A stretch of DNA of 64,000 bases from Alphaproteobacteria bacterium (GTDB taxonomy: Bacteria > Pseudomonadota > Alphaproteobacteria > UBA828): contig CAXXVO010000017.1 in assembly GCA_963422645.2 (NCBI GenBank), positions 192,001 through 256,000 on the forward strand, in the 5' to 3' direction. This document shows positions 1 to 64,000 of the stretch, piece after piece. The number at the start of each line of letters is the position of its first letter. Within the stretch, counting starts at the first letter, position 1. The notes under the pieces are model-generated. The model made no database searches, was not told the DNA's origin, and was given only the letters and a program-made list of their open reading frames with translations. The position numbers were made by a program, and so were the translations under genes.

Positions 1-1394
1 TCGAAGTAGACCTGTACGTTGGGCAGTTGGTGTAGCTGCTGCTCACGGTAGTCGCGAACCCGACCCCAGGCGGCGAGCCCCGGCAGCCGGCACTCTCGTG
101 CGACGCGGCCGCCGAGTGCGGTGCCTTTCTCCGCGAGCGTCACCTCGTAGCCCCGCTTGCCGAGCGCCTGCGCTGCCTCGAGGCCCGCCGGCCCCGCGCC
201 CACAACCAGGACGGGTTTCTCCGATTCCCGAGACCGGATGCGTTCAGGGTGCCAGCCCTTGCGCCACTCCTCGCTCATGGTGGGGTTCTGGGTGCAGCGG
301 ATCGGCGACATGGTGAAGTCACCCGAGACGCAGATGTTGCAGCCGATGCACTCGCGAATGTCGTCGAGGCGGCCTTCCTCGATCTTCTTGGGCAGGAAGG
401 GGTCGGCGATGGAGGGCCGCGCGCAGCCGATGAGATCGGCGATCCCCTTGTTGATGACCGACGCCATCCGGTCGGGCGAGGTGTAGCGCCCGACGACGAC
501 CACCGGCTTGGTGGTGAGCGTCTTCACTCCCTGGACGAAGGGCTCCTGCCAGCCCTCGGCGCCGAAGCGCGAGGTCATGGAATCGTTGGGCCAGGCCGCC
601 AGCGACAGGTCCCACAGGTCCGGCAGCTCGGCGACGAGGCCGATCAGCTCCTCCGCCTCCGCCTTCTCCAGGCCGTTCGCGCCGAGCAGCTCGTCGACGG
701 CGATCCGGCAGGGCACGGCGCAGGTGTCGCCCACGGCATCCCTGGTGTCGCCGATGATCTCTTCGAGCAGGCGCACGCGGTTGCGCGCAGACCCGCCGTA
801 CTCGTCGCTGCGCCGGTTGTGATGGCGGGAAAGGAAGTGGTGCAGGATGCTGAGCGCGTGCCCGGCGTAGACGTAGACGAGGTCGAACCCCGCCTGGCGC
901 GCACGGAGCGCCGCCGCACGGTGCCAGCGGCGGAGGTCGCGGATGTCCTGCTTGTCCATCGCGCGGGCCTGTAGCGGCTCCCAGCCGGTGCCGGCGACCG
1001 GCATCGCCGAGGCCGCAAGCGGCACCTCCCGCGCGTAGTGGTTGGCGGCGTGCGGGCCGTTGTGGCAAAGCTCGATCCCCGCCAGCGCGCCGAACTCGTG
1101 AACCCGGTCCGCAATCCGTGCGAGCATCGGGATGTCGCGGTCGTCCCAGAGCCGGAGCTCGATGTAGGGGTTGACGTCCGACGTGGGGTGAATCTCCACC
1201 TCCTCGGTGCAGACCACGGCCCAGCCGCCCTCCGCCTTGACGCCGCGCATCCAGGCGAGCGCGGTGGGGTCGCGGTAGCCCATGCCGTTGCAGTGCGGCA
1301 CCTGGAAGAAGCGGTTCTTCGCGGTCACCGGGCCGATTGCGACCGGCTCGAAGAGCACGTCGAAGCGGGGGTCGCGCTGTGCGCCGCTGGTCAT
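1..1394 (-). CDS. Histamine/trimethylamine dehydrogenase-like flavoprotein (OYE family, 4Fe-4S); runs off the left edge
   Basis: Hand translation from ATG at 1394: MTSGAQRDPRFDVLFEPVAIGPVTAKNRFFQVPHCNGMGYRDP...; 4Fe-4S motif ECIGCNICVSGDFTMSPIRCTQNP; nucleotide-binding VVGAGPAGLEAA. Absent from the ORF track because there is no stop in the window. Confidence 0.88.
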   Translation of the reverse strand, partial: MTSGAQRDPRFDVLFEPVAIGPVTAKNRFFQVPHCNGMGYRDPTALAWMRGVKAEGGWAVVCTEEVEIHPTSDVNPYIELRLWDDRDIPMLARIADRVHEFGALAGIELCHNGPHAANHYAREVPLAASAMPVAGTGWEPLQARAMDKQDIRDLRRWHRAAALRARQAGFDLVYVYAGHALSILHHFLSRHHNRRSDEYGGSARNRVRLLEEIIGDTRDAVGDTCAVPCRIAVDELLGANGLEKAEAEELIGLVAELPDLWDLSLAAWPNDSMTSRFGAEGWQEPFVQGVKTLTTKPVVVVGRYTSPDRMASVINKGIADLIGCARPSIADPFLPKKIEEGRLDDIRECIGCNICVSGDFTMSPIRCTQNPTMSEEWRKGWHPERIRSRESEKPVLVVGAGPAGLEAAQALGKRGYEVTLAEKGTALGGRVARECRLPGLAAWGRVRDYREQQLHQLPNVQVYF

Positions 1395-1479
1395 CCTCAA
1401 CCTCCGTCAGTCGCCGGGGCGCAGCTTACGCGATCGCGGCCCCTGCCGCTGAGCCCATCGGGCTCTTGAGAGACGCGGG

Positions 1480-2728
1480 CTACACCTCTGCCGCGGCGAG
1501 CAGAGACGCGTTGCCACCCGCCGCCGTGGTGTCAACGCAGAGGTGGCGCTCCAGCACATGGTGTTCGGGCGCGTCAGGCTCCGTGATCAGCGGCAGGATC
1601 GGACCGGGGCGACGAGCGAGCGCAACACGCATTGCCGCCAGCGCATCGCGATCCGCGACGCAGGCGACGGCGGCGATGCCGGGCAGGGTGAAGAGCGCGC
1701 CCGGCGCGACCTGACCGTCGAGCACGACCACGAGGGGATCGGTCGCGTGAGCGGTGAGCGCCGCGCTCGCACCGTCGGCGAGCGCCACCACGGCGTTTCC
1801 CGCTTCGCGGGCCGCCGCGACCTGCGCGCGCACCGCCTCGGCGCCGGGGCCGAGGCAGAGCACCACGCCACGGGGCACGAACGAGAGCCGGTTGGATTCG
1901 CCCGTCGGGCCGGGGAGGTCCAGCGGTGCGAAGCGGCCGTCGTCTCCACGGTGCGTCCCTGCCGGGAGGGCGCGTTCGGCGTCGGCGATGGCGGCATCGA
2001 GCAACGCCTCGTTGATCACCGCGCCCGAAGGCCGGCCTCCGGCCGGGGCGGTCCCGCCCGTGAGACGACCTACGTAGTGCGGGCCTCCCGCCTTCGGCCC
2101 GGTGCCGCTAAGGCCTTCGCCGCCGAAGGGCTGCGAGCCCACCACCGCGCCGATCTGGTTGCGATTGACGTAGATGTTGCCCGCGCGCACGCGATCCACG
2201 ATGTGCTGCACGCGGTCGTCGATGCGGGTGTGCAGGCCGAAGGTGAGCCCGTAGCCGGCCCCGTTGACGGCATCGACGACGGCGTCGATCTCGTCGGCGC
2301 CGAAGCTCGCGACGTGCAGCACCGGCCCGAAGATTTCCTCGTCGAGCGCCTCGATGCCGGTGACCCTGAGCAGTGTCGGCGGCACGAAGGTGCCGTCCCC
2401 CGGCGCCGCGAGCCGCTTGAGCAGGCGTCCTTCCCGCTCGGCCTCCACGCAGTGCGCCTCGATGCGGTCCCGCGCGTCCGTGTCGATGACTGGGCCTATG
2501 TCGGTGACGAGGTCCCAGGGGTCGCCGATGTGAAGCGCGTCCATGGCGCCGAACAGCATCTCCAGAATCCGCTCCTCGACCTCGCGCTGGATATAGAGGA
2601 CGCGCAGCGCCGAGCAGCGCTGGCCGGCACTCTGGAACGCGGAGGCGACGATATCGCGCACCGCCTGCTCGGGCAGCGCGGTGGAATCGACGATCATCGC
2701 GTTGAGCCCGCCGGTCTCCGCGATCAAC
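1480..2728 (-). pseudogene. putA: 3' fragment of bifunctional PutA (P5C dehydrogenase part), 5' part removed at IS21
   Basis: IAETGGLNAMIVDSTALPEQ, SAFQSAGQRCSALR, GPKAGGPHY, DTTAAGGNASLL; begins mid-domain exactly at the IS21 end. Confidence 0.9.
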
Positions 2729-2930
2729 TGTCAATCGGCTTTCAATACTGACCCCCGATCGGCGTGCAAAATTGACCCCCCTGAGTGGCACGGCGGAGGT
2801 TGTCCCGGTAGCCAATAGGGGGGACCCGCGCGGCTTCGTGTGGCGCCCTGCGCTACGCGGAGCGAAGCCGCGTGGGGGGTCCCTGTTGGCCCACCGGGGC
2901 AACCGGGCCGCAAGGGAGGCCGGCGGCGGG

Positions 2931-3659
2931 TCAGGAGCGGTTCTTGAAGCGCCAGCTCTCGTTGCCGGTCTCGATGATCTCGCAATGATGGGTGAGGCGA
3001 TCGAGCAGCGCTGTGGTCATCTTGGGGTCGCCGAAGACGGATGGCCATTCGCCGAAGGCGAGGTTTGTGGTGATGACGATCGAGGTGCGCTCGTAGAGCC
3101 GGCTCATCAGATGGAAGAGCAGCTGCCCACCGGCCTGGGCGAAGGGCAGGTAGCCGAGCTCGTCGAGGATGACGAAGTCGCGGCGGACGAGCTGGTCTGC
3201 AGTGCGGCCCTGGCGTCCGGCGCGAAGCTCGGCCTCGAGGAGGTTGACCAGGTCGACGACGTTGTAGCACCGGCCGCGCGCGCCCTTGCGGATGCAGGAC
3301 CGCGCGATGGCGACGGCGAGATGGGTCTTGCCGGTACCGGTGCCGCCGACCAGCACGATGTTGCGTTTGCCCTCGAGGAAGCCGCCGCCGGCGAGCTCCT
3401 GGATCAGGGGCTCGTTGACCGGCGAGGCGGCGAAGTCGAAGTCGGCCAGCTCCTTGACCGTCGGCAGCTTGGCGGAGGCCATCTGGTACTTGATCGAGCG
3501 GGCCCTCTTGTCGGCGATCTCGACCTGCAGCAGCGTACCGATGATCTGTTGCACCGGATGGCGGCGCTTGAGCCCGTCGGCAAGGATGTCGTCGTAAGCG
3601 GCGCGCATACCTGCGAGCTTCAGCTGGGTCATCATCTCCAGCACATCATGACGCTCCAT
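2931..3659 (-). CDS. istB: IS21 helper ATPase IstB
   Basis: Walker [24 protein letters not shown]. Confidence 0.95.
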
Positions 3660-5160
3660 GACCGGCCTCCCTCAGGCTGTCGTAGCGCTGACAGTCGGCT
3701 ACCGGCTTGTGGCGAAGCTGCAGGCCCTCGGGCGTCGGGATGATTGCCGGCGGTGCCGGCTGGCGCTGCCGGGCGAGGATGTTGAGCACCACGTCGGCGC
3801 TGCAGGCACCGCAGTCGAGCGTCTCGGCACAGGCCGCCTCAACCGCCTCCAGTCCGTCCTCCAGCACCGCCGCGAGCACCTTGACGAACTGCCGGTCGCC
3901 GTCGTCGTGGCCCGCGAGCCGGGTTCGCAGGCGGCCGAGCGCGTTGGGCAACTGCCAGTCCTTGAAGGGCGCGCCATTGCGTAGCGCGCCGGGCTTCCGC
4001 GTCAGGATCGGCACGTAATGCCACGGATCGTAGACGAACCGGCCGCGCCCGAAGCTGCGGGGGTGCTCGGCAACGGTCTCGCCGTCCTGGCGGATGACGA
4101 TCCGATCGGCATAGGCCCGCACGTCCACCGGCCGGCCGACGGCGCGGGCCGCGACGCTGTACTGGTTGTTGTCGAAGCGCACCAGACAGGTCTTCGAGAC
4201 CGACACCTCGCTGGCATGGAAGCCGTCGAAGGGGCCGCGATACGCCATCAGGAAGGGCTGCTCCTCCTCGAACACCTGCCACACCGTCTTGCCCGGGATT
4301 GTCGGATGCGGATGCTTCTTGGCGTCCTCGATGCACCGATCCATCAGCCACTCGTTGATCTCGGCGTAGGAGCGGCCCCGCGGGATGGGCACGAACAGGC
4401 GGCCGCGAAGGTCACCCACCTGCTTCTCGACCTGCCCCTTCTCCCAGCCAGCCCCTGGCGTGCACGCCACAGGCTCCACCAGATGGTGCGAGCACAGCTC
4501 CTGGAAGCGGCGGTTGTAGTCCCGCTTCTTGCCCACGAAGATCGTGCTCACCGCCGTCTTCATGTTGTCGTAGATGCCCCGCCGGCAGACCCCGCCGAAG
4601 AAGCGGAAGGCACGCTCGTGCGCCTCGAAGACCATCTCCTGGCTCTCGCGGGGAAAGATCTGGACCAGATACATCCGGCTGTGGCACAGCCGCATGTGCG
4701 CCGCCTTCACCCTGGTCGTCGCGCCCGACAGACGCGCGTACTCGTGGCTCCAGTCGAACTGGTAGGCCTCGCCGGGATCGAAGATCAGCGGCACATAGGC
4801 CTGCGCCGGCGACAACAGCCGCCACCGGCGCCGCCAGGCCCTGGCATAGCGGCGAACCGCGTCATAGCCGCCCTTGTAGCCCAGCGACACAAGGTCTTCA
4901 TGAATCCGCAGAAGAGACAGCCGATCCTTGCGTGCCTTCTTCTCGTTGGCCTTCAGCTGGCGCTCAAGCTCCTCCACCCACAGCCCAAGCTTCGGCATCG
5001 GCTGGATCTTGCGCTCGTAGCTGTGCGAGGTCGCATCGCCCCGCACCACCTTGCGTATCGTGTTCTTGGAAACCCTCAAATCCCGGGCGAGCTTCTTGAT
5101 CGGAACGCCCTTCACCAGATGATCCCGACGGATCTTCGCGATCGTTTCCACAACCAGCAT
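3646..5160 (-). CDS. istA: IS21 transposase IstA
   Basis: [25 protein letters not shown] motifs; ATG at 5160. Confidence 0.95.
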
Positions 5161-5362
5161 CTCCCCCACCACCCCGTCCGTCCAAACGACGAGGTGTGTT
5201 CATGGACACAAATCCAAGGGGGTCAATTTTGGACGCCGATCACCCCCAATAGGGGGTCACTTTTCCACGCTTAACAACACATAGTCTACGACATCGACGG
5301 GGCCTCGGAATCCGCGCGGCTCGTGTCACCTAAAATCAGCAGAGGTCAGGAAGTCTGAGTCT

Positions 5363-5818
5363 ATGGCGCTGCACAAGTCGGGACACAGTCGCTCGGCCGC
5401 TAAGCCGTTCAAGCAAGCTGTCACCCTGGGCAGCGCCTGGGGATTCCACGGGTCCTTTACAGAAGAAGGCAAATCTCTGGCTGCAGCGATACAGGTGATC
5501 GTTCGAACCACCGGGATCGGCGATATGAGCGAGGCGGAGGTTGACTTCGTCGCCCGATTGTTGTCTGAACAGTGCGTCGGAGAACATGGAGAGCCACCGC
5601 ATATTCTCAGTTCACGCGAGCTGGAAGTCGTGGAACAACTCGCGCAAGGCCACTCGAACAAACGCATCGCCCGGCATCTCGGCCTTTCGGAGCCGACCGT
5701 GAAATTTCACTTGAAGAACATCTATACCAAGCTCGGCGTAAACAAGCGGGCCCTCGCCGTCTCCGTAGCCCGCCGGCACGGGCTGGGTAAACTGCCGGAA
5801 GTGCCGCACCTGTCGTAG
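5363..5818 (+). pseudogene. C-terminal fragment of a MalT/LuxR-type regulator
   Basis: LuxR HTH LSSRELEVVEQLAQGHSNKRIARHLGLSEPTVKFHLKNIYTKLGV; lies about 80 bp from the IS21 end; no large N-terminal domain. Confidence 0.7.
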
Positions 5819-6000
5819 AAACAATCAGACAAGGCCGATGGACGATGGCCCGGCCGGTCGGCGCGGGGACCCGGGTCGTTGTCCGGCGCGAAGACCTATC
5901 CGAACGAGTCGTGGACCTATCCATCTCGCCGACTGACACGCGACCGGCGCGCTGCCTAGAGTCGAGTATCGGCTTTCCTGGACCGGACGGCACACGGCCA

Positions 6001-6117
6001 ATCGGCGCTGATGACGGCGGAACGAATACGGATGCGACGGTCCTAGACGAATCGAACTGCCGGCCGGATGAAATCGCTAGTGTGATGATCGAGACGATGC
6101 ACTTTGTCGACGCGTTT
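6001..6117 (+). pseudogene. Degenerate relic of a hydantoinase/oxoprolinase N-terminus
   Basis: IGADDGGTNTDATVLD and PDEIASVMIETMHFVDAF align with IGVDVGGTNTDAVVMD and PETISGVMIGTTQFTNAI of the next gene. Confidence 0.65.
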
Positions 6118-6169
6118 GACGAAGGGCCTCTCACCCAGTAAGCGGCGGCACGAAGCGCAGGAGACGGGC

Positions 6170-7714
6170 ATGAGAATTGGCGTCGATGTCGGCGGCACGA
6201 ACACCGACGCGGTGGTGATGGACGGGGCCACGGTGCTCGCCTCGATCAAGGCGCCGACCACCGCCGACGTGGGTGCGGGTGTGGTGGCCGCAATCGAAGG
6301 TGTGCTCGCCCGATCGAAGGTCGCGCCGGAAACGATTAGCGGGGTGATGATCGGCACCACCCAGTTCACCAACGCCATCGTCGAGCGCCGGCGCCTGGTG
6401 CCGGTGGCCATCGTGCGCCTCGCGCTGCCGGCGACCGAGAGCCTCAACCCCCTGATCGACTGGCCCCGCGACCTGGTGGATACCATCGGCCGCAACGTCT
6501 ACATGGCTGAAGGCGGCTACGAAGTCGACGGGCGCGAGATCTCGCCGCTCGACGAGGTCGAAATCGCCCGCATCGCGCGCGACATCGCCGCCAAGGGCCT
6601 TGAGTCGATCGCGGTCTCCTCGGTCTTCGCGCCGCTGAACAGCGCGCAGGAGGATCGCGCCGCCGAGATCATTCGCGCCGAGCACCCGCAAGCGCAGATC
6701 ACACTTTCCAACGAGATCGGCCGGGTCGGGCTGATCGAGCGCGAGAACGCGGCGGTAATGAACGCAGCCCTGGTCCAGCTCTCCGCCAAGGTGGTGGGCT
6801 CCTTCCACGAGGCGCTGAAGGAACTCAAGATCGACGCGCCCTTCTTCATCAGCCAGAACGACGGCACGTTGATGAGCGCGGCCTACGTCGAGCGCTATCC
6901 GGTGCTGACCTTCGCCTCAGGCCCCACCAACAGCATGCGGGGCGCGGCCTTCCTCTCTGACCAGGAGAATGCCGTGGTGGTGGATATCGGCGGCACCACC
7001 ACCGATGTCGGCGTGCTGGCCCGGGGTTTCCCGCGGGAATCGGCAGTTGCCGTCGATGTCGGCGGGGTGCGTACGAACTTCCGCATGCCCGACGTGCTGG
7101 CAATCGGGCTCGGCGGAGGCAGCCTGGTGCGGGGCGACGACGCGGTGACCGTCGGCCCCGACTCGGTCGGCTTCGAGCTTACGGAGAAAGCGCTGGTTTT
7201 CGGCGGGGACACCCTGACGGCCACCGATATCGCCGTCGCCTCAGGTCTCGCCGAAATCGGAGACCGCGGGGCGGTCGCCGGGCTCGATGATGCGGCAGTG
7301 GCACGCGCGCTCGACAAGATCCATGCCATGGTGGAAGACGCGATCGACCGCATGAAGACCAGCGCAGACCCGGTGCCCGCAATCCTGGTCGGCGGCGGCA
7401 GCATCTTGATCGATCGCGACCTCGCCGGCGTCTCGACGCTGAGCGTGCCTGAGCACTCGGCGGTCGCGAACGCCATCGGCGGCGCCATCGCTCAGGTGGG
7501 CGGCGAGGTGGACCGTGTCTTCTCCTACGAGCAGGAGGGGCGCGAGAACGCCATCGCGCAGGCCAAGGACGAGGCGCAGGCGAAGGCGGTGGATGCCGGC
7601 GCCGATCCCGCCAGCATCGAGATCATCGAGGTCGAGGAGATCCCCCTCGCCTACCTGCCGGGCGCCGCCTGCCGGGTCCGGGTCAAGGCGGTGGGCGATC
7701 TCGCCGAAGGTTGA
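6170..7714 (+). CDS. Hydantoinase/oxoprolinase family protein
   Basis: MRIGVDVGGTNTD, SGPTNSMRGA, DIGGTTTDVG; AGGAG RBS upstream of the ATG at 6170. Confidence 0.92.
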   Translation: MRIGVDVGGTNTDAVVMDGATVLASIKAPTTADVGAGVVAAIEGVLARSKVAPETISGVMIGTTQFTNAIVERRRLVPVAIVRLALPATESLNPLIDWPRDLVDTIGRNVYMAEGGYEVDGREISPLDEVEIARIARDIAAKGLESIAVSSVFAPLNSAQEDRAAEIIRAEHPQAQITLSNEIGRVGLIERENAAVMNAALVQLSAKVVGSFHEALKELKIDAPFFISQNDGTLMSAAYVERYPVLTFASGPTNSMRGAAFLSDQENAVVVDIGGTTTDVGVLARGFPRESAVAVDVGGVRTNFRMPDVLAIGLGGGSLVRGDDAVTVGPDSVGFELTEKALVFGGDTLTATDIAVASGLAEIGDRGAVAGLDDAAVARALDKIHAMVEDAIDRMKTSADPVPAILVGGGSILIDRDLAGVSTLSVPEHSAVANAIGGAIAQVGGEVDRVFSYEQEGRENAIAQAKDEAQAKAVDAGADPASIEIIEVEEIPLAYLPGAACRVRVKAVGDLAEG

Positions 7715-7739
7715 GCGGCAAGCAAGCAGGAGCGATAGC

Positions 7740-8849
7740 ATGAACATGCCAACGATGAAAATGCACCTCGACCTGCTGCCCGATTTCCTGCGCGGCACCG
7801 CCTTTCTCGGCACTGGCGGCGGCGGCGATCCCTATGTCGGCGGGCTGATCCTGCGCCAGAAGCTGGAGGAAGGCGCCGACATCACGATCAAGGACCCGAT
7901 GGAGCTCGACGACGACGACTTCGTCGTCTCGGTCGCCAACATGGGCGCGCCGACCGTGATGGTCGAGAAGATCCCGAGCGCGCACGCCATGGTGGAGTGC
8001 CTGCGCTCGATCGAGCACGAGCTGGGCCGCACGGCCACCGCCCTGATCGCCGCCGAGGCCGGCGGCATCAACGGCACGCTGCCCATGGTGATCGGCGCCA
8101 TGACCGGGCTCCCGGTGGTGGACGGCGACGGCATGGGGCGCGCCTTCCCCGAGCTACAGATGTGCACCTTCGGCGTCTACGGTGTGCCTGCGTCTCCCAT
8201 CGTGCTGCGCGACGAGCACGGCAACGAGGTCATCGTGCGCGCCCGCAGCAATCTCGAATCCGAGTGGTTCGCACGGGTGGTGTGCACCCGCATGGGCACA
8301 AAGTCGGAGATCGCGCTCTACGCCATGTCGGGCAAGGAGGCGAAGGAGACCGGCGTGCTCTACACCACGACGCTCGCCATGGAGATCGGCCGCTCCATCC
8401 GCGAGGCGCGCGAGACCCAGAGCGACCCCTTCGCCGGGCTCCAGCACTACTTCCAGACCTCCCGCGACAAGCGCTTCTGCGCGGTGCTCTTCGAGGGCAA
8501 GGTGGTGGACCTCCTGCGCGAGACAACCAGCGGCTGGGCCATCGGGCGGGTGATCTTCGAGGGCATCGGCACGAACACGGGGCAGCAATTAGAGGTACGC
8601 TTCCAGAACGAATTTCTGGTCGCTCAACAGGGCGAGCGCACGCTCGGCATGGTGCCGGACCTGATCTGCATCCTCGATCAGGAGAACGCGGAGCCGATCA
8701 CCACCGAGGGGCTCAAGTACGGCCAGCGGGTGCGCGTGGTGGGGGTCAGTGTGCCGCCGGTGATGCGCACGCCCGAGGCGCTCGAGGTGTTCGGCCCCAA
8801 GTATTTCGGGATCGCCGACGTCTACACGCCAATCGAAGAGCTGGTCTGA
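7740..8849 (+). CDS. DUF917 family protein
   Basis: LGTGGGGDP, EAGGIN, DGDGMGRAFPELQM, FQNEFL, PDLI motifs; AGGAG RBS; usual partner of the upstream hydantoinase-like gene. Confidence 0.9.
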   Translation: MNMPTMKMHLDLLPDFLRGTAFLGTGGGGDPYVGGLILRQKLEEGADITIKDPMELDDDDFVVSVANMGAPTVMVEKIPSAHAMVECLRSIEHELGRTATALIAAEAGGINGTLPMVIGAMTGLPVVDGDGMGRAFPELQMCTFGVYGVPASPIVLRDEHGNEVIVRARSNLESEWFARVVCTRMGTKSEIALYAMSGKEAKETGVLYTTTLAMEIGRSIREARETQSDPFAGLQHYFQTSRDKRFCAVLFEGKVVDLLRETTSGWAIGRVIFEGIGTNTGQQLEVRFQNEFLVAQQGERTLGMVPDLICILDQENAEPITTEGLKYGQRVRVVGVSVPPVMRTPEALEVFGPKYFGIADVYTPIEELV

Positions 8850-9052
8850 GCGCCGCGCGGCCGAACTTCGACCCGCACCTAAAACACCTCTCCCTGTCCC
8901 ATATGTCCGCTACGATCATAGCATACTGTAATTGCAGCCACTTTGAATTGTCAGGCGCTATCTCGCAAGCGTATCGTCAGCGGATTCATTGCAACGCTTG
9001 CGCTTTCCTGCGCGGCTTCGTCGCTGCCGGCCTGCGTATTCGTTCGGTATCC

Positions 9053-9174
9053 GTAAGCGTTCGTTCAGGCCGTGGAAGGGTACGCCGGCATTGTGTCCGC
9101 TCAAACGCATTCCCGACCGCGACCGCTGAGACTCTAGCGATTGAGGGGTAACCATCCGGCGTAGGCCGCCTGTA
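9053..9174. mobile_element. Two tandem IS66-like terminal stubs
   Basis: GTAAGCGTTCGTTCAGGCCG at 9053 and GTAACCATCCGGCGTAGGCCG at 9148 resemble GTAA-starting IS66 IRs; no transposase remains. Confidence 0.5.
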
Positions 9175-9185
9175 TGTTGTTAAGC
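9175..9185. repeat. Left half of an IS21 terminal IR split by IS110 (continues at 10894-10913)
   Basis: TGTTGTTAAGC joined to GTGGAAGATTGACCCC matches the IS21 copy-1 IR TGTTGTTAAGCGTGGAAAAGTGACCCC at 25 of 27 positions. Confidence 0.8.
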
Positions 9186-9289
9186 TTCCACCGGCGCGGC
9201 GCTCCGGCTCGGTCGCGGGAGTAACGGGGGCTTGTGTCTGCGACGCCTCGGTCGTGAACTGGCGGCGGGTGGGGTGAAGAGGCCGTTCG

Positions 9290-9425
9290 TGCACTGGCGT
9301 GCTGTAGCGGCACCCGCTGTTAAGCTTGGCCCGAACCATTTTGTCGGCTCCGGTCACTGATGGCGCGGGTTTCCCGCGACCTCGTTCAAGAGAATGGGAC
9401 TTCGACCATGGTTCCTCCCCGCTCG
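9290..9425 (+). ncRNA. Putative bridge RNA of the IS110 element (boundaries approximate)
   Basis: TGTTAAG at 9318-9324 equals the target left arm plus core; TCAAGAG at 9386-9392 equals the donor left arm plus core; each is followed by a TGG...CCA hairpin. Confidence 0.6.
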
Positions 9426-9455
9426 CGACGGAGATGAAAGGCGGGAGGATGTTCC

Positions 9456-10874
9456 ATGGCGCGCAAGTCTCGAAGAACCCGTCGCCTCAGGGTGGTGAAC
9501 CCTGACTGCGCAGGGATCGACATCGGCAAGGACCGGCACTTCGTGGCGGTCGAGGCGGAACGCAGCGATGAGCCGGTGCGTTCGTTCGGCTCCTTTACCC
9601 GCGATCTGGCGGCGATGGCGGCGTGGCTGGCGTCGTGCGGGGTGACGAAGGTCGCAATGGAGTCGACCTCGGTCTACTGGATCCCGGTCTACGAGACGCT
9701 GGAGCGCGCGGGCTTCGAGGTGATGCTGGTGCCGCCGCGCATGACGAAGCAGATCGGCGGGCGCAAGAGCGACGTGCTGGACTGCCAGTGGATCTGGCAG
9801 CTGATGTCCTACGGTCTGCTGCGGGGAGCGTTCCGTCCGGGCGACGAGGTTTGCCCGCTGCGCTCCTACGCCCGCCAGATGAGGCGGCTGACCGAGGACC
9901 GCTCCCGCTGCGTCCTGCACATGCAAAAGGCGCTGACCGAGATGAACGTCAGGCTCGACTCGGTGATCGCCAACATCACGGGACTGACCGGCCAGCGCAT
10001 CCTGCGCGCGATCGTCGACGGCGAGCGTGACCCGGAGCGCCTGGCGACGCTCCGCCACCGGGGCATCAAGGCCGACGCCGATACGATCGCCGCGAGCCTT
10101 CAGGGGACGTGGCGCGAGGAGCATCTCTTCGCCCTCGAACAGGCCATGCAGCGCTACGACTTCCTGACCCGGCAGATCGACGACTGCGAGGCCCGGGTGA
10201 TGGCCGAGGTCGAGCGCCTGACACCGCCGGACGATCCCCCGGAGGGCGGTGCACCGGACCCTGCCCCCGGCACGACCTCGGACACCGCGTCGGGCCGCTC
10301 CGCGAACGCCGCAACCAACGACACCGGCAAGGAGGGCATCCAGCCCCTGGCGTTGCGCAAGATGATGGGCGTCGACCTCACCGCGATCCCCACCGTCGGT
10401 CCCGGTACCGCACTGGTGATCGCCTCGGAGATCGGCCCGGACTTCTCCGCCTTCCCCTCCGCTCAGCACTTCTGCTCCTGGCTTGCGCTCGCGCCGGGAA
10501 CCAGGATCAGCGGCGGCAAGAATCTCCCCGGCAAGTCGCCGAAGGCGGTCAACCCCGTCGGACAGGCCCTGCGCTTGGCGGCCATGGCCGCGCGCCGCAG
10601 CCAGACCTTCATCGGCGCCAAGCACCGCGCAAGGCTCGCCCGAATGGACACCCCCGTCGCGATCAAGGCGACCGCCCGCGAACTCGCCTGTCTGATCTAC
10701 CTCATGGTGACCGAGGGCCAGGAATACGTCGAGCAGGGCATCGGCGCCTACGAGAAGCGGCGCCTCAACAGAAAGTTCGCTCATCTCGACCGCCAAGCCC
10801 AAAAGCTCGGGTTCCAACTCATCCCGAAAACGCAAGGAGAGGAAAAACAGAACCCAATGCCGTCAATCGCTTAG
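9456..10874 (+). CDS. IS110-family DEDD recombinase/transposase
   Basis: GIDIGKD, MESTSVYW, KSDVLD (DEDD); Tnp domain LAPGTRISGG; GGGAGG RBS. Confidence 0.95.
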   Translation: MARKSRRTRRLRVVNPDCAGIDIGKDRHFVAVEAERSDEPVRSFGSFTRDLAAMAAWLASCGVTKVAMESTSVYWIPVYETLERAGFEVMLVPPRMTKQIGGRKSDVLDCQWIWQLMSYGLLRGAFRPGDEVCPLRSYARQMRRLTEDRSRCVLHMQKALTEMNVRLDSVIANITGLTGQRILRAIVDGERDPERLATLRHRGIKADADTIAASLQGTWREEHLFALEQAMQRYDFLTRQIDDCEARVMAEVERLTPPDDPPEGGAPDPAPGTTSDTASGRSANAATNDTGKEGIQPLALRKMMGVDLTAIPTVGPGTALVIASEIGPDFSAFPSAQHFCSWLALAPGTRISGGKNLPGKSPKAVNPVGQALRLAAMAARRSQTFIGAKHRARLARMDTPVAIKATARELACLIYLMVTEGQEYVEQGIGAYEKRRLNRKFAHLDRQAQKLGFQLIPKTQGEEKQNPMPSIA

Positions 10875-11068
10875 GCATCTGTTACTCAAGAGCGTGGAAG
10901 ATTGACCCCTGATTGGAGATGCCGTAATGGGGCTTGGCGCCGGCGTGCAGCGTCTCGGCCTGTCGCGATGACGGCGAATCGGTTGTCGTTGCCCTTACAC
11001 GCGTAGCGTGTTCACGGGGTCTTGCCGCAAGGCGCGCCCCAATTCCTCTGGAGGAAAGGGCAACGACA

Positions 11069-12109
11069 ATGGACGTCTGTATCGGGCTGGATGTATCGCT
11101 GGCAAGCACGGCGGTTTGCGTTCTCGACGAGAAGGGCAAGATCGCGACCGAGGCGCAGGTCGCCAGCACGCCTGAAGCGCTGGTTGGGTTCCTGCACAAG
11201 CTGCCGCACGAGATCACCGCGATCGGTCTCGAGGCCGGTCCCTTGTCCCACTGGTTGCACAAGGGAATGACCGACGCCGGCTTCGAGGCCGTGTTGATGG
11301 AGACCCGGCAGGTAAAGGGTGCGCTGAAGGCCATGCCGATCAAGACCGATCGCCGGGACGCCGAGGGCATCGCACGGCTGTTGCTGATGGGGTGGTTTCG
11401 GCCGGTGCACTGCAAGTCGGTGTCATCGCAAGAGATGCGAGCCCTCCTGACCTCGCGCAAGTCCGTGCTGGACGCGATCATCCGCCTGGAGGTCTCGCTG
11501 CGCGGCGTCCTGCGTAACTTTGGCCTGAAGCTGGGCCTGATCTCGAAGGGCCGCTATGAGGCCCGAGTGCGGGAGTTGGTCGCCGGCAACGCGATGCTGG
11601 AAGCGGCAGCCGAACCGATCCTGGGCGCGCGGGCGGCCCTGCGCCGCGAGTTCGCCGAGCTGGAGAAGCTGGTCCGCACTCTGGCAAGGCAAGACAGGGC
11701 ATGCCGCCTGTTGATGACCATGCCGGGCGTGGGGCATGTCATAGCCCTGACCTTCAAGTCCGCGATCGACGACCCGGAGCGGTTCCGAAGATCGAAGGAT
11801 GTCGGCCCCTGGGTAGGGCTGACGCCGGCGCGGGAGCAGTCCGGGGAGAGGGATATTGTCGGCCGGATCACCAAGGCCGGCGATGCCGGTCTGCGCGCGG
11901 CTCTTTACCAAGCCGCAACGGTGATGCTGAACCGCACAGGGCCGAACTGGCTGAAGGCTTGGGCGCTACGTTTGGCGAAGCACAGGGGCAAGAAGCGCGC
12001 GACCGTTGCCTTGGCCCGGCGCATCGGTGTTGTGCTTCACCGAATGTGGCGGGATGGAACCGAGTTCCGCTTTACGCGCGAGGAAGCGATGGCGCTTCGG
12101 ACGGCATAG
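11069..12109 (+). CDS. IS110/IS1111-family recombinase
   Basis: IGLDVSL, LEAGPLS, KTDRRDA, GLTPAREQSGE; ATG at 11069. Confidence 0.95.
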   Translation: MDVCIGLDVSLASTAVCVLDEKGKIATEAQVASTPEALVGFLHKLPHEITAIGLEAGPLSHWLHKGMTDAGFEAVLMETRQVKGALKAMPIKTDRRDAEGIARLLLMGWFRPVHCKSVSSQEMRALLTSRKSVLDAIIRLEVSLRGVLRNFGLKLGLISKGRYEARVRELVAGNAMLEAAAEPILGARAALRREFAELEKLVRTLARQDRACRLLMTMPGVGHVIALTFKSAIDDPERFRRSKDVGPWVGLTPAREQSGERDIVGRITKAGDAGLRAALYQAATVMLNRTGPNWLKAWALRLAKHRGKKRATVALARRIGVVLHRMWRDGTEFRFTREEAMALRTA

Positions 12110-12184
12110 GCGCGGCTGCATCCCATCGGCAGTCAGCGAGGAGAGGAGGAAAGAGCCGCGCCTGAAGGTGGGCGAGCCACCAAC

Positions 12185-12400
12185 GTCCCCTCGCCGGGAC
12201 GCGGTCCCCGATGATGCACGTGGGCCCACTTGTTTGCCGAACCGGCCTGTCGTGTTCGAGCACGCTGTGGAGATAGGCACTCGGGAACCGATTTGGACTG
12301 GGCATGATGTTGGCAGCCGATGCGCTGACCACGGACAGAAGCGAGAACCCGGCGAAGGACACAAGACGTTGAGCAAGCGCGAGATCGATACGGTCGGCCC
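12185..12400 (+). ncRNA. Putative seekRNA/bridge RNA of the IS1111 element (boundaries approximate)
   Basis: Four guide matches in order: GGGCCCACT 12222-12230, TGGAG 12268-12272, GGCAT 12301-12305, ACAGAAG 12335-12341. Confidence 0.72.
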
Positions 12401-12552
12401 CATTGCACCTGACACCGGCAACCTCCTCCGCGCCTCACCCGGCGCCTCATAGCCAGGCCGAAGGAGCCCCTACACCACGCCAGGAAAACAACTGATTGGC
12501 GCGACAATGATCTATTGAAAATCGAGCTTGACGGGAAACGCCCCATTACAGA

Positions 12553-12632
12553 AGTGGGCCCCTGGGGCCGGACAGTTTCAGGCGGCCGATTTGACCGGCT
12601 TGCGGGACTGCTCCTCCTCGAAACGGTCGGGG
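12553..12632 (-). mobile_element. IS3-family right-end remnant (IR begins at 10914 and is split by IS1111)
   Basis: Minus strand encodes PDRFEEEQSRKPVKSAA* (OrfB-like C-terminus) followed by CTGTCCGGCCCCAGGGGCCCACT; rejoined end reads TGGAGTGGGCCCCTGGGGCCGGACAG. Confidence 0.7.
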
Positions 12633-12939
12633 TGTCAACGCCGGATGAAGATTCGGCCAGAGGGCGGCGCAAAAGACTGCCACTCTGGGTGATGCGTCGT
12701 TGTGACGGTTTTTCGGCGGGCGCGGTCCGTGGAGCCATCCAGAGCTCAAGCGGTCCGCGCGCGCCGGCCGACCGGAGGGCGGCCTACTGGTTTCGGTTTG
12801 TCGAGGTTCAACTTTGCGCCGTCAACGGACACGCCTGATGGCGGGATGACGGTGAGTGCCCGAGCACCGTCACGGCAGGTGGCGGGGGCTGGGGCTGGGC
12901 GCCTTGGCCGATCGGTGTCGGTCGTCGGCGTGCCGGGGT

Positions 12940-13704
12940 TCAGCTTGCGGTCTTGTTCCTGCGTGCACGGCTCTGGCTGAGGCGGTAGCTGTCGCCGTTC
13001 ATCTCGAGGATGTTGACGTGGTGGGTGAGACGATCGAGGAGCGCCCCGGTGAGGCGCTCGGAGCCAAAGGTCTCGGTCCATTCGTCGAAGGGGAGGTTGG
13101 AGGTGATCAGGGTGGCGCCCCGTTCGTAGCGCTGGGAGACCAGCTCGAACAGCAACTCGGCGCCGGTCTTGCTCAGCGGCACGAAGCCGACCTCGTCGAT
13201 GATCAGCAGCTTGAGACTTGCCAGCTGCTTCTGCAGCCGCAGCAGTCGTCATTCGTCACGCGCCTCCATGAGCTCATGCACCAGCGCCGCTGCGGTGATG
13301 AAGCGCACGCTCAGCCCCTTCTGGCAGGCGGCCAGTCCGAGCCCCAGGGCGACATGGCTCTTGCCGGTGCCCGATGGGCCGAGGGCGATGACGTTCTCGC
13401 GCCGCTCGATCCATTCGCAGCGCGCCAACTCCAGCACCCGCGGCTTGTTCAGCGCGGGCATGGCCTTGAAGTCGAAGCTGTCGAGGCTCTTGGCGAGCGG
13501 GAACTTCGCCGCCTTGATGCGCCGCTCGACCATGCGCCGTTCGCGCTCGATCAACTCCAGCTCCGCCAGCCGGGCCAGGAACTGGATATGATCCAGGCCC
13601 TCGGCCGCGCACTGGTGCGCCACTTTCTCGTATTGGCGCAGGAAGGTCGGCAGCTTCAGGGCCTTGAGGCGGTGCGCCAGCAGGATGTGGGGCGTGTCCG
13701 TCAT
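12940..13704 (-). pseudogene. istB: istB with an internal TGA at 13249-13251
   Basis: GPSGTGKSH...LMEARDE*RLLRLQKQLASLKLLIIDEVGF; the frame continues after the stop. Confidence 0.9.
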
Positions 13705-15071
13705 GCCGCGTCCTCCGACAGCAGGCACATGTAGCTGGCCGCCGAGGTCCTGCCGACGGTAGCCTTCGGCAGATAGGGGTAGACATCGAGGTCGAGCTTC
13801 GGCGGGCGCTTCTCGAGGCGGCACAGCACCAGGTGCTTGACCGCGTCGAAGCCTATGGCGCCCAGGCGCAGGGCATCCTTCACTGCGGCGTGGAGATCCT
13901 CCAGCCCGAAGCTCTCCAGCAGCCGCAGGACCTGCACGTACTCCCGCCGCCCCGCCTTGAGCGCGCGTGCCTCCATCAGGCGGCGCAGGGTCTGGAAGGC
14001 GGGCGGCAGGTCCCATCCGGCGAGCGGCGCTGCCTGGTCCAGGGCGCCGATCTTCTGCTCGATCAGGGGCAGATAGTGGATCGGCTCGAAGATCATGTCC
14101 TCACGCTCATAGGACCGGGGATGGCGGGCGATGACGTCTCCGCCACAGCCGATCACCACTCGATCGACGTAACCGCGTACCCAGACGTCACGATGGCCAT
14201 AGGCCACCGGCACCGAGTAGTCGTTGGTCCGATAGCGAACCAGAGACTGCGAGCTGACCTGGCCGGGAGCCTGGTCACAGGCCTCGAAGGGCGTAGCCGG
14301 CGGCGCGGCCATGGCCGCCACATCCCGCGCCAGGCGCTCTCCGATGGTCTCGCGGTGTCCGCGCAGGATATCGCCCTGGCGGCTGTGGCATTGCTCCTCG
14401 AGCCGCAGGTTGAACTCTTCCCAGCTCGCAAACCGTGGCAGCGGCACCATGAAGTTGCGCCGGGCCAGGATGCGCGACACCAGGCAGCGGTCGTTGTCGT
14501 AGAGAACCGATCGGGGAACCCCGCCGAAGAAGGCGAAGGCATGCACATGCCCGTCCATCCACGCCTCGGCCGTCGCCGCAGGGTAGGCCCGCACGTAGCA
14601 GGCGTCGCTGTGCGGAAGATCGAACACGAAGAAGTGCGCCTTGCGCGCGATACCCCCGATCACCGCCCGCGCCTCGCCGAAGTCCGCCTGCCCATGCCCC
14701 GGCGGATGGATCAGCGGCACGAACATCTCTCGCCGCCGGCGCCGATGCTCGCGCACATGATCCTTCACAATCGTGTAGCCGCCGCTGAACCCGTGCTCGG
14801 CCCGAAGACGGTCGAAAATGCGCTTCGCCGTGTGCCGCTGCTTGGGCAGCTGCTCCAGATCGTCCCGCAGCCACCCGTCGATGATCTCGATGAACCCGTC
14901 CAGCTTCGGACGCCGAAGCGGCGCCGTCCGCCGATAGCCCGGCGGCGCCGAAAACTGCAGCATCTTCTTCACGCTCTCGCGTGAAATCCCGAAGTGACGC
15001 GCCGCAGCCCGCTCACTCATCCCGTCCCGGCAGGCGAGACGGACCTTCCGATAAAGTTCCACGGTATGCAT
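13701..15071 (-). pseudogene. istA: istA with a probable in-frame internal deletion
   Basis: YDNDRCLVSRIL runs directly into ARRNFMVP, skipping the KGxVE segment that carries the catalytic Glu (junction near 14465). Confidence 0.75.
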
Positions 15072-15181
15072 GCCCCCGCCCTCCCCGTCGCCGGGAAGGG
15101 CCTATCTGGCAGAGTCTTGCTCCGCCCGCTGCGAGACAATCCCGCCGCTACCGTGGACTAATTTCGCACCGCCGTTTCCAG

Positions 15182-15364
15182 ATCGAAGAGTTCCATTTCT
15201 GCATGGCGCATTTCGACTTCATCATGAAGGTGTCCGCTCCGGACGATGAGTCCGTGAGCGCGTTCGCCATGGCGGTCCGCCGATCCGGAAACGTAACCGC
15301 CAAAGTTACGCGCGCGTTCACGCCGGATGAGTGGGGAAACATCGTGGGCCGTCTTGAGGGTTAG
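15182..15364 (+). pseudogene. GYD-domain protein, 3' fragment truncated by IS21
   Basis: FCMAHFDFIMKVSAPDDESVSAFAMAVRRSGNVTAKVTRAFTPDE. Confidence 0.65.
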
Positions 15365-15570
15365 CCCGAGCTGCGCTTCGGCGCGCCGCGAGCGACGTCC
15401 GTCCTCACCACCCGCAGGTGGCTCCGCGTGCCGGAAAAACGATGATCCGTCAGCGCTTCGGAGTCAGCCCCTCGTTTGACGCCGATCGGTGAGTCAAGTA
15501 GTGTTTTTCTTGGCACTCAAGCACGCGTCAATGGGGCGGTGCGCCTCCACGAGGATGGAGGTGTTTGATG

Positions 15571-17449
15571 GTAACTGCCCAGGTTCTTGCTGTGAAAATT
15601 CTCTGGGATTCGGCACAACGCTACCCACGCGACGCCCGTGTGCTCCTCTGGGGTCGCCGGGTTTCACAGCTCACGATGCCCCTCTTGCGGACTGCGACCG
15701 GTAAGCTACCCCGATGTGGCCCGAAGTCCGCCCGCGCGACGGGCACCGATTTTCATTCTATGGGGTGGTCCAGCACGGCGTCGACCATGATCGTTTATGA
15801 GAATGGCTCCGCTGTTGGAGAACCCGTGCCAGGTGAGCTTACGCGCACTTGACGGTGGCGATGAGCCGATCCGATGGGCTGGTCAGGGCTTCGATGATAT
15901 TCCAGCCCTGCTTTCTGGCGGTGGTGATGACGCTGCGCAGGATGGCGAAGTTCTCGGCCCCCTGCGCGGACCGGAAGCCCCCGGAGATCTTCTGGCGCAG
16001 CTTCATCATCCGAAGGTCGCGCTCGGCCTCGTTGTTCGTGAACCCGACCTCGAGGTCGATCAGGAACCGGAGCACCGCGCATTTGTGGTCGCGCAGCCTC
16101 AAGGCCAGATTGTGACCGATCCTTCGCTTCCGGCGCTTCTTCCTCTTGCCAGGCGAGAACGGTGGTTGGCTCTCGTGAAAGGCCAGCGCATCGGCGATGA
16201 TCTCGTCGTATCGGCGCTCGATCAGCGCCACAAGCCTCGCCGGAACGGCGATATCCTTGTCCAGCGCGATGCGGGCGGCGCGATTGGCTCGGCGCAGGAG
16301 CTGCTGCATCCGCCGGGCCCAAGCCTCCCCTTCGATGTCCACCAGCGCCTGCAACTCCCGCAGGTGATGGGCGTTGCACAGGCCGTGCTCCACCCCTTCC
16401 ATCGCGAAGTACGGCTTCCAGTGATCGTGCACGACGATGCCGGAGACACCCGAGAGCAGGGCGCCGCGCTTGCCGCTGACCCGGTACGCCGCCAGCAGCG
16501 GCGTGCAGATCACATGAAGCCACTGCGTCTGACCGCCGATCCGCAAGCCGGTCTCGTCCATGTGTTTCACCCGCGCCGTGCCCGCCGCCAGGTCCTGTAT
16601 GTGCAAGGCCGCGTCCCGCAGCCGCTCGGCCGCCCTCTCGCTCATCGTCGCCAACGTCGCAGCCGTCACCGGCGCGCCGAAGAGCTCGGCCATCACCTGC
16701 GACAGCCGATCCTCCGGCAGGAAGTGAGCGTGCTGAAGGTAGACCGCCACCCCGGCAATGCGCGGGCCGTACTGCACCGGCGCCGACACCCCGTCGGGGA
16801 ACGCCGCCCGGGTCACCGTCCCGCAATGCCCGCAGCACTTGGCATGCGCCCGGTGCTCGGTCACCTCCAGGGGGCTCGGCTCGGGCAGATCGAACACCTG
16901 GCGGGCGACGGGCGTTCCCGCCCTGGCCGCGTCCGAAAGCGGCGAACCGCATCCCTTGCAGGAAGCCGGGACGTGATCCTTCACCCGATCCGGGTGATCG
17001 GCGCGGCGCAGCGTCTTGCCCTTGTGGCCGGGCTGGCCACCGGGCTTGCGGCCCGATTTGCCGCGCAGGCTTCGGGTTCGCCGCTTCGAATTCGGCTTCC
17101 TCAGCCCATCGCTCGAAGGCGGCTTGCCGCTGTTGAGGCCGAGACGGCGCTCCAACTCCTCGATGCGCTCGACGAGACGCGCGACTTGCTCTTCCAGCCG
17201 CGCGTTCTGCTGCCGAAGCCAGGCATTTTCCTCCCGAAGCCGGGCGTTCTCCTCCTCCAGGCGGGCGATCTTCTGCGCGGGCGTTTCGGGCGCTGCTCCC
17301 GTCGAAGGGCCGCGCGGCGACTCGGGATTGCTCATGTCGTTGTTGAGTCATTTCCCGAAATTCCCGTCAAGCCCTTTCCACCAACTCCGAACGAGAAACG
17401 CCTCAATCCACTGGCCCAAAATGACAAATCAGACGACCTGGGCAGTTAC
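15571..17449 (-). mobile_element. IS66-family single-ORF element, copy 1 (1879 bp)
   Basis: IRs GTAACTGCCCAGGT and ACCTGGGCAGTTAC; 8-bp TSD GTTTGATG at 15563-15570 and 17450-17457. Confidence 0.95.
15839..17335 (-). CDS. IS66 transposase
   Basis: Coiled coil, KPPSSD, zinc finger, HMDETG, TNNEAERDLR. Confidence 0.95.
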   Translation of the reverse strand: MSNPESPRGPSTGAAPETPAQKIARLEEENARLREENAWLRQQNARLEEQVARLVERIEELERRLGLNSGKPPSSDGLRKPNSKRRTRSLRGKSGRKPGGQPGHKGKTLRRADHPDRVKDHVPASCKGCGSPLSDAARAGTPVARQVFDLPEPSPLEVTEHRAHAKCCGHCGTVTRAAFPDGVSAPVQYGPRIAGVAVYLQHAHFLPEDRLSQVMAELFGAPVTAATLATMSERAAERLRDAALHIQDLAAGTARVKHMDETGLRIGGQTQWLHVICTPLLAAYRVSGKRGALLSGVSGIVVHDHWKPYFAMEGVEHGLCNAHHLRELQALVDIEGEAWARRMQQLLRRANRAARIALDKDIAVPARLVALIERRYDEIIADALAFHESQPPFSPGKRKKRRKRRIGHNLALRLRDHKCAVLRFLIDLEVGFTNNEAERDLRMMKLRQKISGGFRSAQGAENFAILRSVITTARKQGWNIIEALTSPSDRLIATVKCA

Positions 17450-17454
17450 GTTTG

Positions 17455-18486
17455 ATGACCCAAGCGGCGGCTGAAGCGCGCTCCGACATTCGAGAACGAG
17501 TGAGCGAGCGGACGATTGCGCTGTACGAAGACGCGCTCGTCTGGGACATGACGCTGCCCTGGCTCCCCTCTTACGCGGACAAGGACGCCACCCTGCCGCG
17601 ATTCCGGGATGCAGGTGTGGATTTCGCGTCCCTTACCGTCAACGACTTTCCGGGTTCGCTCGGGGGCTCCGTGCGGCGGATCGCGGAGGTGACCCGGCAT
17701 ATCCAGGAACGCGCCGACACCCATGTGTTGGTGAAGTCAGTCGACGACATCCTCCAGGCTAAGCAGGATGGAAAATTCGCGCTCGCCTTCAACCTTCAGG
17801 AAACCAACCCGCTCGAAGGCGAGGTCAATTTCGTCCAGACCTATTACGATTTGGGCGTGCGCCACATGCTGCTCGCCTACAACCAGAAGAACCTGGTGGG
17901 CGACGGCTGCTCAGAGCGCACCGATGCCGGCCTGAGCCGCTTCGGAGTGCGCGTCGTGCAGGAAATGAACCGCGTCGGCATGATCGTCGACGGCAGCCAC
18001 ACCGGCTATCGCACGACCATGGAGGCGATGGAGGTGGCGACGGCACCGTTCATCTTCTCGCACAGCCTCGCGAACGCGGTCCACGAGCACTACCGCAACA
18101 TTTGCGACGATCAAATCAAGGCTTGCGCCAAGAGCGGCGGCGTCATCGGCTTCAACGGCGTCGCCTTCTTTCTCGGCGATGAGACGGCGTCGAGCGAGGC
18201 GGTCGTGCGCCATATCGCCCACATCTCGAACCTTGTCGGCCCGGAGCACGTTGGCATCGGCCTCGATTACTGCCGAGATAGCAAGAGTGTCGGGGTCTGG
18301 ACGCTGTCCAATACCGACATGTGGCCGCCCAACAAGGGCGTGCCGTTCGGTGAGACCGCGTTCGTGCAACCCGAGCAGTTGCTCGAGATCACCGACATTC
18401 TGCTTACACGAGGCTACGCGGAGGCGGATGTGCGCGGCATCCTCGGCGAAAACTTCGCCCGGGTCGCGCGACAGGTATGGAAGTGA
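17455..18486 (+). CDS. Membrane dipeptidase (peptidase M19) family protein 1
   Basis: AYNQKN..GDGC, IVDGSH, IFSHS, RNICDDQIKA, HVGIGLDY. Confidence 0.88.
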   Translation: MTQAAAEARSDIRERVSERTIALYEDALVWDMTLPWLPSYADKDATLPRFRDAGVDFASLTVNDFPGSLGGSVRRIAEVTRHIQERADTHVLVKSVDDILQAKQDGKFALAFNLQETNPLEGEVNFVQTYYDLGVRHMLLAYNQKNLVGDGCSERTDAGLSRFGVRVVQEMNRVGMIVDGSHTGYRTTMEAMEVATAPFIFSHSLANAVHEHYRNICDDQIKACAKSGGVIGFNGVAFFLGDETASSEAVVRHIAHISNLVGPEHVGIGLDYCRDSKSVGVWTLSNTDMWPPNKGVPFGETAFVQPEQLLEITDILLTRGYAEADVRGILGENFARVARQVWK

Positions 18487-18537
18487 GGGACCTGCTCGCG
18501 GAACCGTGACAGGCGCACATGAGGGGAGAACCCAAGC

Positions 18538-19548
18538 GTGCCTACGCTCGATCATGATCGCATCCACAACGAAGCCATTGTGATCGACGCAGTCTGTCCG
18601 CTCATGCTGCGCCGCCAGTACATCGACTGGTGGATCGAGGGCGGCGCCACCGCGGCGGGCCCCACCGTCGGCGCCTTCGAGCGGGCCGGCCCCACGCTCA
18701 GGGCGCTGGGCGACTGGATCCGCGCCATCGATCAGGATCCGAGGCTCACCCTCATCAAGCGCGCTGCCGACTTCGCGGCGGCCAAGGCTCAGGGTCGGCT
18801 CGGCGTGCTGTTCCATTTCCAGGGGACCGAGCCGATCGAGGACGACGTCAACCTGATTGACGCGTACAAGGCGCTCGGCGTTGGGATGATCCAGCTCGCC
18901 TACAACATCAAGAACAGCGTGGGCGATGGCTGCGAGGAACGAACGGACGCCGGGCTCAGCAACTTTGGCCTCAAGGTGATCGAGCGCCTCAACGAGGCCC
19001 GCGTCGTCGTCGATTGCACACATACAGGCTACCGCACCACGATGGATGCGATCGAGGCGTCGTCGCGCCCCGTGGTCTTCTCGCACTCGAACGCAAAGGC
19101 GATCAAGGACTCGCCCCGCAACATCACCGACGATCAGATCAAGGCGGCTGCCGCAACCGGCGGCTTGATCGGCATGGTCGGCTTCCCGGCGTTCGTCAGC
19201 GCCTCGCCCAAGCCGACCCTCGATGAATTCATCGATCACATCGACTATGTCGTGAAGCTCGTCGGCGATGACCATGTCGGCCTCGGCATCGACTATTACT
19301 GGGGACAGGCGTCGATCGCCGACGACGAGGAGGCCACGCGGCTCTACGAGGAGCACGTCGCGGCCGGCACCTGGCGGCCCGAAGCCTATCCGCCGCCGCC
19401 CTATCACTACCCCGACGGCATCGACACGCCGCGCGGCCTGCGCAACCTGACCAGGCGTTTGTTGGAGCGCGGCTACGGCGAAGAGGCGACCAAGAAGATT
19501 CTCGGGGGTAACTGGGTCAGGGTCTTCAGGGAGGTGTGGGGCGAATAG
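18538..19548 (+). CDS. Membrane dipeptidase (peptidase M19) family protein 2
   Basis: VVDCTH, VFSHSN, RNITDDQIKA, HVGLGIDY, KILGGNW; GAGGGGAG RBS. Confidence 0.88.
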   Translation: MPTLDHDRIHNEAIVIDAVCPLMLRRQYIDWWIEGGATAAGPTVGAFERAGPTLRALGDWIRAIDQDPRLTLIKRAADFAAAKAQGRLGVLFHFQGTEPIEDDVNLIDAYKALGVGMIQLAYNIKNSVGDGCEERTDAGLSNFGLKVIERLNEARVVVDCTHTGYRTTMDAIEASSRPVVFSHSNAKAIKDSPRNITDDQIKAAAATGGLIGMVGFPAFVSASPKPTLDEFIDHIDYVVKLVGDDHVGLGIDYYWGQASIADDEEATRLYEEHVAAGTWRPEAYPPPPYHYPDGIDTPRGLRNLTRRLLERGYGEEATKKILGGNWVRVFREVWGE

Positions 19549-19592
19549 CGACACCCAGTCCAAGCGAACAACGAATAGGGGAGGCAGGACTC

Positions 19593-21194
19593 ATGGTGGA
19601 CAAGAAAACAGAGACTGGAAGAGCAGGAATCGACCGGCGCACGGTTCTCCAGACTGGCGCAGGCGCGCTGGTCGCAGGCGCCGGCGGAGGTCTGATCTCG
19701 TTGCGCGGCCCGCGACGGGCGCATGCATCGGAACCCAAGCGCGGGGGCGTGCTGCGCCTCTCTACTTCGGAGGAGCCGTTCGCACCCGCCTTCGACGTTC
19801 ATCGCATTATCTCGCTGCTGACGCTGCGAATCGGCTACCTGGCCTACAACGGCCTGGTGAACATCGACAGCAACCGCAATGTCGTGCCCGACCTGGCCGA
19901 GTCGTGGGAACAGCCCGACGCGCAGACTTACATCTTCAACCTGCGAACGGGCGTGAAGTTCCACGATGGCACCGACTTCACCGCCGATGACGTCAAGTTC
20001 ACGGTCGAGCGCATCCTCAATCCGGACACGGCGTCTCCCTACGTGGCGGACTTCCAGGAGATCGAGGCGGTGGATGTCCTGTCTTCGCATCAGGTGCGGA
20101 TGCGCATGAAGCGGCCGTTCTCACCTCAGCTCGCCAACTTCCGGCGTTCGATTTCCCCCATCATCTCGCCGACTGCGATCGAGAAGCACATGGCGACCGA
20201 CCCGCTCAAGGGCTCCATCGGCACGGGCCCGTTTAAGTTCGTTTCCTACACGCGCGGCGACAAGGTGGTGCTCGAGCGCAACGACGACTATTGGGGTGGG
20301 CCGGCTTACCTCGACGGGATCGAGGTTCATATCATCCCCGAGCAATCGACGGCGCTGGCGGCGCTGCAGACCGGCGGCCTCGACTACATGATGCAAACCA
20401 ATCCGGAATTCGCCGGCCAGATCAGATCGAACCCGGACCTCAAGCTGCTGACGACGCCCTCGCCGATCTGGGATTACGTCGCCTACAACGTCGAGCGCGA
20501 GCCCTTCACCGACAAGCGCGTGCGGCAGGCCTTCTCCATGGCCTTCGACCGCGAGGGCATCGCACACGGGATCTACAAGGGCCTCGCGGTGGCGGCCCAT
20601 CACGCGCTCTCGCCTGCCTTCGGGGCTTACCATCGCGAGAACGCCGACATCCCCTACCAGTACTACGATCCCGACCATGCCAGGACGCTGCTGGAGGAGG
20701 CCGGGTTCGACTTCGACCAGACCATCCGCTTCGACACCTTCACCGAACGCCCGTGGGGCCTTGTCGGCGAGGCCTGTGCCGCGCAGCTCACCGCCATCGG
20801 CATCAAGCTCGAGATCGTCAAGCCGGACTTCAACACCTTTGCCGCCTACTTCTACGGCACGAAGGACTACTGGATCGGCAATTCCTCCTGGACGGGAGGC
20901 GGGGTAGACCCCGACGCCTTGATGTACAAGCAGCTCGTGACCGACGAAATCTACAATGTCGGCAACTACTCGAACGCCGAGGTCGACGACCTCCTCCAGC
21001 GGGCCCGCAGCGAGATCGACATTCCGACGCGTGCCGATCTCTACAACCAGGCGAACCGCATCTGCATGGAGGAATGCCCGGTCGCGTTTCTCGTCTTCCC
21101 CAACCTTGTGGAGGGCATGCGCAAGGACGTGATCGGCTACCGGTTCCGCGACGAGTTTGCGGGACCGATGGACGAGTGCTGGCTGGATCGCTGA
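19593..21194 (+). CDS. Peptide/nickel ABC transporter substrate-binding protein with Tat signal
   Basis: DRRTVL twin-arginine motif; PDLAESW, LRTGVKFHDG, IGTGPFK. Confidence 0.92.
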   Translation: MVDKKTETGRAGIDRRTVLQTGAGALVAGAGGGLISLRGPRRAHASEPKRGGVLRLSTSEEPFAPAFDVHRIISLLTLRIGYLAYNGLVNIDSNRNVVPDLAESWEQPDAQTYIFNLRTGVKFHDGTDFTADDVKFTVERILNPDTASPYVADFQEIEAVDVLSSHQVRMRMKRPFSPQLANFRRSISPIISPTAIEKHMATDPLKGSIGTGPFKFVSYTRGDKVVLERNDDYWGGPAYLDGIEVHIIPEQSTALAALQTGGLDYMMQTNPEFAGQIRSNPDLKLLTTPSPIWDYVAYNVEREPFTDKRVRQAFSMAFDREGIAHGIYKGLAVAAHHALSPAFGAYHRENADIPYQYYDPDHARTLLEEAGFDFDQTIRFDTFTERPWGLVGEACAAQLTAIGIKLEIVKPDFNTFAAYFYGTKDYWIGNSSWTGGGVDPDALMYKQLVTDEIYNVGNYSNAEVDDLLQRARSEIDIPTRADLYNQANRICMEECPVAFLVFPNLVEGMRKDVIGYRFRDEFAGPMDECWLDR

Positions 21195-21243
21195 GCGCGC
21201 GGGGGAGGGGCGCTCGTTCTACCGTCGATGGCTGCCGGGTTTG

Positions 21244-22251
21244 ATGGTTCGTGTCCGACGCTCGGGAGCGCTTCGGAATCTGACCATTAGCCCGTTGCAC
21301 CTGCGGTTCCTGGTTACGAGGCTCGTCTGGACGATCTTCGTTCTCGTCGGGGCGAGCCTCGTCATCTTCTTCATCCTGCATGTGGTGCCGGGCGATCCGG
21401 CGCGGGCGATGCTTGGGCCTCTCGGCACGCCTGATGCGATCGAGACACTACGGCGCGATCTCGGCCTCGATCAGCCCCTGGTGCACCAGTACTACCTGTG
21501 GATCACACGGGCGCTGTCGGGCGACCTCGGCCGCTCGATCCTGCTCAGTCAGAGCGTCGCCAGCCTGATCGGCGAGCGCCTTCAGGTCACGCTCATCCTC
21601 AGCGGCTATGCCCTGGTCTTCGCCATCCTGATCGCGATCCCGGTGAGCATCATTTCGGCGACGCGGCGCAACACGCTCGCCGACTATGCCGGACGCTTCA
21701 TTGCGCTGGTCGGCCTGACGATGCCGGGCTTTTGGCTCGGCCTCATGCTGATATTGCTCTTCGGAGTCAATCTTCGCGTCCTGCCGGTCTTCGGCTACGT
21801 GGCGCCCGGCGAGGATTTCATCCAGCACCTGCGGCACATCGTGCTGCCGGCGATCGCGCTGGGCGCTGCCTACTCCGCGCTCATCATGGAGATGAACCGC
21901 TCGAGTCTGATCGAGATTCTTGAGCAGGACTACATCCGCACCGCACGGGCCGGCGGGCTGCGGGAACGTCGCGTGCTGATGAAATACGCGATGCGGAATG
22001 CGCTCATACCGACGATCACGGTGATCGGAATTCAGATCGGCTATCTCATGAGCGGCGCGCTGGTGGTCGAGGCGGTGTTCGCCATACCGGGTATGGGGCG
22101 GCTGCTAGTGAATGCGGTGCTCTCCCGCGACTACCCGTTGGTACAGGGCTGCATGCTGGTCACGGTGTTGATCTTCGTCGTCGCCAACCTCACCGTCGAT
22201 ATGCTTTACACCGTGATCGACCCACGCGTCCGGCTTGGCCGGCGTACCTGA
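21244..22251 (+). CDS. ABC permease, DppB/OppB-like (start uncertain)
   Basis: VPGDPA, GDLGRS, DYIRTARAGGL, VEAVFAIPGMG. Confidence 0.9.
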   Translation: MVRVRRSGALRNLTISPLHLRFLVTRLVWTIFVLVGASLVIFFILHVVPGDPARAMLGPLGTPDAIETLRRDLGLDQPLVHQYYLWITRALSGDLGRSILLSQSVASLIGERLQVTLILSGYALVFAILIAIPVSIISATRRNTLADYAGRFIALVGLTMPGFWLGLMLILLFGVNLRVLPVFGYVAPGEDFIQHLRHIVLPAIALGAAYSALIMEMNRSSLIEILEQDYIRTARAGGLRERRVLMKYAMRNALIPTITVIGIQIGYLMSGALVVEAVFAIPGMGRLLVNAVLSRDYPLVQGCMLVTVLIFVVANLTVDMLYTVIDPRVRLGRRT

Positions 22252-22264
22252 AGAGATCGGGCGC

Positions 22265-23101
22265 ATGCTTCACTCCCTCGCCCAGGAAATGCGCCAGAAT
22301 CCGCTTCTGGTGGCGTCGCTCATCGTGTTCGCCATCTACATCTTTGTCGGCGCCGCTGCGCCCGTCCTCGCGCCCTATGACCCGAACATCCAGAATTTGC
22401 GGGCTACGCTCGCGCCGCCCACCTCTCTTAATCTTCTGGGGGCCGACGAGTACGGGCGCGACCTGCTGAGCCGGCTCATCTACGGCACGCGCTCGTCGAT
22501 GATCGTCGGCGCCGCCGTGGTTGTGTGCTCGGCACTCATCGGCATGGTGCTTGGCATACTCTCGGGCTACCGGGGCGGCTTCCTCGACGACCTCATCATG
22601 CGCTCGTCCGACGTCATGATGGCGTTCCCCTTTCTGGTTCTCGCCCTCGGCCTCATCGCCGCGCTCGGTGCCGGGCTGGGCAGCACGATCATCGCGCTGA
22701 CGGCCGCCTTCGCCCCGATCTACGTGCGTATCGTGCGCGGCTGCGTTCTTCAGATCCGTCAGGAGGCCTATGTCGACGCCGCCCGGATTATGGGCGTAGG
22801 CGCGGCACGCATTGCGCTACGCCACGTCGTACCCAACGTGATGGGGCCGGTGCTGGTGCAGGGGGCGCTGACTTTTGCATTTGCGGTGCTGGCCGAGGCC
22901 AGTCTCAGCTTTGTCGGTCTCGGAATACCGCCGCCCGACGCTTCATTCGGCAACATCATCGCGGCGGGTCGCGACTACATCGCCCAGGCCTGGTGGATAT
23001 CCACCCTGGCTGGGGTTTCGATCGTCATTGTCGTGCTTGCGCTGCTCGTCATCGCCGACGGAATGCGCGACGCGATCGATCCCTACCAGCACAGGCTCTG
23101 A
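22265..23101 (+). CDS. ABC permease, DppC/OppC-like
   Basis: LGADEYGRDLLSRLIYG, EAYVDAARIMG, EASLSFVGLG. Confidence 0.9.
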   Translation: MLHSLAQEMRQNPLLVASLIVFAIYIFVGAAAPVLAPYDPNIQNLRATLAPPTSLNLLGADEYGRDLLSRLIYGTRSSMIVGAAVVVCSALIGMVLGILSGYRGGFLDDLIMRSSDVMMAFPFLVLALGLIAALGAGLGSTIIALTAAFAPIYVRIVRGCVLQIRQEAYVDAARIMGVGAARIALRHVVPNVMGPVLVQGALTFAFAVLAEASLSFVGLGIPPPDASFGNIIAAGRDYIAQAWWISTLAGVSIVIVVLALLVIADGMRDAIDPYQHRL

Positions 23102-23108
23102 GGCCGGT

Positions 23109-24001
23109 ATGACATTGCTGATGGTCCGCGGTCTTCGCACCCATATCCCGACGCGCCACGGGGTCTTGCGAGCGGTCGACGGAATCGACCTCAGCATCGA
23201 TGCGGGCGAGATCGTCGGCCTGGTCGGTGAGAGCGGCTGCGGCAAGACGATGGCCGCCTACTCCATTTTGGGGCTGGTGCCGCGCCCGGCGACTGTCGTG
23301 GACGGTCAGATCATGTTTCAGGGCGAAGACCTGCGCGGCAAGAGCCCGGAACAGCTGCGGCAATTGCGCGGTTCGGCCCTCTCGATGGTGTTCCAGGAGC
23401 CGCTGACGGCGCTCAATCCACTGTTCTCCGTTGGCACGCAGCTCCGCGATGTGCTGGTCCAGCATCAGCGGCTCTCGCCGCGTGCCGTGCGCGCGCGCAT
23501 CCACGAGCTGCTCGACCATGTCGGCATTCCCGAGCCCCGCCATGTGGCCAGGACCCATCCGTTCCAGCTCAGCGGCGGCATGCGGCAGCGCGTGCTGATC
23601 GCGATGGCTATCGCCTGCGGGCCGCGTCTCGTGATCGCCGACGAGCCAACGACAGCGCTCGACACGACGATCCAGGCGCAGATCCTCGATCTCCTGCGTC
23701 GGCTCGTGGAGGAAGATCACATCGCGCTGCTACTCATCACCCATGACCTCGGCGTCATCGCCGAGATGTGCCAGCGCGTCTACGTGATGTATGCCGGCGA
23801 GATCGTCGAGCACGCGCCGGTGCGCGACCTCTTCGCCTCCTCCCTTCACCCCTATTCCGACGCCCTCCTGCGCTGCACGCCGGCGCTGGCGGACCGGGAC
23901 CGGGAGCTCGAGAGCATCGAGGGAATCGTTCCCGACGCGATTGGGCCTGCAGACCATTGCGCGTTCGCCGATCGCTGCCCCCATGCCGCGTCGCGCCCGA
24001 G
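23109..24001 (+). pseudogene. ABC ATPase, DppD-like, C-terminus cut by IS21
   Basis: [22 protein letters not shown]; ends at CAFADRCPHA and reads into the IS. Confidence 0.88.
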
Positions 24002-24203
24002 TGTCAATCGGCTTTCAATACTGACCCCCGATCGGCGTGCAAAATTGACCCCCCTGAGTGGCACGGCGGAGGTTGTCCCGGTAGCCAATAGGGGGGACCC
24101 GCGCGGCTTCGTGTGGCGCCCTGCGCTACGCGGAGCGAAGCCGCGTGGGGGGTCCCTGTTGGCCCACCGGGGCAACCGGGCCGCAAGGGAGGCCGGCGGC
24201 GGG

Positions 24204-24932
24204 TCAGGAGCGGTTCTTGAAGCGCCAGCTCTCGTTGCCGGTCTCGATGATCTCGCAATGATGGGTGAGGCGATCGAGCAGCGCTGTGGTCATCTTGGGG
24301 TCGCCGAAGACGGATGGCCATTCGCCGAAGGCGAGGTTTGTGGTGATGACGATCGAGGTGCGCTCGTAGAGCCGGCTCATCAGATGGAAGAGCAGCTGCC
24401 CACCGGCCTGGGCGAAGGGCAGGTAGCCGAGCTCGTCGAGGATGACGAAGTCGCGGCGGACGAGCTGGTCTGCAGTGCGGCCCTGGCGTCCGGCGCGAAG
24501 CTCGGCCTCGAGGAGGTTGACCAGGTCGACGACGTTGTAGCACCGGCCGCGCGCGCCCTTGCGGATGCAGGACCGCGCGATGGCGACGGCGAGATGGGTC
24601 TTGCCGGTACCGGTGCCGCCGACCAGCACGATGTTGCGTTTGCCCTCGAGGAAGCCGCCGCCGGCGAGCTCCTGGATCAGGGGCTCGTTGACCGGCGAGG
24701 CGGCGAAGTCGAAGTCGGCCAGCTCCTTGACCGTCGGCAGCTTGGCGGAGGCCATCTGGTACTTGATCGAGCGGGCCCTCTTGTCGGCGATCTCGACCTG
24801 CAGCAGCGTACCGATGATCTGTTGCACCGGATGGCGGCGCTTGAGCCCGTCGGCAAGGATGTCGTCGTAAGCGGCGCGCATACCTGCGAGCTTCAGCTGG
24901 GTCATCATCTCCAGCACATCATGACGCTCCAT
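24204..24932 (-). CDS. istB: IstB ATPase
   Basis: Same protein as copy 1. Confidence 0.95.
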
Positions 24933-26433
24933 GACCGGCCTCCCTCAGGCTGTCGTAGCGCTGACAGTCGGCTACCGGCTTGTGGCGAAGCTGCAGGCCC
25001 TCGGGCGTCGGGATGATTGCCGGCGGTGCCGGCTGGCGCTGCCGGGCGAGGATGTTGAGCACCACGTCGGCGCTGCAGGCACCGCAGTCGAGCGTCTCGG
25101 CACAGGCCGCCTCAACCGCCTCCAGTCCGTCCTCCAGCACCGCCGCGAGCACCTTGACGAACTGCCGGTCGCCGTCGTCGTGGCCCGCGAGCCGGGTTCG
25201 CAGGCGGCCGAGCGCGTTGGGCAACTGCCAGTCCTTGAAGGGCGCGCCATTGCGTAGCGCGCCGGGCTTCCGCGTCAGGATCGGCACGTAATGCCACGGA
25301 TCGTAGACGAACCGGCCGCGCCCGAAGCTGCGGGGGTGCTCGGCAACGGTCTCGCCGTCCTGGCGGATGACGATCCGATCGGCATAGGCCCGCACGTCCA
25401 CCGGCCGGCCGACGGCGCGGGCCGCGACGCTGTACTGGTTGTTGTCGAAGCGCACCAGACAGGTCTTCGAGACCGACACCTCGCTGGCATGGAAGCCGTC
25501 GAAGGGGCCGCGATACGCCATCAGGAAGGGCTGCTCCTCCTCGAACACCTGCCACACCGTCTTGCCCGGGATTGTCGGATGCGGATGCTTCTTGGCGTCC
25601 TCGATGCACCGATCCATCAGCCACTCGTTGATCTCGGCGTAGGAGCGGCCCCGCGGGATGGGCACGAACAGGCGGCCGCGAAGGTCACCCACCTGCTTCT
25701 CGACCTGCCCCTTCTCCCAGCCAGCCCCTGGCGTGCACGCCACAGGCTCCACCAGATGGTGCGAGCACAGCTCCTGGAAGCGGCGGTTGTAGTCCCGCTT
25801 CTTGCCCACGAAGATCGTGCTCACCGCCGTCTTCATGTTGTCGTAGATGCCCCGCCGGCAGACCCCGCCGAAGAAGCGGAAGGCACGCTCGTGCGCCTCG
25901 AAGACCATCTCCTGGCTCTCGCGGGGAAAGATCTGGACCAGATACATCCGGCTGTGGCACAGCCGCATGTGCGCCGCCTTCACCCTGGTCGTCGCGCCCG
26001 ACAGACGCGCGTACTCGTGGCTCCAGTCGAACTGGTAGGCCTCGCCGGGATCGAAGATCAGCGGCACATAGGCCTGCGCCGGCGACAACAGCCGCCACCG
26101 GCGCCGCCAGGCCCTGGCATAGCGGCGAACCGCGTCATAGCCGCCCTTGTAGCCCAGCGACACAAGGTCTTCATGAATCCGCAGAAGAGACAGCCGATCC
26201 TTGCGTGCCTTCTTCTCGTTGGCCTTCAGCTGGCGCTCAAGCTCCTCCACCCACAGCCCAAGCTTCGGCATCGGCTGGATCTTGCGCTCGTAGCTGTGCG
26301 AGGTCGCATCGCCCCGCACCACCTTGCGTATCGTGTTCTTGGAAACCCTCAAATCCCGGGCGAGCTTCTTGATCGGAACGCCCTTCACCAGATGATCCCG
26401 ACGGATCTTCGCGATCGTTTCCACAACCAGCAT
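24919..26433 (-). CDS. istA: IstA transposase
   Basis: Same protein as copy 1. Confidence 0.95.
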
Positions 26434-26552
26434 CTCCCCCACCACCCCGTCCGTCCAAACGACGAGGTGTGTTCATGGACACAAATCCAAGGGGGTCAAT
26501 TTTGGACGCCGATCACCCCCAATAGGGGGTCACTTTTCCACGCTTAACAACA

Positions 26553-26999
26553 ACCAAGCTGCAGGAGGGCGAATGGCACCTGCATGCGGTGCTGTTCCTG
26601 CTCTGCCTCGGCTTCGCTTACCTCAAGAACGCCCATGTGCGGATCAGCCTGGTGCACGAGCGCTTCAGCCCCACCACGCAGCGCTGGATCGAGTTCATCG
26701 GCTGCCTGGTCTTCGCCATTCCATACTGCGCCATCGTTTTCTATTTCGCGATCGACTTCGTGGAACGCTCCTGGGCCGTGGGCGAGGCCTCGGATTCCGC
26801 GACCGGCCTGCCCTATCGCTGGGCGATCAAGGCCTTCCTGCCGGCCGGAATGCTCCTCCTGGGCTTGGCTTCGATCGCTGTCCTGCTGCGCAAGTTCATC
26901 GAGTTGTTCGGCTCGCCCGAGCACCGTCGCGCCTTGAGCGACGAGGGCGCGGAAGAGCCGGAAGGGCCCGACCCGGTCGTCCCAGGTCGGGAACAGTAG
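26553..26999 (+). pseudogene. TRAP small permease (DctQ), N-terminally truncated
   Basis: LQEGEWHLHAVLFLLCLGFAYLKNAHVRI begins at the IS end; precedes dctM. Confidence 0.8.
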
Positions 27000-27002
27000 G
27001 GC

Positions 27003-28367
27003 ATGTTCTATATCGAGGACTACCTGCCGGCGTTCATGTTCGGAGCGCTGGCGATCCTGCTGTTCTCGGGCTTTCCCGTCGGCTTCGTCCTCGGCGGCGT
27101 GGCGCTGGCCTTCGGCTTTCTCGGTGCCGCACTCGACGTCTTCCATGTCATCCAATTTTTCAACCTGCCGCTCCGCATCTGGGGCATCGGCGACAATCTG
27201 GTGCTGGTGGCGATCCCCATGTTCATCTTCATGGGCACGATGCTGGAACGATCCGGCGTCGCCGCCGATCTGCTCTATTGCCTCCAGGTCCTGTTAAGGC
27301 GGACTCCGGGCGGGCTCGCGCTTGCGGTCACGGTGATGGGCACGATCCTCGCCGCGACCACCGGCATCATCGGTGCCTCGGTGGTGATGATCAGCCTGAT
27401 GGCGCTGCCGGTCATGCTGCAGCGCAAGTACAACATGGAGCTCGCCACCGGCACGATCGCCTCGTCGGGCACGCTCGGCATCCTGATTCCACCCAGCATC
27501 ATGCTGGTCATCATGGCCGACCTGCTGGGCCGCTCGGTCGGCACGCTCTTCGTCGCGGCGGTGTTCCCCGGCCTGATGCTGGCGGGCCTCTACTTCATCT
27601 ACATCTTCACGCTATGCCGCTTCAAACCGCACCTCGCGCCGCCGCTGCCCAAGGAGATTGGGCCGAAGAACAATCGCGAGCTCATCATCCTGATACTGCG
27701 GGGATTCATCCCGGCCGTCTTCCTCATCCTGCTGGTACTGGGCTCGATCGTGCTGGGCTGGGCGACCCCGACCGAAGCGGCGGGCGTCGGCGCCTTCGGT
27801 GCGGTGCTGCTGGCGCTCATCAACCGCAAGTTTTCGTGGAAGATGCTGCGCGACGTGGTCGAGCGCACGGCGCTCACCAACGGCATGCTCTTCTTCATCT
27901 TCGTTGGCGCGACGGCCTTCTCATACGTGTTCCGCTCGCTCGGCGGCGACCAGCTGATCGAGGATGTCGTCTATTCGGTCGGCGTTGGGCCCTGGGGAAT
28001 CCTGGTCGTCCTCATGTTGGTGACCTTCCTTCTCGGATTCTTCTTCGATTGGATCGAGATCACGCTGATCGTGCTGCCGGTGTTCGCGCCGATCTTGGCG
28101 GGCCTCGACTTCGGCGAGCACGTGCCCAAGCTCGAAGTGATTTACTGGTTCTCGATCCTAATGGCGGTGAATCTACAGACCTCGTTCCTGACACCGCCCT
28201 TCGGCTTCGCCCTCTTCTACATGAAGGGCGTCGCCCCGCCCGAAGTGCGCATTCAGCAGATCTACCGCGGCATCATCCCCTTTGTGATCCTGCAGCTGAT
28301 CGGGCTCGGGCTCGTGATCGCCTTCCCCGAGATCGCCATGTGGCTGCCCCGCACGGTGCTCGATTGA
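27003..28367 (+). CDS. TRAP transporter large permease DctM
   Basis: AIPMFIFMG, SGTLGILIPPSI, ATPTEAA, TPPFG. Confidence 0.93.
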   Translation: MFYIEDYLPAFMFGALAILLFSGFPVGFVLGGVALAFGFLGAALDVFHVIQFFNLPLRIWGIGDNLVLVAIPMFIFMGTMLERSGVAADLLYCLQVLLRRTPGGLALAVTVMGTILAATTGIIGASVVMISLMALPVMLQRKYNMELATGTIASSGTLGILIPPSIMLVIMADLLGRSVGTLFVAAVFPGLMLAGLYFIYIFTLCRFKPHLAPPLPKEIGPKNNRELIILILRGFIPAVFLILLVLGSIVLGWATPTEAAGVGAFGAVLLALINRKFSWKMLRDVVERTALTNGMLFFIFVGATAFSYVFRSLGGDQLIEDVVYSVGVGPWGILVVLMLVTFLLGFFFDWIEITLIVLPVFAPILAGLDFGEHVPKLEVIYWFSILMAVNLQTSFLTPPFGFALFYMKGVAPPEVRIQQIYRGIIPFVILQLIGLGLVIAFPEIAMWLPRTVLD

Positions 28368-28463
28368 GGCCAAGGCAAGCCCCGCCCAATACAGCGGACT
28401 GCGAATAACTCGCTGCATTCTTGAAGTACGTGAGGTTGACCGCGGCTCGACCGCCGCGCGCGA

Positions 28464-29858
28464 TTAGACGACGACCACCTTCCCCGGATTCATCAGGTTG
28501 TGGGGGTCGACCGTCCGCTTGATGGTGCGCATCAGGTCGACCGCGCCGGCGCCGTGCTCGATCTCAAGATAGTCCAGCTTGCCGCAGCCGATGCCGTGCT
28601 CGCCCGTGCTGGTGCCGCCCATCGCGAGCGCGCGGTCGATCATGCGCTCGTTGAGGCGCTTCGCCTCCGCCATCTCGGCCGGATCCTCCGGGTCGATCAG
28701 GAAGCAGACGTGGAAGTTGCCGTCCCCCACGTGGCCCACGATCGGCGCGAGCAGGGGCGACGTATCGAGTTCCTTCTTGGTCTCGATCAGGCATTCGGCG
28801 AGGCGGGAAATCGGCACGCAGACGTCGGTCGCCCAACCCTTCTTGCCTGGTTGCAGCGCGAGGCAGGCGTAATAGACATCGTGCCGCGCTTGCCAGAGCG
28901 CGTTCCGTTCCTCCGGCTTGGTCGCCCAGCGGAAGTCGGAACCGCCGAACTCCTCGACGATCTCGCGCACCTGCTCCACCTGCTCAGCGACGCCCTGTTC
29001 GGTGCCGTGGAACTCGAAGAAGAGCGTGTCCTTGGGCGCGTAGTCGAGCTTCGAGAACTTGTTGCAGGCGTCCATCTGAATGTCGTCGAGCAGCTCCACG
29101 CGGGCGATCGGGATGCCCGACTGGATGGTCAGGATCACCGTGTTGACCGCCGCTTCCAGCGAGGGGAAGGAGCACACCGCTGCCGAGATCGCCTCGGGGA
29201 TGCCGTAGAGCTTGAGCGTGATCTCGGTCATCACGCCGAGCGTCCCCTCGGAGCCGACGAAGAGCCTCGTCAGGTCGTAGCCTGCCGCCGACTTGCGGGC
29301 GCGCCCGCCGGTCGTGATGATCTGCCCGTCGGGCAGCACCACGGTGAGGCCCAGCACGTTCTCCTTCAGCGTGCCGTAGCGCACGGCGTTGGTGCCGGAG
29401 GCACGCGTCGCGGTCATGCCGCCGAGCGTCGCGTCCGCTCCAGGATCGATAGGGAAGAAGAGCCCGGTATCGCGCAGGTATGTGTTGAGCTGCTTGCGCG
29501 TGACGCCGGCCTGGACGGTGACATCGAGGTCCTCCTGGCTCACCCGGAGAACCTTGTTCATCCGCCCCATGTCGAGGGTGACCCCGCCCTCCAGCGCGCA
29601 GACATTGCCTTCGACCGAGGTGCCCACCCCGTAGGGGACCATGGGCACGCCGTGCGCGGCGCAGATGCGGACGATCTCGGCAACCTCCTCCGTCGTCTCG
29701 GGGAAGGCCACCGCATCCGGCGGGCGCGGCGCGTGATAAGTCTCGCCGGTCGCGTGATGCTCGCATACCGCGCGCGAGGTCGAGAGCCGGTCACCCAAGA
29801 GAGCGCCGAGCTCGTCGACCGCGCTTTGTGTGTCTGTGGTCTTCAGAACCGTAGCCAT
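28464..29858 (-). CDS. FAD-linked D-lactate dehydrogenase (cytochrome)-like oxidase
   Basis: FPIDPGADATLGGM, GSEGTLG, GHVGDGNFH, GEHGIG. Confidence 0.9.
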   Translation of the reverse strand: MATVLKTTDTQSAVDELGALLGDRLSTSRAVCEHHATGETYHAPRPPDAVAFPETTEEVAEIVRICAAHGVPMVPYGVGTSVEGNVCALEGGVTLDMGRMNKVLRVSQEDLDVTVQAGVTRKQLNTYLRDTGLFFPIDPGADATLGGMTATRASGTNAVRYGTLKENVLGLTVVLPDGQIITTGGRARKSAAGYDLTRLFVGSEGTLGVMTEITLKLYGIPEAISAAVCSFPSLEAAVNTVILTIQSGIPIARVELLDDIQMDACNKFSKLDYAPKDTLFFEFHGTEQGVAEQVEQVREIVEEFGGSDFRWATKPEERNALWQARHDVYYACLALQPGKKGWATDVCVPISRLAECLIETKKELDTSPLLAPIVGHVGDGNFHVCFLIDPEDPAEMAEAKRLNERMIDRALAMGGTSTGEHGIGCGKLDYLEIEHGAGAVDLMRTIKRTVDPHNLMNPGKVVVV

Positions 29859-29889
29859 GGCAGCACTATAACGTGCAGCGCCGACAACG

Positions 29890-30660
29890 CTACCGGCGGT
29901 ATGAGGGGTCCTCCCGGTCGAGCCGGCGCAGCAGGGCCTCGAATCCGATCCTGGCCCATTCCACGTTACCGGTCCCCTGGCCGACCGAGGCTGTGCGCTC
30001 GATGACCGACTTCGGCGGCAGAACCGGCTTTCCGCCCGCCTGGGCTGCGATCTGGATTTCGCAGGTACGCTCCAAGTAGTGCATCAGCGTAAACGCCTCG
30101 GCGATGGAGCGCCCCCAGGTCAACGTGCCGTGGTTGCGCAGGAACATCATCCGCTTGTCACCCAGGTCGCGGACCAGGGTCCTCTGCTCGGCGGGCCTGA
30201 GGCCGGGGCCGTCACAGTCGTGATAGGCGATCCGGCCAGCGTGGGTGATCGCGAACTGGTTGATCGGCAGCAGCCCGTCCTTCTGCGCCGAGACGGCGAC
30301 GCCCGGCACCGTGTGCAGGTGCATCACGCTCTCCGCCTCCGGCACTGCCTCGAAGACGGTCCGGTGCACCACCCAGCCCGCCGGGTTGACCTCGCCCGGT
30401 GTCTTGCCGACGTTTTGGCCCTCGATGTCCACGGTCATCAGGCTCGATGCGGTCACCTCGTCGAAGAGCTGGCCGAACCCGATGAAGAGGTAGCGGTCGC
30501 GCTTGTCGGGAATCCGCACCGAGAGGTGGGTGTAGATCAGATCGTCCATGCCGCGCCGGTAGAACATGCGATAGCAGGCGGCGAGTTCGCGCCTGGCGTG
30601 CGTCTCGGCGCGCGAGCGGCGCGTCTTCCGTGTTGCCCTTGCACCCCCGTTTTGCGCCAT
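29890..30660 (-). CDS. Class II aldolase/adducin family protein
   Basis: DDLIYTHLS, VMHLHT, LRNHG; GGAGG RBS before the ATG at 30660. Confidence 0.88.
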   Translation of the reverse strand: MAQNGGARATRKTRRSRAETHARRELAACYRMFYRRGMDDLIYTHLSVRIPDKRDRYLFIGFGQLFDEVTASSLMTVDIEGQNVGKTPGEVNPAGWVVHRTVFEAVPEAESVMHLHTVPGVAVSAQKDGLLPINQFAITHAGRIAYHDCDGPGLRPAEQRTLVRDLGDKRMMFLRNHGTLTWGRSIAEAFTLMHYLERTCEIQIAAQAGGKPVLPPKSVIERTASVGQGTGNVEWARIGFEALLRRLDREDPSYRR

Positions 30661-30783
30661 GTCGTCGTTCCTCCCCGGCACAATCAGAATAGCACGACCG
30701 GCGTCGCGCCCGGCGTTGCTGCGACTCGAGAATAGCCAGTATGACGGGAGACGGATTCCAGTATGGCGCGGTGCGATGAGGTG

Positions 30784-32001
30784 ATGTGGCGGCGCCGGGT
30801 TGCGTTGCTGGCTCTCAGTAGCTTGCTCACGGCGGCTGCCGCCGCCGGGACGTTGGCCGCGCCGGCGGTCACGGACGTTCGGGTCGGCCAGTACGCCGAC
30901 ATGACCCGGCTGGTCGTGGACCTCACCGAGCCGGTGGAGTTCAGTGTTTTTTCCCTGGCGAATCCCGCCCGCGTGGTGATCGATCTGACGGCGGTGAGCT
31001 GGGGCGTGGGGGAGCGAGTCCAAGCCATCGATCGCGGCGGCGTGGCGCAGTTACGCTTCGGTCAGTTCCGGCCAGACGTTGCCCGCATCGTGCTCGATCT
31101 CGACCAACCGCTGGCCGTGCGGCGGGCAGAGCTGCTGAAGCAGGAGGCGGATGCCCCGGTTGCCCACCGGCTGATCCTGGATCTCGCTCCGGTACCGCAG
31201 TCGGCGTTTCGGGCCACCATCCCTTCGTCTCGCCTTTCGGAGCCGGCCACGCAGGCACGACGGACCGCCCCGACAGAGCCCGTGCCGCTGCCGCAGTTCA
31301 AGCCGGCGCCCAAGCGCGTGCACTATCTGATCGCGATCGACGCCGGTCACGGCGGCCGCGATCCCGGCGCAATCGCAAGCAGCGGTCTGCAGGAAAAGGT
31401 CCTCGCGCTGACCTTTGCGCGCGAGCTTCGGGCGGAGCTCGAGGCCTCCGGCCGATATCGAGCCGTGATGACCCGCGATGGCGACCATAAGGTCAGCCTG
31501 CATCGGCGGGTCGAAATCGCCCGCGACGCCGGCGCCGATCTCTTCCTCTCCATCCACCTCGACCGTTTGAGCAACCGCGAGGTGCGCGGTGCGTCGGTCT
31601 ACACGCTCTCGGACGAGGCGTCGGACGTCGAGACCGCCGAGCTCGCAGCGCGCGAGAACAAGGCGGACATCGTTGCCGACGTCGATCTCTCCGAGGGCTA
31701 CGACGAAGAGGTGGCCAAGGTGCTGATTTCGATGGTTCAACAGAACACGATGAACTGTTCGGCGGTGCTGGCGGCGACGCTGCTGCCGGAGCTCGGTCGC
31801 GTTGCGCCGCTGATCAGCCGCCCGCATCGCTTCGGCGACTTCCGCGTCCTCAAGGCGCCGGACATTCCCTCGGTGCTGGTCGAGCTCGGGTTCCTCTCCA
31901 ACGATCAGGACGCGGAACGGCTGCGGAGCGACGGTCACCGGTGCATCCTGGCAGGTGCAATCGTCGAGGCGCTCGACACCTATTTTCGCGAGCCCTGCTA
32001 A
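30784..32001 (+). CDS. amiC: N-acetylmuramoyl-L-alanine amidase (AMIN + Amidase_3)
   Basis: IDAGHGGRDPGA, LSIH, SVLVELGFLSN; upstream of PBP1A. Confidence 0.88.
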   Translation: MWRRRVALLALSSLLTAAAAAGTLAAPAVTDVRVGQYADMTRLVVDLTEPVEFSVFSLANPARVVIDLTAVSWGVGERVQAIDRGGVAQLRFGQFRPDVARIVLDLDQPLAVRRAELLKQEADAPVAHRLILDLAPVPQSAFRATIPSSRLSEPATQARRTAPTEPVPLPQFKPAPKRVHYLIAIDAGHGGRDPGAIASSGLQEKVLALTFARELRAELEASGRYRAVMTRDGDHKVSLHRRVEIARDAGADLFLSIHLDRLSNREVRGASVYTLSDEASDVETAELAARENKADIVADVDLSEGYDEEVAKVLISMVQQNTMNCSAVLAATLLPELGRVAPLISRPHRFGDFRVLKAPDIPSVLVELGFLSNDQDAERLRSDGHRCILAGAIVEALDTYFREPC

Positions 32002-32121
32002 CCCTGCCGCAGTCTCGCCCCATTCCTGCTCTTCGATAGGCGAGTGAGCCCGGCCCTGCGTCCGCGATTGATGCTACGCTGAGGCACACGCGACTCCACT
32101 AACCGTCCGGGCCGCTTAGGG

Positions 32122-34533
32122 ATGAAGATCGCCGGCATCGTCCTCGGCAGCCTCGTGCTTCTTGCCGCCCTCGCCGGCGGTGCCATCGCGTTCGTGTTCT
32201 TTCATTACGGCCGGGACCTGCCCGATCACAACCAGCTCGCGGCCTACGAGCCGCCGGTGATGACCCGCGTTCACGCCGGCGACGGGCGGCTGCTCGCCGA
32301 GCACGCCCGCGAGAAACGGCTGTTCGTGCCCGTTGGCGCCATGCCGCGGCGGGTGGTTCAGGCCTTCCTCGCGGCCGAGGACAAGGCGTTCTACGAGCAC
32401 TTCGGGGTCGATCCCATAAGCGTGGCGAACGCCGTGGTCACCAACCTCGTCAACATGGCCGGCAACGGCGACCGCCGGCCGATCGGCGCATCCACGGTCA
32501 CCCAGCAGGTGGCGAAGAACTTCCTGCTCTCGGGCGAGCTCTCCTTCTCGCGCAAGATCAAGGAGGCCATCCTCGCCATGAGGATCGAGGACGCCTTCAC
32601 CAAGGACCAGATTCTCGAGCTCTACCTCAACGAGATTTATCTGGGCGCCGGCTCCTACGGAGTGGCAGCAGCGGCGCTAAACTATTTCGACCGCTCCCTC
32701 AACGACCTTTCGCTCGCGGAGATCGCCTATCTGGCAGCCCTGCCCAAGGCGCCCAACAACTATCACCCCATACGCAAGCGCAAAGCCGCCGTGGCCCGGC
32801 GCAACTGGGTGCTGGGCCATATGGTCGCGAACGGCGCGGTAAGCGAAGCCGAGGCGGAGGCAGCGATGCAGGCGCCGCTCCGCACCCGAGATCGGGCGCC
32901 CGAGACCTTCGTCGAGGCGCCGCATTTCGCCGAGGAGGTGCGGCGCTGGCTGCAGGCGCGCTACGGCGACGACACGCTCTACGAAGGCGGCCTCTCGGTC
33001 CGCACGACGGTCGACCCTGCGCTCCAGGCGGTCGCCGACCGGGCGCTGCGAGGCGGCCTCGTCGCCTATGACCAACGCCGCGGCTGGCGCGGACCGCTCG
33101 CGCAGATCGACCCGGCGGGCGATTGGCGGCAGGCGCTCGCGGCCGAGGAGCTTTCGCCGGTGCCGGCGCCTTGGCGCCTCGCGGCGGTGTTGGCTGTGGA
33201 GGCGGCCCGCGCGGAAATAGGCTTCGCCGACGGTGCCGTGGGCGCCATCGCGCTCGATGACCTCAGGTGGGCGCGCAAGGCACGGGGGAAGGGACGGCTC
33301 GGGCCGGAGGTTACTGCCGCGCACCAGGTGTTGAGCGCCGGCGACGTGGTGCCGGTCGAGCCGCTGGACGGCCGCGACGGCGCCTACGCGCTTCGCCAGA
33401 TTCCTGCGGCTTCGGGCGCCCTGGTGGCGCTGGATCCGCACACCGGGCGGGTGCTGGCGCTGGTCGGCGGCTTCGACTTCGCCACCAGCGAGTTCGATCG
33501 CGCGACTCAGGCGAGGCGCCAGCCGGGCTCCGCCTTCAAGCCCTTCGTCTACCTGGCGGCACTTGATCACGGCTACACGCCGGCCTCCATCGTGCTCGAC
33601 GCGCCGGTGGTGATCGACCAGGGCGAGCACCTGCGCAAGTGGAAGCCCGAGAACTACACCCAGCGCTTCTATGGCCCCAGCACGCTCAGGGTGGGCCTCG
33701 AGGAATCGCGCAACCTGATGACGCTCCGCGTCGCTCAGGACATCGGTATGAAGACCGTGGCCGACTACGCCGCGCGCTTCGGGCTCTACCAGGACTTGCC
33801 CGAGATGCCGTCAGCCGCGCTGGGCTCGATGGAGACGACGCCGCTCGACCTGGCCGCTGCCTACGCGATGCTGGTCAACGGCGGGCGCAAGATCGAGCCG
33901 GCCTTCGTCGAGCGGATTCAGGACCGCAACGGTCACACGGTCTACCGGCGCGACGCGCGCGAGTGTGACCGCTGCCGGCCCGGCGAATGGCATCACCAGC
34001 TGCCGCCCATCCTTCGCGACACGCGCCCTGTGATCGCCGATCCGCGCACCACCTACCAGGTCGTCTCGATGCTGGAGGGCGCGGTGCAGCGCGGCACCGG
34101 CCGCGCGCTCCGCGAGCTGGGCGCGCCCATCGGCGGCAAGACGGGCACCACCAACGAGTTCCGCGATGCCTGGTTCGTCGGTTTCACCCCCGACCTGGTC
34201 GCCGCCGCCTACGTCGGCTTCGACCAGCCGCAATCGCTGGGGCGCAGGGAGTCCGGCGGTCGCGTGGCGGCGCCGATCGTGCGGGATTTCTTCGCCGGCG
34301 CCTTGGCCGACAAGCCGGCCGTTCCCTTCCGGGTTCCCCCGGGAATCCGCTTCGTGCGGGTCGAACGCGGTTCCGGCGCGCTGCCCGGCCCCGCCAGCGA
34401 CGACGTGATCGTGGAAGCGTTTCTGCCCGGCACCGAACCGACGCAGCGGGCGGTACTGCGGGCAGCCGACAGCTCGGATGGCGGGCTCGAAGCCGGCGCG
34501 GTTCCGTTCGAGGGGCTGGGCGCCGTATATTGA
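32122..34533 (+). CDS. mrcA: Penicillin-binding protein 1A
   Basis: EDKAFYEH, GASTVTQQVAKN, SAFK, SRN, KTGT. Confidence 0.95.
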   Translation: MKIAGIVLGSLVLLAALAGGAIAFVFFHYGRDLPDHNQLAAYEPPVMTRVHAGDGRLLAEHAREKRLFVPVGAMPRRVVQAFLAAEDKAFYEHFGVDPISVANAVVTNLVNMAGNGDRRPIGASTVTQQVAKNFLLSGELSFSRKIKEAILAMRIEDAFTKDQILELYLNEIYLGAGSYGVAAAALNYFDRSLNDLSLAEIAYLAALPKAPNNYHPIRKRKAAVARRNWVLGHMVANGAVSEAEAEAAMQAPLRTRDRAPETFVEAPHFAEEVRRWLQARYGDDTLYEGGLSVRTTVDPALQAVADRALRGGLVAYDQRRGWRGPLAQIDPAGDWRQALAAEELSPVPAPWRLAAVLAVEAARAEIGFADGAVGAIALDDLRWARKARGKGRLGPEVTAAHQVLSAGDVVPVEPLDGRDGAYALRQIPAASGALVALDPHTGRVLALVGGFDFATSEFDRATQARRQPGSAFKPFVYLAALDHGYTPASIVLDAPVVIDQGEHLRKWKPENYTQRFYGPSTLRVGLEESRNLMTLRVAQDIGMKTVADYAARFGLYQDLPEMPSAALGSMETTPLDLAAAYAMLVNGGRKIEPAFVERIQDRNGHTVYRRDARECDRCRPGEWHHQLPPILRDTRPVIADPRTTYQVVSMLEGAVQRGTGRALRELGAPIGGKTGTTNEFRDAWFVGFTPDLVAAAYVGFDQPQSLGRRESGGRVAAPIVRDFFAGALADKPAVPFRVPPGIRFVRVERGSGALPGPASDDVIVEAFLPGTEPTQRAVLRAADSSDGGLEAGAVPFEGLGAVY

Positions 34534-34557
34534 GCGTCCACCGGAAGGGCCCTGTCG

Positions 34558-35683
34558 ATGCGTGCTGAAATCCTGTCGCTTGCCGATGACATCAAGCAGT
34601 CGCTGACGCTGCTGAGGAGGCACCTTTGACCTCGACGGTGCTCGAGACCGCCTGGAGGCGCTGAACCGCAAGGCGGAGGACCCGGATCTCTGGGCCGATG
34701 CCAAGCGCGCCCGCGCGGTGATGCAGGAACGCACCCGGCTCGATGCGGCGGTCGCCACTTACCAGCGGCTGGAGCAGGAGCTTGAGGACGGCCTCGCGCT
34801 CGCCGAGCTTGCGGAGGAGGAGTCCGACGAGGAGGCCTACGGCGAGGCGGAGGCCGCACTTGCGGCGACCCGCGAGGAGGCGAAGCGGCGCGAACTGGAA
34901 AGCCTGCTCTCGGGCGAGGCGGACGGCAACGACGGCTTCCTCGAGGTTCATGCCGGCGCTGGCGGTACCGAATCGCAGGACTGGGCGGAGATGCTGCTAC
35001 GCATGTACATCCGCTGGGCGGAGCAGCGCGGCTACAAGGTCGAGTGGATCGAGGAGAGCCCCGGCGAGGAAGCCGGAATCAAGTCGGCGGTCATCAAGGT
35101 CTCGGGCGAGAGCGCCTACGGCTGGCTCAAGACCGAGAGCGGCGTGCACCGTCTGGTCCGCATCTCTCCCTTCGACGCGGGCGCCAGGCGCCATACCAGC
35201 TTCGCCTCGGTCTGGGTCTACCCCGTGGTGGACGAAACCATCGAGATCGAGATCGTCGAGAAGGACCTGCGGATCGACACTTACCGCGCCTCGGGCGCCG
35301 GCGGGCAGCACGTCAACCGGACAGACAGCGCGGTCCGCATCACCCACCTGCCGACCAACATCGTCGTCCAGTGCCAGGCTGAGCGCTCGCAGCACCGCAA
35401 CAAGGCGGAGGCCATGTCGATGCTCCGTGCCCGCCTCTACGAGCGCGCGCTGCAGGAGCGTGAGAGCGAGGCACAGGCGCTCGCCGAGCAGAAGAGCGAC
35501 ATCGGCTGGGGCCACCAGATCCGCTCCTACGTGCTGCAGCCTTACCGCATGGTGAAGGACGTGCGCACCGGGATCGAAAGCAGCAACCCCGACGCCGTGC
35601 TCGACGGGGGAATCGACCAGTTCTTGGCCGCATCGCTCGCGGCCCGCATCGGCGCCCCGGCGGAAAAAGCCGCCAAGAAATAA
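34558..35683 (+). CDS. prfB: Peptide chain release factor 2 with programmed +1 frameshift
   Basis: ATG at 34558; AGGAGG-CAC-CTT-TGA-C at 34615-34630; SPF and GGQ motifs in the +1 frame. Confidence 0.96.
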
Positions 35684-35730
35684 GTGTCAGAGCGCGCTTT
35701 CGCCGGCAGTGCCTCAGTAGGACGATGATA

Positions 35731-35791
35731 AGGGCCGAGCCGCGAAGCAGCTCGGAGCGCGCGCCCGGCGCCTGAGGGAAATGAATAAGTA
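35731..35791. repeat. Structured intergenic repeat, copy A
   Basis: About 60-bp similarity to 55461-55521; hairpin followed by GCCTGAGGGNAATGAATAA. Confidence 0.7.
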
Positions 35792-35819
35792 GCGAGAAAC
35801 TCAGAGTGCGATAAGGGCG

Positions 35820-36893
35820 TTACCGCGAAGCACCCCGATCTTCTGCCAAGGCGCGCTCGATGGCGGGCCTGATCTCGCTGGCGAAGGCCCGAATGGTCCG
35901 CTCGGCCTGCGTCATGGTGGAGCCCGCGGCCTGGATGTTCAGCATCATGTGGCTCGCGCCTGAGGCGCGGATGTCGGCGGTGAGCCGTGCCGCGACCGTG
36001 GCGGCGTCGCCCACCGGCAGGCTCGCCGCCATCTCCTCCAACGGCGGCTCGCCGGAGAACGGGCGTTCGACGAGCATGCCGCCGTCCATCGCCTCCTGCC
36101 GGTTGCGCAGCGCGGCGGCAAAGCGCATCTGCTGGCGGGCGTTGACCAGGTAGTCCAACGTCTCCTCATCGCTCTCGGTCACGCAAACGAAGCGCAGGAT
36201 CCCGAGTTCGTGCGTCTCCCCGCCAAGGCCCTCGGCGGCGTAGGACGCATCGATGCGCTCCCGTTGCTCGGCCAGGTAGTCGGCGCCGAACCAGCGGCCG
36301 GTGATGATCGGCACGAAACCGCGCCGCGCCGCCAGCTTGTGGGTCGACTCGGAATCACCTGCGATCCAGATCGGTGGCACGCCTTCCGGCGGGCGCGTAC
36401 TGATGCTGGTCTCCGGCAGCGCGGTGAATTCGCCGTCGAAGCTGAAGGTCTCGCCCGCATACGCCCGGTCCATGAGCGCGAGGAACTCATCAAGCCGCGC
36501 CTTGGAATCGCCCAGATCGGCGCCGAAGCGCTCGAACTCGTAGGGCTGGTAGCCGCTACCCAGCCCCAGCAGGAAGCGATCCTCGCCCAGCAGCGCCTGG
36601 GTCATGCCGATCTCGGCGAGCAGCCGCACCGGGTGATAGAGCGGCACCACGATCACCGCCGGGCCGAGCTTGATCCGCGTGGTCAGGCCGGCGCAGTGAT
36701 TGACCATGACCAGGGGCGAGGGGCAGACGCAGTAGTTGGAGAAATGATGCTCGGCGAACCAGGCGGCTTCGAAGCCCGCCTCCTCGGCCCACTGCACCAT
36801 CTGCACCGCGTTGCCGAGCACCTCGGAGATCGCGCTTCCGCGGTCCCGATAGCCCATGAGACAGAACAAGCCGAAGCTGACCATGTCACTCAC
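35820..36893 (-). CDS. LLM-class flavin-dependent oxidoreductase
   Basis: AWFAEHHF, PLYHPVRLLAE, GSGYQPYEF. Confidence 0.9.
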   Translation of the reverse strand: MSDMVSFGLFCLMGYRDRGSAISEVLGNAVQMVQWAEEAGFEAAWFAEHHFSNYCVCPSPLVMVNHCAGLTTRIKLGPAVIVVPLYHPVRLLAEIGMTQALLGEDRFLLGLGSGYQPYEFERFGADLGDSKARLDEFLALMDRAYAGETFSFDGEFTALPETSISTRPPEGVPPIWIAGDSESTHKLAARRGFVPIITGRWFGADYLAEQRERIDASYAAEGLGGETHELGILRFVCVTESDEETLDYLVNARQQMRFAAALRNRQEAMDGGMLVERPFSGEPPLEEMAASLPVGDAATVAARLTADIRASGASHMMLNIQAAGSTMTQAERTIRAFASEIRPAIERALAEDRGASR

Positions 36894-36968
36894 CGATTGC
36901 AGGGGGGACGCTTGCGCCCGCGCGCCGGGGTAGCGGGATTGTAGCGCATGGCGCGCGTCGCAGCGTTC

Positions 36969-38219
36969 TCAGCCTCGCCGAACCTTCGTCAGGGCGGCGG
37001 CCACCACGCCTAGCAGCAGCAGCGCCGCGATCAGCCACATCACCGCGCGGGGGTCACCGTGATCGAGCAAGAGTCCCACGACCAGCGGCGCGACCGCGGC
37101 ACCCGTATCGAGGCCCGAATAGACGAAGCCGAACACCCTGCCCCTGGCATCGGCCGCCGCGGTCTCGCGCACCAGCATGTCGCGGGACGGAAAGGTGAGG
37201 CCGACCAGGATGCCCGCAAGCGCGAAGGGGACTCCCAGAAGCGCGGCCGGGAAGAGGCCGAAGCTGATGGCGACGAAGAACGCAGCCGCCGACACAAGGC
37301 CCGCGCCGATGACGAGCTGATGCCCCGAGTCCGTGCGCTCGGCCAGGAAGCCGCCGAGCAGCACGCCCCCCGATGCGCCGAAGAGGAACACCGAAAGCAG
37401 CGGCGCGCCCTCGGCAATCGGCAGGCCGTAGAGCTGGTCCATCAGCGCCGGGAAAAACGACTGCAAGCCGATGGTGGCGCCGCTCAGGAAGATGAAGAAG
37501 GCGAAGCAGAGCAGAACCGGAACCGGGATGAGCGGCGCGACACCCTGCCTCAGGGCGGCGAGCCAACCGCGCCCGTCCGCGACCGCCGCCCGGTCGTCAC
37601 CGACGCGCGGGCGGGGCACCGCCGGCGTCTCGTCCCGTGCGTCGAGGAACAGGTGCCGGTTGAACAGCAGCGCCAGGAGCAGGATCAGCCCGCCCGCGCC
37701 GGCGATCATCAAGGCGGAACGCCAGCCGAGCTCCAACGCGAGCCCCACCATGACGATGGGCGCAAGCGCGTAGCCGAGATTGCCGCCGAGCGTATGAAAG
37801 CCGTAAGCGCGCCCGTGGCGGGTGCGGCGGATGCTCGCGGTGAGGATCGAGAGATCGGCCGGGTGGAACACGCTGTTGCCGAGCCCCGCGAGCGCGGCGA
37901 GCGGGAACAGCATCCAGAACGCGGGTGCGAGACCCATCAGCACGATCGCGATGCAAAGCAGCGCAAGCCCGCTCAGCAGCACCACGCGCGCCGGGAAGCG
38001 GTCCACCAGGAAGCCCGCTCCAGTCTGCGCGATGCCGGAGGACACGTAGAACACGGTCATCAGCGTGCCGAGCTCGGTGTAGCTGACCGCGAACGCTTCC
38101 TTGAGGTGCGGAAAGAGCGGCGGCAGAGCGAGCTGGTAGAAGTGGCTCGCGCCGTGGGCGAGTGCGATCAGCCCCATGACGCGGGCCTGCCCGCGGCCGG
38201 ACGCCTCCTCAACAGCCAT
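36969..38219 (-). CDS. MFS transporter (Fsr-like)
   Basis: About 12 hydrophobic segments; GFLVDRF, GNSVFHP. Confidence 0.9.
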   Translation of the reverse strand: MAVEEASGRGQARVMGLIALAHGASHFYQLALPPLFPHLKEAFAVSYTELGTLMTVFYVSSGIAQTGAGFLVDRFPARVVLLSGLALLCIAIVLMGLAPAFWMLFPLAALAGLGNSVFHPADLSILTASIRRTRHGRAYGFHTLGGNLGYALAPIVMVGLALELGWRSALMIAGAGGLILLLALLFNRHLFLDARDETPAVPRPRVGDDRAAVADGRGWLAALRQGVAPLIPVPVLLCFAFFIFLSGATIGLQSFFPALMDQLYGLPIAEGAPLLSVFLFGASGGVLLGGFLAERTDSGHQLVIGAGLVSAAAFFVAISFGLFPAALLGVPFALAGILVGLTFPSRDMLVRETAAADARGRVFGFVYSGLDTGAAVAPLVVGLLLDHGDPRAVMWLIAALLLLGVVAAALTKVRRG

Positions 38220-38352
38220 CGCGTCTCGTCCCGGAGGGGCGCCGCTCCCATAGCGGCACCGGGTGGCGCGCGAGAGTACGCTGGGGGCGCCCAAGGCAGC
38301 AACGAATCAGACGTGAAAGCGCTCTCTTGTCGCCACCAATCCCAAATTGTGC

Positions 38353-38380
38353 TTGACATAGGAGTAGGAATAGGTAGAGT
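38353..38380 (+). promoter_or_regulatory. Probable sigma70 promoter of the TA operon, overlapped by TAGG repeats
   Basis: TTGACA-N16-TAGAGT; TAGG repeated three times with 6-bp period in the spacer. Confidence 0.5.
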
Positions 38381-38421
38381 GAGCATTCTTAATACATTCA
38401 AACCTTACAGGAGCAACTCCA

Positions 38422-38844
38422 ATGTCAAAATACGAACCCTTGGAAACCTACCTGCGTGAGTCGGGGCGGGAGGTGATCTCAATGACGTTTGGCGATATCG
38501 AGAGGGTGATTTGCGCGGACCTGCCGCCCTCGGCCTTCAAGCATCGGCCGTGGTGGTCGAATAATCCCTCGAATAGTTCAATCACTCATTCCTGGCTCAA
38601 TGCAGGATATAAGACGGAGAATGTGGACATGGCCGGAAAGAACTTGGTGTTTCGCAAGGCCGCGCAATACGGGCCGGCGTCCAGGTCCGGTAGCGGGGAG
38701 CTTCGGGATCTGGCGGCAACCCCCCCCGTTGCCCAGGCCGAGTCTTTCACCCTCGTCTTCGGTGCGCTCAAGGGCACGGTGACGTTGAAGCCGGGGACTG
38801 ACCTCACCGAGCCGGTCGAGGCAGATTGGGAAGCCGGTCGGTAG
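38422..38844 (+). CDS. Putative antitoxin: uncharacterised N-terminal domain (DUF7662-like) plus VapB-like tail
   Basis: SKYEPL..MTFGDIE..LPPSA..WWSN; C-terminus FGALKGTVTLKPGTDLTEP; AGGAG RBS; ends 6 bp upstream of the PIN gene. Confidence 0.7.
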   Translation: MSKYEPLETYLRESGREVISMTFGDIERVICADLPPSAFKHRPWWSNNPSNSSITHSWLNAGYKTENVDMAGKNLVFRKAAQYGPASRSGSGELRDLAATPPVAQAESFTLVFGALKGTVTLKPGTDLTEPVEADWEAGR

Positions 38845-38850
38845 CCCGCG

Positions 38851-39264
38851 ATGCCCGTCTACCTGCTCGACACCTGCGCGCTCATCTGGATCGCAAACGG
38901 CGATCCGCTGCAGGAGCCGGCCGCGAGCGCCTTGCGGGAGGCATACGCGGATGGCGGGGGCCTCGCCGTCTCCCCCATGACAGCGTGGGAAACCGCCATG
39001 CTCGTGGCGAAGAACAAGATTGCGCTCTCGATGGACCCCGAAGCCTGGTTCGACCGTGTCCTCGCTCTGCCGGGGGTGGCACTCGCGGCGCTGCCGCCCC
39101 CGGTGCTGATCCAATCGTGCGCCCTTCCCGGCGCACCGCCCGCCGATCCGGTGGACCGAATTCTCGCCGCGACGGCGCGGGCCTTCGGCCACACCCTGGT
39201 GACCCGCGACCGCCACCTGCTTGCCTACGGCGTGGAGGGGCACGTGCGGGTCATGGGGTGCTGA
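38851..39264 (+). CDS. vapC: VapC-family PIN toxin
   Basis: YLLDTCALIW, SPMTAWE, DPVDRILAATA, LVTRD. Confidence 0.9.
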   Translation: MPVYLLDTCALIWIANGDPLQEPAASALREAYADGGGLAVSPMTAWETAMLVAKNKIALSMDPEAWFDRVLALPGVALAALPPPVLIQSCALPGAPPADPVDRILAATARAFGHTLVTRDRHLLAYGVEGHVRVMGC

Positions 39265-39386
39265 CGCGCGGCCACGCAGACTCCGCGCACGTACATTCGG
39301 GCGTATAGTTGCCGGGTCCCGGCTCCACTCCCGACCGGCGTTGCGCCGGCGGGCGGGGAGCGTCAGAAGGCAGAGGGAGGCGGGAG

Positions 39387-40289
39387 ATGGTCAAGATCGA
39401 ATGCGTGGTGGAGGCCAACAACTATCTCGGCGAAGGGCCGGTCTGGGACCCGGTGGAGGGCGTCCTCTACTGGGTGGACATGCTGGACAAGGAGGTCTGG
39501 CGCCTCGACCCCCGCACTGGCAAGACCCGCACCTGGACCCTGCCCAAGACCGTGGGCGCGTTCGCGCTCCGGGAGCAGGGCGGCGGCGTGCTGACCATGC
39601 GGGATGGCTTCTACTTCATGGACCTCGACAGCGGCGAGACCGAGCTGATCGCCCTGATCGATGCCGACGAGGCGCGCACACTCTTCAACGACGGCAAGGT
39701 AGACCGCCGCGGCCGCTTCTTCGCCGGCGGCGAGGACGAGATCTCGGAATCGCCGATCTGCGGCCTCTTCAGGCTCGACCCCGACCTCACCGTGCACGAG
39801 CTGGAGCGCGGCATCATCTGCAACAACGGGCCGAGCTGGAGCCCCGACAACAAGACCTTCTATCACACCGATTCCTACATGCAGGAGATCTACGCCTACG
39901 CCTACGACATCGAGACCGGCGCAATCTCCAACAAGCGGGTCTTCGCCAACACCCACGACGAGCCCGGCATTCCCGACGGCTCGACCATCGATGCCGAGGG
40001 ATATCTCTGGAACGCGCAGATCGTCTCCGGCCAGCTCGTGCGCTACGCGCCGGACGGCACCGTGGACCGCCGCGTGCCGGTGCAGACCAAGACCATCACC
40101 AGCATCATGTTCGGTGGCGACAACCTGGACGTGGCCTATCTCACCTCGATGGGCCGCACGGATTTCCTGGGCCCCGAGGCCCAGAAAATCTTCGGCGAGG
40201 CCTCCAAGCCGCAGCCCCACGGCGGCGGCATCCTCGCGGTCTCAGGCCTCGGCGTGCAGGGCCTGCCCGAGCCCCGCTTCGGCGGCTAA
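39387..40289 (+). CDS. SMP-30/gluconolactonase family protein
   Basis: LGEGPVWD, FNDGKVD, NGPSWSPD, PDGSTIDAEG. Confidence 0.93.
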   Translation: MVKIECVVEANNYLGEGPVWDPVEGVLYWVDMLDKEVWRLDPRTGKTRTWTLPKTVGAFALREQGGGVLTMRDGFYFMDLDSGETELIALIDADEARTLFNDGKVDRRGRFFAGGEDEISESPICGLFRLDPDLTVHELERGIICNNGPSWSPDNKTFYHTDSYMQEIYAYAYDIETGAISNKRVFANTHDEPGIPDGSTIDAEGYLWNAQIVSGQLVRYAPDGTVDRRVPVQTKTITSIMFGGDNLDVAYLTSMGRTDFLGPEAQKIFGEASKPQPHGGGILAVSGLGVQGLPEPRFGG

Positions 40290-40291
40290 TT

Positions 40292-43200
40292 CTATTCGCC
40301 TGCCGGCAGCCAGATCAGGCGGGGCGCGTCGACGAAGAGCAGGCCGCAGGTGATCCTGCGGTCCGGGAAGACCACAGCGAGCGCTGCGCGATAGCTCTCC
40401 ATCTGGATGCGATACGCCTCTGGCACGGCCTCATCCTCAGCTGGCGCACGGCCGGTCTTGTAGTCGAGCGCGATCAGCTCCCGCTCGCCCACCAGCAGCC
40501 GGTCGATCTGGCCGGAAATCACCCGATCGCCGACGACCGCGCTGATCGGGGCCTCAGCCAGGGCGTCGGGTGCGAAGAGCGCGGCGAACGCCGGGTCGGC
40601 GACCAGCGCAATCATGGCCTCCGCCAGCGCCTCGCGCTCGCCGTCGTCGAGGCTGAAGGAATTGAGCAAGTGGCGCGCAGCAGTCGGTCGATCCTTGGGA
40701 GGCAACGTCGGCAAGTGTTCGAGCAGCTTGTGTGCGGCATTGCCGCGCTCGCGCGCGTGCCGGCCGGCATCGTCGATGGGTGAGTGCGGCGCGGGCTCCG
40801 GGACCGCGCGGGAGGGCGCGAGTGGGCGAGGTGCCGGCGGCTCTTCAGCCGGCGGCACGAGCAGCTCGGGCGGTAGCGGCGGAGTTCCATCGGCTTCCGG
40901 CGCCGGCTCTTCCCGTGACGGCACCGGTGCCGATTGCAGCTCGGCATAGACCAGTCCCTCGCCCTCCGGCATCGCCAGAGGCTCGACTCCCTTCAGGCTC
41001 TCCAACCCTGAGCGCACCAGCGCGTACCAACAATCCTCGGGCGGCGTGTCCCGCCCCTGCCAGCCGCAGACATAGAGCCGATCTTCGGCGCGGGTCATCG
41101 CGACGTAGAGGAGCCTCCGGTATTCTTCCTCCTGTGCGGCGCGGGTGCGGGCGCGGGCTTCGCGGGCGAGCGGATCCTCCCGGCTCGCGCGGCCCGGCCA
41201 CAGCAAGCCTTCGACCCTGCCGACTCCGCCGTCCGCACGCTCCTCCTCGAGCCAGACCAAAGGGTCCCGACCTCTCGGCTTACGCATGGTATCGGGCAGG
41301 AAGACGACCGGCGCCTCCAGGCCCTTGGCGCCGTGCACGGTCATGATCCGCACCTCGTCGCGGCCCTGCTCGAAGTCTCTCTTGATCTCCGCGCGCCCGT
41401 CCTGGACCCAGTGCAGGAACCCCTGGAGCGAAGGCGGGTGCGTCCGACCGTAGGCGAGCGCGAGCGCCAGGAACTCCTCGATGGCGTCCCCCGATTCCGG
41501 CCCGAGGCGGCCGAGTAGCGCGGAGCGCCCGCCGCTTGCGCCCAGCACCTCGCTGTAGAACTCGAAGGGCGCTATCCAGTCCGCGGCGCCGCGAAAGGCG
41601 ACGAGCGCCTCGAATGCCTCGGCGAACGCGGGGCTCTCGTCTCGCCGCCGAGAGAGCGTCGCCCACAGGCTCGCGTCGCCGCGCTGGAACGCAAGGGCGA
41701 AGAGCGCATCCTCGTCGAGCCCAATCAGCGGGCTCTTGAGCACCGTGGCAAGGGTCAGGTCGTCGCCCGGCAGCAGGCAGAATTCGCCGAGCGCAATCAG
41801 GTCCATGACTGCGAGCTGCTCGGTCAGCACCATGCGGTCGATCCCCGCCACCGGCACGCCGCGCGCCTTGAGGGCCCGTAGCAGATGATCCACGAAGGGG
41901 CCGCGCCGGCGCACCAGCACCAGCACATCGCCGGGCCGAATCGAGCGGCCTCGAGCCTCCAGCCAGCCCTCGCTGCCTTCGTCCGCCTGCTCTTGCGTCC
42001 ACCCAGCCACGCGGTCCGCGATAAGCGCGGCGAGGCGTGCGGCTGGATCGTCGGCTCCCTCACGTTTCACCGGCGGCGCCCACGGCTCCAACGGTTCCTT
42101 TTCTTCAGGCACCAGCGGCAGCCACAGCTCGACCCTGCCGCCGGCGCCCGCGCGATGAACCTGGTGGCGGATCGGCACGGCCTCCGCGGTGACGCCGTCG
42201 CGCGCCGCAGGCTGGGCGAACACGGCGTCGACTGTGGCGAGCACCGCTGCGGTCGATCGGAAGGACTCTGCCAGGGGGAGCGATTCCCACGGCCTCTCGG
42301 CGGCCTGGGCCCGGCTCTGGAATTGCCGATGGGCGGCCGCCAGCGCGCGGGCATCGGCGCCCTGGAAGCTGAAGATCGACTGCTTCTCGTCGCCGACCGC
42401 GAAGAGGGTGCGCGGCGCGGCGCGGGCGCCTTCCCCGGCGAAGAACTCCTCCGCCAAAGCCGCGATCACGGCCCATTGGGTCGGGCTGGTGTCCTGCGCC
42501 TCGTCGATCAGCAGGTGGTCAAGGCCGCCGTCGAGCTTGTAGAGCACCCAGGGTGCGATCCCCGCGCGGGCAAGAAGGCTGCGGCTGATCGAGATCTGAT
42601 CGCCGTAGTCGAGCACGGCATGGCGCGCTTTCTCGGCTCCGTAGAAGCCGAGATGGCGGGCCGCAATCTCGATCAGGGCGGCAGTGCTTTCGGCAACGCG
42701 GGCGGCGTTCCAACGTTCGACGCACGCGACGACCCTCTCCTGCTCCAGGCCGAGCGCCTCTGTGGCGTCCGGGTGCGCATCGCCGAGCTTCTTGGTGACG
42801 AGGCTCTGGAGAGGGCCGCCGTCCTCACGCAAAAAGGCGCGGCGGTAGGCACCGAACCCCGCCGTCCGACCATCATGGTCCGCGTTTAGCCACGTCGCGA
42901 TCTTCTGTGCCCGTCTCTGGTCCGTCACTGTCCCACCGTCGAGGACGCGGGCGGCTCTGGTCAGCCTCGCCCCATCGAACGCGTCCTCGGCGCACACCTC
43001 GGCGAGCACGCTTTCGGGCGTTGCCCCCTCGGCCACAGCGAGGCGTTCCCGCATTGCCGCGATGGCGCCGGCGGTGCCGCCATGACGCTCCAGCACGGCT
43101 GCGAAACGATCCCGCGTACTGCTCACGTCCGCCAGCAGGGCGCCGAAACCTTCTTCGCCGATGACCGCAGTCATCGCGGCGAGGGCGGAGGCAAGGGCAT

Positions 43201-43720
43201 CGTCAACGCCGGGTCGGGCGGCGTGCAGCAGACGCGCGCGGGCCGCGCCCAGCAGCGTGGTGCTCATGCGCTCGTCGGCGATCTCGAAATTCGGCGCGAC
43301 GCCCGCCTCCAGCGGGAAGCGCCGCAGCAGCGACTGGCAGAAGGCGTGGATGGTCTGGATCTTGAGCCCGTCGGGCACGTCGAGCACGGCGGCAAAGAGG
43401 CGGCGCGCTCGGTCGAGCATGGAGCGCCGGGGCGGGGCGCCGGTCAGCACGGTCAACGCGGCCGAAAGCGCCTCGTCGTCCGCGACGGTCCAGCCCGCAA
43501 GCTCGCGCGTGATCCTGAGTGCCATCTCGGCGGCGGCAGCGCGGGTGAAGGTGAGGCAAAGGATTCGCTCGGGCGCGGTGCCGCCGAGCAGCAGGCGCAG
43601 CACGCGGTCTGTCAGCACCTTGGTCTTGCCCGTTCCCGCCGAGGCGCCGACCCAGACCGAGGCACCGGGGTCCGACGCCCTGTGCTGGGCCGGCGTCATC
43701 CCGGGCACGCGCGCGGCCAT
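40292..43720 (-). CDS. addA: Double-strand break repair helicase/nuclease AddA
   Basis: ASAGTGKT, IDEAQD, TVHGAKGLE, DYKT nuclease motif. Confidence 0.95.
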   Translation of the reverse strand: MAARVPGMTPAQHRASDPGASVWVGASAGTGKTKVLTDRVLRLLLGGTAPERILCLTFTRAAAAEMALRITRELAGWTVADDEALSAALTVLTGAPPRRSMLDRARRLFAAVLDVPDGLKIQTIHAFCQSLLRRFPLEAGVAPNFEIADERMSTTLLGAARARLLHAARPGVDDALASALAAMTAVIGEEGFGALLADVSSTRDRFAAVLERHGGTAGAIAAMRERLAVAEGATPESVLAEVCAEDAFDGARLTRAARVLDGGTVTDQRRAQKIATWLNADHDGRTAGFGAYRRAFLREDGGPLQSLVTKKLGDAHPDATEALGLEQERVVACVERWNAARVAESTAALIEIAARHLGFYGAEKARHAVLDYGDQISISRSLLARAGIAPWVLYKLDGGLDHLLIDEAQDTSPTQWAVIAALAEEFFAGEGARAAPRTLFAVGDEKQSIFSFQGADARALAAAHRQFQSRAQAAERPWESLPLAESFRSTAAVLATVDAVFAQPAARDGVTAEAVPIRHQVHRAGAGGRVELWLPLVPEEKEPLEPWAPPVKREGADDPAARLAALIADRVAGWTQEQADEGSEGWLEARGRSIRPGDVLVLVRRRGPFVDHLLRALKARGVPVAGIDRMVLTEQLAVMDLIALGEFCLLPGDDLTLATVLKSPLIGLDEDALFALAFQRGDASLWATLSRRRDESPAFAEAFEALVAFRGAADWIAPFEFYSEVLGASGGRSALLGRLGPESGDAIEEFLALALAYGRTHPPSLQGFLHWVQDGRAEIKRDFEQGRDEVRIMTVHGAKGLEAPVVFLPDTMRKPRGRDPLVWLEEERADGGVGRVEGLLWPGRASREDPLAREARARTRAAQEEEYRRLLYVAMTRAEDRLYVCGWQGRDTPPEDCWYALVRSGLESLKGVEPLAMPEGEGLVYAELQSAPVPSREEPAPEADGTPPLPPELLVPPAEEPPAPRPLAPSRAVPEPAPHSPIDDAGRHARERGNAAHKLLEHLPTLPPKDRPTAARHLLNSFSLDDGEREALAEAMIALVADPAFAALFAPDALAEAPISAVVGDRVISGQIDRLLVGERELIALDYKTGRAPAEDEAVPEAYRIQMESYRAALAVVFPDRRITCGLLFVDAPRLIWLPAGE

Positions 43721-46704
43721 CAGTTGTCACTGCCGGGCACCGACCACTCCTTGTGCCGGGCGAGGTGGGCATAGTCGTTCCAGCGTGGGGCGAGTGCCGG
43801 GCGGGGCACCGGATGATAGGGGGTTGCCGGATCGTCGAAACGGGCGATCAACGCACGCAGGCCGTCCGCTGCTGCGTCCGCGAGCGCGCCCGCATCGCCG
43901 CCGATCGCGGTGATCTCGCCGGCGGTCTCGGCGCCGCTCAGCTTCCAGTAGGCGAGCGCCGCGACGTCAGCCGCAGCAACGCCTTTGAAACCGCCCGCCT
44001 CGGCAATCGCGGCCTCCAACGAGAGTTGCGGGCACCGGCCTTCGGTAACGTGTTTCTTTGGCGGAGTGCCGCCGGTCTTGTAGTCGATGATCTCCAGCGC
44101 GCCTGCTTCCGAGCGGTCGATCCGATCGGCCTTCGCCGTGAGGCGGAAAGGACCTGCCGGCCCCTCCAGGTCGAGGACGCCCTCCACCTCGGTCGCGAGC
44201 GGCAGCAAACCGGGTCGGCGATCCCGTTCGGTGTCGACAAACCAGCGCGCAAGCCGCTCGAAGCGCGGCAACCAGAAGGCGAGCACGCCGGGCCGCGCAC
44301 CTGCCGCCTCGAAGTGCGCCCGGCCGAGCTCCAGCAAGCGCGCCTCGACATCCGTAGGCAGCGCGTCCCCGTGTTCCCGCACGAAAGCGTCCAAAATCCG
44401 GTGGATGATGCTGCCGCGCTCCGCCGCGCTCGGGTCCGCGTCAACGGGGTCGAGCTTGAAGAGGCGAAGGATGTCGCGCGCATAGATGGAATAGGGGTCG
44501 CCGATCCAGGTCTCGATCCGCGTGACCGAGAGGCGCCTGGGCCGTGCTCTAACCGGCGGCGCGGGTGCCGGCGCTGGGCGCGGGCCGGGCAGTTCCGCCG
44601 GCCGGTCCAGGGCATGCCACCAGGTGAGCAGCGCCGGATTCATGGCGCGGAGCGCTGATGCTCTCTCCGGCCCGATGGCCAGCAAGGCATCGAGACGCTG
44701 GAGCCAGCGCGCGGGGATGGTCGGCGTGCCTTCGATGCGTCGCGCCCGCGTCAGATAGACCTCTTGTGTCCCACAGCATTGAACGAAGTCGTGGGCGGAG
44801 AGCCCGATGCGAAGCTCTGGCGGCGGCAGTCCGAAGTCCGCGCGCATAGGGCGGCTCATCCAGGGATCGCCCGCAGCCGCCGGCGGCCAGACCCCCTCGT
44901 TCAGCCCGCCCAGGATCATGCAGTCCGCGTGCTGCAAGCGGGCTTCCAGCGGGCCCCAGACTTGCAGGCGCGGGTGGCGGCCGAAGGCCGGGCGGACCAC
45001 ATGGTCCTCCATCAGCGCATCGAGCAGCGCCGGATAGTGGGTCGGCGCCACCGGCGGCAGCGCCGGCGCCGCCTCCAGGAGCCCGGCGACGAAGCGCGCC
45101 GCCTGCGCGCCGGCCTCACCCGACCAGAGCCGGGCGGGCCCGGCTTCGTCAGCAGTGGCCGCGAGCCATTCCGCGAACTCCACGTGGGCTTGCAGGAGCT
45201 TGCGCAGGTCGGCCTCGGGCAGCGCCATGAGGGCGGCGAAGGGCGCGGCGGCGACTTCCAGCCCTTCGAGCCAGGTGCGGATGGCAGCGTCGCCCTCCTT
45301 CAGCGCTGACCGCAGGCCGCTGAAGCCGGGCGCAGGCCGCGGGCCGCGCAGGATCGCTGATTCCATCGCCCGCACGGAATCGCGGAACGCGGCAGGCCGT
45401 TGGCCGCCAGCCGCGAGCGGATGCTTGAGCGCGGCCAGCAGCGGGACCGGCGCGGCCTCCTCGGCAATCATGCGCGCGGAGAGCCGCAGAAAGGCGCCGG
45501 GCGCCGTCTCCCCCAGCGGCTCGCCGGCGGAATCGTCCACCTCGATCCGCCAGCGCCTGAGCTCCGCCGCCACCCTGCGGGCCAGTGCGCGGTCCGCCGT
45601 CACCAGCGCTGCGGTGCGGCCCGGCATCTCCAGCGCGCGGCGCATGACGATGGCGATGACGCCCGCTTCCTCTTGCGGGCTCGCGCAGTCGATCCGGTGG
45701 AGGTCGCGGAGCGCGTCGGGTGCCGGCGGCGGCAGCGTGCGCCATGCGGTGATGGTCTCCGCCGGGCGCATGGCGTCGGCGATCAGCCGCGAACGGGCGC
45801 GGGCGGCGGCGGTACCCGCCCCATCGCCGCCCGGCCAAGGCTCAACGTCCTCGCGCGCTATGCCGATATGGTCGATCAGCCCTTTGAGTGCGTACTGCGG
45901 GTGGGTGGCGCCGATGGCTTCCCAGGTCTCGTCGTCGGCCTCCGTGTTGAGGCCGGGGAGGACGACGGCACCCTGCGGCAGGCGCGCGACGGTAGCCAGC
46001 AGGTCGCGCGTGGCCGGCACGCTCCCGGTGGAGCCTGCGGCGATCACCGGATACGCCGGCGGCTCCGCTGCCCATTGCGCGGCGAGGGCTTCCAGCAGGG
46101 CGTTGCGGCGCGCGGCCGGGTCCATCAGGCCCCGCTCCGCCAGATGTTCCGGCCACGTGTCCATGATGATCGCGAGGAAACTCAGCACCTGTTGCCAATG
46201 CGTCGCGTATTCCTCCGGTGCGAGGTCGCCGAGTCCAAGTGGGTTGCGCCGGGCGATCTGGATTTCGTCGAGCAGGTCTGCAAGCGCGCGCGCGAGCCGC
46301 GCGGCTTGATCCACCGCGCTTGCGCCGATCAGCGCCGCGCCGCCTGGCGTCTCGCCCAGCCTCTGGATCAGGCGAGTGAGTTGCAGCCGGCGCTCTAGCG
46401 GCGAGACAGCGTCTGGCAGGGTCTCGTCCTCTTCGTCGCCGAGGCTCGGCTCGTCCTCGTCGATGTCGCCGAGCGGGCGGATGCGCGGCGGCAGCAGGGC
46501 TTGCCCCGGCGCTGCGCGCAGGAAGGCGAGTCCAAGCGCCCGGCAGGCGCGTCGCGTCGGCAGCAGGATGGTGAGCCGGCTCAGTGCCAGCGGGTCGCTG
46601 GGGTCTAGCGGTACTGCCCGGCCCGACAGGATGCCGCCTGCAAGCGCATCGACGAACGACGCGTAGGGCGGCACCGTGTAGACGGTGGGCGCTCCCTTGC
46701 TCAT
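43720..46704 (-). CDS. addB: Double-strand break repair protein AddB
   Basis: LPTRRACR, GPLEARL, DPYSIYA, ADRID..IIDYKTG. Confidence 0.95.
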   Translation of the reverse strand: MSKGAPTVYTVPPYASFVDALAGGILSGRAVPLDPSDPLALSRLTILLPTRRACRALGLAFLRAAPGQALLPPRIRPLGDIDEDEPSLGDEEDETLPDAVSPLERRLQLTRLIQRLGETPGGAALIGASAVDQAARLARALADLLDEIQIARRNPLGLGDLAPEEYATHWQQVLSFLAIIMDTWPEHLAERGLMDPAARRNALLEALAAQWAAEPPAYPVIAAGSTGSVPATRDLLATVARLPQGAVVLPGLNTEADDETWEAIGATHPQYALKGLIDHIGIAREDVEPWPGGDGAGTAAARARSRLIADAMRPAETITAWRTLPPPAPDALRDLHRIDCASPQEEAGVIAIVMRRALEMPGRTAALVTADRALARRVAAELRRWRIEVDDSAGEPLGETAPGAFLRLSARMIAEEAAPVPLLAALKHPLAAGGQRPAAFRDSVRAMESAILRGPRPAPGFSGLRSALKEGDAAIRTWLEGLEVAAAPFAALMALPEADLRKLLQAHVEFAEWLAATADEAGPARLWSGEAGAQAARFVAGLLEAAPALPPVAPTHYPALLDALMEDHVVRPAFGRHPRLQVWGPLEARLQHADCMILGGLNEGVWPPAAAGDPWMSRPMRADFGLPPPELRIGLSAHDFVQCCGTQEVYLTRARRIEGTPTIPARWLQRLDALLAIGPERASALRAMNPALLTWWHALDRPAELPGPRPAPAPAPPVRARPRRLSVTRIETWIGDPYSIYARDILRLFKLDPVDADPSAAERGSIIHRILDAFVREHGDALPTDVEARLLELGRAHFEAAGARPGVLAFWLPRFERLARWFVDTERDRRPGLLPLATEVEGVLDLEGPAGPFRLTAKADRIDRSEAGALEIIDYKTGGTPPKKHVTEGRCPQLSLEAAIAEAGGFKGVAAADVAALAYWKLSGAETAGEITAIGGDAGALADAAADGLRALIARFDDPATPYHPVPRPALAPRWNDYAHLARHKEWSVPGSDN

Positions 46705-47444
46705 CCACTTTCTCCGCCCCGTTCGCGGGTGAGGTAGCGCTCGGCGGCTTCGAGGCCGTCCAGCGAGCCGACGTGGAGCATGTGGCCGCGATGCTCCAAC
46801 CCGAAGAGGCGGCCCGTGAGGATCGCCTCGTCATAGTGGCGGTTGAGCGAGTAGGCGCCGGCGGGCGCATCCGCAAAGAGACGGGGGTGTAGGACTTGCG
46901 TGCCGGTGAAGACGAAGGGCGCGGCCGGCGCCCTGCCGCGCCGGCTGAGCCGCCCGTCCTCATGGCGGAAGAAGTCGCCCGCGCCGTCGTAGCCCAGCGC
47001 GCGGGGCAGGGGGCAGATGAGGAGGAGCGCATCCATCGCCTCACCGTCCCAGGCCGCGGCCAGGCATGGCAGCGCCGGTGGGCCGCCCTCCGCCAAGACG
47101 ACGTCGCTGTTCACGACATAGAACGCGTCATCGCCGAGCCATGGGAGCGCGCGGCGCACGCCACCGCCGGTCTCCAGCCGCTCTTCTTCGCGCGAGAAGC
47201 GAATGCCGGGCGTGCCAAGCCGCTCCGTATGCGCGGCGAGGAAGGACTCGATCTGCGCCGCCAGGTGATGGGTGTTGACGACGATGTCGTCCACGCCGGC
47301 CCGTTCCAGGCTCTCCAGGGCGTGGGCGATGAGCGGCTTGCCGGCGACCCGAACGAGCGGCTTCGGAATCGTCTCACTCACCGCGCGCATGCGCGTGCCC
47401 AGGCCCGCCGCGAGCACCATCCCTCGCGAGGGCCGGGCGCTCAC
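46701..47444 (-). CDS. murU: MurU-like nucleotidyltransferase
   Basis: MVLAAGLGTRMR, PKPLV, LETGGG; GTG start overlaps the amgK stop. Confidence 0.85.
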   Translation of the reverse strand: MSARPSRGMVLAAGLGTRMRAVSETIPKPLVRVAGKPLIAHALESLERAGVDDIVVNTHHLAAQIESFLAAHTERLGTPGIRFSREEERLETGGGVRRALPWLGDDAFYVVNSDVVLAEGGPPALPCLAAAWDGEAMDALLLICPLPRALGYDGAGDFFRHEDGRLSRRGRAPAAPFVFTGTQVLHPRLFADAPAGAYSLNRHYDEAILTGRLFGLEHRGHMLHVGSLDGLEAAERYLTRERGGESG

Positions 47445-48451
47445 GGTGCGGGACTCCGCACCTGCGGCGGGACCCAGCGGTCGAACCAGGCCCGCACCGG
47501 GGCGAGCGAGGGATGGACGAGATCGGCATCGAGGTGCTGCCACACCCTCGGCAAATGGGCGAGATAGCCGGGTTTGTTGTCCCGCTTCGCCAGCCGGTGG
47601 AAGACGCCGATGATCCGCACCGCACGCTGCGCGCCGAGAATGGCGTACGCCGCACGGAACGCAGCCTCATCGAGGTTGGGCGACGCGTTCAGATAGCGCG
47701 CGACCATCGCCGCCTCCAGGCCGGCGCCGAGGTCACGCCGCGCGTCCTGCAGCAGCGAGACCAGGTCGTATGCCGGAGGGCCTGCGCGCGCGTCCTGAAA
47801 ATCCAGCAGCCCGACCCGGCCGACCCCCGACGCGCCGCAGTCCCCGTCGCCCCGCGCCGGAAGCCACATCAGATTGCCGGCGTGAAAGTCGCGCAGGCAG
47901 AGCACCGCCGGGCCCCGTATCGCCTCTTCCAGCGGTTCGCACCACGCCGCCTCGAATTCTGCCGCCATCGAGGACTCCGCCGCATCTCCAATGGCAGTCT
48001 CCAGAAAGAGCGAGGCATCGCTCATCAGCCACGCGGGGCCGTAGTGAGGCAGATCGGGTGGCATCGGCCGGCGGCGGAGATCGATCAGAATATCGGTCGC
48101 CGCCTCGTAGAGCGTGCGTTCCAGGGAGGACGCGTCTGGACCGGCGAGCAGGGCTGAAAAAGAGTCGTCACCTAAGTCCTCGAGCAGAGCGAAGCCCAGG
48201 GCCTCGTCTGAGTCGAAGATTTCAGGGGCGCTGTAGCCCATGTCCCTAAGCAGCCGCGCGATCCGCGCGAAAGGGCCGATGGAATGCCCGGGCGGAGGGT
48301 CGTCCATGAGCACTATCGTGGTATCGCCCCGTGTGAGCCGCTCGTAACGCCGCGCCGAGGCGTCGCCGGCGAGCGGTCGGTACGCCGCATCGCCCCAGCC
48401 TGCGCGCGCTGCGAAGGCCTGGCGCTGCCTCTCGCGCTCGAGATCGCTCAC
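47441..48451 (-). CDS. amgK: AmgK-like anomeric MurNAc/GlcNAc kinase (APH family)
   Basis: LAGDASARRY, RDFHAGNL, LLDFQDA; tsaE-amgK-murU synteny. Confidence 0.82.
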   Translation of the reverse strand: MSDLERERQRQAFAARAGWGDAAYRPLAGDASARRYERLTRGDTTIVLMDDPPPGHSIGPFARIARLLRDMGYSAPEIFDSDEALGFALLEDLGDDSFSALLAGPDASSLERTLYEAATDILIDLRRRPMPPDLPHYGPAWLMSDASLFLETAIGDAAESSMAAEFEAAWCEPLEEAIRGPAVLCLRDFHAGNLMWLPARGDGDCGASGVGRVGLLDFQDARAGPPAYDLVSLLQDARRDLGAGLEAAMVARYLNASPNLDEAAFRAAYAILGAQRAVRIIGVFHRLAKRDNKPGYLAHLPRVWQHLDADLVHPSLAPVRAWFDRWVPPQVRSPAP

Positions 48452-48960
48452 CCGTCCGCCTCCAGATTTCGCGCGATAGTAACTGCAAGTGTTCGGGCGC
48501 GGGGTCCGTGGGGAGTGATCGTGACGAGCCGCGTCTCGTCGTTTTCGCCCGGCGCGAGGTGCAACTCCAGCCAGTCGGCAGGCATCATGGCACCCAGCTT
48601 CTCCGGCCATTCGATCAGCGAGATGGCGTTCGAGAACGCGTCCTCGATGCCGAGCTCGTAGGCGTCCTCCGGCCCATCCAGGCGGTAGAGGTCGAAGTGC
48701 CAGATCGCACCCGCCGCGTGCTCGTAGATCTGCACCAGGGTGAAGGTGGGGCTTGGAACCTCCTCCTCCGGCCGGCCGAGCCGGGCGCGGATGAAGGCCC
48801 TTGCGAAGGCGGTCTTGCCGCTGCCAAGCGGCCCACGGAGCCCAACTACGTCGCCCGACGCCGCGTGCGGGGCGCTGCGCTGCGCTAGCCGCTCGGTGTC
48901 CGCGAGGGCGTCCGCACGCAGGGTGAGGGGCTCGCGCGGCGTCGCGCTTTCGCTCTCCGT
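48448..48960 (-). CDS. tsaE: tRNA t6A biosynthesis ATPase TsaE (non-canonical start; 5' end uncertain)
   Basis: Open frame with GDVVGLRGPLGSGKTAFARA, VPSPTFTLVQIY, HFDLYRL, IEWPE. Confidence 0.88.
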   Translation of the reverse strand, partial: TESESATPREPLTLRADALADTERLAQRSAPHAASGDVVGLRGPLGSGKTAFARAFIRARLGRPEEEVPSPTFTLVQIYEHAAGAIWHFDLYRLDGPEDAYELGIEDAFSNAISLIEWPEKLGAMMPADWLELHLAPGENDETRLVTITPHGPRARTLAVTIARNLEADG

Positions 48961-48979
48961 GGCGCTCGGCGCCCTATCG

Positions 48980-50275
48980 TCAGTATCGGTAGTGATCGGG
49001 CTTGAACGGCCCCTCTTGTGGCACCCCGATGTAAGCGGACTGCTTGTCCGAGAGCGCGGTCAGCTTCGCACCCAGCTTGCCCAGATGGAGCGCCGCTACC
49101 TTCTCGTCGAGGTGCTTAGGCAGGGTGTAGACGCGGTGCTCGTAGCTCGCGTGGTTCTGCCAGAGCTCCATCTGCGCCAGCACCTGGTTGGAGAACGAGG
49201 AGCTCATCACGAAAGAGGGATGACCGGTGGCGCAGCCGAGATTCACGAGACGGCCCTTGGCCAGCACGATCAGGCGCTTGCCGTCGGGGAACTCGACCTC
49301 GTCCACCTGCGGCTTGACCTCGTGCCAGGGGAAGTTGGCCAGCGCGTCGATCTGAATCTCGGAATCGAAGTGGCCGATGTTACAGACGATGGCGCGGTCC
49401 TTCATCTGGCGCATGTGGTCGATGGTGATGACGTCGACGTTGCCGGTGGCGGTGACGAACACGTCCGCCTCGCCGGCCTTGTCGTCCATGGTCGAGACCT
49501 CGTAGCCCTCCATCGCCGCCTGCAGCGCGCAGATCGGGTCGATCTCGGTCACGCAGACGCGCGCGCCCTGCCCGCGCAGCGACGCCGCACAGCCCTTGCC
49601 GACATCGCCATAGCCGTTCACCACCGCGATCTTGCCCGCGAGCATCACGTCGGTCGCTCGCTTGATGCCGTCCACGAGGCTCTCGCGACAGCCGTAGAGG
49701 TTGTCGAACTTCGACTTGGTGACCGAATCGTTCACGTTGATGGCGGGCGCGCCCAGGGTGCCCTTCTGCTCCATCTCGTAGAGCCGGAGCACTCCGGTTG
49801 TGGTCTCCTCCGAAATCCCCTTGATGTCCGCCATCAGCGAGGGGTGCTCGTCATGCATGAACTTGGTGAGGTCGCCGCCGTCATCCAGGATCATGTTGGG
49901 GCGCCAGCCGTCAGGGCCCTCGACGGTCCGGTCGATGCACCAGTCGTACTCCTCCTCGGTCTCACCCTTCCAGGCGAAGACGGGGACGCCGGCATCGGCC
50001 ATGGCGGCGGCGGCGTGGTCCTGGGTCGAGAAGATGTTGCAGGAGCTCCAGCGCACCTCCGCGCCCAGCGCCCTCAGCGTCTCGATAAGGACGGCGGTCT
50101 GAATCGTCATGTGGAGGCAGCCGGCGATGCGTGCGCCGGCCAGCACCTGCGCCTCGCCGAACTCTGCGCGGAGCGCCATCAGCCCCGGCATTTCGGTCTC
50201 GGCGATGGCGATTTCCTTGCGGCCCCAGCCGGCGAGCGAGAGGTCCTTCACCTTGTAGTCGGCGCCGTTCGTCAT
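48980..50275 (-). CDS. ahcY: Adenosylhomocysteinase
   Basis: [34 protein letters not shown]. Confidence 0.97.
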
Positions 50276-50381
50276 TCTTGGTTCCTTGCCCGCCTGCGCG
50301 GCTTACCCGCCTCTGCCGGCGCGGCTTGTAGCACCGCCGCCGGGGGGTCACAACAGGCGTCACCCGTCACGGCATGCTGCC

Positions 50382-52184
50382 TCAAGAATCACCGGGAAAG
50401 GCGTCGATCAGCTTCGCGATGCGGCCTGCCTCGGTCTGGTTCAGCAACTCCTCCGCATGACGCGTTGCCACTGCGGCGTCGAGCGCGAGGATGCGTTGCT
50501 TCACGCGCGGAACATTCTGCGGCGCCATGGAGAGATCGCGCAGGCCGAACCCCAGTAACATCGCGGTAAAACGCGGGTTGCCCGCGAGCTCACCGCAGAG
50601 ATTGACCGGAATGCCGGCCCGCCGGGCGGCATCGGTGGCGAAGCGGATGAGCCGGAGCACTGCGGGATGGAGGGGGTCGTACAGGTGCGCGACCTGATCG
50701 TCGCCGCGGTCGGTCGCGAGCGTGTACATGGTGAGGTCGTTGGTGCCGAGGGAGAAGAAGTCGCAGGCGTCGGCCAGCGCATCGGCCGCGAGCGCTGCGC
50801 CCGGCGTCTCGATCATGATTCCGAGCGGCGGTGCATCGACGATCGCTACTCGCCTGCGGGTCAGCCGGCGGACCATCTTGTCCACGGCCTTCCGCACCTG
50901 CCTGATTTCCTCCACCGAAGTGATCATCGGCACCAGAATGCCCACGGGCCCGTGGGCGCCGGCGCGCAAAATGGCCGCGATCTGCGCCTCCAGCAGTGCC
51001 GGCGCCTTTAGCGAAAGACGGATGGCGCGGAGCCCGAGTGCCGGATTGACGCTTGGCGCGATGTGCTCGCCGAGGGAGTAGGCGAGCTTGTCCGAACCCA
51101 CATCGAGGGTCCGCACGGTCACCGGCGCCCCTTCCATGCCGGCGACGATTTCCTTGAGCGCGACGTACTGCTCGTCCTCGCTCGGCGGCTCCTCTCGGTT
51201 CATGTACAGGAACTCGCTGCGCAGAAGCCCGATTCCCTCGGCGCCCGCCTCCTGCGCCTGCGGCAGCTCATTCGGCAGCTCGATGTTGCATTGCAGGGTG
51301 ACGCGCGCGCCGTCGGACGAGACGGCCGCGACCCGGCGCAATCGGGCGAGCTGGCGCTCGCGGCGCTCGAGCGCGCGGCGGCGGCGCTCAAGACGGGCGA
51401 TCGTCTCCTCGCCGGGGTTGACCACGAGCCCGCCGCGCACGCCGTCCACTGCCACGATGTCGCCTGAGCGTACGGCACCGACGAGGTCCGCCACCCCTAG
51501 CACCGCCGGCAACCCGAGCGAGCGCGCCATGATCGCGGTGTGCCCCTCGGCGCCGCCGAGCGCTGCGGCGAAGCCGCCGATGCGCGCGGGGTCCATGAGC
51601 GCGGTGTCGGCGGGCGTGATCTCCTCGGCGATGATGATGGTGCCGGGAGGCAGGCCGGAAAACGCCTGGTAGCCCGCCCGGGTCAGGTTGCGCACGAGGC
51701 GCGCGCTCGCCTCGCGCACGTCGTCGATCTTGCCCGCGAGATAGGAATCCTCCATCCCGGCGAAGGCCTGCGCGATCTCCGAAAGCTGCACCTGGACCGC
51801 CGCCTCGGCGTTGATGCGCGCATCCCTGATGCGCATCTCGACGCCGCGCACGAGACGGGAGCCCGAGAGCATCAGGAGGTGCGCATCGAGCAGGTGGCGA
51901 AGCTGGCCTGCCACCTCCTCCGGCAGCGCCTCGGCCTGGGCCTGTAGCTGGCGGATCTGCGCTGCGGAGAGCGCAACGGCGTCGTGGAAGCGCGCGATCT
52001 CGGCTTCGACCGCGTCGTCCTCGATGCGGTACTCGGGCACGTCGATGAGGCCGCGCTCGACCACGTGCGCGGGCCCCACCGCGATGCCGGCGGATACGCC
52101 CAGGCCGCTGAAGCGCCGCTCTGGCCGATCCGCCAGTTCAAGGGCCAGAGCCCACGCGGAGGCGGTGCTTCCTTCAGTCTTCAT
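50382..52184 (-). CDS. ptsI: PEP-protein phosphotransferase, enzyme I (no GAF domain)
   Basis: GGAEGHTAIMARS, GIGLLRSEF, VRTLDVG, SLGTNDLT. Confidence 0.9.
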   Translation of the reverse strand: MKTEGSTASAWALALELADRPERRFSGLGVSAGIAVGPAHVVERGLIDVPEYRIEDDAVEAEIARFHDAVALSAAQIRQLQAQAEALPEEVAGQLRHLLDAHLLMLSGSRLVRGVEMRIRDARINAEAAVQVQLSEIAQAFAGMEDSYLAGKIDDVREASARLVRNLTRAGYQAFSGLPPGTIIIAEEITPADTALMDPARIGGFAAALGGAEGHTAIMARSLGLPAVLGVADLVGAVRSGDIVAVDGVRGGLVVNPGEETIARLERRRRALERRERQLARLRRVAAVSSDGARVTLQCNIELPNELPQAQEAGAEGIGLLRSEFLYMNREEPPSEDEQYVALKEIVAGMEGAPVTVRTLDVGSDKLAYSLGEHIAPSVNPALGLRAIRLSLKAPALLEAQIAAILRAGAHGPVGILVPMITSVEEIRQVRKAVDKMVRRLTRRRVAIVDAPPLGIMIETPGAALAADALADACDFFSLGTNDLTMYTLATDRGDDQVAHLYDPLHPAVLRLIRFATDAARRAGIPVNLCGELAGNPRFTAMLLGFGLRDLSMAPQNVPRVKQRILALDAAVATRHAEELLNQTEAGRIAKLIDAFPGDS

Positions 52185-52473
52185 CGAAGCCACCGTCCAC
52201 GAGTGCCGTCAGCGCCGCCAGTGCCGCGTCCGCGTCCCTGCCCGCGGTCTCGATCTCGATCTCGCTGCCAGGCCCCGCCACCAGCATCATCAGCCCGAGG
52301 ATCGAGAGGCCCGAGACCCGCGTGCCGTTGCAGGAGACGGCGACGTCGACTTCGAAGCGCGAGGCGGTCTTGACGAATTTCGCCGCCGCGCGCGCGTGGA
52401 GCCCGCGCCGGTTGCCGATCAGGCATGTGCGGCGGTGGCTCCCTTCGCCGGGCTTGGTCGCCGCCTCGTTCAC
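52174..52473 (-). CDS. ptsH: HPr/NPr phosphocarrier protein
   Basis: NRRGLHARAAAK, SILGLMML. Confidence 0.92.
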   Translation of the reverse strand: MNEAATKPGEGSHRRTCLIGNRRGLHARAAAKFVKTASRFEVDVAVSCNGTRVSGLSILGLMMLVAGPGSEIEIETAGRDADAALAALTALVDGGFDED

Positions 52474-52877
52474 GCCTCGTCACCCTCAAGCAGCCGGCCC
52501 GCGACGTGGATATAGGTGCGCCCGGCCTCCTGCGCGGCGGCCACGGCGGCGCGCAGATCGCTGCCCGAGCGCACGCTCGCGAGCTTGATCAGCATCGGCA
52601 GGTTTACGCCGGCGATGACCTCGACATTCGCGCCCTCCATGACCGAGATGGCGAGGTTCGAGGGCGTCCCGCCGAACATATCAGTAAGCACGATCACGCC
52701 GTCACCATCATCGGTGGCGCCGATGGCGTCGAGAATGTCCTGGCGGCGCTGCTCCATGTCGTCGTCGGGGCCGATGCAGATGGCGCGCGTGCGGGGCTGC
52801 GGCCCGACGACGTGCTCGGTTGCCGCGACGAACTCCTCGGCGAGCCCTCCGTGCGTGACCAGAACGATGCCGATCAT
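52470..52877 (-). CDS. PTS EIIA, mannose/fructose type
   Basis: MIGIVLVTHG, TDMFGGTPSN, GVNLPML. Confidence 0.93.
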   Translation of the reverse strand: MIGIVLVTHGGLAEEFVAATEHVVGPQPRTRAICIGPDDDMEQRRQDILDAIGATDDGDGVIVLTDMFGGTPSNLAISVMEGANVEVIAGVNLPMLIKLASVRSGSDLRAAVAAAQEAGRTYIHVAGRLLEGDEA

Positions 52878-52881
52878 CGAC

Positions 52882-53793
52882 TCACCCCGCCGCCCGCCGC
52901 TCCGGCGCGCTCTCGGTGTCGAGATCGCGGTGGCGCAGCGTGATCTGCCAGCGCCCGCCGCCCAGCGTCTGGGCCAGATGCTCCGCCACGGCGACCGAGC
53001 GATGCCGCCCGCCCGTGCATCCAAGCGCGATCGTGAGGTAGGAGCGCCCGTCCCGCTCGAAGGCCGGAAGCAGCGGCCTGAACATCGCCACCATGCCCTC
53101 GAAGAACGAGCCGTAGGCCGGGTCGTCCCGCACGTGGCGCGCGACCTCGGGTTCGCGCCCGGTGAGCGGCCGGAGTGTCGGCACATGGTGAGGGTTTGTG
53201 AGGAAGCGGACATCGAACACGAAGTCGGCGTCCGGCGGCACGCCGCGGCTGTAGGCGAAAGAGAGCACGAAGATCGCGCGCGCCCGCTTGGACTCCGGCT
53301 CGAAGCGCGCAGCAATGATGCTGCGCAGATCGCGGACGGAAAGCCGGCTCGTGTTGAGGGTGATATCCGCACGGTCGCGGACCCAGCCGAGCAGTGCGCG
53401 CTCGCGCGCAATTCCCTCAACGACCGGCTGGTCATGCGCCAGCGGGTGCGGGCGGCGGGTCTCGCTGAAGCGTCGGCGCAGCACCTCGGTCTCGCAGTCG
53501 AGGAAGAGCAGGGCGATCTCGCCGGGCCCGCCCGTGCCGAGCAAGGGCTCGAGATAGCGCTCGATCTCGCCGGGATCGAATCCCCTGGTGCGTGAATCGA
53601 TGCCGAGCGCGAGCGCGCCCCGCTGCCCGTTCTCGCCCCGCGCTTGGACCAGTTCCGAGAGCATCGAGAGGGGCAGGTTGTCGATCGCCTCGTAGCCGAG
53701 GTCTTCCAGAATCTTGAGCGCCGTCGACTTGCCGGCGCCGGACATTCCGGTCACCAGAACGAGGGTGCGATCGCCGGAGGGCTCAATACCCAT
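52882..53793 (-). CDS. rapZ: RNase adapter RapZ
   Basis: VTGMSGAGKS, IDNLP, FDVRFL.NP, GCTGGRHRSV. Confidence 0.94.
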   Translation of the reverse strand: MGIEPSGDRTLVLVTGMSGAGKSTALKILEDLGYEAIDNLPLSMLSELVQARGENGQRGALALGIDSRTRGFDPGEIERYLEPLLGTGGPGEIALLFLDCETEVLRRRFSETRRPHPLAHDQPVVEGIARERALLGWVRDRADITLNTSRLSVRDLRSIIAARFEPESKRARAIFVLSFAYSRGVPPDADFVFDVRFLTNPHHVPTLRPLTGREPEVARHVRDDPAYGSFFEGMVAMFRPLLPAFERDGRSYLTIALGCTGGRHRSVAVAEHLAQTLGGGRWQITLRHRDLDTESAPERRAAG

Positions 53794-54245
53794 CAGCCAG
53801 CCGAGCGTTCTGCCTGCGCCTGCTGGCCGACGGCAGCGACACGCGAGAGCGCGAGCCGAAGCTTCGCCGGCGTGGACGCCTCGAATGGGGCAAGCATCAC
53901 GTGCGCGATCCGATGACCGCAGAGTTCGACGGTCGCAGCCTCCGGCATACGCTCCACCGCGTCGGGCTGGACCAGGTCGACCACCAGCTGGACCGGGCAT
54001 TGATGCACGAACTCCATCGAGACGATCCCGATTCCTCGCACTTCGAGCAGTCCCGCGATACGCGACGGTGGCGCCGCGAGCAACGCCTCGCCGCTGCTCG
54101 TCAACGCAACTTGATCGTCAGCGACGAGTCGCGCGCCGCCCTCGATCAGGCGCAGCGCGAGGTCGGACTTGCCGGCGCCGGGGGCGCCGCGCAGCAGAAC
54201 GCCCTTGCCCGCCAGGGCGACGCAGCTGGCATGGACCAGAACCAT
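53793..54245 (-). CDS. hprK: Short alphaproteobacterial HPr kinase/phosphorylase
   Basis: VHASCV, GAPGAGKSDLAL, LVADD, LEVRGIG. Confidence 0.88.
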   Translation of the reverse strand: MVLVHASCVALAGKGVLLRGAPGAGKSDLALRLIEGGARLVADDQVALTSSGEALLAAPPSRIAGLLEVRGIGIVSMEFVHQCPVQLVVDLVQPDAVERMPEAATVELCGHRIAHVMLAPFEASTPAKLRLALSRVAAVGQQAQAERSAG

Positions 54246-54292
54246 CGGGCGACCGTGCGGCCCGGCGCGACGGCTGTCAATCGGCCGGGCTC

Positions 54293-54757
54293 TCACGCCC
54301 GCGAGGTGTCGGCCGCAGCGGTGAGCACGGCATAAAGCGCCTCCGCGTTGTCGGCGCCGCGCAAGCGCGCGCATACACGGTGGTCGCGCAGCAGGCGCGA
54401 GACCAGCGCCAGCGCCTTCAGATGATCCGATCCTGCAGAATCCGGCGCGAGCAGCAGGAAAATGAGGTCCACCGGCTTCCCGTCCACCGCGTCGAACTCG
54501 ATGGGCTCCCGCAGGCGGGCAAACACCGCCGAAAGCTGCGTCAGACTGGCGAGCCTGCCATGCGGGATTGCAACCCCGTCACCGACCCCGGTCGAGCCCA
54601 GACGCTCGCGTGCGAGCAGCAGGTTGAGGACGTCCCGCTCCTCATGCGCCGTCTGCGCCGCGGCGATGGCGGAAAGCTGCTGCAGCGCCTGCTTCTTGCT
54701 GCCTGCTTTCACGTCGTCCAGGACGCCGCTCAATGGCAAGAGGTCCGCAATCTCCAT
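54293..54757 (-). CDS. ptsN: PTS EIIA-Ntr
   Basis: RERLGSTGVG.GVAIPH. Confidence 0.93.
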   Translation of the reverse strand: MEIADLLPLSGVLDDVKAGSKKQALQQLSAIAAAQTAHEERDVLNLLLARERLGSTGVGDGVAIPHGRLASLTQLSAVFARLREPIEFDAVDGKPVDLIFLLLAPDSAGSDHLKALALVSRLLRDHRVCARLRGADNAEALYAVLTAAADTSRA

Positions 54758-54838
54758 TCCCCGGCCGCTCTGTTGGTTGCCGTAGAAGGCAGCGCTTGGT
54801 CGCCGGTGGTGGCGGCCGATGCTCGGCCGTGACGCCCT

Positions 54839-55195
54839 TCAGTCGGCCGTCTGCGGCGACGGCTCGGCCCCGTCCGGGGCCTTCGCGCCGCGCGGGGACT
54901 TGTGATGGTCACGCAGCTTGCGCTTGTGCCGGCGCATGCGCTTCTCCAGCCGCTCGGCCGCGATGCTGAAGCTCGCCGTCATGTCGGCAGCCGACGCGTG
55001 GCTCTGAAACCTGATGCCGTGGCCGACGTGGATCATAAGGTCGGTCTCGATCATCTGAGCCACCTTGGCGAATACCGCTTGCGCGTCGATGGCCGTGGAA
55101 AAGAATTTCCCGGCCGAGGTCTCGAGACGTCGCGTAACCTGGTCGCGAAAGCTTTCGTTGACGCTGACGTGCCGGCCTGTGATGGCGATCTGCAT
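54839..55195 (-). CDS. hpf: Ribosome hibernation promoting factor
   Basis: MQIAITGRHV...RLEKRMRRHKRKL; upstream of ptsN. Confidence 0.88.
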   Translation of the reverse strand: MQIAITGRHVSVNESFRDQVTRRLETSAGKFFSTAIDAQAVFAKVAQMIETDLMIHVGHGIRFQSHASAADMTASFSIAAERLEKRMRRHKRKLRDHHKSPRGAKAPDGAEPSPQTAD

Positions 55196-55294
55196 GATTA
55201 CCCCCGCAGTCTCGCTGCAAGGCCGATTATACGCGAGGTGGACCCAAGGCGGGAAGCGCGGCGGGCGATCCTATCGAATCCGGCGGGGCTCCGG

Positions 55295-55366
55295 TGCCGC
55301 CGGGAAGAATCGAACTTCCGGCCCCTCCCTTACCAAGGGAGTGCTCTACCCCTGAGCTACGGCGGC
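55295..55366 (-). tRNA. tRNA-Thr(GGT)
   Basis: GCCGCCGTAGCTCAGGGGTAGAGCACTCCCTTGGTAAGGGAGGGGCCGGAAGTTCGATTCTTCCCGGCGGCA folds into a cloverleaf; followed by CCG, not CCA. Confidence 0.95.
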
Positions 55367-55460
55367 GCGGGCGCGACCTTGCCACAGCGCCGGCCCCCCG
55401 GCAACGGCGAGCGGCAGTCTTGCCGCGAGCCACATGCATTCTCAGGATGTTGAGCTTCAG

Positions 55461-55521
55461 AGGGGCCGGCTCGCGATGCGAGCCGGAGCGAGCGCCCGCC
55501 GCCTGAGGGCAATGAATAAAG
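55461..55521. repeat. Structured intergenic repeat, copy B (IS66 inserted in its AT-rich tail)
   Basis: CCGGCTCGC-GAT-GCGAGCCGG hairpin followed by GCCTGAGGGCAATGAATAAAG. Confidence 0.7.
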
Positions 55522-57409
55522 GTAACTGCCCAGGTTCTTGCTGTGAAAATTCTCTGGGATTCGGCACAACGCTACCCACGCGACGCCCGTGTGCTCCTCT
55601 GGGGTCGCCGGGTTTCACAGCTCACGATGCCCCTCTTGCGGACTGCGACCGGTAAGCTACCCCGATGTGGCCCGAAGTCCGCCCGCGCGACGGGCACCGA
55701 TTTTCATTCTATGGGGTGGTCCAGCACGGCGTCGACCATGATCGTTTATGAGAATGGCTCCGCTGTTGGAGAACCCGTGCCAGGTGAGCTTACGCGCACT
55801 TGACGGTGGCGATGAGCCGATCCGATGGGCTGGTCAGGGCTTCGATGATATTCCAGCCCTGCTTTCTGGCGGTGGTGATGACGCTGCGCAGGATGGCGAA
55901 GTTCTCGGCCCCCTGCGCGGACCGGAAGCCCCCGGAGATCTTCTGGCGCAGCTTCATCATCCGAAGGTCGCGCTCGGCCTCGTTGTTCGTGAACCCGACC
56001 TCGAGGTCGATCAGGAACCGGAGCACCGCGCATTTGTGGTCGCGCAGCCTCAAGGCCAGATTGTGACCGATCCTTCGCTTCCGGCGCTTCTTCCTCTTGC
56101 CAGGCGAGAACGGTGGTTGGCTCTCGTGAAAGGCCAGCGCATCGGCGATGATCTCGTCGTATCGGCGCTCGATCAGCGCCACAAGCCTCGCCGGAACGGC
56201 GATATCCTTGTCCAGCGCGATGCGGGCGGCGCGATTGGCTCGGCGCAGGAGCTGCTGCATCCGCCGGGCCCAAGCCTCCCCTTCGATGTCCACCAGCGCC
56301 TGCAACTCCCGCAGGTGATGGGCGTTGCACAGGCCGTGCTCCACCCCTTCCATCGCGAAGTACGGCTTCCAGTGATCGTGCACGACGATGCCGGAGACAC
56401 CCGAGAGCAGGGCGCCGCGCTTGCCGCTGACCCGGTACGCCGCCAGCAGCGGCGTGCAGATCACATGAAGCCACTGCGTCTGACCGCCGATCCGCAAGCC
56501 GGTCTCGTCCATGTGTTTCACCCGCGCCGTGCCCGCCGCCAGGTCCTGTATGTGCAAGGCCGCGTCCCGCAGCCGCTCGGCCGCCCTCTCGCTCATCGTC
56601 GCCAACGTCGCAGCCGTCACCGGCGCGCCGAAGAGCTCGGCCATCACCTGCGACAGCCGATCCTCCGGCAGGAAGTGAGCGTGCTGAAGGTAGACCGCCA
56701 CCCCGGCAATGCGCGGGCCGTACTGCACCGGCGCCGACACCCCGTCGGGGAACGCCGCCCGGGTCACCGTCCCGCAATGCCCGCAGCACTTGGCATGCGC
56801 CCGGTGCTCGGTCACCTCCAGGGGGCTCGGCTCGGGCAGATCGAACACCTGGCGGGCGACGGGCGTTCCCGCCCTGGCCGCGTCCGAAAGCGGCGAACCG
56901 CATCCCTTGCAGGAAGCCGGGACGTGATCCTTCACCCGATCCGGGTGATCGGCGCGGCGCAGCGTCTTGCCCTTGTGGCCGGGCTGGCCACCGGGCTTGC
57001 GGCCCGATTTGCCGCGCAGGCTTCGGGTTCGCCGCTTCGAATTCGGCTTCCTCAGCCCATCGCTCGAAGGCGGCTTGCCGCTGTTGCCGCTGTTGAGGCC
57101 GAGACGGCGCTCCAACTCCTCGATGCGCTCGACGAGACGCGCGACTTGCTCTTCCAGCCGCGCGTTCTGCTGCCGAAGCCAGGCATTTTCCTCCCGAAGC
57201 CGGGCGTTCTCCTCCTCCAGGCGGGCGATCTTCTGCGCGGGCGTTTCGGGCGCTGCTCCCGTCGAAGGGCCGCGCGGCGACTCGGGATTGCTCATGTCGT
57301 TGTTGAGTCATTTCCCGAAATTCCCGTCAAGCCCTTTCCACCAACTCCGAACGAGAAACGCCTCAATCCACTGGCCCAAAATGACAAATCAGACGACCTG
57401 GGCAGTTAC
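55522..57409 (-). mobile_element. IS66-family element, copy 2 (1888 bp)
   Basis: Same IRs as copy 1; 8-bp TSD GAATAAAG at 55514-55521 and 57410-57417. Confidence 0.95.
55790..57295 (-). CDS. IS66 transposase
   Basis: Same protein as copy 1 except for an extra NSG. Confidence 0.95.
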   Translation of the reverse strand: MSNPESPRGPSTGAAPETPAQKIARLEEENARLREENAWLRQQNARLEEQVARLVERIEELERRLGLNSGNSGKPPSSDGLRKPNSKRRTRSLRGKSGRKPGGQPGHKGKTLRRADHPDRVKDHVPASCKGCGSPLSDAARAGTPVARQVFDLPEPSPLEVTEHRAHAKCCGHCGTVTRAAFPDGVSAPVQYGPRIAGVAVYLQHAHFLPEDRLSQVMAELFGAPVTAATLATMSERAAERLRDAALHIQDLAAGTARVKHMDETGLRIGGQTQWLHVICTPLLAAYRVSGKRGALLSGVSGIVVHDHWKPYFAMEGVEHGLCNAHHLRELQALVDIEGEAWARRMQQLLRRANRAARIALDKDIAVPARLVALIERRYDEIIADALAFHESQPPFSPGKRKKRRKRRIGHNLALRLRDHKCAVLRFLIDLEVGFTNNEAERDLRMMKLRQKISGGFRSAQGAENFAILRSVITTARKQGWNIIEALTSPSDRLIATVKCA

Positions 57410-57453
57410 GAATAAAGTATCAGTGAGGCCTTGACCGCCGCGGCGACTCCACT

Positions 57454-57488
57454 ATATTGCGTCGCAACATGATGCTGCACTGCAATAT
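57454..57488. promoter_or_regulatory. Probable PhaR operator upstream of the phasin
   Basis: ATATTGCGTCGCAAC...GCTGCACTGCAATAT: two TGC-N3-GCA boxes within an overall palindrome. Confidence 0.65.
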
Positions 57489-57551
57489 GACGCGTTTTCG
57501 TGGAGCGGCGCGCATCGCCTGGAACAATCCCCAACCGAGAGGGTGAAAGCG

Positions 57552-57968
57552 ATGACCACCAAATCCGAAACAGCGAGCAAGGCCACCGCGTCCGGCCCCA
57601 AGACCCCCTGGAACGGCGCCCTGCCCTTCGAGACCATTGCCGAGGAGAGCCGTGCGAGCTTCGGCAGCGTCGTCGAGGCTTCGACCATCGCAGCGAAGGG
57701 CTACGGCGCCATCGGCAACGCCTGGTTCGACTTCGCCAAGGAGGCGATGGCCGCCCAGGCCGGCGTGGCCGAGGCGCTGATGGGTGCGCGCAGCTGGGCC
57801 GAGCTCACCGAGGCCCAGACCGGGGCTGCAAAGGGTGCCTTTGAGCGCACGATGACGGCCGGCAACCGCATTGCGGACATGACCGTCAAGACCGCCGGCG
57901 ACGCGATGGAGCCGATCCGCGCACGCGCCGAGGATGTGGTCGAGCGCTACGGCAAGTCCGCCGTCTAA
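57552..57968 (+). CDS. Phasin family protein
   Basis: Ala-rich helical protein with ALMGARSWAELTEAQT and AMEPIRAR; PhaR-like box upstream. Confidence 0.78.
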   Translation: MTTKSETASKATASGPKTPWNGALPFETIAEESRASFGSVVEASTIAAKGYGAIGNAWFDFAKEAMAAQAGVAEALMGARSWAELTEAQTGAAKGAFERTMTAGNRIADMTVKTAGDAMEPIRARAEDVVERYGKSAV

Positions 57969-57989
57969 CGGCGCCCGACACCCCTTACC

Positions 57990-58021
57990 AAGGGCCCGGA
58001 GCCGCACGGTTCCGGGCCCTT
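57990..58021. terminator. Hairpin between the convergent phasin and purN genes
   Basis: AAGGGCCCGGAGCCG-CA-CGGTTCCGGGCCCTT. Confidence 0.7.
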
Positions 58022-58024
58022 CGC

Positions 58025-58678
58025 TTAAGGGCTTGGCGCCGGGTTGATGAGAGCACCGCCCGGTGCCTCCGCGTCTATGACGCAGCGCTCGCCCACGAGC
58101 GAAACGCGGCGCTCGGCAATCAGGCGAACGGCGAGCGGCAGGCAGCGATGCTCCTCGCGCAACACCCGGGCCGCGAGCGTCTCGACTGTATCGTCTGGCA
58201 AGACCGGGACTGCCGCTTGAACGATGATCGGCCCGTTGTCCACCTCGGGCCGCACGAAGTGGACCGTACAACCGGCAAAGCGAACCCCGGCCTCGATGGC
58301 CCTGGCGTGGGTGTCGAGCCCCTTGAATGCGGGCAGCAAGGAAGGGTGGATGTTGATCAGCCGGTCGCGCCAGCGCTCGACGAACTCGGCCGTGAGCACA
58401 CGCATGAAACCCGCAAGGCAGACCAGCCCGACACCGCTCGCCTCGAGCGCCTGGGAGAGCGCCTGCTCGAAGGCCGCGTGGGAGCCATACCCCCTGTGGT
58501 CGATCGCCCGATGGGGCAGGCCCGCGCGTTCAGCTCGCGTGAGTCCGAAGGCGTCGGCCCGGTTGGAAAGCACCAGCACGATCTCGCTCTCGGCTTCCGC
58601 GCGCGCGCAATCGTCGATGAGGGCCTGCAGATTGGTCCCGCTGCCCGAGATCAGGACTCCAACTTTCAGCTGCGCCAT
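58025..58678 (-). CDS. purN: Phosphoribosylglycinamide formyltransferase
   Basis: LISGSGTNLQAL, LAGFMR, NIHPSLLP. Confidence 0.96.
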   Translation of the reverse strand: MAQLKVGVLISGSGTNLQALIDDCARAEAESEIVLVLSNRADAFGLTRAERAGLPHRAIDHRGYGSHAAFEQALSQALEASGVGLVCLAGFMRVLTAEFVERWRDRLINIHPSLLPAFKGLDTHARAIEAGVRFAGCTVHFVRPEVDNGPIIVQAAVPVLPDDTVETLAARVLREEHRCLPLAVRLIAERRVSLVGERCVIDAEAPGGALINPAPSP

Positions 58679-58805
58679 GTGGTCTCCCGCCGACTTCCGG
58701 CCGCTGCCGGTCGCTTGGATGCAGACGCCATGATACCCTGCCGTCCGGGTTTCAGGCCGCCGCCGGCCGCAAGACGTGACGTCAGTGAGTACTCCGAGCT
58801 CAACC

Positions 58806-59996
58806 ATGTGTGGACCAGCCCGCATCGCGCTCTTGTGCGCGCTGGTGCTGCTCCTCGCCTGCGGCACGGCACGCGCGAATTCTGTGTTCACCGTGGCGCA
58901 CGTTCCCATCGATGCCGAGGCCGCATCGGCGGCGGAGGCGCGGGAGCTCGCCATCGCCGCGGGCCAACGCGCCGCGCTGGAGACCCTGCTGCGCCGCCTC
59001 ACGGTCGCGGGCACGGCTCTGCCGGCGCCTGCCGAAGAGCCCATCGCGGCGATGATGGCGGGCTTCGCGATCGATCGCGAGCTGGTCTCGACCACCCGCT
59101 ACCGCGCGTTGCTGACCGTGGATTTCGACCCGGCCGAGGTGCGCTGGCTGCTGCGCGAGAGCGGCATCGCCTATGCCGAGACCGTGAGCAAGCCCGTGTT
59201 GGTGGTGGCGGTTCAGCGCGACCCCGGCGGCATCCTGCTGTGGGAGGACGGCAATCGCTGGCGGCGGGCGTGGGAGGAGCGCCCCCTGCATGGCGGCCTG
59301 GTGCCTATCCTCCTGCCGCTCGGCGATGTCATCGATCTCGGCACGGTCGATGCCGCGCAGGCGTTGGCGTCGGATGCTGACACTCTCACCGCGCTCGCCG
59401 CGCTTTACGGCTCGAGCGAAGTCGCCGTCGCCATCGCCGGCCTTTCCGGCTCCGCTGCCGTCGCAAAACCGTCTGCGCCTGCCGCACCGGGGGCGGAGGG
59501 CGCCGACAACGATGCCCCGGCCGCAGGCCGCGCCCTTACGCTCTCGCTGCGCCGGATCGCTGAGGACGAGAGCCAGGCCATCCAGAAGACGCTGATCGGC
59601 CGCGCGGGGGAGAGCGAGCGGGCGCTGCTCAAGCGCGGCACCGACCGGGTCGTCACCCTGCTGGAGGATGACTGGAAGGCCACCAATCTGATCCGCTACG
59701 ACGAGCAGCGGGCGCTTCGGGCGACGGTGCCGATCGCCGGCCTCGGCGAATGGGTGTCGATCCAACAGCGCATTGCGGCGCTCGCCATGGTTGCATCGGT
59801 CGAAATCGACTCCCTCTCGCTGCGCGAGGGGCGGGTCACGCTCCGCTTTCACGGCACAGAGGACCAGCTCCGCCTCGCCCTCGGCCAGAATGACCTCGAT
59901 CTCGCGCCTGAGGCGGATAAATGGGTTCTGCGTCCCCGCGCCGAGCCGCCGAATCCGGTGGCGCCCGATGCGCTCGCGCCGGGTGAGGGCGAGTGA
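58806..59996 (+). CDS. DUF2066 domain exported protein
   Basis: Signal peptide; AREL.IAAGQR; conserved position upstream of hdaA. Confidence 0.75.
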   Translation: MCGPARIALLCALVLLLACGTARANSVFTVAHVPIDAEAASAAEARELAIAAGQRAALETLLRRLTVAGTALPAPAEEPIAAMMAGFAIDRELVSTTRYRALLTVDFDPAEVRWLLRESGIAYAETVSKPVLVVAVQRDPGGILLWEDGNRWRRAWEERPLHGGLVPILLPLGDVIDLGTVDAAQALASDADTLTALAALYGSSEVAVAIAGLSGSAAVAKPSAPAAPGAEGADNDAPAAGRALTLSLRRIAEDESQAIQKTLIGRAGESERALLKRGTDRVVTLLEDDWKATNLIRYDEQRALRATVPIAGLGEWVSIQQRIAALAMVASVEIDSLSLREGRVTLRFHGTEDQLRLALGQNDLDLAPEADKWVLRPRAEPPNPVAPDALAPGEGE

Positions 59997-60003
59997 GGCA
60001 CCC

Positions 60004-60708
60004 ATGGCGGCCAAGACAGAACTCGGATGGCAACGCACCTTCGACTGGGGCGTCCGTCCCGCGCTGGGACGGGAGGATTTTCTGGTCGCACCCTGCAACG
60101 AGGCTGCAGTCGCCTGGCTCGACCGTTGGCCGGACTGGCCAGGCCCCCCGCTCGTAATCTACGGGCCCCCCGGCTCAGGCAAGAGCCATCTCGCCGAAGT
60201 GTGGCGCAGGCGGAGCGGCGCCGAGATTCTCCCTGCGGCAGGGCTCTCAGAGGCGCAGCCCGAAGCCGGAAGGACGCCGGCGCTGGTCATCGACGGTCTG
60301 GGCGGGTCGGTCGACGAGCGCTCTCTCCTGCACATCTACAACGCCATCGCCGAGCGGGGCGGCCATCTGCTGCTCACCGCCCGAACCCCGCCGGCGCGCT
60401 GGCCGCTCACGCTCCCCGATCTTGCCTCCCGGCTGAGGCTCGCGCCGGCAGCGGCGCTCGGCCTGCCCGACGATGCGTTGCTCGGCGCCCTGATGCTCAA
60501 GCTCTTCGCCGACCGGCAGATCACGGTGGCACCCGAAGTGCCGGCCTACGTCGTGCCGCGCATCGAGCGGACCTTCGAGGCCGTGGCCCGCCTGGTCGAC
60601 CGCCTCGACCGAGCGGCGCTCGCCGAAGGCAGGGCGGTCACCGTGCCGCTCGTGCGCACGGTGCTTGCCCTGGGCGAGGGCGGATCCGAGGCACCGCCGC
60701 ACGCTTGA
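60004..60708 (+). CDS. hdaA: DnaA regulatory inactivator HdaA-like protein
   Basis: REDFLVAPCNEAA, GPPGSGKSHLA, PDLASRL, KLFADRQ. Confidence 0.88.
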   Translation: MAAKTELGWQRTFDWGVRPALGREDFLVAPCNEAAVAWLDRWPDWPGPPLVIYGPPGSGKSHLAEVWRRRSGAEILPAAGLSEAQPEAGRTPALVIDGLGGSVDERSLLHIYNAIAERGGHLLLTARTPPARWPLTLPDLASRLRLAPAAALGLPDDALLGALMLKLFADRQITVAPEVPAYVVPRIERTFEAVARLVDRLDRAALAEGRAVTVPLVRTVLALGEGGSEAPPHA

Positions 60709-60813
60709 TTCACGGGACCACCCGGGCCCGCGCGATTTTGTCAGGGTGCCGTAATGACCGTATTGTAAGACGCCGCAAATCAAGCCAAGTAGAAGGGACG
60801 CGGGGGTAGCCGA

Positions 60814-62976
60814 ATGGCGGAAGCCAAGCGGGCCGAGCAGGCGGAAAGCTTCGCGCCGGCCGACAAGTTCATCAACCGTGAGCTGAGTTGGCTCGCCTTC
60901 AACGAGCGCGTGATGGAGGAGGCCGAGAACCTCGATCATCCCGTGCTCGAGCGGCTGCGCTTCCTCTCGATCTCCGGATCGAACCTTGATGAGTTCTACA
61001 TGGTCCGCGTGGCGGGCCTGCACGGTCAGGTCGAGGCGGGCATCCTCGAATCGTCCCAGGACGGCCTGAGCCCCGTTGCGCAAATCCGCGCCGTCATCGC
61101 GCGCGCCAATGCGCTGATGGCCCAGCAGCAGGAGCGCTGGCTCGCACTCCGCGGGGAGCTGGCCGAGGCTGGCATCACAATCCTCTCGGCCGACCGGCTC
61201 CGGGGCGACGAAGGGCGGTGGCTCGACGACTACTTCATCGATCGCCTCTTTCCGGTGCTGACACCGCTCGCCATCGACCCGGCCCATCCGTTTCCGTTCA
61301 TTCCAAATCTGGGTTTCAGTCTGGCGCTCGAGCTGGTGGAGGAAGGCACCCGGCGTCAGCTGCCGTCGTTGGTGCGCATTCCCAGCCAGGTGGAACGCTT
61401 CATCCGCCTGCCCGAGGGTGAACGGGGCGAGATCCGCTTCATCGCGCTCGAGGACGTGGTGGAGCTCTATCTCCACCGACTCTTCCCCGGCTATTCTGCG
61501 CGCGCGGTGGGTCAGTTCCGCATCGTCCGCGACAGCGATATCGAGCTGGAGGAGGAGGCGGAGGACCTGGTGCGCTCGTTCGAGAGCGCGCTCAAGCGGC
61601 GCCGGCGCGGCAGCGTCATCCGGCTTGAAGTGGATTCCACAATGCCGTTGAGCATGTTGGACTTCCTCGCCGACCAGCTTCACGTCGACCGGCGCGACGT
61701 GGTCAAGGTCGAAGGGATTCTGGGGCTTGCGGACACGTCCATGCTCATCAAGTGCAGCCGGGCCGACCTCGAATTCCGGCCCTACCTGGCGCGCTTCCCC
61801 GAGCGGATCCGGGATTTTGGCGGCGATTGCTTCGCCGCGATCAAGGCCAAGGACATCGTCGTCCACCACCCCTACGAGAGCTTCGACGTGGTCGTCCAGT
61901 TCCTGCGACAGGCAGCGCGGGACCCGGATGTGATTGCGATCAAGCAGACGCTCTATCGCACCAGCAACAATTCCCCCATCGTCAACGCGTTGATCGAGGC
62001 GGCGGAAGCGGGCAAGTCGGTCACCGCGCTGGTCGAGCTCAAAGCGCGCTTCGACGAGGCGGCGAACATCCGCTGGGCGCGCGATCTGGAACGCGCCGGC
62101 GCCCAGGTGGTCTACGGTTTCATGAACCTCAAGACCCACGCCAAGGCATCGTTGGTGGCCCGTCGCGAGGCTGACGGCCTGCGCAGCTACGTGCACTACG
62201 GCACCGGCAACTATCACCCGATCACTGCCGCGATCTACACCGACCTCTCTTTCTTCACCTGCGATCCGGCGCTCTGCCGCGATGCGGCGTTGCTCTTCAA
62301 CTACCTGACCGGCGGGGCGGCGCCCGAGCACTACGAGAAGATCGCCGTCGCCCCGCTCGGCATGCGCAGCGCAATCCAGGAGCTGATCGAGGCGGAGACC
62401 GCTCACGCTCTGGCCGGCCGGCCGGCGGCGATCTGGGTCAAGCTCAACTCCCTGGTCGATCCCGAGGTGATCGAGGCGCTCTACGCCGCCGCCGCCGCCG
62501 GGGTCTCCATCGACCTGGTGGTGCGCGGCACCTGCTGCCTCAAACCGGGGGTGCCGGGCCTCTCGGAGAACATCCGGGTCAAGAGCATCGTCGGGCGCTT
62601 CCTCGAGCACTCCCGCATCATGTGCTTCGGTGCCGGTCACGGCCTGCCTTCGCCCGAGGCCAAGGTGTACATCTCGTCCGCTGACTGGATGGGACGCAAT
62701 CTGGACCGGCGGGTAGAGGTCATGGTGCCGATCGAGAACCCGACCGTGCACGAGCAGATCCTCGACGAGATCATGACGGCGAACCTCAGGGACAACGAGC
62801 AGAGCTGGACGCTCGACGTCGGCGGCAACTTCTCGCGCTCGGGCCACGACGGCGAGCCCTTCAACGCCCACCATTTCTTCATGACCAACCCGTCGCTCTC
62901 CGGCCGCGGCACGGCGCGGCGCGAGCCGTGGCTCGCCGTGGCGAGTTCGGGCGGCGACGAGCCGGACGACGGGTGA
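60814..62976 (+). CDS. ppk1: Polyphosphate kinase 1
   Basis: [30 protein letters not shown]. Confidence 0.96.
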
Positions 62977-64000
62977 CGGAGCAGCAGGCGGCGCCTCGCC
63001 TCGTGGCCGACGCGGCGACGCTCCCGGTCGCGGCCGGGGGTTTTCCGGCCGCAGCGCCAGTCGATGCGGCGGACGCGCCCTATGGCGTTCTCGACGTCGG
63101 TTCGAACTCGATCCGCCTCGTGGTGTTCGAGGGGCTCACGCGTGCGCCGGCGCCGGTCTTCAACGAGCGCGAACTCTGTGGCCTCGGCGCCACCCTGGCC
63201 GAGACCGGGGCGCTCGCGCCCGACGCGGTGGAGCCCGCGCTCGATGCGCTGCGCCGCTTCGCCGCCGCCGCCACAGCGCTCGGCGTCGGTCCGCTCGACG
63301 CGGTGACAACGGCCGCGGTCCGCGACGCGATTGACGGCGCGCGCTTCTGCGCTGCCGTGGCCCGCGAGACCGGCTTCTCGCTCCGGATCCTCACGGGCGA
63401 GGAGGAGGCACGCTACGCCGCGCTCGGCGTGGTCTCGGCCTTTCCTGCGGCGAGCGGACTGATGGCGGACCTGGGCGGCGGCAGCCTCGAGCTGGTTCGC
63501 TTGGAGCAGGGGCAGCTCGCAGAGCACGCAACGCTGCCGCTCGGCGTGCTCCGTCTCGGTAGCCTGGCGCCTGACCGCCGCTCCGCGCTCGCGGCCGAGC
63601 GGCTCAAGGCGTTGCCCTGGCTCGATCGGGTGCGTGGCGAGCCGGTCTATCTCGTGGGCGGTGCGTGGCGGGCGCTGGCCCGGCTTCGCATGGCGGCCGA
63701 GCGGCACCCCATCCCCGTCGTTCATCACTATCGCATGACGCCGGCCGAAGCGCGCGAGGCCACCAAGGAGTACGCCGCCGCCGATCCCGCGACGCTTCGT
63801 CCGGGGCCGGAGGGAATGTTGCCCAGGCGGCTCGCGACCGTGCCGAGCGGCGCGTGTGCGCTGAAGGCATTGCTGAAAGTGGCGGGGCCGGGCGAGGTGC
63901 TGTTCTCCGCCTTCGGCCTGCGCGAGGGCCTGCTTTTCGATAGGCTGCCTGCGGCGGTGCAGGCGCAGGATCCGCTTCACGACGCCTGTCGGGCGATCGC
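62973..64000 (+). CDS. ppx: Ppx/GppA exopolyphosphatase; runs off the right edge
   Basis: GTG overlaps the ppk stop; [26 protein letters not shown]. Confidence 0.92.

Follow-up and report, generated by a model that had tools for sequence, protein, structure and literature searches.

A nest of eight IS layers in an alphaproteobacterial genome, probably built by chained insertions into element ends

The window analysed here, a stretch of 64,000 nt from an alphaproteobacterial genome (C18:192001-256000 of the whole genome assembly G000), contains at 9036–15180 a nest of eight IS layers, seven of which are firm. We regard it as very probable (roughly 0.85) that this nest arose via chained end-specific insertions, with one or more deletions or rearrangements thereafter. 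Five successive layers each start within the preceding one, at a distance of 5 to 83 nt from its outer end, and every host element in the pile has retained one end only. The junctions at fixed positions recur at other loci and in other genomes, therefore the nest is not a chance pile-up. All coordinates of an earlier sequence-only reading were rechecked against the window and against the whole genome. The nested stack which it had described was reproduced almost base for base: all layers could be identified, each serially inserted into an IS end, and one end per host element survives at this locus. Its estimate of about seven layers becomes eight, the outermost at 9036 being the doubtful one. 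The features are compiled in Table 1.

Table 1. Features of the IS nest, in coordinates of the window
Feature	Position	Strand	Basis
Possible IS66-like end stub, 17 bp (GTATTCGTTCGG...)	9036–9052	+	motif resemblance, weak
IS66-family element end, 95 bp, outer end 9053, cut at 9147	9053–9147	+	matches in G000 and G013
IS66-family left-repeat stub (26 nt certain, nt 9174 ambiguous)	9148–9174	+	match to C9 element
IS21-family left repeat nt 1–10 (TGTTGTTAAG), AG core at 9183–9184	9175–9184	+	repeat matches in G000
Element A, IS110 group, about 1.71 kb including right AG core 10891–10892	9185–10892	+	Pfam, NCBIfam, genome copies
A, predicted left target guide TGTTAAG	9318–9324		upstream non-coding region
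A, predicted left donor guide TCAAGAG	9386–9392		upstream non-coding region
A, transposase ORF	9456–10874
IS21-family left repeat nt 11–31 (CGTGGAAGATTGACCCCTGAT)	10893–10913	+	same repeat continues right of the C5 copy of A; compare uninterrupted Y repeat
X terminal repeat nt 1–5 (TGGAG), AG core 10917–10918	10914–10918	+	uninterrupted ends C5:89524, C5:90776, C7:230783
Element B, IS1111 group, 1,636 bp including right AG core 12553–12554	10919–12554	+	Pfam, NCBIfam, copies
B, subterminal inverted repeats	10922–10933 (CCGTAATGGGGC) and 12540–12551 (GCCCCATTACAG)		11/12 complementary, conserved in relatives
B, ORF	11069–12109
B, predicted right target guide GGGCCCACT	12222–12230		downstream non-coding region
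B, predicted left target guide TGGAG	12268–12272		downstream non-coding region
B, predicted left donor guide ACAGAAG	12335–12341		downstream non-coding region
X right-repeat side, nt 6–83; remainder of X missing	12555–12632	+	matches to X copies
IS21-family element IS21b, 2,548 bp, defective	12633–15180	-	ends against other contexts, Pfam, NCBIfam
IS21b istB, premature TGA at 13249–13251	start 13704	-	CGA in C8 and C7 copies
IS21b istA, in-frame 126-bp deletion at about 14465	13701–15071	-	comparison with C8:602327-602450
GYD-domain gene, 3' part, truncated by IS21b right end; right boundary of the pile	15181–15364	+	Pfam GYD positions 38–90 of 91

At the left edge, homology to non-IS DNA of the relative G004 ends at about 9033, followed by the stubs with IS66 character. 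The stub at 9148, which had been read as a second IS66-like end, is confirmed: with 26 of 27 nt, 9148–9173 (GTAACC...CCTGT) matches the left terminus of a complete IS66-family element coding for TnpA and TnpC, C9:654273-656916 (TnpC with 476 bits on NF033517, PF03050 and associated domains matched), and these 26–27 nt are found at 96–100% identity in several genomes of the genus. For the stub at 9053 membership in IS66 appears weaker, judged by the same kind of comparison. Over 36 nt it is 89% identical to C9:156251 and C5:428494, it contains the common internal TCTAGCGATTGAGGG-type motif, and 25 of 25 nt agree with the terminus of a broken IS66-family element of the relative G013 (G013:C1:647213), near which a weak match to a TnpC C-terminus (E=3.7e-4, below cut-off) lies on the opposite strand. 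The stub at 9036 bears a resemblance to the right repeat of the IS66 element (C9:656916) as well as to stacked motifs of the GTAA type at C5:428480, C9:156240 and C10:385776. Thus the proposed end at 9053 stands, and that at 9036 is a motif resemblance only. When full-length counterparts were sought in G000, as the earlier reading had suggested, they were found for every stub except these two.

From 9175 on, 31 nt of an IS21-family left repeat are present, split after nt 10 by element A. The motif TGTTGTTAAGC corresponds to the first 11 nt of IS21-family left repeats; its last C (nt 9185) is ambiguous, as it is also the first base of A. It occurs 83 times in G000, of which 70 occurrences belong to Y, an abundant IS21 element of 2,551 bp coding for IstA (285 bits) and IstB (PF01695, E=3e-75), whereas five are followed by A and eight by other sequences. 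Together with the resumption of the repeat at 10893 this verifies the suggested splitting of an IS21 repeat at 9175 by an IS110 element. The transposase of A matches PF01548 (E=1e-21) and PF02371 (E=5.5e-12), hence a DEDD (RuvC-like) domain and a C-terminal Transposase_20 domain, and reaches 260 bits against a cut-off of 140 on NF033542, "IS110 family RNA-guided transposase". Its 271 nt of upstream non-coding sequence (9185–9455) versus 18 nt downstream (10875–10892) conform to the layout of the IS110 group. Both junctions of A show an AG core.

Copies of A in G000 include C3:154834-153108 and C5:21779-23512, and directly before all five left ends stands TGTTGTTAAGC, with unrelated DNA further out. 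A survey of the genus, for which 30 loci were fetched, gave 23 left junctions from 18 of them. Fifteen follow TGyTGyTAAGC (11 of these in six other genomes), seven are head-to-tail tandems and one lies in the guide DNA of another copy. Insertion of A at nt 10/11 of IS21 repeats is therewith found in 15 contexts from seven genomes. Furthermore, the left target guide of A equals nt 4–10 of the IS21 repeat, AG core included, a match reached by 19 of 2000 shuffles (13 of 2000 for the left donor guide). At the aligned positions a relative with 76% identity, A2, has CCCATAG and TCGAGAG, which fit the flank and the right end of A2 itself. On the right side of A, the best candidates for target and donor guides were no better than shuffles (1653/2000 and 195/2000), and the flanks on that side are of two kinds, unrelated to one another (GTGGAAGA... 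and ACGCTTTG...); this weak right-side recognition could be a feature worth study.

The next host is X, an IS3-family element of 1,253 bp, of which the window retains 83 nt. A full copy, C5:89524-90776, codes for OrfA (HTH) and OrfB (rve/DDE) with matches to PF01527, PF00665 and NF033516 (295 bits, cut-off 160); its ends read TGGAG...CTCCA, and X is flanked by 3-bp duplications (GAT in C5, TAT in C8). With nt 1–5 of the X repeat at 10914 and its resumption at 12555, where 91 nt are 94.5% identical to C7:230775-230865 (84% to positions 1178–1253 of the X reference), the postulated IS3 end split by an IS1111 element is substantiated. X is itself end-specific to a degree: among 25 distinct uninterrupted ends from the genus, 13 are placed some 31 nt into an IS21-type repeat, and 12 lie outside IS21 repeats. 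The preference of X is protein-based and directed to a site beside the TGACCCC(C) motif of IS21 repeats.

Element B, the guest of X, possesses a DEDD transposase as well (PF02371, E=7e-24; PF01548, E=1.5e-16; NF033542, 241 bits, cut-off 140). Here the longer non-coding part is located downstream (445 nt versus 150 nt upstream), which is the layout of the IS1111 group, and AG cores are again found at both junctions. All six copies of B in G000, that is five besides the one in the window, are preceded by TGGAG, and TGGGCCCCTGGGG follows four of them; conversely, four of the seven X ends carrying TGGGCCCCTGGGG hold B. In these four canonical copies nt 1–5 of the X repeat precede B, whose orientation towards the repeat is always the same, and both repeats of the X copy C8:525514-526763 are occupied by B. 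A copy is also present in a further genome (G010). Two of the six right junctions (C3 and C8:417705) are aberrant. Read jointly, the left and right target guides of B give TGGAG / AGTGGGCCC, which corresponds to nt 1–12 of the IS3 repeat. The match of the 9-nt right guide was reached by 4 of 2000 shuffles; the left one, with 5 nt, is not significant alone (939/2000). Among relatives of B, at least five guide/target pairs show the right and left guide regions varying in step with the flanks, for instance CTGCGTCT with the flank ACGCAG, GCGAGCGGCT with CCGCTCGC, and CGGTGCT plus GGCAAAG with ...GGCAAAG^CACCG, and an A to G change in the left donor guide accompanies a change at the right end of the element. 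For B3 the right guide agrees with the flank only if a 1-nt bulge is allowed, and the fit is poor in two other relatives (L063, L069).

Judged from these sequence matches, A and B would pick their sites through guide segments of a non-coding bridge or seeker RNA in vivo. Minimum free energy folding of their non-coding regions gave structures no better than shuffles (z = +0.9 and +0.5), an Rfam search returned no match, and none of the 22 public runs listed is recorded as RNA. The claim of two different RNA-guided elements with AG cores, 23 bp apart, holds for identity and core; the spacing is 23–25 bp, depending on how the core and the ambiguous C are counted.

The innermost layer, IS21b, had been described as a defective IS21 element at 12633–15180, and so it is. 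Its ends were confirmed by four other left-end and three other right-end contexts. IstA reaches 213 bits on NF033546 (cut-off 160), covering only profile positions 2–193 of 294; the N-terminal half of IstB matches NF038214 and PF01695, passing the Pfam cut-off and staying below that of NCBIfam (148 versus 200 bits). Curated Pfam and NCBIfam cut-offs are exceeded for A, B, IstA of IS21b, OrfB of X and TnpC of IS66. With the istA deletion and the istB nonsense codon, IS21b is dead. Elements of the IS21 family generally duplicate 4–8 bp of their target. No such duplication flanks IS21b (left ...GGTCGGGG, right GATCGAAG...), which we read as a sign of later deletion or rearrangement, not of non-membership. 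The GYD-domain gene is cut by the right end of IS21b. It is complete in the relative G005, where the two flanks of the pile are about 520 kb apart; its 5' part is missing from the whole of G000, as are the sequences that neighbour the flanks in G005. Of the adjacent deletions postulated earlier, at least one, or else a rearrangement, is therefore indicated by the missing duplication and the absent 5' part; several are not required.

The following history would account for the pile. An IS66-family end may have received a second IS66-family left repeat (layers 1 and 2), 27 nt inside of which an IS21-family element would have inserted with its left repeat (layer 3). Element A then probably entered this repeat after nt 10 (layer 4) and X the same repeat after nt 31 (layer 5), B the X repeat after nt 5 (layer 6), and IS21b would have arrived 83 nt inside X (layer 7). 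Subsequently the right-hand parts of all host elements and the 5' part of the GYD gene would have been lost, for which one event from the right end of IS21b may suffice, be it an adjacent deletion or a recombination event involving a further copy.

Could this locus be more than the product of target choice? The sequence-only reading saw in it an IS sink, in which IS110-family elements as hyperparasites disable transposon ends. A stronger form, with a dedicated sink and with functional hyperparasites, or a brake favoured by the host, whose role would be to disable the ends of DDE-type elements, seems rather improbable to us. It draws on the position of the insertions, as A cuts off the outermost 10 nt of its host repeat and B the outermost 5 nt, which should inactivate the end. 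B occupies four of seven X ends and both ends of one X copy, and there is the precedent of IS4321/IS5075, which reportedly insert in the terminal repeats of Tn21. Against it speaks that A is found at none of the 70 left ends of Y, although the first 18 nt are identical, that the IS110-family element Z (47 full copies) and the relatives A2 and B2–B4 sit in non-IS targets, and that the IS load is still extreme; multi-copy IS tips as a selectively neutral "safe harbour" are reason enough for homing to them. The serial insertion into ends remains, but since the layers of A, B and X are end-specific, target choice explains these three without a special sink. Likewise, the proposed hyperparasitism finds support insofar as A and B target IS tips, and it does not extend to the family as a whole, since Z, A2 and B2–B4 in this genome do not target them. 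A broader picture, in which the ISs of this genus form a parasite chain of three levels, with IS21 colonised by IS3 through protein choice and by RNA-guided IS110 elements, IS3 by RNA-guided IS1111 elements, and relatives of the latter re-targeted, is a speculative idea that we hold to be rather unlikely. In it, the rewritten guides of B relatives would correspond to other sites, including the start of the IS3 orfA.

Much less probable is a chance accumulation of unrelated ISs lacking any target preference. The genome would offer room for it: 27% of G000 is repeated at 95% identity or more, 18% belongs to families with more than 20 copies, at least 150 IS66-family DDE matches are present and other nests exist, such as that around C5:221100. 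Moreover, the IS21-into-IS66 and IS21b-into-X steps are without demonstrated specificity. Yet five successive layers start 5–83 nt inside an IS tip, the positions of A (nt 10/11), B (nt 5) and X (nt about 31, 13/25) recur independently, and the guides co-vary with the flanks, so this explanation is largely refuted; a rescue by assuming one copied ancestral segment is countered by the differing outer flanks.

That the order of layers stems from a mis-join of repeats during assembly is least likely of all, even though the region is almost entirely multi-copy, the marker-based "contamination" estimate is 8.5% and no single read or contig was seen to span the whole pile, because the stubs between the elements are unique joints and the split repeats resume precisely beyond the insertion. 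An independent 2023 run yielded a contig that agrees with 8755–9204 throughout, and contigs from two runs cover 15152–15566/15570. Read support is limited, as short-word contigs from public runs reach 29–30 nt across 9174/9175 and 15180/15181, one or two nt below the bridging threshold of 31 nt. Depths in an isolate run fit the copy numbers (unique flank about 9; A and IS21b mostly about 21–25, one bin of A at 49; B 24–66). In addition, hundreds of identical ISs of 1.9–2.5 kb are resolved inside contigs, which would point to long reads.

The chained, end-specific origin which we favour provides a clean natural example of IS110-family guides reading the outermost nucleotides of other ISs, namely of the IS21 and IS3 families. 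Several naturally reprogrammed relatives within one genus are material for studying the guide rules of AG-core elements, tandem re-insertion and self-targeting of guide DNA. Under the speculative three-level chain, and if insertion silences the host end, elements of the A and B type would be natural programmable antagonists of DDE transposons and shape which IS families burst. The locus also bears on whether IS-on-IS insertion limits such bursts in an extremely IS-rich genome. No new mechanism is revealed: the family has already been recorded as targeting Tn21-type repeats, and target choice directed by guides is well established.

According to two reports on bridge RNA and seekRNA (Durrant et al. 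2024, PMC11208160; Siddiquee et al. 2024, PMC11187229), IS110-group elements carry their non-coding region upstream of the transposase gene and IS1111-group elements downstream of it; the bottom strand is the partner of the left guides, the top strand that of the right ones, and every pairing takes in the core. The layout of A and B is consistent with this model. As in IS621 and other elements described there, both have a DEDD transposase, with the non-coding region upstream in A and downstream in B; their left guides equal the top strand of left target and left donor, core included, and relatives are naturally reprogrammed. Different from IS621, with the CT core described there and REP-like targets, are the AG core and the IS tips as targets. 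Tandem duplication and local expansion of IS110 loci are treated in a preprint (bioRxiv 10.64898/2026.08.14.744561). Complete head-to-tail elements comparable to those arrays occur for Z in G000 and for the A type in G004 and G005; unlike the growth of IS110 loci set out in that preprint, the nest is composed of five IS families, with IS110-family elements as guests.

The transposase of B has its closest plasmid match, 73% identical, in Rhodobacteraceae, and it is less than 60% identical to the Klebsiella and Escherichia copies that dominate the plasmid matches. The latter presumably include IS5075/IS4321. Like IS4321/IS5075, B is an IS1111-group element with subterminal inverted repeats that occupies one fixed position and orientation in the terminal repeat of another element. 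The hosts differ, being of the IS3 family for B and of the IS21 family for A instead of a Tn3-family transposon, and A belongs to the IS110 and not to the IS1111 group. IS4321/IS5075 in Tn21 repeats is thus the closest precedent for A and B in the window, whose behaviour, requiring no new principle, is of a known kind.

The pile at positions 9036–15180 is a real and accurately described stack of insertion sequences. BLAST of 8850–15500 against the genome (5.9 Mb in 23 contigs) returned three multi-copy blocks with short unique joints between them, and the genome copies together with the junction alignments placed every layer at the coordinates that the sequence-only reading had given. The genome is saturated with insertion sequences. 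Bases repeated with ≥95% identity across stretches of 300 bp or longer make up 27% of it (24% of the window), 18% of its bases belong to families with more than 20 copies, and there are at least 150 IS66-family DDE matches and 68 IS110-family matches. Two copies of a ~70-copy IS21, here called Y, and two of a ~110-copy IS66-family element lie in the window. One of the latter is found only 390 bp to the right of the pile.

Coordinates of the features discussed (window positions unless a contig is given; C numbers, contigs of the window's genome G000 unless a related genome of the genus is named; L numbers, fetched loci)
Feature	Location	Remark
Pile junctions	9174/5, 9184/5, 10892/3, 10913/4, 10918/9, 12554/5, 12632/3, 15180/1	
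Non-coding region of A	9185-9455	upstream of transposase gene
Non-coding region of B	12110-12554	
Y copies in the window	~2720-5270, ~23990-26540	
~110-copy IS66-family element in the window	~15570-17455, ~55510-57420	ends GGTAACTGCCCAGG...
Stacked GTAA-type motifs	C5:428480-428530, C9:156240-156290, C10:385776-385740 (minus strand); window 9036-9080	
Arrays of Z	C11:48110-56956, C16:27174-32482, C10:44758-50068	
Further arrays of Z	C8:169699-173239, C8:727925-731467, C5:476526-480068	
A-type loci in G004, examples	G004:C1:4340628-4344354, 3079788-3083514, 2231555-2238837	loci L044, L049; also locus L034
B relative in orfA of X	G004:C1:4871667-4872063; G013:C1:408981-409236	L056; L059, L065, L105

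Read support was checked with public Logan contigs. A single contig from a 2023 isolate run covers 8755–9204 with zero differences; it takes in the two IS66 stubs, the IS21 tip and the first 20 nt of A, the IS110-group element at 9185–10892. Contigs of two runs cover 15152–15566/15570. The junction contigs extend 29–30 nt into the repeats, which a 31-word graph allows and which stays below the 31-nt bridging rule. Among the contigs listed none spans the whole pile; read depths agree with the copy numbers of the assembly. The sponge-metagenome run X2 (share 0.27) has contigs 95–99% like A, B and the defective IS21b; its depth is 6.9 in bin 8700–8933 of the flank and zero across 8934–9167 and 15018–15700. 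This run holds part of the left flank, the pile junctions are unseen in it, and no habitat inference is drawn; uncovered parts in runs X19 and X2 are no evidence of absence.

Element A encodes a 472-aa IS110-family transposase, and the block 9175–10893 is common to copies at C3 and C5. The genome has five left ends of A, and in the junction alignments each is preceded by TGTTGTTAAGC, beyond which the flanking DNA is unrelated. This 11-mer has 83 matches in the genome: 70 run on as GTGGAAAAGTGACCCCC..., the left repeat of the 2,551-bp element Y, which encodes IstA and IstB and is an IS21-family element, five continue into A, and eight into other sequences, mostly other IS21-type repeats. Therefore, the 11-mer belongs to the host repeat, within which A is inserted, and its assignment to A itself was rejected, as 70 uninterrupted IS21 ends carry it. 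The host repeat resumes to the right of A (10893–10913), as at the C5 copy. Types of the IS21 left repeat include that of Y, a GTGGAAGA type and a ACGCTTTG type.

According to PMC11208160 and PMC11187229, members of the IS110 family specify a bridge or seeker RNA, whose coding DNA precedes the transposase gene in the IS110 group and follows it in the IS1111 group. Its left guides pair with the bottom strand and hence read like the top strand, its right guides pair with the top strand, and a dinucleotide core is part of each pairing. An Rfam scan of 8800–15600 at E values up to 1 found no bridge-RNA family, the sole match being H19_2 at chance level (19.9 bits versus a gathering score of 50). 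Minimum-free-energy folds of the non-coding regions of A and of the IS1111-group element B were not better than those of shuffles, therefore structure was not used as evidence.

The AG core which the sequence-only reading had assigned to both A and B was recovered. In A, TGTTAAG (9318–9324) is a candidate left target guide, identical to nt 4–10 of the IS21 repeat, and TCAAGAG (9386–9392) a candidate left donor guide, identical to the right end of A; both have AG last. Shuffles reached these matches in 19 and 13 of 2000 cases, respectively. A2, a relative of A at C8:237548 (76% identity), occupies a different, palindromic target and reads CCCATAG and TCGAGAG at the aligned positions, which reproduce the left flank and the right end of A2 itself. 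Right target or right donor guides of A did not rise above shuffles, with or without G:U pairs.

Searching the genus for A-type left ends, we fetched 30 loci, 18 of them with an element start, and obtained 23 junctions. TGyTGyTAAGC stands before 15 of them, whose outer flanks are unrelated (4 in the window's genome, 11 in six others). A further seven are tandems in head-to-tail order, and one lies within another copy's guide-coding DNA. In this last case the insertion is in the left-guide DNA, directly after ...CCCGATGTTAAGC, which amounts to self-targeting of guide-coding sequence. The related genome G004 shows 38 matches to A-type elements, many as 1,707-bp tandem arrays.

Element B (10919–12554) has 12-nt subterminal inverted repeats and a long downstream non-coding region, which is the layout of the IS1111 group. 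All six of its copies in the genome are preceded by TGGAG, and in four TGGGCCCCTGGGG... then follows. Uninterrupted TGGAGTGGGCCCCTGGGG occurs three times, and two of these occurrences bound a 1,253-bp element, X, at C5:89524–90776. It codes for OrfA with an HTH domain and OrfB with an rve domain, belongs to the IS3 family (NF033516, 295 bits) and sits in the right repeat of Y with a 3-bp duplication on its flanks. The ends of this copy show that B is inserted after nt 5 of the X repeat; an IS21-type repeat starting TGTCAATCGG had been considered as the target and was rejected when this full, duplication-flanked IS3 copy was found. B occupies four of the seven X ends carrying TGGGCCCCTGGGG, and the X copy at C8:525514–526763 holds B in each terminal repeat in mirror orientation (locus C8:523866–528400). 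B also adjoins an X repeat in the related genome G010.

X, too, is end-seeking, with a protein-encoded preference for IS ends. Over the genus loci L081–L110, 25 distinct uninterrupted X ends were found. Thirteen, including that of the window copy, lie ~31 nt into an IS21-type repeat, immediately beyond TGACCCC(C) and 3 further nt; 12 lie elsewhere. Target preference accounts for three layers of the pile, and the proposed serial insertion into IS ends is supported. For the steps IS66 into IS66, IS21 into IS66 and IS21b into X, no evidence of target specificity was found.

Candidate guides were also seen in the downstream region of B: GGGCCCACT (12222–12230), the complement of AG+TGGGCCC, as right target guide (reached by 4 of 2000 shuffles) and TGGAG (12268–12272) as left target guide. 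Furthermore, ACAGAAG (12335–12341) equals the right end of B; the guide search resolved no right donor guide. Three relatives, B2–B4 (85% identity), read TTTGAACCCT, GATCAG and ACGGAAG at these positions, are inserted in GATCAG^GTTCAAA (^, insertion junction) and have the right end ACGGAAG. The co-variation extends to further relatives among 30 loci fetched from the genus. A relative in G032, with six copies, has CTGCGTCT with flanks ...ACCAAG^ACGCAG, one in G011 has GCGAGCGGCT with ^CCGCTCGC, and one in G004 has CGGTGCT and GGCAAAG with ...GGCAAAG^CACCG. In two relatives the fit of guide and flank is poor, and one more fits only with a bulge.

A B relative with the guides GGCAAAG / CGGTGCT is found at ...CCCATGGCAAAG^CACCG, ~87 nt into X, where orfA begins; this is another IS-directed target, gained by guide change. 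Two B copies in the window's genome (C3:194354–192710 and C8:417705–419356) have non-canonical junctions. They lie in the left repeat of Y near CCCCCTATTGG^GGG, carry along the TGGAG of X and show truncation or replacement at the right end; off-target or illegitimate insertion may have produced them.

On the left side of the pile, IS66-like stubs had been proposed at 9148, 9053 and, with reservation, 9036. The first matches a complete element: 9148–9173 represents 26/27 nt of the left end of an IS66-family element at C9:654273, which has a related right repeat at C9:656916, and these 26–27 nt are also present in several other genomes of the genus. The second, 9053–9077, shows a 25-nt identity to the terminus of an IS66-family element, itself broken, in G013 and resembles two 70-bp stubs in the window's genome. 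For the third, the 17 bp at 9036 only resemble IS66-type ends. Homology of the upstream DNA to G004 ends at ~9033, consistent with a boundary near 9036, but when 8850–9174 was aligned to the motif loci on C9, C5 and C10 just a ~50-bp block of GTAA-type motifs aligned, so that this stub remains doubtful. Such motifs, 11–17 bp long and in runs of two or three, are stacked directly before an IS66-type end. One tip could have been hit by several insertions and then have recombined, or the motifs could be a feature of these ends not recognised so far. Upstream of the pile, a 135-bp non-coding segment at 8894–9032 is 76–79% identical to segments at unrelated places in G003, G004 and G013; its counterpart in G004 is ~0.8 kb from an IS66 TnpC gene.

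IS21b (12633–15180), both ends of which are confirmed from several other contexts, is defective as claimed, and doubly so. Its istB has TGA at 13249–13251, also in the contigs of two runs, versus CGA in two other copies, and its istA has an in-frame loss of 126 bp at ~14465 compared with the C8 copy. The NCBIfam IS21 profile matches its IstA only to position 193 of 294 (2–291 in Y), and the 42 lost residues may include the third catalytic residue of the DDE motif. The C7 copy (C7:231961–234105) has the same deletion; the C8 copy (C8:602327–602450) retains the segment but has a 1-nt frameshift, and where it aligns to window 13780 it is interrupted by an insertion beginning GTAA, possibly another IS66-type end. 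An intact IS21b was not seen in the genome.

Adjacent deletion had been suggested as well, and at least one such loss is supported: IS21b lacks a flanking duplication, and the GYD-domain gene adjoining its right end is 5'-truncated, its match to the Pfam profile starting no earlier than position 38 of 91. In G005, the closest relative with this gene, it is full (99 aa), and the two flanks of the pile are ~520 kb apart there. Neither the missing 5' part nor the G005 neighbours of both flanks gave a BLAST match anywhere in the window's genome. All stubs are oriented alike, their outer ends facing left. Under nested insertion, every host remainder would come to lie to the right of IS21b, and a single deletion starting at its right end, or recombination involving a second IS21b copy, would remove all remainders together. 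Several deletions are possible; one suffices. A single IS21b insertion in X, with one half now in the window and the other at C7, was considered and rejected: the stub in the window is of the right-repeat type, and the remnant at C7 has no left-repeat side.

The sequence-only reading regarded IS110-family elements as hyperparasites which disable transposon ends. The term holds where it describes A, B and X, which live in the tips of other insertion sequences. It does not hold as a family-wide rule: the single copies of Z, an IS110-family element, have varied, mostly non-IS flanks, and A2 and B2–B4 target other sequences. Z (~1,770 bp) is present in 47 full copies, and its head-to-tail arrays comprise 2–5 copies with a period of ~1,768 bp. 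Disabling of transposon ends as a function is not supported either: A is present in none of the 70 Y ends, although the first 18 nt of these ends are the target used in the window, and the 70 copies are near-identical. The targeting is explained just as well by a safe-harbour rationale, in which the chosen site is multi-copy, neutral and spreads horizontally.

IS4321 and IS5075, elements of the IS1111 group, reportedly target the terminal repeats of Tn21-type transposons. No report of IS110-family insertion into IS21 or IS3 repeats was found in the open-access papers searched, and ISfinder or supplements may already list such targets. RNA-guided target choice and its natural reprogramming are established (PMC11208160, PMC11187229), and the arrays of Z are like the tandem IS110 modules which a 2026 preprint describes (bioRxiv 10.64898/2026.08.14.744561). 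The pile represents a natural, multi-level example of IS-on-IS insertion with several reprogrammed relatives, of a kind of behaviour that is already known.

What the first reader, a model, noticed from the sequence alone, without database searches (positions are those of the whole stretch)
9175..10913. IS110 bridge-RNA element inserted in an IS21 inverted repeat, with matching empty targets in the same window
Seen: joining 9175-9185 to 10894 onward gives TGTTGTTAAGCGTGGAAGATTGACCCC, 25/27 identical to the IR of the two intact IS21 copies. The upstream non-coding region has TGTTAAG (9318-9324, target left plus AG core) and then TCAAGAG (9386-9392, identical to the element's own right end at 10886-10892). 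This is the target-loop-then-donor-loop order known for IS110 bridge RNAs. The right-hand guides are ambiguous: CCAT could pair with GTGG but may simply be stem. Inference: an RNA-guided element specialised on IS21 ends, with unoccupied TGTTAAG|CGTGG sites near 5270 and 26543.
Basis: partly seen in the sequence, partly recalled or inferred. Interest (0 to 1): 0.8.

Follow-up and report, generated by a model that had tools for sequence, protein, structure and literature searches.

The report
Bridge-RNA IS110 element splitting IS21 end
A small jumping gene of the RNA-guided IS110 kind sits inside the terminal repeat of another jumping gene (IS21 type), and its own guide RNA spells out that repeat, so it is a well-documented new member of a known system rather than a new kind of system.

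Summary
Window 9185-10892 is a 1,708-bp IS110-family element with core dinucleotide AG and a DEDD/Tnp recombinase ORF at 9456-10874. It splits the outer end of an IS21-type terminal repeat. Two empty copies of that repeat lie in the window, and 70 lie in the genome.

The 5' non-coding end folds into two homologous internal loops supported by covariation: 97.3% of cells paired, and 16 of 34 pairs show compensatory change.
- The left target guide (9318-9324) equals the left flank plus AG, and the left donor guide (9386-9392) equals the element's right end. Both covary with flank and end across 25 relatives, which carry 16 different target guides.
The right target guide is most likely 9287-9291 (0 of 20,000 permutations reach the observed pairing).
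- In both loops the right guide precedes the left guide, the reverse of the order described for IS621.
- No right donor guide was found.

Relatives also show tandem dimers, insertions into their own guide-coding DNA, and (AG)n growth at right junctions.

Transcription is not shown. None of the 60 near-identical IS21 copies in the genome is occupied. Verdict: new member of a known kind, with moderate interest.

The parts
9175..9184 (+). Outer 10 bp of an IS21-type left terminal repeat (TGTTGTTAAG). This is the left target, with the left copy of the AG core at 9183-9184.
   Evidence: It matches the ends of the intact IS21 copies. The same left flank is seen at 6 of 6 copies and fragments in the genome.
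9185..10892 (+). IS110-family element A, 1,708 bp including the right copy of the AG core (10891-10892).
   Evidence: Boundaries come from 3 full copies, 1 partial copy and 2 fragments in the genome, from more than 20 copies in a related MAG, and from head-to-tail junctions that join right end, AG and left end directly.
9281..9331 (+). Target-binding loop. It is an internal loop between helix 9281-9284/9328-9331 and hairpin 9295-9302/9310-9316.
   Evidence: RNAalifold consensus on 25 sequences. In the outer helix 3 of 4 pairs show compensatory change and 100% of cells are paired.
9287..9291 (+). Probable right target guide (TCGTG) on the 5' strand of the loop. It is antiparallel to the target bases +1 to +5 after the core, and the conserved C at 9292 lies opposite the core G.
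   Evidence: 76 of 120 positions pair against a null of 52.3 +/- 5.2, and 0 of 20,000 permutations reach that. Per family the figure is 74.0 of 115 against 49.6 +/- 4.7, again 0 of 20,000. It pairs 5 of 5 with CGTGG (3 wobbles) and 4 of 5 with CACGC.
9318..9324 (+). Left target guide (TGTTAAG), made of 5 programmable bases plus AG, on the 3' strand of the loop.
   Evidence: Identical to the left flank plus core. Across 25 relatives, target positions -6 to -2 are 0.92-1.00 identical to RNA columns 9318-9322. In 22 of 26 loci the 7-mer matches the flank with 0 mismatches.
9333..9414 (+). Donor-binding domain. Helices are 9333-9339/9408-9414, 9344-9346/9403-9405 and 9354-9356/9395-9397, with hairpin 9358-9366/9376-9384 and 9367-9368/9373-9374.
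   Evidence: The outer helix has compensatory change in 5 of 7 pairs.
9386..9392 (+). Left donor guide (TCAAGAG) on the 3' strand of the donor loop.
   Evidence: Identical to the right end at 10886-10892. Donor positions -6 to -2 are 1.00 identical to columns 9386-9390 in 25 relatives that carry 8 different guides.
9456..10874 (+). Recombinase gene, 472 aa.
   Evidence: Pfam DEDD_Tnp_IS110 (E 1e-21) and Transposase_20 (E 5.5e-12). NCBIfam NF033542 'IS110 family RNA-guided transposase', 260 bits against a cut-off of 140. Weak match to IS621 and ISCro4 chains in the PDB.
10875..10892 (+). Short right end, holding the left donor sequence 10886-10890 and the core 10891-10892.
10893..10916 (+). Inner part of the split IS21-type repeat (CGTGGAAGATTGACCCCTGATTGG). 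This is the right target.
10917..12542 (+). A second, unrelated IS110-family element B (ORF 11069-12109) inserted 24 bp further into the same repeat. Its right boundary is only approximate.
   Evidence: Pfam and NCBIfam. Five more copies are in the genome, inserted in either orientation at the CCCCCTATTGGGGG palindrome of IS21-type ends.
5253..5279 (-). Empty target site at the left end of the intact IS21-family copy 2729-5279.
26526..26552 (-). Empty target site at the left end of the intact IS21-family copy 24002-26552.

Best explanation
Window 9185-10892 is an autonomous IS110-group insertion sequence whose 5' non-coding end encodes a bridge RNA.

Shown here:
- The RNA has two structurally homologous internal loops.
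- In the first loop the 3' strand (9318-9324) has the same sequence as the left half of the target plus the AG core.
- In the second loop the 3' strand (9386-9392) has the same sequence as the element's own right end plus AG.
- Both strands change in step with flank and end in relatives.

Probable: the 5' strand of the first loop (9287-9291) pairs, with G-U wobbles, to the 4-5 bases to the right of the core.

Inferred from the IS621 mechanism: the recombinase (DEDD RuvC-like domain plus Tnp domain) uses this RNA to bring together a circular or tandem right-end/left-end junction and the sequence TGTTA-AG-C(R)(Y)G, and exchanges strands at AG.

That sequence is the outermost part of the left terminal repeat of a whole group of IS21-type elements and of their solo or miniature derivatives. 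The element is therefore a parasite of IS21 ends.

Inferred: placing 1.7 kb ten bases inside a roughly 55-bp repeat should disable that IS21 end.
For: Family.

Boundaries and target
- In the genome, 6 of 6 left flanks are TGTTGTTAAG.
- There are 70 uninterrupted TGTTAAG+CGTGG sites.
- In a related MAG, 22 of 23 non-tandem left junctions carry TGTTAAG exactly and 1 has one mismatch. Their right halves are at least 10 different IS21-type sequences.

Guides
- The left target guide 7-mer equals flank plus core with 0 mismatches in 22 of 26 loci. One locus has 1 mismatch and three have 2.
- The left donor guide equals the right end in 27 of 27 loci.
- Column identities are 0.92-1.00 and 1.00.
- There are 16 distinct target guides and 8 distinct donor guides among the 25 aligned relatives.
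- Right target guide: with 0 of 20,000 permutations each.

Structure
- 34 pairs are predicted, and 97.3% of cells are paired against 36-44% when partners are slid.
- 16 pairs show change on both sides, and 0 of 500 shuffles reach any measure.

Natural experiments
- Copies are inserted into the guide-coding DNA of other copies in 3 of 26 MAG loci.
- Head-to-tail dimers joined right end-AG-left end occur in 13 of 26 loci.

Close relatives with the same right boundary, next to IS21-type flanks, occur in contigs of other runs.
Against: - No RNA is shown. The metatranscriptome contigs that carry relatives cannot prove transcription.
- No sigma-70-type promoter was found upstream, or across a right-end/left-end junction.
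- Single-sequence folds are no better than shuffles (z +0.91 and +0.42).
- No Rfam 15 family matches.
- No right donor guide could be found for this clade.
- The right target guide signal is statistical and noisy. Individual scores range from 0 to 5 of 5. Within multi-copy families the right target varies widely. In the MAG lineage one guide position mismatches every observed target.
- None of the 60 near-identical IS21 copies is occupied. The copies of this element sit only in decayed or solo IS21-type ends, so current activity in this genome is not shown.
- In HMMER's alignment the catalytic serine is one position out of register with that of IS621.
Confidence: 0.9

Rival explanations
1. Target choice rests on the left guide and core alone (half-site recognition). 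On this view the stretch 9287-9291 is not a working guide, and its complementarity to right targets is a by-product of relatedness or composition.
For: Identical copies sit next to GTGG... and ACGC... right halves. Within single families the right target varies strongly, for example four unrelated right flanks in L058-L061. Column-by-column covariation finds no RNA column clearly complementary to right-target positions; the best are 0.68-0.84 with low mutual information. Within the gamma group alone, 9291 is not the top register. Half-match recombination is reported for IS621 (abstract of bioRxiv 10.64898/2026.08.31.748434).
Against: The permutation tests give 76 of 120 against 52.3 +/- 5.2, and 74.0 of 115 against 49.6 +/- 4.7, with 0 of 20,000 each. 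Other registers and the right donor score 37-56. The window's TCGTG pairs with both observed right halves (5 of 5 and 4 of 5). Position 9290 is one of the few sites that differ among close relatives, reading T, A or C.
Confidence: 0.3
2. The anatomy is that of a bridge-RNA element, but in this genome it is a resident that no longer moves. The three identical copies would then reflect duplication or gene conversion rather than recent transposition.
For: None of the 70 matching empty sites in 60 young IS21 copies is occupied. All copies lie in old or solo IS21-type ends. There are two truncated fragments.
Against: Full copies are 99.5-100% identical, with an intact ORF and intact guides. The closely related MAG holds more than 25 copies with dimers and nested insertions.
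Confidence: 0.3
3. Site choice is made by the recombinase protein reading the IS21 repeat, and the matches in the non-coding end are coincidental.
For: Only the general fact that many site-specific elements use protein-DNA recognition. No RNA is shown here.
Against: Sixteen different 7-mers at the same RNA position each match their own left flank, and 8 different 7-mers match their own right ends. Elements also insert into the DNA copy of their own guide.
Confidence: 0.03
4. TGTTGTTAAGC is the element's own left terminus rather than target DNA.
For: It precedes every copy in this genome.
Against: The same 11 bases run uninterrupted into the rest of the repeat in 70 IS21 ends without the element. 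Dimer junctions join the right end to CTCCACC/TTCCACC without it. Relatives have other left flanks that match their own guides.
Confidence: 0.01

Closest known systems
IS621 of E. coli (IS110 group), the founding bridge-RNA element (Durrant et al. 2024, PMC11208160, passages read; Hiraizumi et al. 2024, PMC11208158, passages read)
   Same: Both have a DEDD plus Tnp recombinase, a long left end that encodes the RNA, and a short right end. In both, the target loop comes first and the donor loop second. In both, the left guides have the sense of the top strand and include the core, the right target guide is complementary to the top strand, and a 2-bp core is repeated at both junctions.
   Different: The protein match is weak (E 5e-6, two short stretches). 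The core is AG rather than CT. In both loops the left guide lies on the 3' strand and the right guide on the 5' strand, whereas the IS621 text places bottom-strand pairing on the 5' side and top-strand pairing on the 3' side. The right target guide pairs with only one of the two core bases. No right donor guide was found.
ISPpu10 of Pseudomonas putida (bioRxiv 10.64898/2026.03.19.712850; sections 6 and 8 and passages read)
   Same: An IS110-group element with a left-end bridge RNA, a left target guide of about 6 bases and a right target guide of 5. It targets a repeated sequence (REP). Tandem and composite arrangements are reported for it.
   Different: That paper gives a CT core. The Pseudomonas relatives found here (51-55% protein identity) have an AG core and also insert in REP-like sequence. 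I could not establish whether they are ISPpu10 itself. Figures are not held, so the order of its guides could not be compared.
IS4321/IS5075 (IS1111 group), which target the terminal repeats of Tn21-family transposons (Partridge and Hall 2003; seen only as a reference entry in PMC11208160)
   Same: An IS110-family element that specialises on the terminal inverted repeat of another transposon.
   Different: These belong to a different subgroup, with the RNA expected in the right end and with long subterminal repeats. Their victim is also different (Tn3/Tn21 family rather than IS21 type).

Membership tests
IS110 family, IS110 group (bridge-RNA elements) | Recombinase with DEDD RuvC-like domain and Tnp domain | tested here: met
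   Pfam PF01548 (E 1e-21) and PF02371 (E 5.5e-12). NCBIfam NF033542 at 260 bits against a cut-off of 140.
IS110 family, IS110 group (bridge-RNA elements) | Catalytic residues equivalent to IS621 D11, E60, D102, D105, S241 (names from PMC11208158) | tested here: inconclusive
   In the HMMER alignment, D22, E69, D106 and D109 align with the four acidic residues. S352 lies one position from the IS621 serine because of a gap; a gap-free register would align them. The match is weak overall.
IS110 family, IS110 group (bridge-RNA elements) | No terminal inverted repeats; a 2-bp core present at both junctions; long left end and short right end | tested here: met
   AG lies at 9183-9184 and 10891-10892. 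The left end is 271 nt (9185-9455) and the right end 18 nt (10875-10892). In relatives only AG is shared between the two junctions.
IS110 family, IS110 group (bridge-RNA elements) | Structured non-coding RNA region in the left end with two internal loops | tested here: met
   Consensus structure with 34 pairs, 97.3% of cells paired, 16 compensatory pairs, and 0 of 500 shuffles. This shows structure conservation in DNA, not an observed RNA.
IS110 family, IS110 group (bridge-RNA elements) | Left target guide covaries with the left target; left donor guide covaries with the right end | tested here: met
   (identities 0.92-1.00 and 1.00 over 25 relatives).
IS110 family, IS110 group (bridge-RNA elements) | Right target guide complementary to the right target | tested here: met
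   Met statistically: searches give 0 of 20,000 permutations. Pairing is imperfect in many single cases.
IS110 family, IS110 group (bridge-RNA elements) | Right donor guide complementary to the left end | tested here: inconclusive
   No consistent register was found in the alpha clade. There is a candidate in the gamma relatives (mean 6.0 of 9).
IS110 family, IS110 group (bridge-RNA elements) | The RNA is transcribed and bound by the recombinase; a circular intermediate exists | not testable with these tools
   Only contigs of RNA libraries were available. Head-to-tail DNA junctions exist in a related MAG, but circles cannot be told from dimers.
IS621-type loop layout | [quoted passage not shown] | tested here: not met
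   The left guides at 9318-9324 and 9386-9392 lie 3' of the inner hairpins. The right target guide at 9287-9291 lies 5' of its hairpin.
IS21 family (the victim) | IstA transposase (and IstB helper) between terminal repeats that start with TG | tested here: met
   For the 2,551-bp copies, IstA is supported by Pfam rve plus Mu-transposase C and NCBIfam NF033546 at 285 bits. IstB was not scanned. The ACGC-type targets are solo repeats without a transposase within 3.4 kb. They are called IS21-type only because their repeat resembles the IS21 one.

The most novel reading that the evidence does not exclude
The right guides lie on the 5' strand and the left guides on the 3' strand. The right target guide is short and rich in wobble pairs, and there is no base-paired right donor guide.

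On this reading, target choice rests mainly on five programmable bases plus AG. That would explain four things seen here:
- One element can parasitise a whole group of IS21-type ends whose right halves differ.
- The DNA that encodes its own guide is itself a target.
- Copies pile up as dimers.
- AG repeats grow at right junctions, because the donor ends in AGAG and can pair out of register.
Probability: 0.35. Interest if true: 0.6.

Novelty: new member of a known kind. Interest (0 to 1): 0.5.

Why it matters
This is a clean natural example of RNA-guided transposition in which every part can be read from the genome. The genome holds the guide, its target, many unused targets, and, in a sister genome, dozens of insertion events.

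It shows one insertion sequence living on the ends of another. That should disable the invaded IS21 end, so it may bear on how IS expansions are checked.

For users of bridge recombinases it offers three things:
- a distant clade with an AG core;
- a different loop layout from IS621;
- a tolerant right target guide.

It also documents two side reactions in nature: insertion into the element's own guide-coding DNA, and register slippage at the core.

I found no paper that describes IS110-family elements targeting IS21 ends. One search listed 15 of 35 papers and one search listed 4 of 5, and I judged them from titles and abstracts only.

Tried and rejected
- Single-sequence folding of 9186-9455 and 9270-9455 gave energies no better than shuffles. 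It was replaced by comparative analysis.
- The Rfam scan of 8500-11500 gave only a chance H19_2 match below threshold.
- Promoter and terminator scans of 9100-9500, and of a dimer junction in L036, found nothing.
- I first read CCCCGCTC (9417-9424) as a possible right target guide. I rejected this because it pairs with GGGTGGGG upstream as a closing stem and does not follow the right targets of relatives.
- The search for a right donor guide found no convincing register in the alpha clade. I tried column-wise complementarity, sliding registers, and analogy with the target loop. CCGGT at 9350-9354 could pair with left-end bases +6 to +10 in the window lineage only.
- The base after the left target guide (C at 9325) matches the first base of the left end in the alpha clade, but not consistently in the gamma relatives. 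No handshake role is claimed.
Only 1 of them (L142) is related, and the rest are chance matches.
- The plasmid collection gave only unnamed 'IS110 family transposase' hits at 49% identity or less among the 15 rows listed; the tally shows 2 of the 451 records in the 60-80% band, which I did not see.
- Read laying used contigs only. It cannot show transcription, starts, ends or minority insertions. Parts without cover mean nothing.
- The first regular expression for the donor guide found nothing because of my own error. It was corrected.

Rows dropped
- 28 loci were given. L064 failed the donor-guide expression (a variant stem) and L080 failed the target-guide expression.
- L066 had 2 mismatches and a left junction that cannot be aligned. 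It was dropped before the 25-sequence alignment.
- L057 and L067 lack an alignable left end and were left out.
- Near-identical copies within one genome were represented by one locus each.
Full report
**What is in the window.**

The ORF at 9456-10874 (472 aa) carries the two Pfam domains of IS110-family recombinases. It scores 260 bits on NCBIfam NF033542, 'IS110 family RNA-guided transposase', against a cut-off of 140. Its only solved relatives are the IS621 and ISCro4 transposases, and those matches are weak.

The 27 bases obtained by joining the two flanks occur twice more in the window, at 5253-5279 and 26526-26552 on the minus strand. Each has 2 mismatches, and no such match occurred in 100 shuffles. 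These are the left ends of two identical 2,551-bp IS21-family elements at 2729-5279 and 24002-26552 (IstA). The left and right repeats of that IS21 differ in their outer parts, so only the left repeat carries the site.

**Copies, boundaries and core.**

The window lies in a 5.9-Mb assembly of 23 contigs. That assembly holds 3 full copies of the element (99.5-100% identical), 1 partial copy and 2 left-end fragments. It also holds a 77% relative.

- All 6 left flanks are TGTTGTTAAG followed by C.
- The right boundary is the same in the 4 copies that have a right end.
- The right flank is GTGGAAGATTGACCCC in two copies and ACGCTTTGTTGACCCCCC in the other two.

In this lineage AGC is shared by both junctions. 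In 25 relatives only AG is shared, and the C is the constant first base of the left end. So the core is AG and the element is 9185-10892.

The genome has 60 full IS21 copies at 99.88% identity or more, and 70 uninterrupted TGTTAAG+CGTGG sites. There are 116 TGTTAAG sites in all, against about 158 expected from base composition.

None of the young IS21 copies is occupied.
- The copy on contig C5 sits in a decayed IS21 that is 86-95% identical and has a broken IstA frame.
- The ACGC-type sites are solo repeats. One lies next to housekeeping genes and one next to an integrase.
- In the window the repeat is a remnant. After 24 more bases a second IS110-family element begins, and no IS21 body follows.

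**A sister population.**

A scan of one genome per species found 439 stretches that encode relatives, and 78 loci were kept. One alphaproteobacterial MAG holds more than 25 copies at about 95% DNA identity.

- Of 23 non-tandem left junctions, 22 carry TGTTAAG exactly and 1 has one mismatch.
- The right halves are at least 10 different sequences. Most have the TTGACCCC motif of IS21-type repeats.
- 13 of 26 loci hold head-to-tail junctions (right end, AG, left end). One of them has an extra AG.
- In 3 of 26 loci a copy is inserted exactly after the TGTTAAG that encodes the guide of another copy (two left junctions and one right junction).

This last point is an independent natural demonstration that the guide-coding DNA looks like a target to the element.

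**The guides.**

I aligned the left ends of 25 relatives: 13 alpha-type and 12 gamma-type, at 49-94% protein identity.

- The 7 bases at the position of 9318-9324 equal the element's own left flank plus AG, with 0 mismatches in 22 of 26 loci tested. One locus has 1 mismatch and three have 2.
- The 7 bases at the position of 9386-9392 equal the element's own right end in 27 of 27 loci.
- The 25 aligned sequences carry 16 different target guides and 8 different donor guides.
- Per column, target positions -6 to -2 are 0.92-1.00 identical to RNA columns 9318-9322. Donor positions -6 to -2 are 1.00 identical to 9386-9390.

This is the pattern that defines the left target guide and left donor guide in the IS621 work (PMC11208160, passages).

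**RNA structure.**

RNAalifold on the 25 sequences predicts 34 pairs in 7 helices. On that structure 97.3% of cells form standard pairs, against 36-44% when partners are slid by 1-3 columns. Sixteen pairs show changes on both sides, and 0 of 500 shuffles reach any of the five measures.

In window coordinates, the target loop is closed by 9281-9284/9328-9331 and holds the hairpin 9295-9302/9310-9316. The donor domain is closed by 9333-9339/9408-9414 and holds the hairpin 9358-9384.

The two domains are built alike: a 5' strand ending in CAC, then a hairpin, then a 3' strand that carries the left guide.

**The right guides.**

The five bases before the conserved CAC of the target loop vary between relatives. 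In the window they are 9287-9291, TCGTG. They are antiparallel-complementary to the five target bases after the core.

- Over 24 unique pairs, 76 of 120 positions pair (G-U allowed). The null is 52.3 +/- 5.2, and 0 of 20,000 permutations reach the observed value.
- Other registers, and the right donor, score 37-56.
- Per family, with leading AG repeats trimmed, the figure is 74.0 of 115 against 49.6 +/- 4.7, again 0 of 20,000.
- The window's guide pairs 5 of 5 with CGTGG (three wobbles) and 4 of 5 with CACGC. This accounts for the two kinds of right half next to identical copies.

The signal is noisy, with single scores from 0 to 5. Within multi-copy families the right target varies widely. 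I rate this assignment at about 0.65. No right donor guide was found for this clade.

In both loops the right guide lies 5' and the left guide 3'. This is the reverse of what the IS621 text describes. I could not see the published figures for other elements, so I cannot say whether this layout is already drawn somewhere.

**Expression and activity.**

Nothing here shows an RNA. Contigs of three metatranscriptome runs from three studies carry 90-96% relatives that span 9175/9183 to 10892/10893. One continues into an IS21-type flank at 10893. Such contigs can come from DNA in the library. The same call shows position 9290 reading T, A or C among close relatives. No consensus promoter was found.

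**Mechanism.**

Shown here:
- the anatomy of the element;
- the two left guides;
- the conserved RNA structure;
- site choice at IS21-type ends;
- dimers and self-insertions in a sister genome.

Probable: a short, wobble-tolerant right target guide.

Inferred from IS621 (PMC11208160 and PMC11208158, passages): the recombinase with this RNA pairs a right-end/left-end junction with TGTTA-AG-C... and exchanges strands at AG.

Inferred: an IS21 end split ten bases from its tip is disabled. IstA-donor complexes were modelled on a 55-bp repeat (PMC12486865, methods passage).

**Comparison and novelty.**

The element is a member of the IS110 group by every feature that could be tested, except the right donor guide and direct RNA evidence. 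It differs from IS621 in its core, its loop layout and the strictness of its right guide.

Specialisation on another transposon's terminal repeat is known for IS4321/IS5075 on Tn21-family ends. I saw that only as a reference entry. I found no report of it for IS21 ends (titles and abstracts only).

I file the finding as a new member of a known kind.

Noticed in passing
window 10917-~12542 (ORF 11069-12109): A second, unrelated IS110-family element (346 aa; NF033542 at 241 bits) is inserted in the same IS21-type repeat, 24 bp inside the first. It has a short left end and a right end of more than 430 nt, which fits an IS1111-like layout. Five more copies are in the genome, in either orientation, at the CCCCCTATTGGGGG palindrome of IS21 left and right repeats. 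Its right boundary is not settled.
   Followed up: partly
L071, L072, L074, L075, L064, L083, L084 (right junctions); L035 position 1196: (AG)n runs of 1 to about 10 extra units lie between the right end and the right flank of relatives, and one extra AG lies in a dimer junction. The donor ends in AGAG, so out-of-register pairing at the core could add units. This explanation is untested.
   Followed up: partly
L035 (3043), L038 (1196), L042 (1335): Copies of the element are inserted exactly after the TGTTAAG of the guide-coding DNA of another copy. The downstream side in L038 is rearranged and is not explained.
   Followed up: partly
L051, L052 (2903-3137); L142 (about 1459-1620): Mini-elements of about 170-235 bp are made of a left end joined to a right end, without the gene. 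In L142 both ends of a roughly 100-bp miniature element with IS21-type termini are occupied.
   Followed up: no
G000 C10:45253/47021/48790; C8:729111/730880; C8:170885/172653; C5:477021/478790: Another IS110-family relative gives 72% matches over about 90 bases. It recurs at a spacing of about 1,769 bp, which suggests head-to-tail arrays of two or three copies. About 30 such matches are in the genome.
   Followed up: no
G000 C7:25351-25450: Two inverted TGTTGTTAAGC termini lie about 100 bp apart. This looks like a miniature element with IS21-type ends. Similar sequences serve as right flanks of the element in the related MAG.
   Followed up: no
window 15570-17450 and 55521-57410: A 1,890-bp direct repeat at 99.5% identity. 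It was not examined.
   Followed up: no
window 12940-15071, minus strand: A further IS21-family pair is indicated by an ORF with an ATPase-like motif and an IstA-like ORF 29% identical to the other IstA. It points towards the split repeat and is not part of it.
   Followed up: no
G000 C18:55926-56138: A left-end fragment of the element stops at the base before the donor guide (equivalent to window 9386). The same break and the same following sequence appear as a loose end in a contig of run X17.
   Followed up: no

What the first reader, a model, noticed from the sequence alone, without database searches (positions are those of the whole stretch)
10914..12632. IS1111 element whose non-coding end shows all four RNA guide segments and targets an IS3 terminal repeat
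Seen: removing 10917-12552 restores TGG-AG-TGGGCCCC, an IS3-like end. The predicted circle junction is TTACAGA-AG-ATGCC. The downstream non-coding region carries, in order, GGGCCCACT (12222-12230, reverse complement of target AGTGGGCCC), TGGAG (12268-12272, target left), GGCAT (12301-12305, reverse complement of donor ATGCC) and ACAGAAG (12335-12341, donor left plus core). Known: IS110/IS1111 recombinases are guided by bridge/seekRNAs encoded in their non-coding ends. Inference: this is an intact programmable recombinase with an AG core that parasitises IS3 ends. The left target match covers only the 5 nt belonging to the IS3 end, as expected if the flank outside the IS varies. A TTGACG at 12528-12533 could form a circle-junction promoter.
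Basis: partly seen in the sequence, partly recalled or inferred. Interest (0 to 1): 0.88.

Follow-up and report, generated by a model that had tools for sequence, protein, structure and literature searches.

The report
RNA-guided IS1111 element inside IS3 end
This is an intact IS1111-type insertion sequence whose downstream non-coding region encodes a bridge/seek RNA with four guide stretches that match its own ends and the tip of an IS3-family inverted repeat, a well-supported but ordinary member of a mechanism described in 2024.

Summary
Window 10917-12552 is a 1636-bp IS1111-group element (346-aa DEDD transposase, 10-bp subterminal inverted repeats, AG core). It lies between nt 5 and 6 of an IS3-family terminal repeat (TGG-AG|TGGGCCCC).

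The own genome holds 6 copies at 100% identity. All 6 have TGG|AG on the left, and all 4 with an intact right end have AG|TGGGCCCC on the right.

The four segments lie in unpaired strands between stems that covary in 59-85 homologous RNAs. They read as RTG 12222-12230, LTG 12268-12272, RDG 12301-12305 and LDG 12335-12341.

Across about 60 relatives the guide positions track each element's own flanks and ends:
- RT1-7 match in 63-73% of own pairs against 23-32% of cross-pairs.
- LT-1 to LT-5 match in 46-100% against about 25%.
- The LDG equals the right end plus core in 68 of 72 elements.

An 85%-identical sister element in the same genome differs in exactly these segments, and its sites and right end differ to match.

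Transcription, RNA binding and current activity are not shown. The kind is already known (bridge RNA, seekRNA; predicted for 93% of IS1111s). This is a new member with an IS3-end target.

The parts
10914..10916 (+). TGG, outermost 3 nt of the IS3-family terminal repeat; left target (LT)
   Evidence: 3-bp direct repeats place the IS3 tip here. Conserved in the left flank of all 6 copies. A contig of run X2 diverges before 10914.
10917..12552 (+). IS1111-group insertion sequence (IS-A), 1636 bp, counted with one copy of the AG core at its left
   Evidence: Own genome holds 4 full copies and 2 right-end-truncated copies at 100% identity.
10917..10918 (+). AG core, left copy (right copy at 12553-12554)
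   Evidence: AG flanks both junctions here, and in nearly all of the 75 related elements listed.
10919..10923 (+). ATGCC, right donor half-site (RD) next to the core in the circle junction
   Evidence: Complement of the RDG GGCAT. Covaries in relatives (ATACC with GTAT in 3 of 3).
10924..10933 (+). Left subterminal inverted repeat GTAATGGGGC (7-bp extension AGATGCC outside it)
   Evidence: The 7-bp left and 3-bp right extensions are as described for IS1111 in PMC11187229 (passage read).
11069..12109 (+). Transposase/recombinase gene, 346 aa
   Evidence: Pfam DEDD_Tnp_IS110 (1.5e-16) and Transposase_20 (7.4e-24). C-terminal domain matches ISCro4 and IS621 transposases in the PDB. GLTPAREQSG motif visible in the translation.
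12186..12362 (+). Predicted bridge/seek RNA scaffold (covariance-model hit 12187-12362)
   Evidence: Alignment A1, model R1, and hits.
12192..12198 (+). 5' strand of closing stem P0 (CGCCGGG), pairs with 12348-12354 (CCCGGCG)
   Evidence: Helix 1: 72.6-76.3% of cells paired, 7 pairs with changes on both sides.
12203..12211 (+). 5' strand of the outer stem of the target arm (GGTCCCCGA), pairs with 12281-12289; TGC.C 12215-12219 pairs with GGCA 12276-12279
   Evidence: Helices 2-4 and helices 2-3: 87.6-97.4% of cells paired, with compensatory changes.
12222..12230 (+). Right target guide (RTG) GGGCCCACT, reverse complement of AG+TGGGCCC
   Evidence: RT1-7 match in 63-73% of own pairs against 23-32% of cross-pairs. 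Sister element IS-B has TTTGAACC here and sits at AG|GTTCAAA.
12232..12263 (+). Inner hairpin of the target arm (GT..GCCGAA / TTCG.GCAC)
   Evidence: 96.1-96.8% of cells paired, 6 of 8 pairs with changes on both sides.
12268..12274 (+). Left target guide (LTG) TGG+AG, followed by AT, which equals the first 2 nt of the element after the core
   Evidence: LT-1 to LT-5 match 100/88/75/46/69% against about 25%. IS-B has ATCAG here and sits at GATC|AG and GTTC|AG.
12301..12305 (+). Right donor guide (RDG) GGCAT, reverse complement of ATGCC
   Evidence: 61 of 63 elements with left end ATGCCG carry GGCAT. 3 of 3 with ATACCG carry GTAT. 4 of 6 with ATGCTG carry CAGCAT.
12309..12332 (+). Inner hairpin of the donor arm (G.TGGCAGC / GCTG.CCAC)
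   Evidence: 99.6-99.8% of cells paired, 2 pairs with changes on both sides (A-U to G-C in 14-17 rows).
12335..12341 (+). Left donor guide (LDG) ACAGA+AG, equal to the last 5 nt of the element plus core
   Evidence: identical to the element's own right end plus AG in 68 of 72 elements. Four right-end variants (ACAGA, ACGGA, ACCGA, ATGGA) each have the matching guide.
12528..12533 (+). TTGACG, candidate -35 box of a circle-junction promoter (the -10 would be GA|AGAT across the joint)
   Evidence: TTGA(C/A)N present in 44 of 45 distinct right-end tails, 40 of them exactly 19 nt from the last base. Function is inferred by analogy with ISEc11 (PMC11187229, figure legend read).
12540..12552 (+). 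Right subterminal inverted repeat GCCCCATTAC plus 3-bp extension AGA
12553..12632 (+). AG core plus remnant (80 bp) of the IS3-family terminal repeat; right target TGGGCCC at 12555-12561
   Evidence: 85% identical to nt 1-80 of the sequence between the two IS-A copies at the C8 IS3 locus. That 1254-bp stretch encodes HTH_Tnp_1 and HTH_21+rve proteins.

Best explanation
Window 10917-12552 is a complete IS1111-group (IS110-family) insertion sequence. Its 346-aa DEDD recombinase is most likely guided by an RNA transcribed from the 3' non-coding region (about 12186-12362).

The RNA folds as a three-way junction. A closing stem encloses two arms:
- A donor hairpin, whose flanking multiloop strands carry the RDG (GGCAT) and the LDG (ACAGA+AG). 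These read the two ends of the element once they are joined in a circle (TTACAGA-AG-ATGCC).

Recombination at the AG core places the element between nt 5 and 6 of an IS3-family terminal inverted repeat.

Shown here: anatomy, copies and sites, stem covariation, and guide/site and guide/end covariation.
Inferred: that the guide is RNA, that a circle forms and creates a TTGACG-17-GAAGAT promoter, and that the element is active now.
For: Protein: both IS110-family Pfam domains, C-terminal homology to the ISCro4 and IS621 bridge recombinases, and a GLTPAREQSG motif.

Copies: 6 at 100% identity. All 6 have TGG|AG on the left. 4 of 4 with an intact right end have AG|TGGGCCCCTGGGG on the right. Two copies sit in both repeats of one 1.25-kb IS3 element.

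Structure: the hand-built structure gives 88.5% paired cells on the MAFFT alignment of 59 RNAs, against 31-41% when partners are slid. 20 pairs change on both sides, and 0 of 500 shuffles reach the covariation score. On the model-fitted alignment of 85 RNAs the figures are 89.9% and 22 pairs. RNAalifold independently finds both inner hairpins.

Guides:
- The 85% sister element IS-B differs in RTG, LTG and one LDG base, and its flanks and right end differ to match.
- 59 distinct sites were scored out of 72 elements. An RTG match of 7 nt or more beyond the core occurs in 25 of 59 own pairs against 0.34% of 3268 cross-pairs. An LTG match of 5 nt or more occurs in 24 of 59 against 5.9% of 2987.
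- Per position, RT1-7 and LT-1 to LT-5 are above background, and RT8-9 and LT-6 to LT-9 are at background.
- LDG equals the right end plus core in 68 of 72.
- Six copies in genome G037 all sit at about GACCA-AG-ACGCAGC, matching their guides.
- A 5'-truncated relative in another species (G034) has the same RTG next to an IS3-like end.

Model R1 finds exactly 9 hits in the own genome, the 6 IS-A and 3 IS-B copies.
Against: No direct evidence of an RNA:
- No Rfam family matched.
- No sigma-70-like promoter or intrinsic terminator was found in 10850-12650.
- The single-sequence fold is no better than shuffles (z = 0.71 and -0.32).
- The two metatranscriptome runs hold only contigs of relatives and cannot show transcription, and the raw-read run laid no reads.

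Misses in the guide/site test:
- 13 of 59 sites have a right-flank match of 3 nt or less, which is background. Examples are L012, L019 and L023. Some (L008, L030, L036) have the element's own sequence next to the right end.
- LDG mismatches its right end in 4 of 72 (L020, L043, L044, L065).
- In one relative (L015) the RTG register is shifted by one base.

Other points:
- This element's LTG matches only 3 nt beyond the core.
- One full 12-nt site, TGGAGTGGGCCC, in a gene on C6 is empty, as are 3 IS3 ends.
- The relatives are kin, so counts overstate independence, and the structure was drawn from these same sequences.
Confidence: 0.88

Rival explanations
1. The element is a recently dead relic. 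The guide matches are real fossils of an RNA-guided system, but the copies no longer move, and some of the copy number comes from duplication of larger IS-rich segments.
For: 2 of 6 copies have a truncated right end. 3 IS3 ends and one perfect 12-nt site remain empty. No circle junction or empty-site polymorphism was seen (which was not a real test). The region is an IS graveyard.
Against: Four full copies are 100% identical with an intact 346-aa frame. Their outer and inner flanks differ. A run of another organism label (X2) holds the element with 0-1 differences.
Confidence: 0.1
2. Site choice is made by the protein or by DNA-DNA pairing of the non-coding end, not by an RNA. The complementary segments act as single-stranded DNA or as a decoy copy of the target.
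For: Sequence covariation alone cannot tell RNA from DNA pairing.
Against: The stems covary in the RNA-like way, with G-U intermediates frequent. The recombinase is homologous to IS621 and ISCro4, whose complexes are in the PDB. For IS1111 members ISEc11, ISPa11 and ISKpn4 an RNA derived from the non-coding region co-purifies with the transposase and is required (PMC11187229: abstract and sections 6, 9, 13 read).
Confidence: 0.02
3. The four matches are coincidences in a GC-rich non-coding region, and the common flanks only reflect co-amplification of one IS3+IS junction.
For: The two 5-mers occur in 39-48% of shuffles.
Against: All four in order occurred in 0 of 20000 shuffles. There is position-specific covariation in about 60 relatives at unrelated sites. 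Both the left and right repeats of IS3, and several IS3 variants, are hit.
Confidence: 0.01

Closest known systems
IS1111-family seekRNA elements ISEc11, ISPa11, ISKpn4, ISPst6 (Siddiquee et al. 2024, PMC11187229)
   Same: DEDD transposase of 330-350 aa. Subterminal inverted repeats with 7-bp left and 3-bp right extensions. Long non-coding region downstream of tnp. The segment complementary to the top strand lies 5' of the one complementary to the bottom strand. A promoter is formed across the circle junction.
   Different: Different target (the tip of an IS3-family repeat). Here the donor-reading segments are also identified and shown to covary with the element's ends. No experiment was done here.
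IS621 bridge RNA (Durrant et al. 2024, PMC11208160; Hiraizumi et al. 2024, PMC11208158)
   Same: Four guides (LTG, RTG, LDG, RDG) around a 2-nt core, one strand of each half-site read by each guide. Homologous recombinase.
   Different: The RNA is in the right end, not the left. The order within each loop is reversed (RTG then LTG). The core is AG, not CT. The donor guides lie in a multiloop closed by a long-range stem, as Durrant et al. note for many IS1111 orthologues (passage read). The RDG does not pair with the core here (GA where CT would be needed).
IS4321/IS5075 (Partridge and Hall 2003; seen only as a title in reference lists)
   Same: IS1111-family elements that insert at one fixed position in the terminal inverted repeats of another transposable element.
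   Different: Their target is the 38-bp repeat of Tn21-family transposons (length recalled, not from a call). Here it is nt 5/6 of an IS3-family IS.
ISEc21 (IS110 family; PMC11187229, section 12 passage read)
   Same: An RNA-guided IS110-family element whose natural target lies inside IS3-family elements.
   Different: [quoted passage not shown] This element targets the IS3 terminal repeat and has a downstream one.

Membership tests
IS1111 group of the IS110 family | DEDD (RuvC-like) N-terminal domain plus the PF02371 C-terminal domain | tested here: met
   PF01548 at 1.5e-16 and PF02371 at 7.4e-24.
IS1111 group of the IS110 family | Transposase of 330-350 aa with a GL-P----S(t)G motif | tested here: met
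   346 aa. GLTPAREQSG is in the translation. The criterion comes from PMC11187229 section 6.
IS1111 group of the IS110 family | Subterminal inverted repeats with asymmetric extensions (7 bp left, 3 bp right) | tested here: met
   GTAATGGGGC at 10924-10933 and GCCCCATTAC at 12540-12549, with extensions AGATGCC and AGA. The repeat is 10 bp. The paper says usually 11-13 bp, and Durrant et al. say 7-17 bp.
IS1111 group of the IS110 family | The longer non-coding region lies downstream of tnp | tested here: met
   152 nt upstream (10917-11068) against 443 nt downstream (12110-12552).
IS1111 group of the IS110 family | Sequence-specific target with no duplication beyond the shared core | tested here: met
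   All 6 copies are at TGG|AG. Empty sites read TGG-AG-TGGGCCCC with a single AG.
Bridge RNA / seekRNA | Structured non-coding RNA with unpaired strands complementary to both strands of the target around the core | tested here: met
   RTG and LTG lie in an internal loop between covarying stems. They match the site 9 nt and 5 nt.
Bridge RNA / seekRNA | Second pair of strands complementary to the donor (joined element ends) | tested here: met
   RDG GGCAT and LDG ACAGAAG. LDG tracks the right end in 68 of 72 elements and RDG tracks left-end variants.
Bridge RNA / seekRNA | Guides covary with insertion sites across relatives | tested here: met
   Misses: 13 of 59 right flanks are at background.
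Bridge RNA / seekRNA | The RNA is transcribed, binds the recombinase and is required | not testable with these tools
   One search gave only metatranscriptome contigs of relatives. Searches found no Rfam family, promoter or terminator.
Bridge RNA / seekRNA | Changing the guides redirects insertion | not testable with these tools
   Only the natural comparison of IS-A with IS-B bears on it.
IS3 family (the target element) | Two frames (HTH orfA; HTH_21+rve orfB), TG-initiated terminal repeats, 3-bp direct repeats | tested here: met
   Pfam HTH_Tnp_1, HTH_21, rve and rve_3. Ends read TGGAGTGGGCCCC. Direct repeats are GAT and TAT. That these features define IS3 is recalled knowledge.

The most novel reading that the evidence does not exclude
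The guides have been selected to read only what belongs to the IS3 tip (3 nt + core + 7 nt). If so, the element is a dedicated hyperparasite of one IS3 lineage. It uses IS3 ends as safe harbours that multiply by themselves, and it splits off the terminal 5 nt that the IS3 transposase needs, which immobilises its host IS (both ends are hit at the C8 locus). The same window also holds a second IS110-family element inside the tip of another high-copy IS. Together these suggest that RNA-guided IS-on-IS targeting is a recurrent strategy in this genome, with guide swaps between sister elements (IS-A and IS-B) as the way new hosts are acquired.
Probability: 0.25. Interest if true: 0.55.

Novelty: new member of a known kind. 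Interest (0 to 1): 0.35.

Why it matters
This locus gives a clean natural example of the bridge/seek RNA code in the less studied IS1111 branch.
- It has an explicit four-guide map and a 3-way-junction fold supported by covariation.
- The measured guide span for the clade is 5 nt + AG + 7 nt.
- Sister elements in one genome have naturally swapped guides.
- About 36 distinct natural RTG/LTG pairs with their sites were collected.

This could help in choosing and engineering IS1111-type recombinases. Biologically it adds IS3-family terminal repeats to the list of mobile-element ends that IS1111 elements colonise. It does not change what is known about the mechanism.

Tried and rejected
Steps that led nowhere:
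- Single-sequence folding of 12110-12552 and 12160-12365 gave z-scores of 0.71 and -0.32. The comparative structure was used instead.
- Outside the two inner hairpins, RNAalifold's consensus proposed a local GGGAC/GTCCC hairpin with no change on both sides. I preferred the long-range P0/P1 pairing, which shows compensatory changes.
- The Rfam scan gave only a chance-level H19_2 hit.
- The promoter/terminator scan found nothing.
- The plasmid collection held only 70-73% relatives annotated 'IS110 family transposase'.
- I first thought the IS3 repeat began about 24 nt further out, because the left flanks are alike. I rejected this when direct repeats and the high-copy IS-X ends explained the likeness.
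- Reads: X21 laid 0 reads, so it is no test. X19 and X20 are contigs of relatives in RNA libraries and do not show transcription. One X2 contig skips 12222-12321, which I left uninterpreted.

Literature:
- Two searches found no report of an IS1111 element targeting IS3 terminal repeats in the held library.
- ISfinder and paper supplements could not be consulted and may hold such a case. The relevant supplements are Supplementary Table 5 of PMC11208160 and the target logos of PMC11187229.

Rows dropped:
- L001 (the same place as the window), L005, L006, L009, L010 and L011 were dropped.
- 11 loci without two recognisable ends never entered the set.
- L013, L080 and L089 (right end misassigned) were dropped before A1.
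- 3 of 75 elements were not mapped to an A1 row.
- 13 of 72 lacked 12-nt flanks or duplicated a site.
Full report
WHAT IS THERE

Window 10917-12552 (+) is a 1636-bp element.
- It carries one 346-aa gene (11069-12109) with both IS110-family Pfam domains: DEDD_Tnp_IS110 at 1.5e-16 and Transposase_20 at 7.4e-24.
- The C-terminal domain matches the solved ISCro4 and IS621 transposases (E = 4.8e-13 and 5.4e-12).
- It has 10-bp subterminal inverted repeats: GTAATGGGGC at 10924-10933 and GCCCCATTAC at 12540-12549.
- Outside these lie a 7-bp left extension (AGATGCC) and a 3-bp right extension (AGA). This is the geometry given for IS1111-family elements in PMC11187229 (passage read).
- The non-coding stretch is 152 nt upstream and 443 nt downstream of the gene, again the IS1111 pattern (PMC11187229 section 6; PMC11208160 passages).

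COPIES AND TARGET

The window's own genome (23 contigs, 5.9 Mb) holds 11 matches:
- four full copies at 100% identity;
- two at 100% that lack the last 4-10 nt;
- three copies of a sister element (IS-B) that is 85% identical over nt 1-1447;
- two fragments.

All six 100% copies have TGG|AG on the left. The four with an intact right end have AG|TGGGCCCCTGGGG on the right.

Two copies face each other 1254 bp apart on contig C8. The DNA between them encodes an HTH_Tnp_1 protein and an HTH_21+rve+rve_3 protein, the usual IS3-family pair.

Other copies of this IS3 element have empty ends that read TGG-AG-TGGGCCCC: both ends of a 94% copy on C5 and one end of a 99% copy on C7.

The IS3 tip really is TGG. 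The C5 copy is flanked by the 3-bp direct repeat GAT and the C8 copy by TAT. A contig of run X2 matches the window only from 10914 onward.

In the window itself only 80 bp of the IS3 repeat remain (12553-12632). Beyond about 12633 an IS21-type element begins (IstB and IstA frames).

THE FOUR SEGMENTS

All four sit at the stated coordinates. The tests were these.

Chance. In 20000 dinucleotide-preserving shuffles of the 443-nt region:

| Segment | Share of shuffles containing it |
|---|---|
| 9-mer GGGCCCACT | 0.29% |
| 7-mer ACAGAAG | 3.9% |
| 5-mer TGGAG | 48% |
| 5-mer GGCAT | 39% |
| all four in order | 0 of 20000 |

Sister element. IS-B aligns with IS-A throughout the RNA region but differs at the segments.

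| Feature | IS-A | IS-B |
|---|---|---|
| RTG | GGGCCCACT | TTTGAACCC |
| LTG | TGGAG | ATCAG |
| LDG | ACAGAAG | ACGGAAG |
| RDG | GGCAT | GGCAT (unchanged) |
| Left flank | TGG\|AG | GATC\|AG and GTTC\|AG |
| Right flank | AG\|TGGGCCC | AG\|GTTCAAA and AG\|GTTCCTC |
| Right end | ATTACAGA | ATTACGGA |
| Left end | ATGCC | ATGCC |

Every difference or identity in a guide is mirrored in the DNA it should read.

RELATIVES

A scan of one genome per species gave 189 relatives, of which the best 80 loci were kept (65-87% protein identity).
- Ends could be set for 75 elements. Nearly all have AG|ATGC(C/T) or AG|ATACC on the left and (A/G/C)GA|AG on the right. The AG core is therefore family-wide in this clade.
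- 59 distinct RNA regions were aligned as A1.

FOLD

The fold I propose has four parts:
- a closing stem, 12192-12198 with 12348-54;
- a target arm with an outer stem (12203-11 with 12281-89, and 12215-19 with 12276-79);
- an inner hairpin in the target arm (12232-63);
- a donor hairpin (12309-32).

| Measure | A1, MAFFT, 59 RNAs | A2, model-fitted, 85 RNAs |
|---|---|---|
| Cells paired | 88.5% | 89.9% |
| Cells paired when partners are slid | 31-41% | 32-41% |
| Pairs changed on both sides | 20 of 41 | 22 of 41 |
| Shuffles reaching the covariation score | 0 of 500 | 0 of 500 |

The A2 alignment leans towards the structure, because it was fitted to the model. RNAalifold on its own recovers the two inner hairpins.

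The RTG and LTG are the two strands of the internal loop of the target arm. The RDG and LDG are the strands on either side of the donor hairpin, inside the multiloop. Durrant et al. remark that many IS1111 orthologues have their donor-binding nucleotides in a multiloop (PMC11208160, passage read).

Both 3' guides have their AG at the 8th-9th nt after their hairpin, so the two modules share one register.

GUIDE VERSUS SITE

59 distinct insertion sites with full flanks were scored, out of 72 elements.

| Guide and threshold | Own pairs | Cross-pairs |
|---|---|---|
| 5' loop strand vs right flank, 7 nt or more beyond the core | 25 of 59 | 0.34% of 3268 |
| same, 6 nt or more | 35 of 59 | 1.5% |
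| 3' loop strand vs left flank, 5 nt or more | 24 of 59 | 5.9% of 2987 |

Position by position:
- RT1-RT7 agree in 63-73% of own pairs against 23-32% of cross-pairs.
- RT8-9 fall to background.
- LT-1 to LT-5 agree in 100, 88, 75, 46 and 69% against about 25%.
- LT-6 and beyond are at or below background.

The clade therefore reads about 5 + AG + 7 bp.

Donor side:
- The LDG 7-mer equals the element's own last 5 nt plus AG in 68 of 72 elements, across four right-end variants.
- The RDG follows left-end variants: GGCAT with ATGCC in 61 of 63, GTAT with ATACC in 3 of 3, and CAGCAT with ATGCTG in 4 of 6.

Other genomes:
- Six copies in genome G037 sit at six different places that all read about GACCA-AG-ACGCAGC, as their guides predict.
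- A truncated IS-A relative in G034 has the same RTG beside an IS3-like end.

Model R1 finds nine hits in the own genome, the six IS-A and three IS-B copies, and no orphan RNA genes.

RESULTS AGAINST OR NEUTRAL

- 13 of 59 sites show no right-flank match above background. In some the right end abuts a duplicated piece of the element itself.
- Four elements have an LDG that mismatches their right end.
- One relative (L015) pairs one base out of register.
- The RDG does not pair with the core (GA where CT would be needed).
- In the own genome, 49 sites carry AGTGGGCCC. About 24 lie in another repeat with GAGA instead of TGG on the left, and none of those is occupied. This fits a need for the LTG but is not proof.
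- One perfect 12-nt site in a gene on C6 and three IS3 ends are empty.
- Nothing shows transcription. There is no Rfam family, no promoter or terminator consensus, and no usable RNA reads.
- The relatives are kin, and the structure was drawn from them.

PROMOTER IDEA

TTGA(C/A)N is present in 44 of 45 distinct right-end tails, 40 of them exactly 19 nt from the last base. A 17-nt spacer would put a -10 of GA|AGAT across the joint. A junction promoter is reported for ISEc11 (PMC11187229, figure legend read). Here it is inference.

VERDICT

The element is a member of the IS1111 group and carries what is, by all sequence tests available, a bridge/seek RNA. That such RNAs exist in the right ends of IS1111 elements is already published: 93.0% of ISfinder IS1111s were predicted to have one (PMC11208160), and four IS1111 members were tested in PMC11187229. 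So this is a new member of a known kind.

Noticed in passing
window 9175-10893: A second IS110-family element (472-aa transposase at 9456-10874, 281-nt upstream non-coding region). It starts after TGTTGTTAAGC and ends ...CAAGAGC, so it appears to sit about 11 nt inside the tip of a high-copy IS. There are three full copies at 99.5-100% identity (C18, C3, C5), one partial copy and one 78% relative. It may carry its own upstream bridge RNA aimed at that IS tip.
   Followed up: partly
window 10894-10913, and about 70 places in the genome (for example window about 22143, 51238 and 55686 on the - strand): A high-copy IS ('IS-X'). Its left end reads TGTTGTTAAGCGTGGAAAAGTGACCCCCTATTGGGGGTGATC..., and a related end reads ...CTGACCCCCGATCGGCGTGCAAAATTGACCCCCC. 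The fuzzy pattern found 146 hits. Every IS3 copy examined is inserted right after TGACCCC(C)NAT inside one of these ends, so the IS3 element also seems to prefer another IS's end. The window then reads IS-X tip / IS110-type element / IS-X end / IS3 tip / IS-A / IS3 remnant / IS21.
   Followed up: partly
L005 (G000:C3:192710-194341) and L006 (G000:C8:417731-419356): The two truncated IS-A copies both break inside the right subterminal repeat (after ...GAAACGCC). In L005 the IS3 element is gone, and the element is fused to the far flank of the IS3 insertion site. This may be microhomology deletion or aberrant recombination.
   Followed up: partly
L078, L085, L086, L048, L023, L014, L030, L036-L038: Several relatives carry tandem duplications of the right end (35-370 nt apart) or two copies of the whole RNA region. 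L008/L009 are two IS-B copies in tandem, the second lacking its first 57 nt.
   Followed up: no
about 24 places in G000, for example C18:62317 (outside the window): Another repeat family carries GCGAGA-AG-TGGGCCCGGCTG, a perfect 9-nt match to the RTG with a wrong left side. None is occupied by IS-A.
   Followed up: partly
window 12940-14016 (- strand): The IS21 IstB frame is split in two (12940-13182 and 13249-14016), so that element looks broken.
   Followed up: no
window 12222-12321, in run X2: One contig (depth 103 against about 957) joins 12222 to 12321, skipping 98 nt that span RTG to RDG. This could be a deletion variant or a relative's contig.
   Followed up: no
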